A program made the translations under genes and the position numbers. A stretch of DNA of 26,987 nt from Bdellovibrio sp. CG10_big_fil_rev_8_21_14_0_10_47_8 (GTDB taxonomy: Bacteria; Bdellovibrionota; Bdellovibrionia; Bdellovibrionales; Bdellovibrionaceae): positions 3,076-30,062 of the forward strand of contig PEZR01000005.1 of the NCBI GenBank assembly GCA_002773975.1, given 5' to 3'. Positions 1 to 26,987 of the stretch are shown here, in pieces. The notes beneath the pieces were generated by a model. It did no database searches. It saw only the letters and a program-made list of their open reading frames with translations, and was not told where the DNA came from. The first letter of the stretch is position 1. Every line of letters begins with the position of its first letter.

Positions 1-2
1 AA

Positions 3-785
3 AGTCACGTTGCTGTATCCTTCGAAGAGCCAGAATACACGGCAAACTCGGATGCCTTGGGCGCCCTGAGGATTTTAGAAGCTATTCGAATCTTGGGTCT
101 CGAAAAAAAGACTCGGTACTATCAAGCTTCAACATCTGAACTGTACGGCTTGGTGCAAGAATCCCCTCAAAAAGAGACCACTCCGTTTTATCCGCGAAGT
201 CCCTATGCTGTGGCCAAGCTGTATGCTTATTGGATCACCGTCAATTATCGTGAGGCCTATGGCATTTACGCCTGCAACGGAATTCTATTTAATCACGAGA
301 GCCCCGTTAGGGGGGAAACATTTGTTACCCGAAAAATCACGATGGGTTTGGCTCGAATTAAAATGGGCGTTCAAGATTGTTTATATCTTGGAAATATCGA
401 CGCCAAAAGGGACTGGGGTCACGCTCGGGATTATGTCGAAATGCAGTGGCTGATGTTGCAACAAGAAAAGCCTGAGGACTTTGTGATCGCAACGGGAAAA
501 CAGTACAGCGTGAGAGACTTTATTGAGAAAGTTGCGCAAGAGCTAGGTATGAAGCTGTCATGGTCTGGGTCAGGGGTTAAGGAACAAGCTACAGATCAAA
601 ATGGAAAAGTCGTTGTGCGCATTGATCCCAGATATTTCCGACCAACCGAAGTGGAAACTTTGCTTGGGGATGCCTCCAAGGCCAAAGAAAAACTGGGATG
701 GGTTCCGAAGACCTCTTTCGATGCCTTGGTCAAAGAGATGACGGCCGCTGATCTTAAGATGGCGCAAAAAGAGAGCCAGCAATGA
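3..785 (+). CDS. gmd: GDP-mannose 4,6-dehydratase (5' partial; runs in from the window edge)
   Basis: The frame is open from base 3 ([29 protein letters not shown]), so the ORF-track TTG at 57 is internal. Canonical Gmd motifs: [52 protein letters not shown]. Confidence 0.97.
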
Positions 786-1717
786 AAATTCTAGTGACAG
801 GTGGCCGAGGGATGGTCGGTCGCAACTTGGTCGAGGCTTTGAAGAACAAGGACCATCAGGTTGTTGCACCCTCGCGTTCGGAGTTGGACTTAACGGACTA
901 TAAACAGGTCGAAGCGTATATTCGCTCGGAACGTCCTGACATGATTGTCCAGACCGCTGGGCGAGTCGGTGGTATCGAGGCCAACATGAATCATCCCGTG
1001 GCGTTTTTCTTGGAAAACTGGGACATCAATCGCAATATCATATGGAGCGCACGACAGGGTGGAATCAAAAAAATGATCAACCTTGGCAGTTCATGCATGT
1101 ATCCCAAGGATGTAGAGGGAGAACTTGTCGAAGAGATGATTTTGTCTGGGCCATTGGAACCAACAAACGAGGGCTATGCAATTGCAAAGTCAGCGGCCGC
1201 AAGATTTTGTGCGTACATTGCTCAGGAAGATCCAGAGTATAGATACAAAACAATTGTTCCCTGCAATTTATACGGTCGACATGATAAATTCGATCCACAG
1301 GTATCTCATTTGCTGCCGGCGATTGTTGATAAAATTCACAAGGCCATTGAAAGCGGTAGCAACGAAGTCTCTATATGGGGCACTGGCGAAGCTCGGCGCG
1401 AATTTCTTTTTGCAGGTGATTTAGCAGATTTGATTATTTATAGCCTCGAAAATTTTGAACGAATGCCCATGGTTATGAACGCAGGACCAGACGAGGACAT
1501 GAGCATCAATTCCTATTACCAAATAGCGGCCGAAGTGATGGGATTCCGTGGTCAATTCGTCCATGATTTGTCCAAGCCAGTGGGGATGAAGCAAAAGAAG
1601 GTATCTACAGAAAAGTTAAAGAAATTTGGTTGGAAGCCCAAAACCGATTTGCGTCGGGGAATTGCGCTGACCTATGAGTTCTACAAACAAAGTCTGGCTG
1701 AAAAAACTTTGCGTTAA
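782..1717 (+). CDS. fcl: GDP-L-fucose synthase (GDP-4-keto-6-deoxymannose 3,5-epimerase/4-reductase), WbcJ/ColC-like clade
   Basis: ATGA overlap with the gmd stop. Motifs: [37 protein letters not shown] (YxxxK), [25 protein letters not shown]. Confidence 0.92.
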
Positions 1718-2613
1718 GACTTTTCATTCCAGCAAGTTTTAAAATAGTTCAAAATAAAAGCCAAGCAGATGCTGCCAAAGATACTCAGGACTAAAAACAT
1801 CACTATAAATATCAGAGATTTGCGAGACAGTGATTTTTCACTGACAATAACGTCACCGATCAACCTGGTCGTATAGGTATGGCGAGAATCCAGTTGATCC
1901 TCCAACAGAAGAGAGTCTCGCTTAAGTTTTTTGAGATCTTGCACTTTATTCTGTAAAACAAGAAAGTGAATCAGATCAGCGGTTCCTCCGCCTTGGGCTT
2001 TCTGATCAAACGCCTTTTTTATCTTCTCAAGAGAGGCCTCTATTTGTTGAATGCTCGCCGCCAAGAGTTCTTCCTGAGATTTAAGTCGTCGAACATGCCG
2101 ATCAAAGAGGGCAGAGTGTTGTTTTTCAATGTGGCCAAACTGCGCGAGCACTAGGTCGTGGGCCAGCTCCGGAGATGTTGCAGATGTTTTAATTTCGAGG
2201 AGATCTAAACTCTTAGTTGAGGAAATTTTTAAACTTCCAAGATAAAGATTTTCAGCCCGAGGATCATTGGGGGGAGGTTGTATTTGTTGAAAAGCTTCGC
2301 TTGCAAACGAAGAACTCGTCATTTTTAAGACAACATTTGTAGGAGACTCTATGAGCTGCGCTGAAGCGGGCCCATTTCCGTTATTTGGATTCCATATTTG
2401 ACCAATTTGAAAAGTAACGATTGCTTCCCATAAATTTTGTCGAAAAGATAAAAATACGCCGGCACCCAGCATGGCGACCAAAGAAATCCCAAGAATCAGA
2501 AATTTATAGCGTTGAATGACCAACCATTTTTCTTGAAGTGTCATATCGTCGAAGTGTTTATTTTTGATCAAAATACCATCCTTAGAAAATAAGTATCTTT
2601 CAATGCTATACAA
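1714..2613 (-). CDS. Wzz/FepE-like polysaccharide co-polymerase (chain-length determinant)
   Basis: Two terminal hydrophobic helices (FLILGISLVAMLGAGVFLSF; LIFIVMFLVLSIFGSICLAFIL) flank a periplasmic region with a heptad-rich coiled coil (LKSQEELLAASIQQIEASLEKIKK). N-terminal DDMTLQEKWLVIQRYK resembles Wzz DEIDLxELxxxLWRxK. An alternative TTG start at 2571 follows AAGGA. Confidence 0.75.
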   Translation of the reverse strand: MYSIERYLFSKDGILIKNKHFDDMTLQEKWLVIQRYKFLILGISLVAMLGAGVFLSFRQNLWEAIVTFQIGQIWNPNNGNGPASAQLIESPTNVVLKMTSSSFASEAFQQIQPPPNDPRAENLYLGSLKISSTKSLDLLEIKTSATSPELAHDLVLAQFGHIEKQHSALFDRHVRRLKSQEELLAASIQQIEASLEKIKKAFDQKAQGGGTADLIHFLVLQNKVQDLKKLKRDSLLLEDQLDSRHTYTTRLIGDVIVSEKSLSRKSLIFIVMFLVLSIFGSICLAFILNYFKTCWNEKS

Positions 2614-2687
2614 TAAATTGAGGAAGATGCAAAATAATAGCTGTTAGGCCCCCCAGGAAGTCAGACCCAGTATTGAAGGGAACCTTG
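2614..2687. promoter_or_regulatory. Short divergent intergenic region expected to hold promoters for wzz (-) and the SDR (+)
   Basis: Inferred from the divergent gene arrangement and an AT-rich left half; no convincing -35/-10 pair identified. Confidence 0.4.
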
Positions 2688-3569
2688 ATGAGCAGAAAAC
2701 TAGTGATTACGGGATCCACAGGGTTCGTGGGCAGACATTTCTTAAAGAGGCTCAATAATGAATTTGAGGTTCAGACCCTAGATCTAAGGAAACAAAATGT
2801 TTCTGAACTTGATTTTTCTGGGGTTGACGCAATTCTCCACCTGGCGGCATTGGTTCATCAGATGAGGGGCGCGCCCCCTGACGCTTATTTTCAAGTGAAC
2901 ACGATTTTAACAAGAGACCTTGCGCTGGCGGCTAAAAATGCCGGCGTTAAACATTTTGTTTTTATGAGTACGGCTCATGTATTCAATGATCAAAGCTCAC
3001 TGGAAAATAAACCAATTGCCTATGACGAGAACTCACCATGCCTTCCCATTGGCCCTTATGCCAAGAGCAAATGGCAGGCCGAAAACATTCTGCGAGAGCT
3101 GGAGGACCCATCCTTCGTTGTTTCAATTGTTCGTCCACCATTGATCTATGGACCCGGAGCAAAGGGAAATTTGGTGAGCTTGGCCAAGCTGGTAAAAATA
3201 GCGCCTTGCTTGCCATTTCTATTTGATACAAATCAGAGAAGTTTGGTGGGCATTGATAATCTGACAGATTTTCTATTCCAAGTTCTTGAAAAAAAAACGA
3301 GTGGGACATTTCTTCCTCAGGATGAGAAACCCGTCAGTCTTCGAGAAATGACGGAATACTTATCAGCGGCCCAACAGCGAAAAATAGTTCTATGTCGTCC
3401 ACCGAAGATTTTTTTGAAAATGTTGTTTTGGCTACGGCCCCAGATCACCGGTCGCCTTTTTGGATCTCTAATTTTGAACTCTTCGAAGACAAATCGAGAA
3501 TTGGGCTATCAACCACGGGTGTCCACCAAAGAGGGGTTCTCTTTGATGATGAACGAAAAAAACCTATGA
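2688..3569 (+). CDS. NAD-dependent epimerase/dehydratase (extended SDR; WbpV/WbpK-like 4-reductase type)
   Basis: ITGSTGFVG, HLAALVH, FMST, YAKSK, VRPPLIYGPGAKGN. ATG 2688 preceded by GAAGGGA is preferred over TTG 2673. Confidence 0.88.
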   Translation: MSRKLVITGSTGFVGRHFLKRLNNEFEVQTLDLRKQNVSELDFSGVDAILHLAALVHQMRGAPPDAYFQVNTILTRDLALAAKNAGVKHFVFMSTAHVFNDQSSLENKPIAYDENSPCLPIGPYAKSKWQAENILRELEDPSFVVSIVRPPLIYGPGAKGNLVSLAKLVKIAPCLPFLFDTNQRSLVGIDNLTDFLFQVLEKKTSGTFLPQDEKPVSLREMTEYLSAAQQRKIVLCRPPKIFLKMLFWLRPQITGRLFGSLILNSSKTNRELGYQPRVSTKEGFSLMMNEKNL

Positions 3570-4466
3570 AGATAAAATCGCCCGAAGACCCTTCTCGAGG
3601 TTCATTTTGGGATGAAAGTTTAAATGTTTCACGGCTTTTGAGCAGTCCAAGTTGAACCGAATTTCCCCCGCTCGCACCGGGTCTCGCCACTGTTGTTCAA
3701 GTTGAACAGTCCCTTTTCCGGCGACCTTCACGCATGCCAGGGCAATTTCTTCCATTGAATAGAGAGTCCCACCGGCAATATTAAAAATTCCGGTGACATT
3801 TTTTTCGATGGCCTCGAAGCAGGCCCACGCGAGGTCTTCGCTGAAGATCAGGTCGGTTCTATCATCGTGAGGAGGATAGACGGTGATCGTTTTGTCTTGG
3901 GCGGCGGTATCAAGCTGCTGCATGATCAATTTATTGTGTTCAAGACCAGGTCCGTAGACCGATGAGGGGCGTAAACAACAGTACGTCAAATCGTTAATTT
4001 GCTCTAGGGCCCGCTCTGCTAAAAGTTTGCTATAGCCATAGTAGCCACCAACCCCGGAATTTCCCAAGGGGGAGTCTTCAGAAATTTTTTGGGAATTCAC
4101 CTTTTCATAAACGGTGGCGCCAGAAATGAAAATCATTTTTTTTGACCGTGAAGCACACCACTGTCCTAGAAGCTCGGTAAACCGCACATTAATATCAAAA
4201 ATAGTGTCGTCGGTCATTTTTCGTGAGGCCGCTGGGACTGCGGCTGCGGCATGAATGACAACAGCCACGTCTCCAAGAAGTGTATCCAGCTGCTCGAAAG
4301 TTCTCACTACCCGGAAGTCCGCCAAACGCAATTTTTCCTGGGAAATCTGCGGCGACGAGATGTCTCCGCGACGAATAGCCACAAAGTCTAAGCTTCGATT
4401 CTGGGCTTCTTTGACAAGAGCCCGACCAACCATTCCGCCAGCGCCAGTGATGCCGACTAGTACCAT
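3564..4466 (-). CDS. NAD-dependent epimerase/dehydratase (extended SDR)
   Basis: GITGAGGMVG, IHAAA, FISGATVY, YGYSKLLAE (YxxxK), LRPSSVYGP, FNIAGG. Confidence 0.88.
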   Translation of the reverse strand: MVLVGITGAGGMVGRALVKEAQNRSLDFVAIRRGDISSPQISQEKLRLADFRVVRTFEQLDTLLGDVAVVIHAAAAVPAASRKMTDDTIFDINVRFTELLGQWCASRSKKMIFISGATVYEKVNSQKISEDSPLGNSGVGGYYGYSKLLAERALEQINDLTYCCLRPSSVYGPGLEHNKLIMQQLDTAAQDKTITVYPPHDDRTDLIFSEDLAWACFEAIEKNVTGIFNIAGGTLYSMEEIALACVKVAGKGTVQLEQQWRDPVRAGEIRFNLDCSKAVKHLNFHPKMNLEKGLRAILSS

Positions 4467-5500
4467 GTTCTGACAATTCCTCGAGAACTCTGATCAGAAA
4501 GAAGTTGTTCAGCGGAGACCCCGTCAATAAAAACCTCTTCCAAATAGCGCATGGCTACTCCGCTTTGAATTTGAGGTTGTTCCAAGACTTCATTGAAAAG
4601 ATAGTTTCTAACCACCATGTCTGGTTCATTGAACCCATAGTGGGCGCGCACCGCCGTCGTTCCAGAAAAGCGGGCATTGAATTCAAAAGGAATTGGTCCT
4701 TTGGGGCCGATCATTAACTGAACGTTCAGCGAACCCATAAAGGGCAACTTTTCGCCGATTTCAAGCAACAGGGAGTTCAGTTCTTGAAATGGTGCGACCT
4801 CGATCATCCAAGAACTTCCACCGCGCAACGTTCTTCGCGCCGTAAAGGGCCCCAGCAATTGCCCCTCTTTGGTTTTAAAGATGCTGCAGGTGTACTCGGC
4901 ATCCAGTTGATCACGAGGGGTCGCTATCATTTCTTGCAGAATTGGTCGAGGGGTCGTTGGAAAATGCGCGATAAGGTCTTGTTCATTTTTTACAACATGG
5001 ACATGTCGGCTGGAGGTGCCAGTTCGAGTTTTAAGTACCAGGGGATAACCCATATCAGTTGCGATCTTCAGGGCTTCATCCATATTCGAAACAATGTGTG
5101 TTTGGGGGCAGCGAATCCCTGCGTTTTTCAAAAACTCATAGGTCAACCACTTGTCGTTGGAAAGTTTCACGGTTTCGTGAGGCGAGGCCACAATGATAGC
5201 CTTGGTTTTGCTTTCAAGCACAGTTCGGTTTTTAGAAAAAAAGTCGAGGTCAAATTCTGATCCGACCAGAACCATATCAATATGGCCATGGTTCAAGACA
5301 TCGATCATTTCTTCAAGAGAGTTTGGCGACTCCACCCGTGGAATCATCAGAGATTCATCACTCCGAAAAAGACCCGAGTTAAGTGGATGAACGTCACCCA
5401 TAATCAAGCGTAGAGATCTTTTTGACAGTCGCAGAGATTTTAAGATGCCCTGACCCACGCCACTGCCAGCACCTGTAATTAAGATACGGGGATCTGCCAT
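4457..5500 (-). CDS. ATP-grasp domain protein (carbamoyl-phosphate-synthase/PylC-like ligase)
   Basis: DKWLTYEFL, GYPLVLKTRTGTSSRHV, ILQEMI, EYTCSI, LNVQ, FEFNARFSGT match the ATP-grasp pattern (DK...P...KP..G.GS...QE...EIN.RF.G). Confidence 0.85.
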   Translation of the reverse strand: MADPRILITGAGSGVGQGILKSLRLSKRSLRLIMGDVHPLNSGLFRSDESLMIPRVESPNSLEEMIDVLNHGHIDMVLVGSEFDLDFFSKNRTVLESKTKAIIVASPHETVKLSNDKWLTYEFLKNAGIRCPQTHIVSNMDEALKIATDMGYPLVLKTRTGTSSRHVHVVKNEQDLIAHFPTTPRPILQEMIATPRDQLDAEYTCSIFKTKEGQLLGPFTARRTLRGGSSWMIEVAPFQELNSLLLEIGEKLPFMGSLNVQLMIGPKGPIPFEFNARFSGTTAVRAHYGFNEPDMVVRNYLFNEVLEQPQIQSGVAMRYLEEVFIDGVSAEQLLSDQSSRGIVRTWY

Positions 5501-6213
5501 GAGGACTCCTTTCCTTGGAGGACTCGCTGAATCCTGGCCACTTCATGAAGGTTATGGGCATTGGAACCTAATGAAATCATCGCACCAAACTCTTTGCACC
5601 AAGCATAGATTTGCCAGGGTTCAGGGTGATAGTGTGGGTTGATCTCTACGGCCACAGATTGGTCGGCAGCTTTTTGAATTAATTTTTTAAAGAGATCCGC
5701 TGGTGGCGCTGCTTTAAATCGCCGGTAAGACATGCCAAAGGGATGACCTAAGATATCCACCCGTGGATTTTCTAGAACGGCCATCGACAGACGAAATTCT
5801 CGATCGATGGCTTGTTCAGAGGTCAGCCCCCCCGAGTTTCCTTTGATGCTACCCGTTTCCCCAGGAAAACGGTGAACACTGGCCATCACAAGGTCAACGG
5901 TGTTGTAAATTTCATCACTGAGATCAAGCTCTCCAGAAAAATCAGCTACCTTTGACTCCACACCCACCAAAGCAAGGCATTGATCATGCGGAAGGCTTCT
6001 CACCGTTTGGGCAAATTCTTGAAACCAGGGACCGCTGCTTTTGCGTGCGTGTTCCGAAAATAAAATCGCGCGCAAACCTTGAGAAATGGCCTGGGCATGC
6101 ATTTCTTCCACAGAGCTTTCCCCATCGGTGAACTTGGTATGCATATGAAAGTCATAAGGAACGATATTGGAGGCGGTTGTGCTCTGCATTTCCAAAATAT
6201 ATGGGCTAATCAT
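5479..6213 (-). CDS. PHP-domain phosphoesterase (histidinol-phosphatase-like)
   Basis: DFHMHTKFTDG, FSEH, GVE, ASVH, ILGHP, VEIN, LGSNAH are PHP metal ligands. The terminal SDAH motif reads SNAH here. ATGA overlap with the legI stop. Confidence 0.85.
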   Translation of the reverse strand: MISPYILEMQSTTASNIVPYDFHMHTKFTDGESSVEEMHAQAISQGLRAILFSEHARKSSGPWFQEFAQTVRSLPHDQCLALVGVESKVADFSGELDLSDEIYNTVDLVMASVHRFPGETGSIKGNSGGLTSEQAIDREFRLSMAVLENPRVDILGHPFGMSYRRFKAAPPADLFKKLIQKAADQSVAVEINPHYHPEPWQIYAWCKEFGAMISLGSNAHNLHEVARIQRVLQGKESSWQIPVS

Positions 6214-7292
6214 TGAATCAATTCATCCTCTGTGAAATTTCGTTCAGCAACCCGCCCCAGATAAGACCAATACTCAAAAGGACTGATGCCGTTTCCAGGT
6301 CTTTTTACACCAAGGTTATTTTCTGAAAAGACCTCTCCGGCGCGAATGTCCTTGATGGCAATCAAACTTTTACGAACGATGGCCTTATTTTTTTGTTCAG
6401 AGAGGGCCGGCCTTTTTTCCGTGCTGCCCATGGCTACATCAACGTCTCGGATTGCTTTGACCATGTCCCTGAGTTCGTTGGGCTCAAGGCTGGCGGCATG
6501 ATCAGGGCCCGTCATTTTTCGGTCTAAGGTAAAGTGTTTTTCAATAATCGAAGCGCCCATTGCTACCGCTGCAATAGGAACCACGATCCCTTGAGTATGG
6601 TCAGAGTATCCGGTCGGCAAATGAAAATGGTCTCTCATTGTGATCATTGCCCGTAGGTTCACGTCTTTGAGAGGAGCCGGGTAGTCTGTCGTGCAATGTA
6701 GGAGGGTGACGCGCTCTCGCAAGAGACGCTGTCCTTCATCGGACTGAAAAGCGTTCGTAAAGCTTTCTTTCGAAGGTCCCTTGGAAGACTTGGGGGACTC
6801 CACCAGTCCAAAGGCAATGGCTTCCAAGGCATGACGGACTTCGTCCAACGTGCTCATTCCTGTAGAGACGACCAGAGGCAAACCTGACTGAGCGCTTTTT
6901 ATCAGATAGGGGGCATTGGTAATTTCGCCGGAAGGCAGTTTTAATCTAGAGACACCAAGATCATTGGCCAACAGATCAATGCTGCCCATATCAAAGGGTG
7001 TTGAAAGAAACTCAATTCCGAGTTTGAGGCAACGATCTTTGATTTTTTTAAAGTCGGCCAAAGACAATTGCCAGCGTCTTACCATATCCAGTTGGGATTC
7101 AAGCTTCTGAGTATTAACAACCTGATAATCGCACTGTGGTGCAAATTTGCTGACGACGTCTTCAGCTTTGAAGGTTTGAAATTTTACCGAGTCTGCGCCG
7201 GATTGTTTAGCGGCTTCGACGAGTTCGAGCGCTAGATCCAAACTTCCGTTATGATTGATGCCAGCTTCCGCAATGATATAGGTTTCACTCAT
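6210..7292 (-). CDS. neuB: N,N'-diacetyllegionaminate / N-acetylneuraminate synthase (NeuB family, full length with SAF/antifreeze-like domain)
   Basis: IIAEAGINHNG, VKFQTF, KLPSGE, LLHCTTDYP, GYSDHT, IEKHFT, GPDHAAS and C-terminal VKRPGNGIS. It carries the insertion (AFGL...PSKESF...SDEGQ) that I associate with LegI-type synthases. Confidence 0.95.
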   Translation of the reverse strand: MSETYIIAEAGINHNGSLDLALELVEAAKQSGADSVKFQTFKAEDVVSKFAPQCDYQVVNTQKLESQLDMVRRWQLSLADFKKIKDRCLKLGIEFLSTPFDMGSIDLLANDLGVSRLKLPSGEITNAPYLIKSAQSGLPLVVSTGMSTLDEVRHALEAIAFGLVESPKSSKGPSKESFTNAFQSDEGQRLLRERVTLLHCTTDYPAPLKDVNLRAMITMRDHFHLPTGYSDHTQGIVVPIAAVAMGASIIEKHFTLDRKMTGPDHAASLEPNELRDMVKAIRDVDVAMGSTEKRPALSEQKNKAIVRKSLIAIKDIRAGEVFSENNLGVKRPGNGISPFEYWSYLGRVAERNFTEDELIQ

Positions 7293-7375
7293 GGGCCAAT
7301 TCTCCCTTTCTAGGCTTTACCACGACCAGGGGACACGCGAAACAAGATCCTTTAAAAACATCTGCTGTTATGCTG

Positions 7376-8563
7376 TTAAAGATCAAAGAATTTCTTTTTT
7401 AAAAGAGCCTGGGGGTCCTTAATTTTTTTGAGCTGATCCTTAATTTTTTGGCTTGCGGTGCCATCCCCAAAGAGATTTTCCGTCGCCGAACAATCTTTTA
7501 CGAGAGCTTCACGAACGGCCTTTTCGATGGCTTCCTCCGTGGGGGGGCAATTGATAATGGAGCTAGACTGAATGCGACCCCGCTGTCGATCTCCAATATT
7601 TACTGTAGGTTTCTTCAAAAAAGGCGCCTCGTACAAGGCACTCGAGGAATTTCCGACGACGGCGTCGACCTGTGACATTGTACTGAGATAACGAACTTGT
7701 CCCAGTGATGTATAAGCTTTGGCGTTTGGCCGGGTGGCTACAAATTCATCAACCATAGAGATTAGAATTCTTCCGTCGGTGTCTGCGTTAGGCTTTGTAA
7801 AAATTAAACCAACATCTGGCCCCAGTCTGTCCAGGGCATTCAGTAGCTCTTGGAATTGGCCAGCTGAGGTTTGGGTTTCCAGAGTCACCGGGTGAAAAGT
7901 GATCAAAATATTCTGCCGTTGCCAAGAGTAGCCCATCGATTCGGACAGTTGATCCCGCGACCACATTTGCAATCGTTTGATATAGTCGACACCCACGTGA
8001 CCGACATGGAAAATATGTTCTGGATTTTCGCCGAGCTGGCGAACTCGTTTTGCAGAGACAGCGCTATTGGTGAAATGTAAATGGGACATTTTCGTCAGGC
8101 TATGACGGATAGCTTCGTCAACAACGCCCTCTGTTGAATCCCCGCCGGAAATATGGGCAATAGGGATGCGGGCAACCAGTGCAGCTTGAGCCAGAGCCAG
8201 GAGTTCAAACCGATCACCCAGCACCAACAGGATATCTGGTCGTAGCCGATCGAGAGCTTCAGAATACCCAATGGTGCCGAGGCCCATTGATTTCGCAATT
8301 CCAATCGGGGAATCGCTGGACAAAAGCATCTCGACTTTGGCATCCAGCTGAAAACCGTCGGCTTCGATGGTCTTGTAGGTCAAGCCAAACTCGGGTGACA
8401 AATGCATTCCAGTTACTAGGACCTGCAATTGCAATTCGGGATCACCTTGGATTTCTTTCATGACCCAATAAAGCAATCCATATTCAGCGCGAGTGCCAGT
8501 GGCCACGAGAATGCGACGTTGTCGCGGGGATTTTGAAGTTGGGTTTGTGTTTGTCGGATTCAA
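7376..8563 (-). CDS. neuC: Hydrolysing UDP/GDP-N,N'-diacetylbacillosamine 2-epimerase (NeuC/LegG)
   Basis: TGTRAEYGLL, TGMHLSPEFG, LGDRFE, HISGGDSTEG, DEAIRHSLTKMSHLHF, ITFHPVT, VGNSSSA, NIGDRQRGR. TTG start at 8563 follows an AGGGGAG RBS. Confidence 0.95.
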   Translation of the reverse strand: MNPTNTNPTSKSPRQRRILVATGTRAEYGLLYWVMKEIQGDPELQLQVLVTGMHLSPEFGLTYKTIEADGFQLDAKVEMLLSSDSPIGIAKSMGLGTIGYSEALDRLRPDILLVLGDRFELLALAQAALVARIPIAHISGGDSTEGVVDEAIRHSLTKMSHLHFTNSAVSAKRVRQLGENPEHIFHVGHVGVDYIKRLQMWSRDQLSESMGYSWQRQNILITFHPVTLETQTSAGQFQELLNALDRLGPDVGLIFTKPNADTDGRILISMVDEFVATRPNAKAYTSLGQVRYLSTMSQVDAVVGNSSSALYEAPFLKKPTVNIGDRQRGRIQSSSIINCPPTEEAIEKAVREALVKDCSATENLFGDGTASQKIKDQLKKIKDPQALLKKKFFDL

Positions 8564-8581
8564 ATTGGAACTCCCCTTTTT

Positions 8582-10432
8582 TTAACTGAGACTATTTGTT
8601 TGGGCCATTTTTCGAAAGCTGGGGCTGGACTCGAGAAGCTGTTCATAAGTTCCCTGTGCAACCACCTGGCCCAAATCCATTTGAACGATGAGGTCGCAAC
8701 GTCGAACGGTGCTCAGTCGATGGGCAATCAAAACAATGGTGAGGTCTCTATCGAGGGCCTCAATCGCCGCCATCACTGATTCTTCAGTGGCGTTGTCCAG
8801 GGCGCTCGTCGCCTCGTCAAAAACAAGGACTGAAGCTTGTTTATAAAGAGCACGCGCAATTCCAATTCTTTGTCTTTGTCCCCCTGAAAGCCGAATTCCC
8901 CTTTCGCCAACAAAACTTTGGTAAGAGCCGGGCCGACTTTCGATGAATTCAGCAATTTGAGCTCTTTGTGCCGCCTGACGAACACGATCATGATCAATCA
9001 ATTCTTTACGAACGCCAAAGGCAATATTTTCCGCGATGGTGGCATCTGCCAAATAGATACTTTGGGGGACGTGAGCAATTGTTCTCTGCCAGGCACGAAT
9101 TCTTTCGACTCGATGGTCATTGTCATGGAGAGGGTGCTCATCCACCAAAATTTCTCCGGAGCTTGGTTTTAAAAGACCCATCATCAAATCCAGCGCTGTG
9201 CTCTTCCCGCTTCCGGTCGCGCCGACGAATCCAATCCGAGCTCCTTTTGGAAGATTCAAGTTGAGGCCTTTCAAAATCAAAGGGCCATCAGCCCCATAAC
9301 GAAAGGTGACTTCATGAAAGCGAATCGATTGATGAAAAGCCAAGGGTGGGGGTGACTGAAATATTGCATCCGGAGGCAGCGGCTGTTCGAGAAGCTCAAT
9401 GGTATCCTGGAGAGAAGCATAGTTTCCAGAAATGCTCGCCCAAGCACTGTAACCTTGTTGCAGGGCTGGAAGCAGTCTTTGAGCTCCAAGGGCCAGCGCC
9501 CCCAATACCGGGAGGGCCGATGCAATGCCGGCGCCTTGTTGACTCAAAACATAGGCTAAAATCGCAATCATCGTCATGCCCAGAGCTTCCATGGCAAAAC
9601 GAGGAAAGCCTGAAATAAAAAGATTGCTTCCGCGAGCTGTTCTTAAGGGCTCATCCGCTCGCCGATAGACTTCGCAAAACACGGGTTGTGTCGCATCTAA
9701 AAGGATATCTCGAATTCCACCCAGACCTTCTTGTAGGGCCTTGATCACATTGGTTTGATCTTGGGAAATGCTTTGGCTATTTTGTCGCAGTCGTTGGCGT
9801 GTGATTCGACTAATGATCACATAAGTAAAGCCAAAGCTGACGATGGCGATAAGGGCCACTTTCCAGTCAATTGCCAGTAGGGCCGTAGTGATCGTTACCA
9901 ACATGACGATCGAACTGAGAAGCATCATCATCTGATAAAGAGAAGCTACAGAATTGGTCACCTTTTCGGTGATTCCACCAATGATTGAGCTGCTGTTTCG
10001 AGACATATGGACGTGATAAGGTTGATAAAGTGTGCGCCGGTAGACTTCGTTACTGAGGTCAGCGCCTGCAGTGAAAGCCAAACGAGTGCTGATCCACAGA
10101 AGAAAAATGCGCAGCCCTCCAACAATCAGTGCCGTGGTCGCAAACAGGATTGTTAAAGGCAATGTCAGTTGTTGTGCGGAGGTGATATTTAAGGCATGGG
10201 CGAACTCAGAGACATAGGGGCGCTGAAAGATCAGATCTGGTGCAGTCAATATTGCCAGAAATGGCATGATGGCACCCATACTCACAACTTCAGCAAAGGC
10301 ACTGATGACCATTACAACCACAACTAAAACAAATTGTCTTTGTCTCTTCTTGCCAAGATGTTGCCAAAGCCGAGCAAATAACTTCGCCACCTTGGGTGAT
10401 GAAATTTTTTTGCTCTTGGAAGGATTGATCAT
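8582..10432 (-). CDS. ABC exporter, fused permease + ATPase (PglK/WlaB/MsbA-like glycan flippase)
   Basis: About six N-terminal TM helices, Walker A GATGSGKST, Q-loop HVPQ, signature LSGGQRQRIG, Walker B VLVFDEATSALD, H-loop IAHRLST. LYQPYHVHMSRNSS resembles glycan-locus exporters. Confidence 0.9.
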   Translation of the reverse strand: MINPSKSKKISSPKVAKLFARLWQHLGKKRQRQFVLVVVVMVISAFAEVVSMGAIMPFLAILTAPDLIFQRPYVSEFAHALNITSAQQLTLPLTILFATTALIVGGLRIFLLWISTRLAFTAGADLSNEVYRRTLYQPYHVHMSRNSSSIIGGITEKVTNSVASLYQMMMLLSSIVMLVTITTALLAIDWKVALIAIVSFGFTYVIISRITRQRLRQNSQSISQDQTNVIKALQEGLGGIRDILLDATQPVFCEVYRRADEPLRTARGSNLFISGFPRFAMEALGMTMIAILAYVLSQQGAGIASALPVLGALALGAQRLLPALQQGYSAWASISGNYASLQDTIELLEQPLPPDAIFQSPPPLAFHQSIRFHEVTFRYGADGPLILKGLNLNLPKGARIGFVGATGSGKSTALDLMMGLLKPSSGEILVDEHPLHDNDHRVERIRAWQRTIAHVPQSIYLADATIAENIAFGVRKELIDHDRVRQAAQRAQIAEFIESRPGSYQSFVGERGIRLSGGQRQRIGIARALYKQASVLVFDEATSALDNATEESVMAAIEALDRDLTIVLIAHRLSTVRRCDLIVQMDLGQVVAQGTYEQLLESSPSFRKMAQTNSLS

Positions 10433-10469
10433 AAAATGCGATTCCTGTCGCTAGAATATTTTGGCAGTT

Positions 10470-11243
10470 TTATCTGATCAGTTGGAGAGTAGAGACGTTG
10501 GCAAAATAATTCCGCCGAACTTTGTATTGGCGTTTCAAGTTTTTTTGTAAGAAGCGAAGGTTGTGCAATCGCCCATCGACAATAATTTTTGACCCTGCGT
10601 AGAGGGACCATTCATAAAGCAAGATATCGGCTTGAACCATAAATCTCAGAGCGCTCATTGAAAGGCCATGAACGTCACCTTCGACGGAGCGAGGGTCGGG
10701 GCCATCGAGATAAATAAGGCTGGGACTGGCATTTGGTAATTTGTCAAAAAAGGAACAAGCTTGCCCATCAAAGTTGGTCAGGCGGGGCGTAGAGACCATT
10801 ACCTCTGCGTATTCACTGAGATTTAATTCTTTAAGAGCATTTTGGACCAAGGTTGCCCACTTCGCATCGGCCTCCACAGCGTAGACCTTGTGTTTGGGTC
10901 CATTTTTTCGTTGTTGAATGGCATAGGCCATGACGATGGTGCTGATCCCGCTACCGAATTCTACTACGTCCTGGCCATCTTTCTGAGAAACATGGCCATA
11001 GAGATACAAAGAATCCCGCTTCTTGTGTCCGGACAAAAAGAACTCATAGTCCTTGTTCTGGTCCAATCGACCATACCGAGAAAGCAATTCTTCCAGACCA
11101 GTTTTGCGAAATTTCCGTTCAACCAGGGAATTTATGAACAGAGTTCCGCGGCCATTGGAATCCGACGTGATTTTTAGTTTTGTGAGAACTACGACGGGAT
11201 CATAACGCAGAAAAACAAAGAACTTTCTTAGAAGACGGAACAT
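10470..11243 (-). CDS. Putative class I SAM-dependent methyltransferase (glycan O-methyltransferase-like)
   Basis: VVEFGSGIST (motif I), VYAVEADAKW (motif II), LIYLDGP, KIIVDG; RBS-like AGGT upstream. Confidence 0.65.
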   Translation of the reverse strand: MFRLLRKFFVFLRYDPVVVLTKLKITSDSNGRGTLFINSLVERKFRKTGLEELLSRYGRLDQNKDYEFFLSGHKKRDSLYLYGHVSQKDGQDVVEFGSGISTIVMAYAIQQRKNGPKHKVYAVEADAKWATLVQNALKELNLSEYAEVMVSTPRLTNFDGQACSFFDKLPNASPSLIYLDGPDPRSVEGDVHGLSMSALRFMVQADILLYEWSLYAGSKIIVDGRLHNLRFLQKNLKRQYKVRRNYFANVSTLQLIR

Positions 11244-11433
11244 TAAAACCTACTCTCGAATTATTTAAGAAAGAAATCGCAGCTAATAGGAATCTTGTCA
11301 ATGAAACAGCCCGGTTGAGTATCACCCGAGGGAACCGGCATTGTCCTAATGACTTACGGCGTCGTGCAAAGCGGATGTGTTCAAGAAAAAAATGCGATAA
11401 CAAAAACGGCATTCACTGATGAGCGGAGATATT
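11244..11433. promoter_or_regulatory. Divergent promoter region between the 7-gene minus block and the 13-gene plus block
   Basis: Largest intergenic gap (190 bp to ATG 11434) and divergent orientation. It contains TTGTCA at 11295 and a CCGGTT/AACCGG inverted repeat at 11311..11338. Exact promoter elements not resolved. Confidence 0.5.
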
Positions 11434-12483
11434 ATGGCGAGATGGAAAGAAGCTCTGGTCTCACGACAAACTTCAATTCGCGAAGCAATTCAAATTCTGG
11501 ATAAAAGCGCTCTACAGATTGTTTTGGTGGTGGACGAGAACCAACGCCTTTTGGGAACCATTACCGATGGTGATGTTCGTCGCGGTATTTTAAGAGGTTT
11601 GGAACTGAGTCAGTCTGTTCAAGAAGTGATGAATCCGAACCCTACGGTGATTCGTTCCGAAGATGACCGAGAGACCATTTTGGCCACCATGAGAAGCCGC
11701 GGCATTCACCACATGCCCCTCGTTGACGACGATGGCCGACTGGTTGGCTTAGATACTCTAGATGAGTTGCTTCAGCCGCAACGGAAGGACAACCCTGTGG
11801 TGTTGATGGCTGGTGGCTTGGGAACTCGGTTGCGTCCGTTGACCGCGGATTGTCCCAAACCAATGATTCATGTTGGTAATAAGCCTTTGCTGGAAACCAT
11901 CATTGAAAACTTTTTGTCCTATGGATTTCATCGATTTTACATTTCGGTAAATTATAAGGCTGATGTGGTGAAGTCATATTTTGAAGATGGTTCTAAGTGG
12001 GGCGCCAATATTCAATATTTGCATGAAACACATAGCCTCGGAACGGCTGGCGCATTGAGTTTGCTGCCAGAAACGCCGGAACTCCCCATGCTGGTCATGA
12101 ATGGGGATGTGCTGACAAAGGTAAACTTTGCTCAACTTTTGAATTTTCATTCCAAAAAACAGGCCATGGGAACAATGTGTGTGCGGGAATATGACTTTCA
12201 AGTGCCCTACGGAGTCGTGGAAATTGATAAACACCGCATGTTGGGGATCACTGAAAAGCCCATTCAGAGATTTTTTGTTAATGCCGGGATCTATGTTCTT
12301 GATCCAGCGGCCCTGCAGTTTGTGGCGCAAAATACTTTTTTTGATATGCCGACCTTATTTGAGAAACTGATGGAGAAGAAAAAGGAAACGATTGTTTTTC
12401 CCGTTCGAGAATACTGGCTCGATATTGGACAGATGTCTGACTATGACCGCGCCAATGGCGAGTACAAGGAATTTTTCCCATGA
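11434..12483 (+). CDS. CBS-domain nucleotidyltransferase (LegX/PtmE-type glucosamine-1-P guanylyltransferase family)
   Basis: N-terminal CBS pair (LLGTITDGDVRRGIL), AGGLGTRLRPLT..CPKPM, LGTAGAL, NGDVLT, NAGIYVL, EYWLDIG. ATG 11434 after GGAG is preferred over 11419. Confidence 0.9.
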   Translation: MARWKEALVSRQTSIREAIQILDKSALQIVLVVDENQRLLGTITDGDVRRGILRGLELSQSVQEVMNPNPTVIRSEDDRETILATMRSRGIHHMPLVDDDGRLVGLDTLDELLQPQRKDNPVVLMAGGLGTRLRPLTADCPKPMIHVGNKPLLETIIENFLSYGFHRFYISVNYKADVVKSYFEDGSKWGANIQYLHETHSLGTAGALSLLPETPELPMLVMNGDVLTKVNFAQLLNFHSKKQAMGTMCVREYDFQVPYGVVEIDKHRMLGITEKPIQRFFVNAGIYVLDPAALQFVAQNTFFDMPTLFEKLMEKKKETIVFPVREYWLDIGQMSDYDRANGEYKEFFP

Positions 12484-13175
12484 AATCTTCTGTTGTTGCG
12501 TTGATTTGTGCGCGTGGGGGCTCTAAGGGTTTGCCCGGCAAAAACATTCGCCCCCTGGCAGGAAAACCTTTGATTGTTTGGGCCATTGAGCAAGCGCGTG
12601 CGGTTTCTCGGGTTCAAAGGGTTATTGTGTCTACAGATTCCGAGGAAATTGCAGAGATTGCGCGGGGAGCAGGGGCAGAGGTTCCATTTATGCGCCCTCC
12701 GGAATTGGCGAGGGATGACAGTCCCGAATGGCTGACCTGGCGTCATGCCATGAATTTCTTGAAAGAAACCGATGGCGCTTATCCAGATCGGTTTATCGTC
12801 GTTCCAGCGACGGCGCCCCTGCGGAGCGTTTCTGATCTTGAAAAGTGTTTAGACGAGTATGAAAAAGGCGGGGCGGATCTGGTGATTACCGTCACGGAAG
12901 CACATCGAAATCCTGCCTTCAATATGGTGAAGGTGCTCGAAGATGGATGCGTTGGACTGGTGATGCCTCAGAGTTTGATCAGTCGCCGTCAAGATGCCCC
13001 TAAGGTCTATGACGTGACCACGGTGGCCTATGTTGCTCGTCCAGAGTTTGTTATTCACAAGAACAGTTTGTTCGAAGGAAAAGTTCGTCATGTGTGTATT
13101 CCTGCCGAACGAGCTTTGGATATCGATACCCCCTTGGATTTTAAAATTGCAGAATGTCTAATGGCACATCGATGA
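12480..13175 (+). CDS. neuA: CMP-nonulosonate synthetase 1 (NeuA/LegF/PtmB)
   Basis: ICARGGSKGLPGKNIR, VSTD, VPFMRPPELA.D, PATAPLR, DIDTPLDF; ATGA overlap with the upstream gene. Confidence 0.92.
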   Translation: MKSSVVALICARGGSKGLPGKNIRPLAGKPLIVWAIEQARAVSRVQRVIVSTDSEEIAEIARGAGAEVPFMRPPELARDDSPEWLTWRHAMNFLKETDGAYPDRFIVVPATAPLRSVSDLEKCLDEYEKGGADLVITVTEAHRNPAFNMVKVLEDGCVGLVMPQSLISRRQDAPKVYDVTTVAYVARPEFVIHKNSLFEGKVRHVCIPAERALDIDTPLDFKIAECLMAHR

Positions 13176-14650
13176 ACAACGAGCGGTTGCCAATTTTGGT
13201 GGTGTGCAATTCACGCCATCATTCAAAAACACAGATTCATTTGGCAGAATCATTGGCAGATCGAGATTCCAGAATATCTGTTTTTGTCCTTTGTGAGGCG
13301 GCCGACATTGACTGGTTTAAAAAGACAGTTTCTAGCCAAAACACTCAGGTCCTATCAATTGATCAGGAAGCTCCAGTCGCCGAGAGGAATTTTTCTGTTG
13401 TTAAAGAGAAATCTCTTTCTGAAAAAATGTTTTCTTTGGCCTTAAAGCTCAACCAGAGGCTCACCAGATCTTCAAAATTTCTTCAACAGTTTGCAAGGCT
13501 TGTTCGAGAAAGCTCATTGATCTGTCTTTGGAGACAAAGACGAAATCGAAAATTTTTTGTTGGAAGGATGAAAAAAGTCGACAAAATATTCAGTCAAATT
13601 CATCCCTCAGTGGTGTTTTCTTTCGGTGATCGTCACTTGGATATTGAGGCCGCAGTCCTGATGGTGGCGCACGCACAGGACATTCCTGTGATCTGTCCCT
13701 ATTGCACTTATCATGGGGTGGAGGGACTATTGAAGATCCGACAGCTTCAAGGGGAGCCCAAGCGGTGGTGGCCATTCTCAGTTTATCGAACAATCGTTGG
13801 CTGGTATCTTCCCGGACAGGTCAGACAGGGATATTTCTATCAACCCCCAAGCATCACCATGGCTGTTCATTCCTTGGGAGGTCTGTCTAAAAACCCATGG
13901 GTTTTTGGGAATGGATTGTCCGATGTTGTTTGTGTTGACAACGAGTTCACCGAAAAAAGGTATTTGGCAGAAGGTGTTCCATCAGCAAAACTGCGTGTTG
14001 TCGGCGACGTTTCTTATGATGTTATCTTTGAGCAGTTTGTACGTAAAGAGAAGCTTCGGCAGGAGATTGCTCAAGAGTACGGCTTGGACGCCGCTAAAAA
14101 AACTTTGATTTTTGCCCTTCCACAATTTGCGGAACAAGGTGTTATGGGTTGGGACCAACACTGGCAGGAGATTCGTCTTTTGACCCAACAAGCTGTCGAT
14201 AGTGGCTTCAATGTTTTGATTTCTTTGCACCCACGGGTCAATCCCCAGGAGTATGAATTTTTAGAGAGAGATTTCGCAGTTCATGTCTCTCGACGTCCGA
14301 TGAAGGAAATTTTGCCGGTGGGGGATGTCTTTTTAGCGATCAACTCGAGCACTGTTTTTTGGGCTGTTTTGTGTGGCATCCCGTCGGTGATTATTGATGC
14401 TTATGGCCTGAGTTCAGTCCCCTTTGAACATCTAAAAACAGTTCGACTGGTGAATGATCCACACCGCTTGAGCTCAGAAATCATAAGAGCTGTCGAAGAG
14501 GGCTTGCAACATCAGGAGAACCTCAAAGAGGACTGGAAAAACCTTTCTCGGGAAAAGGTTTTTGATGGTAAGGTCACCGAGCGATATTACGATATTGTAA
14601 CAAAAGGAACTTCACGTGTGCGGAATCCTTGGCGCAGTCCCGGCAATTGA
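13172..14650 (+). CDS. Putative GT-B glycosyltransferase, candidate legionaminic-acid transferase
   Basis: ATG 13172 overlaps the neuA stop (ATGA). GVPSAKLRVVGDVSYD, LISLHPRV (HP motif), FLAINSSTVFWAVLCGIPSV resemble sialyl/CDP-glycerol transferase-like GT-B C-domains. Confidence 0.6.
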   Translation: MNNERLPILVVCNSRHHSKTQIHLAESLADRDSRISVFVLCEAADIDWFKKTVSSQNTQVLSIDQEAPVAERNFSVVKEKSLSEKMFSLALKLNQRLTRSSKFLQQFARLVRESSLICLWRQRRNRKFFVGRMKKVDKIFSQIHPSVVFSFGDRHLDIEAAVLMVAHAQDIPVICPYCTYHGVEGLLKIRQLQGEPKRWWPFSVYRTIVGWYLPGQVRQGYFYQPPSITMAVHSLGGLSKNPWVFGNGLSDVVCVDNEFTEKRYLAEGVPSAKLRVVGDVSYDVIFEQFVRKEKLRQEIAQEYGLDAAKKTLIFALPQFAEQGVMGWDQHWQEIRLLTQQAVDSGFNVLISLHPRVNPQEYEFLERDFAVHVSRRPMKEILPVGDVFLAINSSTVFWAVLCGIPSVIIDAYGLSSVPFEHLKTVRLVNDPHRLSSEIIRAVEEGLQHQENLKEDWKNLSREKVFDGKVTERYYDIVTKGTSRVRNPWRSPGN

Positions 14651-16457
14651 GAAAAATAGGTTTCATAAAGCCTTGGGCTCTTTGGCACATCGGGGTCCCG
14701 ATGGGGACGGAGTATGGCAGGACGGTGGGCATGCGATATTGGGCCATCGTCGTTTGGCCATCATCGACGTCAGCAATTTGGCATCCCAGCCAATGCAGTA
14801 TCGTGGTCGGTACAATCTTGTTTTCAATGGAGAGATTTACAATTTTTTAGAAATTCGGCGGGAACTTGAGGCTCGGGGGCATCGGTTTGTTAGCCACTCG
14901 GACACCGAAGTTTTGCTGGCGGCTTTTGCGGAGTGGGGTCCTCAGTGCTTGCAGAAATTCAATGGAATGTGGGCCTTCGCTATCTGGGACAGCCTTGAGA
15001 AGAAGCTTTTTCTGTCTCGCGATCGACTGGGAAAGAAGCCTTTGTATTATGCTCATGTCGGCGGACAGTTGATTTTTGGATCAGAGCAAAAGGCAATTTT
15101 GCCTTTTCTGCCAAGGGTTCGACCGTCGGCGAACTTTGAATCTTTGTGCAACAATGCCTATGCCTATGAAGCAACGGAAGAAACTTTATTTGAAGGGGTT
15201 CGCCGATTTCCCGCGGCTCACTATGCTTGGTTGCAGGGGGACCGACTGGTTAAAACACAGTATTGGTCCGTCATCGAAAGTTCAACGATGGTGCCGTCGT
15301 CATATGATCAACAAGTCGAACAGTTGCGGGAATTATTGGTGGACTCGTGTCGGATTCGAATGCGAGCCGACGTTCCGATCGGCACAGGATTAAGTGGCGG
15401 TGTGGACTCTAGCGCGGTGGCAGCGGCCTTGTCCGAAGCGATGAAGAGGTCCAATAAAGAAGGGGCCGCCAGCAATTGGCAGAATTCCTTTGTCGCCAGT
15501 TTTCCGGGAACTGTGATGGACGAAAGCACTCAGGCAGAGCAGGTTGCAAAGCATCTAGGGATTCAACACACCAAGGTGATCATTCAACCAGAGCAATACG
15601 CAACCCAATTGGAGAGACTGGTTTACATGATGGAGGACATCCACGAGGTTAACCCCATCCCACATATTGCCTTGTATCGGGAGATGCGAGCAAAGGGAGT
15701 CCTAGTCACCTTGGATGGGCATGGTGGGGACGAGCTTTTTTGTGGGTATGAGTCCTCGATTTTACATGCTCTGCCCGAGACCCTTGGAAGCTGCTCTGCG
15801 GCGCGCTCTGTGCTTCAGACCTACCATGACTGTCACCCTCAGAATCAGTATTTTCGCGGTATGACAAAAAATCAGATTGCTTGGTATCTCTTCAAAGCCA
15901 AGGGGCGAATGATTTTACAAGAGGGTCTGTTGTCTGAGCATCGACTAAAATCCCACTTTGGTGCTTTGAACGCCCATTTGTTTGAGCTCAGTTTTCGGAC
16001 GGTTTTTCCGACGCTGCTTCGGAATTACGATCGATATTCAATGATCAACGGGGTGGAGATTCGTATGCCCTTGATTGATCATCGCATTGTCAGCTTTGCG
16101 TTCTCGATTCCTTGGCAATCCAAGCTAAAAAATGGCTTCACAAAAAGCCTACTTCGTGATGCTGTGTCCCCTTGGCTTCCCCCAGAGATTGTGCGGAGAA
16201 AGACGAAGATCGGCTTTGCTCCACCCATTCAGGACTGGATGCGAGGACCCCTGAGGACATATTTGATGGACGAGATCGAGTCCAAGTCTTTCAGAGAGGC
16301 CAACCTCATTTCAGCCGAAGAGCTGGGGCCTAAAATCAAAAGTTTGGTTGACGGAGAAAATCGACCAATTTTGTATGAAGCTGAACAGACGTGGAAGCAG
16401 TTCAATATTTACTTGTGGGAAAAGGCTTTTATTCAAAATCAGTTATGGAAAATTTAA
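14616..16457 (+). CDS. asnB: Asparagine synthase-like glutamine amidotransferase (AsnB/WbpS/PtmG type)
   Basis: GTG start giving N-terminal nucleophile MCGI. GHRRLAIID, FNGEIYNF, SDTEV, LSGGVDSS, DGHGGDELFCGY, GVEIRMP. Confidence 0.93.
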   Translation: MCGILGAVPAIEKNRFHKALGSLAHRGPDGDGVWQDGGHAILGHRRLAIIDVSNLASQPMQYRGRYNLVFNGEIYNFLEIRRELEARGHRFVSHSDTEVLLAAFAEWGPQCLQKFNGMWAFAIWDSLEKKLFLSRDRLGKKPLYYAHVGGQLIFGSEQKAILPFLPRVRPSANFESLCNNAYAYEATEETLFEGVRRFPAAHYAWLQGDRLVKTQYWSVIESSTMVPSSYDQQVEQLRELLVDSCRIRMRADVPIGTGLSGGVDSSAVAAALSEAMKRSNKEGAASNWQNSFVASFPGTVMDESTQAEQVAKHLGIQHTKVIIQPEQYATQLERLVYMMEDIHEVNPIPHIALYREMRAKGVLVTLDGHGGDELFCGYESSILHALPETLGSCSAARSVLQTYHDCHPQNQYFRGMTKNQIAWYLFKAKGRMILQEGLLSEHRLKSHFGALNAHLFELSFRTVFPTLLRNYDRYSMINGVEIRMPLIDHRIVSFAFSIPWQSKLKNGFTKSLLRDAVSPWLPPEIVRRKTKIGFAPPIQDWMRGPLRTYLMDEIESKSFREANLISAEELGPKIKSLVDGENRPILYEAEQTWKQFNIYLWEKAFIQNQLWKI

Positions 16458-17725
16458 AACCAAAGGTCATTTTTTTCGCACCGATCCTAGAATACCCTCC
16501 AGCCGGGGGCCCACAAATGAGCGTCACCAATGCCGTGAAAGCTCTCAGTGAAGTTTCACAGCTTCACATTATCACCACTGTTCCAGAAAGTCGTCTGGGC
16601 CCAGAGGCACAGGCCTTTTTTAAAAGCAAATCCCACGCCTTGGTGTTTGCACCCTCAAGCACCTTTAATTCAAATCATCCCCTGGGAGATCGTATTCTTC
16701 GCAAGGTGCGAAGACTGATTTCCCCGTTGCTTGCTTTGGCAGATGTGCGATTTACCGTTGAATATGCTAGAAAATATCAAATTGAAATCTTCTGGGTGGA
16801 TCGTGTTTTAGAATACACTTTCTATGTTTTTCAACAGCTGCGACGAAAAGAGCCCCGGGCTTATGTCATCGGCGATACCTGCTCGGTCTATTCTCGTTTT
16901 GTTCTTCGTGAGTTGCCATTGATCAAGAACCCCATTCGTCGCTGGTGGGTGGAGCAACGGGGTCGAAAAAAGATCCAAGAAGAAAAAGAGCTGACAGAGT
17001 TCGCTAATGTTGTGACGGCTGTTTCAGAGCTCGATGCCGAGTATTTTCGTTCCATCGCCCCTCGTCCTCAGACAATTAAGTTGTTCTCTAACGTAGTTGA
17101 TTTGTTGGATTACAAGACCCACGTGCCAGCCCCGGCCTCACTGCAAAAGCCCTATGTTTTATTGATGGGGGTGTTCGGTCATAAGAACAGTCCCATGGAC
17201 CGTGCAGCGAAATGGTTGGTGGAAGAAATCATGCCGCTGGTTTTGTCTGAAGTTCCAGATGCACGTTTGTATATTGTGGGAAAAAATTCAGATCGGACTC
17301 TGGCACACTATCAAAGCCCATCCGTCGTTGTTACCGGTCGAGTGCCCTCGATGCTGCCGTATTTGCAGGGTGCTAGCGCAACACTTGTTCCTTTGATGTA
17401 TGAGTCAGGAACTCGATTCAAAATTTTAGAGTCTGGAGCTGCGGCAATCCCCTGTATCTCGACAACACTGGGAGCCGAAGGCATTCGAGTGACAGACAAA
17501 GAAAATATCATCATCGCCGACAATACGGTGGATTTTGCGCGAGCTATTGTCGACATTTTTAAAAATCCTGAGGCAGCAAAGAGTCTGGGACAAAATCTAC
17601 ATACTTTGGTGAAAGATCAATATAGCATTGAAACTCAAAAAAGAGATGCGGACACCGTCCTTCAATTTCTTCATGGGACAGGAAAAAGTGCCCGCGATCC
17701 GGGTGCGGAGATGAATTCTCCGTGA
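16445..17725 (+). CDS. Glycosyltransferase family 4 (GT-B, retaining)
   Basis: YPPAGG near the N-terminus; GRVPSMLPYL, VPLMYESGTRFKILESGAAAIPCISTTLGAEGI (GT4 EX7-type motif region). ATG 16445 is preferred over 16391. Confidence 0.85.
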   Translation: MENLKPKVIFFAPILEYPPAGGPQMSVTNAVKALSEVSQLHIITTVPESRLGPEAQAFFKSKSHALVFAPSSTFNSNHPLGDRILRKVRRLISPLLALADVRFTVEYARKYQIEIFWVDRVLEYTFYVFQQLRRKEPRAYVIGDTCSVYSRFVLRELPLIKNPIRRWWVEQRGRKKIQEEKELTEFANVVTAVSELDAEYFRSIAPRPQTIKLFSNVVDLLDYKTHVPAPASLQKPYVLLMGVFGHKNSPMDRAAKWLVEEIMPLVLSEVPDARLYIVGKNSDRTLAHYQSPSVVVTGRVPSMLPYLQGASATLVPLMYESGTRFKILESGAAAIPCISTTLGAEGIRVTDKENIIIADNTVDFARAIVDIFKNPEAAKSLGQNLHTLVKDQYSIETQKRDADTVLQFLHGTGKSARDPGAEMNSP

Positions 17726-18969
17726 TTTCGGCGAAACCTTTTTCTTCTTCTAAACGCTATATTATTACCAATTTTGCCTATGGATTTGGCCCTTTTCTAA
17801 GAACAACAGAAATGGCCTTGGCGACGGCGGACCTGCTGAAAAAAGTCACGCAGCAGGATTTCAACATTATTGTGCCCTGGGTTTATGGCGAGCCTCAAAA
17901 GCGTATTTTGTTGGAAGAGTTTGGAGACGTTCTGCGCGAACGTCCTGATGCCATTTTGCTCGATAAACGAATTGGAGCGCAGCTTGAGCTCATCTTTTAC
18001 GGGGAAAAAGGTTACGAGGAGTCGCTCAAGTATTTTTATCACAATCATGAACGCGTGACCGATGCGATCAATCAGTACATTGACAATGGAATTGTCGCCG
18101 AAAACATGGCCGGAGATCCGATCGATATCGCCAAGTCTGAGATTGCCATGTGTATCAGTCGGGCACCTCGAGTTTATTTTGATATTGAGCCTTCTTATTA
18201 CACCAGCTTTGGTTACATTTCCGAGATTTTGGAACGCAGTTTGGGTGTGCCCGAGGTGGCTTGTGATCAGGAGCTTGCGGAGAATCTTATTCCTCTGTTC
18301 GTAGAGATCGAAAAAAAACATCGGCTTCATTTTATCGCTGAACCGGGGACCTTTAGTTACCTCGAGAATCGGCAGCCTCGATACAACACTGAAATTATGA
18401 CCCCTCCGAATGCTCACCCCCCCAAAGATCCTGATTGTGTGGACGTGGAGCGAGGAATTTATGTGACGGTCACTGGAATTCCGGGTTTGGAGCGTTTATT
18501 CAACGAGGCTCAGCGTCTTGGATTTCGTTTTTATTCCAATAAGGCCAATTGTGTACCTGATTCTATTCGAGCGCTGCCTCACATCTTAAAGTGTCCAAAT
18601 GTTGCCTTGCACTTTGCTCGGGCTGGTTGGGGTTCCATTTGGTATTCTCTTTTTTCAGATGTTCCCTTGGTTGTTCCCAAGTATGACAAATCGGACGACC
18701 CTGAAATCTATTTCAATAATCTATGTTTACAAAAGTTGGGGCTGGGAGTCATTTACGACCGGCAGCCTTTGCCGGAGCTCTTTAAGTACACTGACAGCTA
18801 TCGTGCCGCAGCAGCGCGCGAGAAAAATCGCCTTCGGAGCGCCTATGGAACGATCAACGGTGTTCGATACACCGCTGAAAAAATTGTCGAAGATTATGTG
18901 CAGATGGAGCTGTCATTGCGTGGCCTTCGTGGGTCGAATCTATCGACGTCGTCACTGCTCAAACAATGA
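17722..18969 (+). CDS. Hypothetical GT-B fold protein (GT28/PseG-like)
   Basis: GTGA overlap with the GT4 stop. N-terminal YGFGPFLR resembles PseG IGFGHIKR. C-terminal FARAGWGSIWYSLFSDVPLVVP and N...LQKLGLG resemble MurG/GT28 C-domains. Confidence 0.55.
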   Translation: MISAKPFSSSKRYIITNFAYGFGPFLRTTEMALATADLLKKVTQQDFNIIVPWVYGEPQKRILLEEFGDVLRERPDAILLDKRIGAQLELIFYGEKGYEESLKYFYHNHERVTDAINQYIDNGIVAENMAGDPIDIAKSEIAMCISRAPRVYFDIEPSYYTSFGYISEILERSLGVPEVACDQELAENLIPLFVEIEKKHRLHFIAEPGTFSYLENRQPRYNTEIMTPPNAHPPKDPDCVDVERGIYVTVTGIPGLERLFNEAQRLGFRFYSNKANCVPDSIRALPHILKCPNVALHFARAGWGSIWYSLFSDVPLVVPKYDKSDDPEIYFNNLCLQKLGLGVIYDRQPLPELFKYTDSYRAAAAREKNRLRSAYGTINGVRYTAEKIVEDYVQMELSLRGLRGSNLSTSSLLKQ

Positions 18970-19010
18970 AATAGCTGGATAGTTTTTCCACGGTTATGTT
19001 AGAGTTTCCC

Positions 19011-19041
19011 TCTTAAATGATAGGTTAAGATTTAAGATAAT
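19011..19041 (+). promoter_or_regulatory. Possible internal promoter/operator before neuB2
   Basis: Perfect 8-bp inverted repeat TCTTAAAT(19011-18)-N11-ATTTAAGA(19030-37). TTAAAT-17 bp-GATAAT fits sigma70 spacing weakly. Lies in an 83-bp AT-rich gap. Confidence 0.3.
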
Positions 19042-19052
19042 TGGGGGGCCAG

Positions 19053-20024
19053 ATGACCAAAATCATCGTTGAAATTTGCCAGAATCATAGCGGTAATCGG
19101 GAAACATTTGCCAAAATGATCGAGTCCGCAGCTCGGAGCGGAGCAGATTACGTTAAGATGCAGTCGATTTTCTCGGAAGATCTGACAATGAGGCCTCGCT
19201 TTGAAGACGGCGAAACCCTGGCCGACGGAACTGTGAAGACAATTAAGCGTCCCTATGGGGCCGAGAAATCAAGGCTTTCCAAGCTTGATTTGACCCTCCA
19301 AGATCATGATTTTTTTATCAGCAAGTGCAAAGAGCTCGGCGTGATTCCGATGACGACGATTTTTTCTCGCCATCGAATTCCGGAAATTGGGGCCTTGGCA
19401 TGGCCAGAAAAAACCATCAAGGTTGCAAGTTATGATTGTGCAAGTTGGCCCATGCTGAAGGAGCTGGCGGCGCATTTTGACCGTTTCATTATTTCTACGG
19501 GTGCGATGGAGGATCAAGAGATCATAAAGACCGCCGAGTTGATGAAGAGTCTTGGAAAGGGGTTCACCTTTCTTCACTGTGTGACATGTTATCCAAATAC
19601 CATGGAAATGTGCCATCTTTCGCGCATGGATTGGCTGAGGACACTCACTCCACTTGTCGGTTGGTCTGATCACAGCTTGGTCGAGCGAGATGGAATTACG
19701 GCCAGCAAGGTGGCCATCATGTTGGGTGCTGATTTTATTGAACGTCATTTTACTGTGAATACAAAAAATGAAACGAAAGATGATCCAATTTCCATTAATC
19801 CTGCTCAGCTTAAAGAGCTCAGTGATTTTCGACGGCTATCCAAAGATGAACAGAAACAGCAGATTGAAAAAAGCATTCCTGAATGGAAAACTCTTTTGGG
19901 GGAAAGTCGTCGTCGTCTGAGCCAGGCTGAACTCTTAAATCGAGACTACTATCGCGGTCGTTTTGCGAGCCCCGGTGGAAATGAAACCTGGGTTTATAAC
20001 TGGGAAGAAAAGAATCTTTCCTAA
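19053..20024 (+). CDS. NeuB-family ulosonic acid synthase lacking the C-terminal SAF/antifreeze-like domain
   Basis: IIVEICQNHSG, VKMQS, KVASYD, FLHCVTCYP, GWSDHS, IERHFT, KDDPIS. It ends shortly after LNRDYYRGRF with no KRPG-containing domain. ATG 19053 is preferred over TTG 19041. Confidence 0.9.
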   Translation: MTKIIVEICQNHSGNRETFAKMIESAARSGADYVKMQSIFSEDLTMRPRFEDGETLADGTVKTIKRPYGAEKSRLSKLDLTLQDHDFFISKCKELGVIPMTTIFSRHRIPEIGALAWPEKTIKVASYDCASWPMLKELAAHFDRFIISTGAMEDQEIIKTAELMKSLGKGFTFLHCVTCYPNTMEMCHLSRMDWLRTLTPLVGWSDHSLVERDGITASKVAIMLGADFIERHFTVNTKNETKDDPISINPAQLKELSDFRRLSKDEQKQQIEKSIPEWKTLLGESRRRLSQAELLNRDYYRGRFASPGGNETWVYNWEEKNLS

Positions 20025-20029
20025 GTGAC

Positions 20030-20048
20030 CCCCGTTTTAAGAACGGGG
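20030..20048 (+). other. GC-rich hairpin between neuB2 and neuA2
   Basis: CCCCGTT-TTAAG-AACGGGG: perfect 7-bp stem, 5-nt loop, starting 6 nt after the stop. Only a weak ATTTG tail, so terminator function is uncertain. Confidence 0.45.
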
Positions 20049-20067
20049 ATTTGGGTGTAGTGAAATC

Positions 20068-20859
20068 ATGACAAGAATCGTATCGGCTCAAAAATCGTCA
20101 ACATATTCTCACAAAGGGAAGTCCCTGAGGATTCTAGCGATTATTCCGGCTCGTGGTGGCTCCAAAGGAGTTCCAAGGAAAAATCTCCGACCCCTCGGAG
20201 GCGAGCCGCTTTTATATTATATGCTGAAGGCCGCAATGGAGGCACAGACCCTCACCAGAGTCGTAGTGTCTACTGAAGATGACGAAATCATGCAGGTCGC
20301 CGAAAGTCTTGCGGGGAAAAATGTTGTCATCCGACGACCACAAGAGCTCGCCCAGGACGTTTCGGCGGATGCGCCGATGCTTCAGCATGCTGTTCGTGAG
20401 GTTGAAAAGTTAGATGGAGTGACTTTTGACTATGTTGTGCAGCTTCATGCAACGACCCCATTTTTTACAGCCCAAGATATTGATCAGGCTTTGGGTCTTG
20501 TTTTGGCAGATCCTGCGGCAGATTCTGTGGTCAGTGTTTTTCAGGTAAATAGCTTTCACCCGTCCAAGCTAAAACAGATCTGCGGAAATCGATTGCAACA
20601 GTACGTCGAGCAGTTCGAAGAGAAAACAACATCCCGCCGCCAGGATTTTCATCCGGTTTACAAACGCAACGGTGGTCTTTATGCCACCAAACGAGAGGTC
20701 GTGATGAACTGGGGACGTGTATGGGGAGATCATGTTATTCCCTATGTGATGCCTGACTACAAATCTCTTGAGGTAGATTCGCCGATCGATTTTTTCTTGG
20801 CAGACCTGCTGATGAAGCACCTCAAAGGACATGCAAGTATTGAGGAGGCGATAAAATAA
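20068..20859 (+). CDS. CMP-ulosonate synthetase 2 (NeuA/KdsB-like cytidylyltransferase)
   Basis: IIPARGGSKGVPRKNLR, VSTEDDEI, RRPQELAQD, LHATTPF, KRNGGLY, EVDSPIDF. Confidence 0.9.
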   Translation: MTRIVSAQKSSTYSHKGKSLRILAIIPARGGSKGVPRKNLRPLGGEPLLYYMLKAAMEAQTLTRVVVSTEDDEIMQVAESLAGKNVVIRRPQELAQDVSADAPMLQHAVREVEKLDGVTFDYVVQLHATTPFFTAQDIDQALGLVLADPAADSVVSVFQVNSFHPSKLKQICGNRLQQYVEQFEEKTTSRRQDFHPVYKRNGGLYATKREVVMNWGRVWGDHVIPYVMPDYKSLEVDSPIDFFLADLLMKHLKGHASIEEAIK

Positions 20860-21299
20860 TGATTGAACGTATTCAGCACTTAGATAAAGAACTAGCTTTG
20901 ATTGTCCGACATTCTTTTCGTAAAGAGGGGATTGAATTCTTCACTCCGAATACCTATTCGCAACAAATAGGTTATATGAATCGTCCGACTGGGTATGTTA
21001 TCGCACCCCATGTCCACAATGCTGTTCCTCGCGAAGTTCAGTTCACCAAAGAAGTTCTGTTGATAAAGAGCGGTCGCTTGCGAGTGGATTTCTATTCTGA
21101 TTCTCAGGAATACCTGGAGAGCACGATTTTATTTGCGGGGGATATCATTTTGTTGGCCTTCGGAGGTCATGGTTTTGTGATGTTGGAGCCGACCGAAATT
21201 ATTGAAGTGAAGCAGGGGCCTTACGCTGGAGATCAAGATAAGACCCGATTTGAACCAGTTGAGGACGCCAAGGTGAAATTGAGGAAGGGAAATTCCTGA
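20859..21299 (+). CDS. Cupin-fold protein
   Basis: IAPHVHN...EVLLIKSG (cupin motif 1) and GDIILLAFGGHGF (motif 2); TAATG coupling to the upstream stop. Confidence 0.75.
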   Translation: MIERIQHLDKELALIVRHSFRKEGIEFFTPNTYSQQIGYMNRPTGYVIAPHVHNAVPREVQFTKEVLLIKSGRLRVDFYSDSQEYLESTILFAGDIILLAFGGHGFVMLEPTEIIEVKQGPYAGDQDKTRFEPVEDAKVKLRKGNS

Positions 21300-22048
21300 T
21301 GAGTTCAGTTTTTGATTCCTACGGCGCTTATTACGATCTTCTTTACGGTGATAAAAACTATGCTGCTGAAGTCGAGTATATTGATAATTTGCTTAAGCGG
21401 TATGGAAAAGACACTCGTCAAATTATTGAACTGGGAGCAGGGACCGGTATTCATGGGTCCCTTTTGGCAGAAAAAGGGTACAAAATAAATGGCATCGAAT
21501 TGAGTTCTCAAATGGTTGCCAGAGCGAGAGTCTCGTCGGGATTTTCAATTCAACAGGGGGATATTCGCAGCTTACGTTTGAATCAGACTTTTGATGCGGC
21601 TATTTCTCTCTTTCATGTCTTGAGCTATCAAGTGACCAATGAAGATATCTTGGAGACTTTAAAGACGGCGCATCTTCATCTGAGACCGGGAGCTATTTTT
21701 ATTTTTGATTTTTGGTATTCGCCGGCTGTTTATTCACAACGACCCGAAAGTCGCGTGAAAACGATGGAAAATGCTCAGGCAAAAATCACCCGATGGGCAG
21801 AGCCAAAAATCTATGCCAATGAAAATCGGGTTGATGTGCAATACAAAATTCATGCAGAAGAGATTCAGACCCGAAAAACCGATGAGTTTTTCGAGACTCA
21901 TTCGATGCGGCACTTTTCTCTTCCAGAAATTGATCTGCTCGCGACGGCAACTGGTTTTGAGCGGATTCAAGCCGAGGAGTTTTTAACCGCGGCTGCGCCG
22001 AGTGAAAATACTTGGGGAGTTTGCGTAGTATTGAGGAGACGGCCATGA
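21299..22048 (+). CDS. Class I SAM methyltransferase, TylM1/DesVI-like
   Basis: YYDLLYGDKNYAAEV, IIELGAGTGIH, GIELSSQMV, QQGDIR, FDAAISLFHVLSY, HLRPGAIFIFDFWY; TGATG coupling. Confidence 0.85.
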   Translation: MSSVFDSYGAYYDLLYGDKNYAAEVEYIDNLLKRYGKDTRQIIELGAGTGIHGSLLAEKGYKINGIELSSQMVARARVSSGFSIQQGDIRSLRLNQTFDAAISLFHVLSYQVTNEDILETLKTAHLHLRPGAIFIFDFWYSPAVYSQRPESRVKTMENAQAKITRWAEPKIYANENRVDVQYKIHAEEIQTRKTDEFFETHSMRHFSLPEIDLLATATGFERIQAEEFLTAAAPSENTWGVCVVLRRRP

Positions 22049-23169
22049 GCGAAGAATTTATTCCGGTCAATACTCCGCTGTTGAATGGCAACGAGGAAAA
22101 ATATCTGTTGGATTGCATTCGCACCGGTTGGATCTCATCAGAAGGCCCATTGATCAAAAAATTTGAAGCACAGTTTTCGGCCCAGGTTGGAAGAAAACAT
22201 GGCATCGCAGTCAGCAATGGCACGGCTGCCATCGATGCCGTCATAGAAGCTTTAAATTTGGGACCTGGGGATGAGGTTATCCTGCCCACATTCACAATTA
22301 TCTCTTGTATCTCTCAGATCGTTCGTTCCGGTGCCAAACCGGTCTTAGTGGACAGTGACCCGGTCACATGGAACATGGACGTGGCGCAGGTAGAGGAAAA
22401 AATTACTCCCAGAACCAAGGCGATCATGCTGGTTCATATTTATGGTTTACCAGTAGATATGGATCCGCTTTTAGCTTTGGCAAAGAAACATGGATTGAAG
22501 GTGATCGAGGACGCAGCAGAAATGCACGGACAAACCTACAAAGGAAAGCCTTGTGGAAGTTTTGGCGACATCAGTATTTTCAGTTTCTATCCGAACAAAC
22601 ACATCACTACGGGAGAGGGTGGAATGATCGTTACTGACGACGATCAGCTGGCAGAGGATTGTCGCAGTCTGCGCAACCTCTGTTTCCAACCTCAAAAACG
22701 CTTCGTGCACGAGAGGCTTGGTTGGAATCTACGGATGACGAACATTCAAGCTGCCTTGGGCGTAGCCCAGTTGGAGCGGCTCGATGAGTTTATAAAATTG
22801 AAACGAAAAATGGGATTATTATATACTGAGCTATTTTCAGGTCGGTTGCCGGATGTGCAGTTGCCTCTTGCTAAAACAAGTTATGCGGAAAACATCTACT
22901 GGGTTTATGGTCTCGTGGTGGATGAAAAGAGGGGTTTCGATGCCGAAGAGATTATTCGAAGACTGGGGGCAAAGGGTGTTGGATGTCGACCTTTTTTCTA
23001 TCCCATGCACCAGCAGCCAGTATTAAAGAGGATGGGTCTTTTTGAGAATGAAAGTTACCCTGTCGCTGAGAGAATTTCAAAACAAGGATTTTATATTCCC
23101 AGCGGTTTGGCGCTGACGGAGCAACAAATACACCGCGTGGCGGATGTCGTGATGAAAGAGTTAACATGA
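22045..23169 (+). CDS. PLP-dependent DegT/DnrJ aminotransferase, GDP-perosamine synthase-like
   Basis: GWISSEG, AVSNGTAA, VHIYGLP, IEDAAEMHG, FSFYPNKHITTGEGGM (PLP lysine), GWNLRMTNIQAALG. ATG 22045 follows GAGGAG and overlaps the upstream stop (ATGA). Confidence 0.88.
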   Translation: MSEEFIPVNTPLLNGNEEKYLLDCIRTGWISSEGPLIKKFEAQFSAQVGRKHGIAVSNGTAAIDAVIEALNLGPGDEVILPTFTIISCISQIVRSGAKPVLVDSDPVTWNMDVAQVEEKITPRTKAIMLVHIYGLPVDMDPLLALAKKHGLKVIEDAAEMHGQTYKGKPCGSFGDISIFSFYPNKHITTGEGGMIVTDDDQLAEDCRSLRNLCFQPQKRFVHERLGWNLRMTNIQAALGVAQLERLDEFIKLKRKMGLLYTELFSGRLPDVQLPLAKTSYAENIYWVYGLVVDEKRGFDAEEIIRRLGAKGVGCRPFFYPMHQQPVLKRMGLFENESYPVAERISKQGFYIPSGLALTEQQIHRVADVVMKELT

Positions 23170-24923
23170 ACACCAATTCAATCAGTGAAAAGATAAAACA
23201 GCTCATTAGAACAAAGTGGATACTCCGTTTTGTTCTTTTTCCATTTGTGCGGCCAAAGCGTTTTATGGATGAGTTCGTTTGGGCGTTGTGTGATTTTTGG
23301 ACCTTTCGAAGTTCGATTAAAAACTATTTGAGTTTTTTACGTCGCGACCCACCGTCAGCTGAAAATAAACCTGGCCTTTTGATTGTTGCGGGTCGGGGAA
23401 TGAACACTCAGTGGTGCCAATTGTGGGCTGTGCTGGGGGCTGTATTTGCAAATCGCACTCATCGTGTTTTTGTCCTCACATCTAGAAATCAACCCATGTT
23501 GAATCTGTATTTTCGTATCTTTGGTTTTGATTTTATTTTTCTAGAAGACCTAAAGATCTCCACCGTCATTGTTCCTCAGTCAGCCCTTGATCAAATCAAT
23601 GGGCTAGAGTCCTTTATGGATTTCAAGACCTTTAAACTGGACGGCGCTCCTTTGGGGTCGATGGCAATGTCGACATATAGTCGCACCAAAGTGACAGGCG
23701 TCATCGATATTCAGGATGCTCAGACGCGGGAAGAAGTTCGAGCTTGGTTGGTCTTTATCTATCAATCTGTTGTGGCTTCCAAACAGCTGTATCAAAAGAA
23801 CAACATTGATATGCTCTTCTTCACTGAAGTGTTTATGGAAGAATATGGGGCTTTCTACTATGGAGCATTGGACATGGGCCTGAATGTCATCCGCTTCGCT
23901 GGAACGGTCCGAGACAATGCGGTGATAGTCCAGCATTTGACCAAGGAAAGTGACCGAACTCACCATGCGGCGGTGACATCACAGAGTTGGAGCCAGATTG
24001 TGGATGCTCCAGACTCCAAACAAATTGATCTTGAATTGGAACGAAATTTTCTGGATCGGTATGGGGATGTTTGGGCCATGTCGACACGCAATCAACCCAA
24101 CACAAAAATTGTCGACCCTAAAGTTGCCAGAGCAGAGTTGGGGATTCCCTCGGATCGAAAAATGGGGGTTATTTTTAGTCATATTTTGTACGACACACTC
24201 TTTTTTATCGGAGAGGATCTGTTCCCCAGTTATGCGGATTGGTTTGTAGAAAGCGTAAAGGCCGCCTGTGCTAATCCAAATATTGAATGGTTTGTTAAAG
24301 TTCATCCTTCCAATTTGTGGCGCGGAGAGCTTGAGCAGTTCTTCGGTGGGAAATACGAAGAAGTTCGATTGATCGAGAGATTTGTTGGTCCCTTACCCAA
24401 ACACGTTCACATGGTTTACCCAGACACACCCTATAGCCCATATACCTGGCTTCAGATGACTGATTATGGAATCACTGTTCGTGGTACGTCAGGAATTGAG
24501 CTGGGTGCTTTGGGAAAAACTGTGATCACGGCGGGGAGCGGTCGATATGAAAAAATCGGTTTCACGGTCAACCCAAGGACCTCTGCCGAATACATGGAGT
24601 TATTAAAGTCACTGCCGAAGGCTCCGGAGCCCAGTATTGAGCAAAAACGTCTCGGAGTTAAGTTTGCCTATATGACATTTTGTATGAAGCCGTTTACCTT
24701 GGACTTTCTGAAACCAGTACCAAAATTCGGAAAAACTCGAATATTCGGAACTGATGATTTGGTCTATCGGGGAAATTTTCCAGAATCCATGACCGAATTG
24801 CCGGCTTCCGTGGAAAGATTTTTTCGTTGGAGTTTTAACAAAGAATCTGTCGATTTTTTAAACGATTGGCCCGTTCAACCTAAGGAGTTTCACCATGGCG
24901 CTGTTTCAACATCAAATCTTTGA
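23166..24923 (+). CDS. Capsule-biosynthesis (KpsS/KpsC-like) GT-B protein, candidate ulosonic acid transferase
   Basis: C-domain WFVKVHPSN and YGITVRGTSGIELGALGKTVITAGSGRY follow the Capsule_synth pattern (K.HP ... T..ST.G.E....G.PV...G...Y); ATGA overlap. Confidence 0.65.
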   Translation: MNTNSISEKIKQLIRTKWILRFVLFPFVRPKRFMDEFVWALCDFWTFRSSIKNYLSFLRRDPPSAENKPGLLIVAGRGMNTQWCQLWAVLGAVFANRTHRVFVLTSRNQPMLNLYFRIFGFDFIFLEDLKISTVIVPQSALDQINGLESFMDFKTFKLDGAPLGSMAMSTYSRTKVTGVIDIQDAQTREEVRAWLVFIYQSVVASKQLYQKNNIDMLFFTEVFMEEYGAFYYGALDMGLNVIRFAGTVRDNAVIVQHLTKESDRTHHAAVTSQSWSQIVDAPDSKQIDLELERNFLDRYGDVWAMSTRNQPNTKIVDPKVARAELGIPSDRKMGVIFSHILYDTLFFIGEDLFPSYADWFVESVKAACANPNIEWFVKVHPSNLWRGELEQFFGGKYEEVRLIERFVGPLPKHVHMVYPDTPYSPYTWLQMTDYGITVRGTSGIELGALGKTVITAGSGRYEKIGFTVNPRTSAEYMELLKSLPKAPEPSIEQKRLGVKFAYMTFCMKPFTLDFLKPVPKFGKTRIFGTDDLVYRGNFPESMTELPASVERFFRWSFNKESVDFLNDWPVQPKEFHHGAVSTSNL

Positions 24924-25467
24924 TGAACGCAGAATGAATGGAAAAAAAATTCTGGATATCGGTTGCGGCCGTCATAAGTTGCCCGGAGCCGTGGGCGTAG
25001 ATCAGTTGGCAGTTCCTGGTGTCGATGTAGTGACGGACTTAAATAAAGCTCTTCCATTCAAAGACGGTGAATTCGAGGTCGTCCATTCTAACCAGGTTTT
25101 AGAGCACATTCCGAATTTGATCGGCCTGATGGAAGAAATGCATCGAGTTCTTGCTCCGGGTGGAATGCTCGTGGCCCATGTACCCTATTTTCGATCAAGT
25201 TGGGCGGCCATCGATCCTACTCATGTTCGGCAGTTCACGATCAATTCTTTGGACTATTTCGCACAGGGAACATTTATGAATGAGGGTTATCGATTTTCGG
25301 ACGTTCGGTACTCTTCAATTGAAATATACCTGGATGGAAACTATCCGAAGTCGATATTTCGATGGTTTTTTACAAAACTAGCATTGCGCTTTCCAAACCG
25401 ATTTGAAAATACGTTCCTGTCGTTTTTATACCCGTTTCAAACACTCACCTTTGTTCTAAGGAAATAG
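24895..25467 (+). CDS. Small class I SAM methyltransferase (Methyltransf_11-like)
   Basis: ILDIGCG, VGVD, DLNKALPF, VLEHI, EMHRVLAPGG, DPTH; AAGGAG RBS before ATG 24895. Confidence 0.85.
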   Translation: MALFQHQIFDERRMNGKKILDIGCGRHKLPGAVGVDQLAVPGVDVVTDLNKALPFKDGEFEVVHSNQVLEHIPNLIGLMEEMHRVLAPGGMLVAHVPYFRSSWAAIDPTHVRQFTINSLDYFAQGTFMNEGYRFSDVRYSSIEIYLDGNYPKSIFRWFFTKLALRFPNRFENTFLSFLYPFQTLTFVLRK

Positions 25468-25531
25468 AAATATATCAGCCAAAGTTATATTCGTCGGATA
25501 TGCCAAGGTGAGTAGATATTCATTGAATATT

Positions 25532-25566
25532 TCCGTTCACTCCATAGAAATATTGTGGAGTACGGA
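25532..25566. terminator. Putative terminator hairpin between convergent blocks
   Basis: TCCGT-tc-ACTCCA-N11-TGGAGT-ACGGA gives 11 bp with a 2-nt bulge in the convergent gap. T-rich flank is imperfect (TCCTGTTTT). Confidence 0.45.
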
Positions 25567-25579
25567 TCCTGTTTTGAGT

Positions 25580-26725
25580 CTAGGAGAGCTCCTTCAAAAC
25601 AAATTTAACCCGATCGATCACAAAATTTTGTTCGTCACTGGTCATACCAGTTGAGCAGGGGAGGGTGAGAATTTGACTCCAAATTCTGTCACTCACATTC
25701 ATATCTGTTCGTGGGGCTTCGGCATAGGGCGCCTGTAGGTGGGTAGGTCGCCAAAATGTTCTGGCAGCAACCCCCTCAGCAACGAGCTTCTGACAGACTA
25801 CCCTTGTATCCATTTCTGAATTCAACAAAACTCCGGGAAACCAGCAGGCGCTTTGGGACCACGTTGGTGATGGAAACATTTCAACGCCGCCAAGGGATCT
25901 AAAGCCCTCGCGGTAGTTTCGATCGATTTGACGTTTTCTTTCTAGAAAAAAATCAAATTGCTCCATCTGAGCACAGCCAAGAGCAGCTTCGATATTGCAC
26001 ATACGGAAATTGAATCCGACGGCATCATGAACGTAGTCGGCTCCAACCCTTGCCGTGGTGGCCAGATGTTTCGCGCGGGCGAGCAGATCTTTATCATTGC
26101 CGATCACCATGCCACCGGATCCGGTGGTGATGGTTTTGTTGCCATTGAAACTCAACGTAGAAAGCGTCGCTAAGCCACCGATCTCTTTACCCTTGTAGGT
26201 CGCCCCCAGGGCCGCGGCGGCATCCGCCACAACAGGCAGGTCATATTTCTTGGCGATGGCACAGATTGGATCCATGTCCGCACAGAGACCCAAAGTGTAG
26301 ACCGGAAGAATACAAGAGATACGGCGTCCAGATTTTTTGTGAACTAATTTTCCCGATGCGAAGACAGCTTCCGCGCTCAGAGCTTCTTCCAATTTCTGAG
26401 GACAGAGGGTCCAACTTTCCGGAGAGACATCAATGAGCCAGGGAGTGGCGCCCGTGTGGCTGATTGCATTTGCAGTCGCAATAAATGTGAATGATGGAGT
26501 GATGACCAAATCATCACGTTGGACGCCGAGGGTCGTCAGAGCCAGCTGTATTGCCGTTGTTCCAGAAGAAGTAGAAACCCCCAAGGATGATTGTGAACGA
26601 GCAGCAACCATATTTTCAAATCGATCGACGAAAGGGCCAACGGAGGAAACAAAATTTGTCCGAATACATTCGATCAAATATTTTTCTTCATTTCCAGAGA
26701 GATTAGGGATGGCCAGAGGGATCAT
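25580..26725 (-). CDS. legC: LegC-family PLP aminotransferase (nucleotide-4-keto-6-deoxy-GlcNAc 4-aminotransferase)
   Basis: IPL..P...GNE.KYL..CI...FVSSVGPFVDRFE, SSGTTA, DAAAALG, SFNGNKTITTGSGGM, VGFNFRMCNIEAALG. Confidence 0.8.
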   Translation of the reverse strand: MIPLAIPNLSGNEEKYLIECIRTNFVSSVGPFVDRFENMVAARSQSSLGVSTSSGTTAIQLALTTLGVQRDDLVITPSFTFIATANAISHTGATPWLIDVSPESWTLCPQKLEEALSAEAVFASGKLVHKKSGRRISCILPVYTLGLCADMDPICAIAKKYDLPVVADAAAALGATYKGKEIGGLATLSTLSFNGNKTITTGSGGMVIGNDKDLLARAKHLATTARVGADYVHDAVGFNFRMCNIEAALGCAQMEQFDFFLERKRQIDRNYREGFRSLGGVEMFPSPTWSQSACWFPGVLLNSEMDTRVVCQKLVAEGVAARTFWRPTHLQAPYAEAPRTDMNVSDRIWSQILTLPCSTGMTSDEQNFVIDRVKFVLKELS

Positions 26726-26728
26726 TTT

Positions 26729-26986
26729 TTATAACCCTTTGGAGAAATAATGGGTTTGGTACCAATCATATGTTTTTTGAATACCTTGGGCCAAAGTGGT
26801 TTGCGCAGAAAATCCGACCAAACGATCAGTCAGGGACATATCTGGAGCTCGTCGTGACGGAGATCCTGGTTGAGCTTCCAGCTCCTTTAGGGGAGCTGAC
26901 TTTTTAACGATGGATAGGACCGCTTCGCCGACTTCGCTCATGGAGACTTCGGGAGCCTGGCGTCCTAAGTTGAGAACTTGGTTTTT
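26729..26986 (-). CDS. C-terminal part of an extended SDR epimerase/dehydratase (5' end outside the window)
   Basis: The frame is open to the window edge: KNQVLNLGRQAPEVSMSEVGEAV...GSPSRRAPDMS...VGFSAQTTLAQGIQKTYDWY, a typical extended-SDR C-terminus. Confidence 0.8.
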   Translation of the reverse strand, partial: KNQVLNLGRQAPEVSMSEVGEAVLSIVKKSAPLKELEAQPGSPSRRAPDMSLTDRLVGFSAQTTLAQGIQKTYDWYQTHYFSKGL

Positions 26987-26987
26987 A

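Follow-up and report, generated by a model that had tools for sequence, protein, structure and literature searches.

The locus and its genes

The window, that is, the whole 26,987-nucleotide stretch of DNA analysed here, carries a run of five minus-strand genes that encode, head to tail, NeuC, NeuB1, a PHP phosphoesterase, an ATP-grasp ligase and an extended SDR (Table 1). The sequence-only reading had described the last three as overlapping by 4, 22 and 10 bp behind the NeuB1 stop codon and as lying outside the LegB/C/H/G/I/F pathway. The overlaps are indeed present at 6210-6213, 5479-5500 and 4457-4466, no LegB/C/H/G/I/F homologue is found among the three proteins, and alignments showed that the start codons of the cassette genes match the N-termini of their homologues.

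NeuB1 scored 306 bits against PF03102 and 479 bits against TIGR03569 (cut-off 399.65), and it shares 44-56% identity with the NeuB proteins of cassette loci that bear LegB and LegC. The name legI in the window needs caution because canonical LegB was not found in the window genome, a MAG that is 81.5% complete. With 85.8 bits, the SDR encoded upstream of the window's LegC-family gene stays well short of the TIGR04180 cut-off of 475, while a true LegB is present in related loci (494.8 bits in L023). The PtmE-like and CMP-nonulosonate synthetase genes recur across the cassette loci.

Table 1 Genes of the window discussed in the text
Feature	Position	Strand	Profile or domain matches
Extended SDR (NDP-sugar type), 300 aa	3564-4466	-	PF01370
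ATP-grasp carboxylate-amine ligase (putative), cassette core, 347 aa	4457-5500	-	NF009402
PHP-family metal-dependent phosphoesterase, 244 aa	5479-6213	-	PF02811
NeuB1, nonulosonate synthase, LegI type by context, 360 aa	6210-7292	-	TIGR03569, PF03102, SAF domain
NeuC, hydrolysing NDP-sugar 2-epimerase, LegG type by context	7376..8563	-	TIGR03568 448 bits
PtmE-like CBS-nucleotidyltransferase + CMP-nonulosonate synthetase	11419..13175	+	PF00571 + PF00483; TIGR03584-like/PF02348
LegC-family aminotransferase, would supply 4-amine	25580..26725	-	TIGR04181 415 bits, cut-off 420

Conservation of the trio

A survey of metagenomes that covered 80 loci bearing an orthologue of the ATP-grasp gene indicated that the trio is a widespread, so far uncharacterised cassette. 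Of the loci that could be assessed on the respective side, 53 of 58 have PHP immediately before ATP-grasp on the upstream side and 55 of 59 have SDR immediately after it on the downstream side. All three genes are contiguous and co-directional in 42 of the 47 loci with both flanks assessable. These counts overstate independence, since shared descent is probable for many loci. The conservation of the full trio in 42/47 loci argues against a chance arrangement. Each of the 39 loci that span 8 kb or more carries nonulosonate genes.

The usual order in the cassette loci is LegB-LegC-PHP-ATPgrasp-SDR-LegI-LegG-PtmE-LegF, and the trio therefore occupies the slot of LegH. PHP comes after LegC or a methyltransferase in most loci. 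In some ten further loci, as in the window itself, the trio is placed after NeuB, not after LegC. Partial cassettes also occur, with PHP missing from L073, L083 and L084, SDR from L053, L054 and L070, and both from L104. As LegH is absent from these loci too, we regard the ATP-grasp protein as the core of the cassette.

The three cassette proteins

The ATP-grasp protein matches NF009402 (PRK12767.1-1) over residues 5-326 of 347 and, at 329.8 bits, exceeds the cut-off of 218; hundreds of orthologues exist at 50-63% identity. It is thus a member of the "carbamoyl phosphate synthase-like protein" family, whose name is based on similarity alone. Phylogenetic analysis placed it in a clade of Leg-cluster members with a support of 100/100. 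The top Foldseek matches of its AF2 model (pLDDT 93) are 2pn1, PurK, PylC and biotin carboxylase, with E values of 1e-17 to 1e-20; 2pn1, the nearest solved structure, is a structural-genomics entry. Residues K157, E273 and N275 are invariant across 33 homologues and are putative ATP/Mg ligands. Among structures of characterised enzymes, the closest are PurK, biotin carboxylase and carbamoyl-phosphate synthetase, which use bicarbonate, so the acyl chemistry of this enzyme might be quite different from that considered below.

The PHP protein scored 45.7 bits against PF02811 (gathering threshold 26.4). Of the metal-binding set of such enzymes (HxH, H, E, H, H, DxH), all 26 homologues compared share H23, H25, H55, E86, H114, H157 and H220, and D30 is invariant as well. 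The final DxH motif, however, has Asn in place of the canonical Asp in the window protein and 20 of the 26 homologues, with Asp in the other 6, which speaks somewhat against the proposed phosphatase role. The structures nearest to its AF2 model (pLDDT 94) are YcdX, the PHP domain of PolX and histidinol-phosphate phosphatase. We propose that this protein might strip a phosphate from the ligated acyl group.

The SDR matches PF01370 with 108.6 bits, and its GxxGxxG motif (G8, G11 and G14) and S115/Y143/K147 residues are invariant in 26 homologues. The end of its β2 strand reads S-R with no Asp, and its cofactor is probably NADP(H). Its best PDB profile match is 3m2p (E 1.9e-29), and the protein resembles other extended SDRs that bind NDP-sugars, with nothing unusual about it. 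According to the sequence-only reading, it might make the acyl donor.

Fusions and other clades of the ATP-grasp family

Relatives of the ATP-grasp protein are fused to phosphoesterases as PHP-GRASP (P0211 and P0212), calcineurin-like-GRASP (P0256) and HAD-GRASP (Atlas rows 8-9), while other fusions join the ATP-grasp domain to an extended SDR (P0244), a methyltransferase (P0206) or a phosphoglycosyltransferase (PGT). The last of these, P0262, shares 29% identity with the window enzyme over residues 6-340 (E 5e-50). In loci of other clades, the neighbourhoods are PGT>GRASP>HAD (L005 and L174/L188) or have a metallophosphoesterase adjoining GRASP (L017, L022, L024, L026, L164 and L167), and L185 has PHP>GRASP>SDR within a cluster that contains a PGT and DegT and lacks NeuB. 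Common to the other-clade loci are a DegT/LegC-type aminotransferase, an ATP-grasp protein and a phosphoesterase. PHP, HAD and calcineurin-like, the phosphoesterase types fused to or adjoining the ATP-grasp relatives, are three folds with no relation to one another.

Mutual exclusion with LegH

Leg clusters without the ATP-grasp gene served as controls, and of these 36 clusters 26 have an acetyltransferase gene of the NeuD/PglD type within 9.5 kb of LegC according to an HMM of that family. With the same HMM, none of the 27 LegC-containing cassette loci has one, and overall it gave 2 weak cases in 81. The genome G066, which is 99% complete, encodes LegB (494.8 bits), LegC (462 bits) and the run NeuC-NeuB-PHP-GRASP, and no TIGR03570 match was found at E<=1e-20 anywhere in G066 or G682. 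Profile searches detected a hexapeptide domain in none of PHP, ATP-grasp and SDR. From these patterns the cassette appears as a candidate functional substitute for LegH/PglD/NeuD (TIGR03570) from outside that family.

Elsewhere in the window genome, a NeuD/PglD-like acetyltransferase gene adjoins a GT4 glycosyltransferase gene on contig C53, with a score of 152 bits that is just below the cut-off. The legH gene of C. jejuni likewise sits apart from the remaining leg genes. The absence of LegH from a cluster is therefore not equivalent to the absence of its function.

Proposed biosynthetic route

The exclusion with LegH and the constant presence of a DegT/LegC-type aminotransferase, even in loci without NeuB, make the 4-amine the most likely target of acylation by the ATP-grasp enzyme, which we consider rather probable as a step taken instead of LegH. 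Acylation of a free amine had been only the second choice of the sequence-only reading, and it is now favoured. The main proposal of that reading, a tailoring unit that ligates and then dephosphorylates, here within a nonulosonate cluster, is upheld in part: three phosphoesterase folds paired with ATP-grasp speak for it, whereas specific support is lacking for an amidation of the kind seen in the C. jejuni capsule.

We infer a possible route, including its acceptor amine, its phosphorylated donor, the order of events and the part played by the SDR, as follows. A dehydratase and the LegC-family aminotransferase would yield GDP-2-acetamido-4-amino-2,4,6-trideoxy-glucose. The ATP-grasp enzyme would then convert a small carboxylic acid into its acyl phosphate and couple the acid to the 4-amine, which would become N7 of the nonulosonate. 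The acid might bear a phosphate ester, for which 3-phosphoglycerate is our first guess and phosphoenolpyruvate (PEP) our second, and cleavage of this ester by PHP would leave a glyceroyl or a pyruvoyl group, respectively. The extended SDR, with NADP(H) as the likely cofactor, would act on the NDP-sugar by redox chemistry or epimerisation, possibly converting pyruvoyl to lactoyl. NeuC/LegG and NeuB1/LegI would then form a 5-acetamido-7-(hydroxyacyl)amido nonulosonate that is subsequently activated with CMP, so that the route would lead to legionaminic acid with a 7-N-hydroxyacyl group.

The trio thus probably swaps the acetyl group of a legionaminic-acid-type surface sugar for another, hydroxylated acyl group, to judge from the gene families and their distribution. 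The balance tips slightly towards the trio being an accessory cassette of legionaminic-acid-type clusters that carries out the step of LegH by this whole route, and the chances are about even that the donor acid bears a phosphate removed by PHP. We only tentatively name 3-phosphoglycerate as the donor of a glyceroyl group, a choice that would leave the SDR without an obvious job. PEP as the source of a pyruvoyl or lactoyl group is a fainter prospect, and with it the glyceramido precedent of PglB2, described below, is not directly transferable.

Alternative explanations

In the capsule synthesis of C. jejuni, Cj1438, which has an ATP-grasp domain, amidates a sugar carboxylate, and the HAD phosphatase Cj1435 then removes the phosphate. 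The window cassette might work in the same manner. The carboxylate would then be C1 of a nonulosonate or that of a uronic acid, the amine would come from a phospho-amino-alcohol, for instance serinol phosphate or ethanolamine phosphate, and PHP would be the phosphatase. Both systems would have a phosphorylated block ligated by ATP-grasp and then dephosphorylated, the phosphoesterase partner clearly belongs to the system, the sister clades of the window enzyme have Cj1435-like HAD partners, and a class-III aminotransferase (cluster c15) is found in 10 cassette loci. In the C. jejuni pair, however, the sugar gives the carboxylate and the small molecule the amine, whereas the sugar most likely gives the amine here, and the cassette differs further in the PHP fold of its phosphatase and its additional SDR. 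Amidation of a carboxylate would also leave, given the exclusion with LegH, an unacylated amine in need of an acylase, and the trio and GRASP-phosphoesterase pairs occur in clusters with DegT and PGT that lack NeuB and uronic-acid genes. No conserved gene of the cassette loci would make a phospho-amino-alcohol, a C1 amide might hinder CMP activation, and we know of no description of C1 amidation of a nonulosonate. We consider this explanation improbable. Alanyl- and glutamyl-substituted legionaminic acids are known, and a slightly better but still low chance is given to the ATP-grasp enzyme adding an amino acid, for example D-Ala, Ser, phosphoserine or Glu, at position N7 or N5, in which case PHP and SDR would modify either the sugar or the side chain of the amino acid. 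Its N-terminal domain is PylC-like, its best structural matches include PylC, and it resembles RimK, LysX and Ddl more weakly, while O-phosphoserine would account for a partner resembling histidinol-phosphate phosphatase. Family members fused to FemAB/GNAT peptide-forming domains (P0199 and P0203) also point this way, although the FemAB-fused proteins fall outside the clade of the window enzyme in the tree. The pairing with phosphoesterases of three folds and with an extended SDR would be unexpected for plain ligation of an amino acid, and the loci have no conserved N-acetyltransferase for the new amino group. A relevant case is the type B flagellin locus CDR20291_0244-0247 of C. difficile, which encodes a FemAB-like protein, an ATP-grasp protein, an ornithine cyclodeaminase-like protein and an FdtB-like aminotransferase. 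The ATP-grasp gene next to the FdtB-like gene, CDR20291_0245, is required for a peptidylamido sugar (PMC5207246). The likeness drawn from gene context is that of an ATP-grasp "carbamoyl-phosphate synthetase" beside a sugar aminotransferase and an N-acyl sugar, with the FemAB-like gene mirrored by the ATP-grasp-FemAB fusions in the family of the window enzyme; the differences are an acceptor that is a 3-amino sugar, a peptide substituent and no phosphoesterase or SDR partner.

The position of the trio after NeuB in the window and about ten loci, the several separate sugar cassettes within the window, and the resemblance of the SDR to ADP-heptose 6-epimerase and UDP-GlcNAc/GlcA 4-epimerases would fit a late action on free or CMP-activated nonulosonate, or service to another sugar of the same glycan. 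Examples would be C4 or C8 epimerisation catalysed by the SDR, transient phosphorylation or O-acylation. Such an action is unlikely, as it leaves the missing LegH unexplained and the trio and its analogues are also found without NeuB. The C8-epimerisation enzymes ElaA and ElaC come from other families (PMC13656337), and their look-alikes, GFO/IDH/MocA and classical SDR, occur as separate genes in the cassette loci. In animal Neu5Ac-9-P and Bacteroides KDN-9-P pathways, a 6-phospho-hexose gives a nonulosonate 9-phosphate, and PHP, whose gene in the window shares 4 bp with that of NeuB1 at the NeuB1 stop codon, could be the phosphatase partner of NeuB1, with ATP-grasp and SDR as unrelated neighbours. 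We disfavour this role on the grounds that legionaminic-type sugars are 9-deoxy and that the occurrence of PHP across the loci goes with ATP-grasp, to which it is adjacent in 53/58 and fused in P0211 and P0212, and not with NeuB; it is very improbable.

Relation to known N-acylation systems

The proposed N7 acylation would be the same step as that of LegH/PglD/NeuD (TIGR03570), in the same slot between LegC and LegG/LegI, but the cassette would use an ATP-dependent ligase and a free acid, whereas LegH is a left-handed β-helix acetyl-CoA transferase. A precedent is the formation of GATDH, 4-glyceramido-2-acetamido-2,4,6-trideoxyhexose. Neisseria PglB2 has an ATP-grasp domain where PglB has an acetyltransferase, and it makes the 4-glyceramido sugar GATDH, not diNAcBac (PMC11130364, PMC6959607). 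No phosphatase partner of PglB2 is mentioned in the Neisseria reports, in which an unnamed ORF8 alone follows PglB2 (PMC3338715). As in PglB2, the window ATP-grasp stands where the acetyltransferase for an NDP-2-acetamido-4-amino-2,4,6-trideoxyhexose would be, and the same replacement is seen in the distribution of LegH-like genes (0/27 against 26/36 in the controls, and none in G066). The window enzyme is homologous to proteins with the PGT-ATP-grasp architecture of PglB2 (P0262). Unlike PglB2, the window enzyme is a separate protein, belongs to a GDP-linked legionaminic-acid cluster and is coupled to PHP and an extended SDR. The C. difficile ATP-grasp gene that neighbours an FdtB-like aminotransferase gene and is required for a peptidylamido sugar (PMC5207246) is a further precedent for N-acylation in place of LegH.

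It is possible, if doubtful, that the large and widespread "carbamoyl phosphate synthase-like" ATP-grasp family as a whole serves to N-acylate NDP-4-amino sugars at the expense of ATP, with phosphorylated glycolytic acids and an obligatory phosphoesterase, as a general system. Acyl groups would then be drawn straight from 3-phosphoglycerate or PEP, the phosphoesterase partner would have been recruited independently from three folds with the SDR as a frequent third component, and in Leg clusters the system would stand in for LegH and yield 7-N-glyceroyl or 7-N-lactoyl legionaminic acid, so far undescribed. As another precedent, Tannerella forsythia has 7-N-glyceroyl pseudaminic acid, the genetic basis of which is stated to be unknown (PMC5378307). 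Such a system would explain alike the origin of the glyceroyl group in Neisseria GATDH and in Tannerella Pse5Am7Gra.

Organization of the cassette-bearing locus

The window, taken from a metagenome-assembled genome of 2.5 Mb and 81.5% completeness, spans a mosaic surface-glycan locus. Seven of its genes form a head-to-tail run that ends with the cassette of PHP phosphoesterase, ATP-grasp protein and extended SDR behind NeuB1 (see table). The genes overlap by 4, 22 and 10 bp at the last three junctions (NeuB1/PHP/ATP-grasp/SDR), exactly as the sequence-only reading had reported, and the predicted start codons of the trio match the conserved N-termini in homologues. Promoter and terminator scans gave signals no better than those in shuffled sequence. 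Genes elsewhere in the window encode two CMP-transferases, a second NeuB, an aminotransferase of the LegC family and a PtmE-like CBS-nucleotidyltransferase.

Coordinates of the head-to-tail run and of additional genes (window positions unless a genome, G, or locus, L, is named; G000 is the window's genome)
Feature	Position	Strand	Remark
Methyltransferase-like gene	11243-10470	minus	first in head-to-tail run
ABC exporter	10432-8582	minus	same run
NeuC	8563-7376	minus	same run
NeuB1	7292-6210	minus	same run
PHP phosphoesterase	6213-5479	minus	same run
ATP-grasp protein	5500-4457	minus	same run; NF009402 329.8 vs curated cut-off 218
Extended SDR	4466-3564	minus	end of same run
Second extended SDR	2673-3569	plus	298 aa
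SDR upstream of LegC-family gene	G000:C157:29873-30775 (L117:2578-3579)		just past the window's right end
Third NeuB-family gene region	G000:C25:4424-6333		different contig
Fusion 3' of ATP-grasp	L023:7035-9221	minus	728 aa, genome G066

With 85.8 bits against TIGR04180, for which the cut-off is 475, the SDR encoded 5' of the LegC-family gene is not a canonical LegB. The 81.5% complete genome yielded no canonical LegB, and its sugar may therefore not be legionaminic acid in the strict sense. The second extended SDR converges on the cassette SDR with a 6-bp overlap; it shows thioester-reductase-like matches (TIGR01746, 63.6 bits), and its N-terminal Rossmann match is partly missing. The third NeuB-family gene of this genome lies beside another DegT-type aminotransferase and may belong to a separate pseudaminic-like pathway.

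Features of the three proteins

The ATP-grasp model (pLDDT 93) is nearest to 2pn1, PurK, PylC, biotin carboxylase, PurD and PurT. The NF009402 name "carbamoyl phosphate synthase-like protein" is a similarity-based label, and a search for longer proteins with the ATP-grasp returned true carbamoyl-phosphate synthetases only. For the PHP model (pLDDT 94) the closest structures are those of YcdX, histidinol-phosphate phosphatases and the PHP domain of PolX. Every metal-binding His and Glu is retained; in the last DxH motif, the window protein and 20 of 26 homologues have Asn for Asp, which the other six keep. The SDR is of the regular extended type with the Ser/Tyr/Lys triad present; among solved structures it is best matched by nucleotide-sugar 4-epimerases, reductases and ADP-heptose 6-epimerase. 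The end of its beta-2 strand is Ser-Arg with no acidic residue, which we read as pointing to NADP(H).

Conservation of the trio in nonulosonate clusters

Orthologues of the ATP-grasp number in the hundreds, at 50-63% identity. A pattern scan over metagenome contigs yielded 80 loci, annotated by tblastn and ORF clustering. A single-protein scan of genome contigs returned six distant relatives only. PHP is immediately 5' of the ATP-grasp and co-directional with it in 53 of the 58 loci having that flank, the SDR is immediately 3' in 55 of 59, and the complete trio is found in 42 of 47; these counts are not independent, as many loci share ancestry. Proximity to nonulosonate genes, on which the sequence-only reading had made its proposal depend, was borne out in all 39 loci of at least 8 kb, 35 of which contain NeuB. 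The most frequent order is LegB-LegC-PHP-ATPgrasp-SDR-NeuB-NeuC-PtmE-CMP-transferase, and LegB was confirmed in L023 (TIGR04180, 494.8 bits). Since PHP (L073, L083, L084), SDR (L053, L054, L070) or both (L104) are absent in a few loci, the ATP-grasp is the core of the cassette.

Frequent additional genes encode a WbuX/HisH/HisF acetamidino system, PtmF- and PtmA-like oxidoreductases and a class-III aminotransferase, and a 385-aa methyltransferase gene is directly ahead of PHP in 15 loci. A sulfotransferase gene 3' of the SDR, with APS kinase and ATP sulfurylase close by (L028-L030, L066, L079), suggests sulfation of a glycan hydroxyl in some lineages, possibly one carried by the proposed acyl group. 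A formyltransferase and PIG-L de-N-acetylase pair after NeuC in the cassette-bearing Leg clusters L052, L059 and L075 suggests 5-N-formyl variants in addition to the altered N7 group. In L023, the fusion in the usual SDR place, directly 3' of the ATP-grasp, oddly pairs a pyruvate-kinase-like N-terminal half (TIGR01064, 268 bits) with a C-terminal sulfate adenylyltransferase half; the kinase half might be related to PEP. The members of the cluster listings include no cultured organism with a known glycan.

We rejected the ElaA/B/C enzymes of 8-epimerisation as an account of the trio, since they are a CMP-transferase and two other oxidoreductase families, and look-alikes of them are present as separate genes in these loci (PMC13656337).

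Exclusion of LegH

The trio fills the slot held in canonical legionaminic-acid clusters by a LegH/PglD-type N-acetyltransferase. As controls we used 36 LegC-centred loci in genomes of the same phylum lacking the ATP-grasp, and an HMM was built from their NeuD/PglD-like genes. Such a gene lies within 9.5 kb of LegC in 26 of the 36 controls, mostly beside LegC or NeuB. Among 81 ATP-grasp loci the HMM matched in two, both weakly (L037, 132 bits; L068, 60 bits on the opposite strand), and in none of the 27 containing LegC. G066 is a 99% complete genome with LegB, LegC (462 bits, above cut-off) and NeuC-NeuB-PHP-ATPgrasp; TIGR03570 has no match at E<=1e-20 anywhere in it, nor in G682, a genome with the PHP-ATPgrasp-SDR trio. 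The window's own genome has one NeuD-like gene, on a different contig beside a GT4 glycosyltransferase, so that here the LegH argument leans on the family-wide pattern.

Phosphoesterase partners across the ATP-grasp family

An exhaustive HMMER search with the ATP-grasp gave 4,376 relatives at E<=0.001, 213 of them at E<=1e-30. The top 150 include fusions of the ATP-grasp to PHP (P0211, P0212), a calcineurin-like phosphoesterase (P0256), an extended SDR (P0244), a methyltransferase (P0206), GNAT/FemAB (P0199, P0203) and a phosphoglycosyltransferase (PGT; P0262, 29% identical to the window protein in an alignment of residues 6-340, E 5e-50). HAD-ATPgrasp fusions from Bacillota are present in the ESM Atlas. 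In two phyla, the genes around more distant members show PGT>ATPgrasp>HAD (L005, L174/L188), a metallophosphoesterase (L017, L022, L024, L026, L164/L187, L167) or HAD (L020, L021, L169) adjoining the ATP-grasp, and, in a cluster that has PGT and a DegT aminotransferase but lacks NeuB, PHP>ATPgrasp>SDR (L185).

These fusions and neighbours indicate that three unrelated phosphoesterase folds (PHP, HAD and calcineurin-like) were recruited to one ATP-grasp family. The constant companion across all types is a DegT/LegC-type sugar aminotransferase. In a maximum-likelihood tree of the ATP-grasp, the partner fold is largely clade-specific and the window protein falls within the Leg-cluster clade (support 100/100). 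A search from the PGT-ATP-grasp fusion toward Neisseria PglB2 reached Verrucomicrobiota-type relatives only.

Proposed role in N-acylation

We propose that the ATP-grasp acts in the place of LegH and activates a small carboxylic acid by converting it to its acyl phosphate. The acyl group would be transferred to the 4-amino group of GDP-2-acetamido-4-amino-2,4,6-trideoxyglucose, the amine that becomes N7 of the nonulosonate. The almost obligatory partnership with a phosphoesterase makes it most likely that the acid bears a phosphate ester, which would be cleaved once ligation is complete. From the resulting sugar, NeuC and NeuB1 would assemble the nonulosonate, to be activated by the CMP-transferase. 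The steps of this route are inferred; family assignments, conservation, fusions and LegH exclusion are what the analysis showed. The leading candidate donor is 3-phosphoglycerate, which would yield a glyceroyl group. Such a group agrees with Neisseria PglB2, the only analogue characterised genetically: there an ATP-grasp domain stands in for the acetyltransferase domain, and a 4-glyceramido sugar is made (PMC11130364, PMC6959607). It also agrees with the 7-N-glyceroyl pseudaminic acid of Tannerella forsythia, whose glyceroyl genetics were stated as unknown (PMC5378307). Phosphoenolpyruvate would explain all three enzymes more neatly, by a route without precedent: after ligation the enol phosphate would be hydrolysed, leaving a pyruvoyl amide for the SDR to reduce to its lactoyl counterpart.

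The sequence-only reading had favoured a Cj1438-like amidation, in which a phospho-amino-alcohol is joined to the sugar carboxylate. Like N7 acylation, this reading has ligation followed by dephosphorylation, but it leaves unexplained both the missing LegH and the module's presence in clusters with only an aminotransferase and a priming transferase. PHP might also be a NeuB-coupled nonulosonate-9-phosphate phosphatase; this is disfavoured, and we reject the pairing because PHP tracks the ATP-grasp, not NeuB. Ligation of an amino acid, with O-phosphoserine as one candidate, is possible, while late action on CMP-Leg or a role in another sugar of the glycan is less supported.

Novelty and implications

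Replacement of an acetyltransferase by an ATP-grasp is already known from PglB2. In our literature search, which paired ATP-grasp or PHP with legionaminic or pseudaminic acid, no paper mentioned the cassette. New here are the stand-alone ATP-grasp with PHP and SDR partners inside legionaminic-acid clusters and its systematic partnership with a phosphoesterase. Ligase-phosphatase pairs are familiar from the C. jejuni capsule. The N-acyl groups of legionaminic and pseudaminic acids influence antigenicity, phage recognition and immune evasion; to our knowledge, the genes installing them are known mainly for acetyl, acetimidoyl and formyl. The cassette is a concrete, assayable candidate gene set for this installation, and flags uncultured organisms expected to bear a non-acetyl N7 substituent. 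The donor logic it suggests, a phosphorylated acid followed by a phosphatase, could extend to Neisseria PglB2 and many other aminosugar clusters. The acylation role would also correct the misleading label "carbamoyl-phosphate synthase large subunit" borne by those homologues that our searches returned with a name.

Several ESM Atlas clusters close to the window's ATP-grasp (P0001) in structure and features are commonest in Uroviricota, which points to phage-encoded copies of the family. The fusions with FemAB/GNAT (Acetyltransf_6), about 717 aa long (P0199, P0203, P0310 and related proteins), are common in Verrucomicrobiota and parallel the C. difficile type B flagellin locus, where FemAB-like and ATP-grasp proteins are encoded by separate neighbouring genes.

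Follow-up and report, generated by a model that had tools for sequence, protein, structure and literature searches.

A SAF-less NeuB-family synthase with a conserved C-terminal tail, predicted to serve a non-classical CMP-activated ulosonic acid

The gene P0001, located at 19053..20024 (+) of the 26,987-nucleotide stretch of Bdellovibrio DNA analysed here (the window), encodes a short NeuB-family protein of 323 aa plus stop. Most likely this protein is catalytically active and condenses PEP in the synthesis of a non-classical ulosonic acid, perhaps a dicarboxylic one, that is activated with CMP. Judged from its Pfam match (NeuB without SAF) and an AF2 model, it is probably a working NeuB-superfamily synthase of the aldol type that depends on metal and uses PEP, belonging to a distinct and widespread subfamily devoid of the SAF (antifreeze-like) domain. 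The product of this subfamily is probably a surface sugar acid not yet described.

Sialic-acid-like sugars shape the recognition of microbes by hosts, phages and other microbes. To our knowledge, only a few synthase types have been studied (Neu, Leg, Pse, Kdn), and the well-studied bacterial ones all need SAF. On the evidence of alignments and models, the present subfamily would represent a second, widespread way of completing the NeuB active site, and it would mark a CMP-sugar-acid pathway, so far unstudied, in ultra-small bacteria and archaea, organisms about whose surface chemistry very little is known. Once the substrate is defined, the glycan alphabet would gain a new sugar, an annotation rule would follow for many genes mislabelled 'N-acetylneuraminate synthase', and the purpose of the SAF domain would have a natural test.

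Barrel and catalytic residues

The P0001 reading frame comprises codons 19053-20021 and a TAA stop at 20022-20024; its start was placed at the ATG at 19053, not at the TTG at 19041, because homologues begin MTKII. The sole Pfam match was NeuB PF03102 (residues 22-258, 149.1 bits against a cut-off of 22.1), and Pfam found no SAF PF08666 in P0001, whereas NeuB1 of the same window (6210..7292, -), the canonical NeuB/LegI-type synthase used as comparator, matched Pfam NeuB, SAF PF08666 (34 bits) and TIGR03569 (479 bits). This agrees with the earlier note, made from the letters alone, which had read P0001 as a NeuB paralogue keeping the barrel and lacking the antifreeze-like domain, and NeuB1 as carrying a C-terminal domain. 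Against the NCBIfam equivalogs, P0001 stayed well below the cut-offs of both NeuB (TIGR03569, 135.3 bits, cut-off 399.65) and PseI (TIGR03586, 118.8 bits, cut-off 340.25); the NCBIfam results for P0001 contained no LegI-specific model.

Alignment to N. meningitidis NeuB (NmNeuB; PDB 1XUU, 1XUZ, 2WQP), residue invariance and structure superposition delimit a TIM-barrel catalytic domain at residues 1-269 (19053..19859, +). Superposition of the AF2 model (pLDDT 94.3) on NmNeuB gave Z 28.5 and an rmsd of 2.4 A (247 residues, 28% identity), and VIA-align placed model residues 1-269 on chain residues 19-273. The likeness extends to the metal histidines, the PEP-binding lysines and serines, the catalytic glutamates and the position of the synthase beside a cytidylyltransferase. 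The metal ligands H207 and H232, invariant among 35 homologues, are accompanied in the barrel by E7, K35, Q37, K123, S126, D128, S148, T178, Y180, S205, E230 and D243. In the alignment, E7/N11/H12 correspond to NmNeuB E25/N29/H30, K35/Q37 to K53/Q55, K123/S126 to K129/S132, Y180 to Y186, S205/H207 to S213/H215, E230/H232 to E234/H236 and D243 to D247. The PEP-binding and catalytic residues E25, K53, K129, S132, S154, S213 and E234 of NmNeuB are all identical in P0001 (E7, K35, K123, S126, S148, S205 and E230). Differences from NmNeuB comprise two conservative replacements, E134 by D128 and N184 by T178, both invariant among the 35 homologues, and Tyr in place of G133. By predicted fold and aligned catalytic residues, P0001 is thus shown to be an intact NeuB-family enzyme, and the motifs listed before (metal histidines, E-x-x-x-NH, KxAS, HC...YP) were all present and aligned to NmNeuB residues.

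The downstream hairpin reported in the same note was recovered in the intercistronic RNA at 20020..20055 (+; -17 kcal/mol, z -3.2), where it overlaps the P0001 stop codon; it lacks a U-tract, and the search for intrinsic terminators did not call it.

A naturally short subfamily and its tail

The best 120 homologues of P0001 (59-76% identity, 306-341 aa) carry only PF03102 and cover 90-100% of the query, nearly all of them 98-100%. When the search was run without a length limit, 84 of the 84 representative clusters at E <= 1e-30 were <=340 aa. In each of the 77 genomic copies the protein ends 20-41 residues past the first residue of the NRDYYRGRF motif. A truncation or frameshift of P0001 is ruled out by this shared end point of close homologues and genomic copies; none of the close homologues runs on into SAF, as the proposal of a natural short subfamily had predicted. 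Two long ORFs of 442 and 447 aa (L056 and L060) start right after the upstream 2-hydroxyacid dehydrogenase ORF, and are taken to be upstream-start artefacts of ORF calling rather than fusions.

The subfamily, which we call tail-NW, was defined by a length of ~306-341 aa, NRDYYRGRFA, a terminal NW(E/D), Asp at the E134 position and Thr at N184; P0001 has every one of these traits. Across phyla, the homologue alignment has a mean column identity of 66%, with catalytic residues and tail invariant. The subfamily ranges over Patescibacteria, many other bacterial phyla and archaea, and it was not found among 30 relatives of the window's genome. A quick IQ-TREE analysis, of which only two splits with support 99 were used and which included no characterised LegI, separated it with support 99 from the SAF-bearing clade holding NeuB1; the tree rows were classed by a crude regex, so that many 'other' rows are tail-type and some 'barrel' rows may be fragments. 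As far as sequences go, the subfamily appears to be a distinct, large and widespread NeuB branch that never carries the SAF domain.

NeuB homologues without SAF are already documented (PMC8208679; PDB 6NCS). The earlier note presents such proteins as unusual; according to PMC8208679, ~30% of 13,941 UniProt NulO synthases are SAF-less. These SAF-less synthases are described there as clustering together, coming from environmental organisms and often having Asp at 134, a description that P0001 fits; the present subfamily, its tail and its cassette are not defined there, and no function tests are given. The Leptospira borgpetersenii 'NeuB' (PDB 6NCS, ~285 aa) is likewise SAF-less and gave the best barrel superposition (Z 29.4, rmsd 2.7 A, 245 residues), showing that barrel-only NeuB proteins fold unaided. 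It is, however, only 23-24% identical to P0001 (E 8.6e-14), its alignment ends at model residue 273, and it has no match to the NRDYYRGRFA...NW tail; it belongs to a different lineage, and our search found no published function for it.

In canonical synthases such as NmNeuB the SAF domain supplies Arg314 to the active site of the partner subunit; in its place P0001 has a conserved tail of 54 residues (270-323; 19860..20021, +), delineated by the homologue alignment, the AF2 model and the genomic copies. In the model it consists of helices 264-274, 278-281 and 291-301, followed by a small hairpin (304-307/313-315). Its pattern is E-LLNRDYYRGRFA...NW, of which E293, the run NRDYYRGRFA (N296 to 305), N316 and W317 form a core invariant in 35 homologues; the C-terminal tail quoted in the earlier note was correct, and the protein ends 28 residues past the start of the linker motif (N296). 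We know of no established substrate for B. subtilis SpsE, the best sequence match to P0001 among solved structures (83.6 bits, up to query residue 306). Alone among the structures compared, SpsE (PDB 1VLI) has a linker and early SAF region that superpose on the P0001 tail (model 1-323 against 1vli 16-344; 279 residues, rmsd 3.0 A), and, unlike P0001, it has a complete SAF domain. HMMER aligned YRGRFAS of P0001 to the first strand of the SpsE SAF domain, in disagreement with MAFFT, which opened a 40-column gap and set RGRFA against the C-terminal GR motif of SAF; we prefer the gap-free HMMER placement, by which RGRFA would fall on the first SAF strand.

A second distinctive element, seen in alignments to NmNeuB and to homologues, is an enlarged beta2-alpha2 loop (residues 39-80; 19167..19292, +). 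The stretch containing it (query 4-106) exceeds its NmNeuB counterpart (chain 22-114) by ~10 residues, in keeping with the long loop after KMQS pointed out before, and D43, R47, F50, G53, G59, R66, P67, E71 and R74 are invariant within it; these invariant arginines distinguish it further from NmNeuB. Tail and loop are both modelled as ordered (pLDDT 80-98). In NmNeuB, Asn74 of the beta2-alpha2 loop contacts the ManNAc C6-OH (PMC11339185). The same source, citing Joseph et al. 2013 and 2014, states that loss of either SAF or Arg314 abolishes NmNeuB activity, which upholds the background given in the earlier note. It is plausible, judging from alignment and model, that tail or loop stands in for SAF: the invariant tail would keep the linker and a first SAF-like strand and, together with the arginine-rich loop, may close over the active site and position the sugar, as SAF does in NmNeuB.

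The conserved neighbourhood

Neighbouring genes were counted in 80 loci; 49 of these are complete, with 6 kb or more of sequence on either side. In 72 of the 80 a cytidylyltransferase shares the strand of the synthase (in 60 it is within 3 kb), and one is near the synthase in 44/49 complete loci. A CBS-fused nucleotide-sugar 6-dehydrogenase, which retains the catalytic Cys motif GGxCLxKD and is closest to UDP-ManNAc dehydrogenases, occurs in 40/49 complete loci and is absent from 9/49; UDP-ManNAc dehydrogenases use an N-acetylated sugar. One of four mutually exclusive partners, either a GT-B protein (o415 or c9) or what looks like a substitute for it (ManC-like c14 or AP_endonuc_2 c32), is found in 45 of the 49. 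Either a 2-hydroxyacid dehydrogenase or, joined to the cytidylyltransferase as a fusion, a LarA-type racemase domain is present in 22/49. Of 26 loci with the 2-hydroxyacid dehydrogenase, 25 also have the 6-dehydrogenase; three thaumarchaeal loci have the fused LarA-type 2-hydroxyacid racemase in place of the 2-hydroxyacid dehydrogenase.

The window holds only the trio of GT-B, synthase and cytidylyltransferase from this cassette core, in the order commonest among the loci, with the GT-B gene (o415) upstream and the cytidylyltransferase downstream. The window lacks both the CBS-fused 6-dehydrogenase and the 2-hydroxyacid dehydrogenase. A search of the assembled genome (81.5% complete) for an orthologue of the CBS-fused enzyme found none, only ordinary dehydrogenase family members of 462 and 466 aa (28-29% identity), of which one lies ~1 kb outside the window. 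The cytidylyltransferase (20068..20859, +) was assigned to CMP-sugar acids by CTP_transf_3 (87 bits) and scored 137 bits on the PseF model, below its cut-off of 205.7.

The upstream partner (17722..18969, +), which adjoins the synthase in ~41/80 loci, matched no Pfam or NCBIfam model and was recognised as a GT1/GT28-like GT-B protein by its AF2 model (pLDDT 92.9) and a fold search (Z 21-22 to YojK, OleD and GtfD). It may be either a nucleotide-sugar hydrolase or a transferase. It resembles GT1 transferases generally, and a role as the glycosyltransferase, not as a hydrolase, is possible; at the position of the GT1/PseG-type His of the related c9 family it carries Pro. For the GT-B partners, NCBIfam gave no PseG match, and the matches listed by profile searches against PDB sequences and by fold searches were confined to GT1 transferases and MurG, with PseG not among them. 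The hydrolase role is thus one that we infer.

Further downstream lie, co-directionally, a WbuC-like cupin (20859-21299, +), a SAM methyltransferase (21299-22048, +), a LegC-family-like aminotransferase (22012-23169, +) and a 585-aa protein with no assigned family (23166-24923, +). These genes (20859..24923) are specific to the window's version and show no conserved association with the synthase elsewhere; gmd is also found in this locus. GC content is even across the window (42-50%), and composition therefore gives no sign of recent transfer.

The proposed sugar acid and the competing readings

We infer that P0001 would condense PEP with a free aldose into a 3-deoxy-2-ulosonic acid, which the adjacent cytidylyltransferase would turn into a CMP-sugar destined for a surface glycan. 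That the aldose is anionic, an option absent from the earlier note, is suggested by the dehydrogenase together with the many invariant arginines; R47, R66 and R74 sit in the loop that reads the sugar C6 in NmNeuB (PMC11339185). A hexuronate or N-acetylhexosaminuronate is the candidate that we tentatively favour over the others, with limited confidence. It would be made by the CBS-fused nucleotide-sugar 6-dehydrogenase, with the GT-B partner perhaps splitting off the nucleotide, and the product of a uronate and PEP would be a dicarboxylic non-2-ulosaric acid, 14 Da above the matching nonulosonic acid in mass (CH2OH to COOH). The 2-hydroxyacid dehydrogenase and the LarA-type racemase both act on an alpha-hydroxy-carboxylate, and a second carboxylate is indicated because only a second carboxyl end would provide one for these enzymes.

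A bolder and somewhat more doubtful proposal is that the subfamily, with the full cassette, builds a CMP-activated 3-deoxy-non-2-ulosaric acid as a fourth CMP-nonulosonic class used on surfaces, the arginine-rich tail and loop having evolved to bind the extra carboxylate instead of SAF. If so, this dicarboxylic, sialic-acid-like sugar from hexuronate and PEP would be used by Patescibacteria, ammonia-oxidising archaea and marine bacteria. Nothing specific came out of literature searches for a SAF-less subfamily already described, for the cassette or for bacterial nonulosaric acids; 'ulosaric acid' led to plant Dha papers only, and the SugarBase preprint reports other new CMP-ulosonic acids, none matching the proposed one.

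The earlier note had favoured a substrate lacking the C2 N-acyl group. On that reading, the enzyme of this genome would take a hexose that is neutral or amino-deoxy, for example of mannose, rhamnose or perosamine type, and that the neighbouring cupin, methyltransferase and aminotransferase tailor, giving a Kdn/Leg-like nonulosonic acid. Such a substrate would suit the loss, along with SAF, of Arg314, which binds the N-acetyl carbonyl in NmNeuB, and it would suit a window with no CBS-dehydrogenase, with cupin, methyltransferase and LegC-like aminotransferase directly downstream and with gmd in the locus; a ManC-like partner, present in 9 loci, also points to mannose. We nevertheless consider it unlikely: P0001 has all the invariant arginines of a subfamily that keeps company with the 6-dehydrogenase in most complete loci, its 67-72% identity to synthases of 6-dehydrogenase cassettes (L001-L003) argues for a common substrate type, the tailoring genes do not follow the synthase elsewhere, and the dehydrogenase partner resembles enzymes acting on an N-acetylated sugar. 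The invariant arginines of loop and tail would also suit a phosphate, as in a 9-phosphate-type synthase that takes a hexose 6-phosphate and leaves a phosphatase to act on the product. Bacteroides thetaiotaomicron KDN9PS and human NANS, compared with P0001 by description, are NeuB-family enzymes for such anionic (6-phosphorylated) aldoses; PMC8208679 and PMC11339185 implicate the beta2-alpha2 loop region in reading the distal group, the former tying it to phosphate in the human enzyme, and NANS has an antifreeze-like domain but without the conserved Arg (PMC11339185). A HAD phosphatase adjoins the synthase in ~10 loci. Unlike in the KDN9PS/NANS route, however, this partner is rare in the P0001-type cassette (8/49 complete loci, almost always with the ManC-like gene) and absent from the window, and the conserved 6-dehydrogenase and 2-hydroxyacid enzymes would be left unexplained, so that we rate a 9-phosphate route as less probable still.

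That P0001 is a redundant second Neu/Leg synthase sharing the substrate of NeuB1 is very improbable. It belongs to the NeuB family with its catalytic residues intact, and a canonical NeuB is also nearby in 14/80 loci, but P0001 is only 27% identical to NeuB1, falls short of both equivalog cut-offs, has its own cytidylyltransferase and partner genes, lacks R314 and sits on a separate branch. Least credible of all is an inactive or decaying paralogue left behind by SAF loss. The abolished activity of NmNeuB without SAF or R314 (Joseph 2013, as cited in PMC11339185) would speak for it; the high conservation across phyla, the invariant catalytic residues and tail, the constant C-terminus in 77 copies, the confident, ordered model and the conserved operon context all speak against it.

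Returning to the anionic aldose that we favour, the sugar made in the window itself may be a modified variant, because only the core trio accompanied by cupin, methyltransferase and aminotransferase genes is present there.

Length, active site and conserved tail of the short synthase

The gene of the short NeuB-family synthase P0001 (window 19053-20024, plus strand) is real and intact, encodes 323 residues and is a member of a large NeuB subfamily, called tail-type here. Pfam finds NeuB as its sole domain (149 bits, residues 22-258) and no SAF domain, and P0001 lies far under the NCBIfam equivalog cut-offs (NeuB, 135 bits; PseI, 119 bits), whereas the second synthase of the window, NeuB1 (6210-7292, minus strand), has NeuB plus SAF and reaches 479 bits on the NeuB equivalog model, above the cut-off. 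The earlier note had already contrasted the two proteins by this domain and had proposed a natural short subfamily, asking whether homologues share the end point. They do. In a search of 5.8 billion proteins, the best 120 homologues (59-76% identity; 90-100% query coverage, nearly all 98-100%) measure 306-341 aa and carry PF03102 only; among 1.84 billion representatives searched without length limit, the longest of 84 clusters at E <= 1e-30 has at most 340 aa, and ~270-aa barrel-only and SAF-bearing proteins turn up only under ~120 bits. Throughout 80 related genomic loci, the stop falls 20-41 residues past the start of the NRDYYRGRF motif in 77/77 copies. Uniform homologue lengths and the shared end point of the genomic copies rule out a truncation, and the tail-type proteins are a natural subfamily.

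Aligned with N. meningitidis NeuB (NmNeuB), P0001 keeps E7/N11/H12, K35/Q37, K123/S126, Y180, S205/H207, E230/H232 and D243, with two conservative changes (E134 to D128 and N184 to T178), so that every motif named beforehand is in place. The long loop noticed after KMQS corresponds to a stretch with the beta2-alpha2 loop that is ~10 residues longer than its NmNeuB equivalent; among 35 aligned members its residues D43, R47, F50, G53, G59, R66, P67, E71 and R74 are invariant, as is a tail core of E293, N296-A305, N316 and W317.

The AlphaFold2 model (pLDDT 94.3, pTM 0.92) shows an ordered tail of three helices and a small hairpin. Superposition of its barrel on NmNeuB pairs model residues 1-269 with chain residues 19-273 (Z 28.5, rmsd 2.4 A), and 6NCS, a Leptospira protein that lacks SAF, also fits the barrel (Z 29.4). 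SpsE (1VLI) is alignable over the entire model (1-323 on 16-344). HMMER pairs YRGRFAS with the first strand of the SpsE SAF domain, although MAFFT puts the tail motif elsewhere on SAF. From the full-length superposition and the HMMER pairing, the modelled tail is therefore best read as a kept linker, a first SAF-like strand and a short cap, and it may cap the active site. In NmNeuB, the SAF domain contributes Arg314, which binds the N-acetyl carbonyl; the pocket is lined by Phe288, and the contact to the C6-OH comes from Asn74 in the beta2-alpha2 loop (PMC11339185).

Phylogeny and distribution

In a quick, unrooted maximum-likelihood tree of 110 sequences, the tail-type proteins split from the rest with support 99. 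Their side (69 rows) includes a nested barrel-only group ending in RGRFA, and the opposite side holds more barrel-only lineages together with a SAF-bearing clade (support 99) that includes NeuB1. Since barrel-only lineages stand on both sides, absence of SAF is a trait of several lineages. The nested group, P0208 and 11 related representatives of ~265-280 aa, has lost the terminal NW hairpin and may reflect further reduction or consist partly of fragments.

Carriers among the 80 loci are mainly Patescibacteria, with further examples in Elusimicrobia, Rhodothermales, Acidobacteriota, Scalindua, Prochlorococcus, Nitrospina, Thaumarchaeota, Methanomicrobiales and Woesearchaeota. Searched at E <= 1e-40, 30 relatives of the window's genome (7 sharing its genus, 11 its family and 12 its order; 24/30 at least 90% complete) yielded no copy of the short NeuB, and the closest homologues of P0001 reside in Patescibacteria-type genomes; the distribution is thus patchy and island-like, as is usual for glycan-island genes. 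The GC content of the window is unremarkable.

SAF-less NeuB as such is not new, because 6NCS, the one such structure known, and a survey already document it: in that survey, ~30% of 13,941 UniProt NulO synthases lack SAF and cluster among environmental organisms (PMC8208679). For the invariant tail, the enlarged loop and the cassette of the tail-type subfamily, we found no description in the literature searched.

A recurring cassette and the proposed reaction

Gene context was established by tblastn with the window proteins, de novo clustering of neighbour ORFs, and Pfam and NCBIfam annotation. The commonest order is a CBS-fused nucleotide-sugar 6-dehydrogenase (~575 aa), a GT-B protein, the short NeuB, a cytidylyltransferase and a D-2-hydroxyacid dehydrogenase. 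Among the 49 complete loci (at least 6 kb on both sides of the synthase), 44 have the cytidylyltransferase, 40 the CBS-fused 6-dehydrogenase, 22 the 2-hydroxyacid dehydrogenase or a LarA-type fusion, and 45 (65/80 overall) any one of four partner types. These partners are the o415 GT-B family (40/80), the c9 GT-B family (12/80; remote kin of o415, hhalign probability 87.6%), a ManC-like nucleotidyltransferase, usually with a HAD phosphatase (9/80), and an AP_endonuc_2 barrel whose top NCBIfam match is the CbiR phosphodiesterase (4/80). Because the o415, c9 and ManC-like partners never occur together in one of the 80 loci, a non-homologous replacement of one pathway step is suggested.

The 6-dehydrogenase, with its N-terminal CBS domain in 58/80 loci (e.g., L053:10966-12690, L011 and L016), is tied specifically to the short-NeuB cassette. 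It keeps the catalytic Cys motif GGxCLxKD, its top equivalog matches are UDP-ManNAc dehydrogenases, far under cut-offs, and it is present in 25/26 loci having the 2-hydroxyacid dehydrogenase. In three thaumarchaeal loci (L067:10001-12910 region, L075:10946-12910 and L078), the D-2-hydroxyacid dehydrogenase is replaced by a LarA-type nickel-pincer 2-hydroxyacid racemase domain fused to the cytidylyltransferase (654-686 aa; Lar_N, 185 bits; malate-racemase-family models, 225-242 bits). A BFO_1060/Glyphos_transf-like protein of ~455 aa occurs in 32/80 loci.

In P0001 the fold is that of NeuB, the active site is intact, tail and loop are conserved, and the gene is coupled to a cytidylyltransferase. 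The enzyme would join a free aldose to PEP by condensation, giving a product that would then be CMP-activated. The mutually exclusive partners could all release the sugar from its nucleotide, and the GT-B partners could equally be transferases. A 6-dehydrogenase yields a carboxylate, two unrelated enzyme types acting on alpha-hydroxy-carboxylates were recruited to the cassette, and the loop with invariant arginines is the counterpart of the NmNeuB loop reading C6. For these reasons a hexuronate-type aldose and a dicarboxylic (non-2-ulosaric) acid would fit, a proposal we regard as tentative and rather doubtful. Knowledge of the substrate may uncover an acidic sugar of a new class.

The version in this window

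Here the cassette is reduced to the trio of GT-B partner (o415 family, 17722-18969), synthase and the second cytidylyltransferase of the window (20068-20859), followed by a WbuC-like cupin, a methyltransferase, a LegC-family-like aminotransferase and a 585-aa protein. The GT-B partner is predicted to adopt a GT1-like GT-B fold (pLDDT 92.9, Z 21-22). Because it carries G-x-G-P-[FY]-L-R near the N-terminus where c9 has GLGHxKR with an invariant His, its mechanism may differ, or it may be no classical GT1/PseG-type catalyst.

The downstream hairpin reported earlier is present and stable (20020-20055; -17 kcal/mol, z -3.2); it overlaps the synthase stop codon, and the cytidylyltransferase starts 13 nt past it. 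The lack of a U-tract makes a role in stabilising the intercistronic RNA or in coupling translation more probable than one as a terminator.

The window's genome was searched for an orthologue of the CBS-fused dehydrogenase and has none. The product made here may therefore be a modified form. Alternatively, a nucleotide-sugar dehydrogenase of the ordinary kind (465 aa; TIGR03026, 247 bits), encoded ~1 kb past the window end beside GT2 and GT4 glycosyltransferases (G000:C157:30778-32175, equal to L086:717-2114, minus strand), may supply the uronate. A separate legionaminic-acid-type module (25580-26986 and 6210-8563, minus strand; 11419-13175, plus strand) contains NeuB1, NeuC/LegG (448 bits), a LegC-family aminotransferase (415.1 bits, cut-off 420), a fragment of a dehydratase where the window ends, a CBS-nucleotidyltransferase and the first cytidylyltransferase. 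With this module beside the trio, the locus encodes two CMP-sugar-acid routes, like 14/80 related loci. Downstream of each of the two cytidylyltransferases lies a candidate transferase for CMP-sugars: a 498-aa protein (13154-14650) with weak Glyphos_transf/BFO_1060-type matches only, and the 585-aa protein (23166-24923), without a family match in Pfam or NCBIfam.
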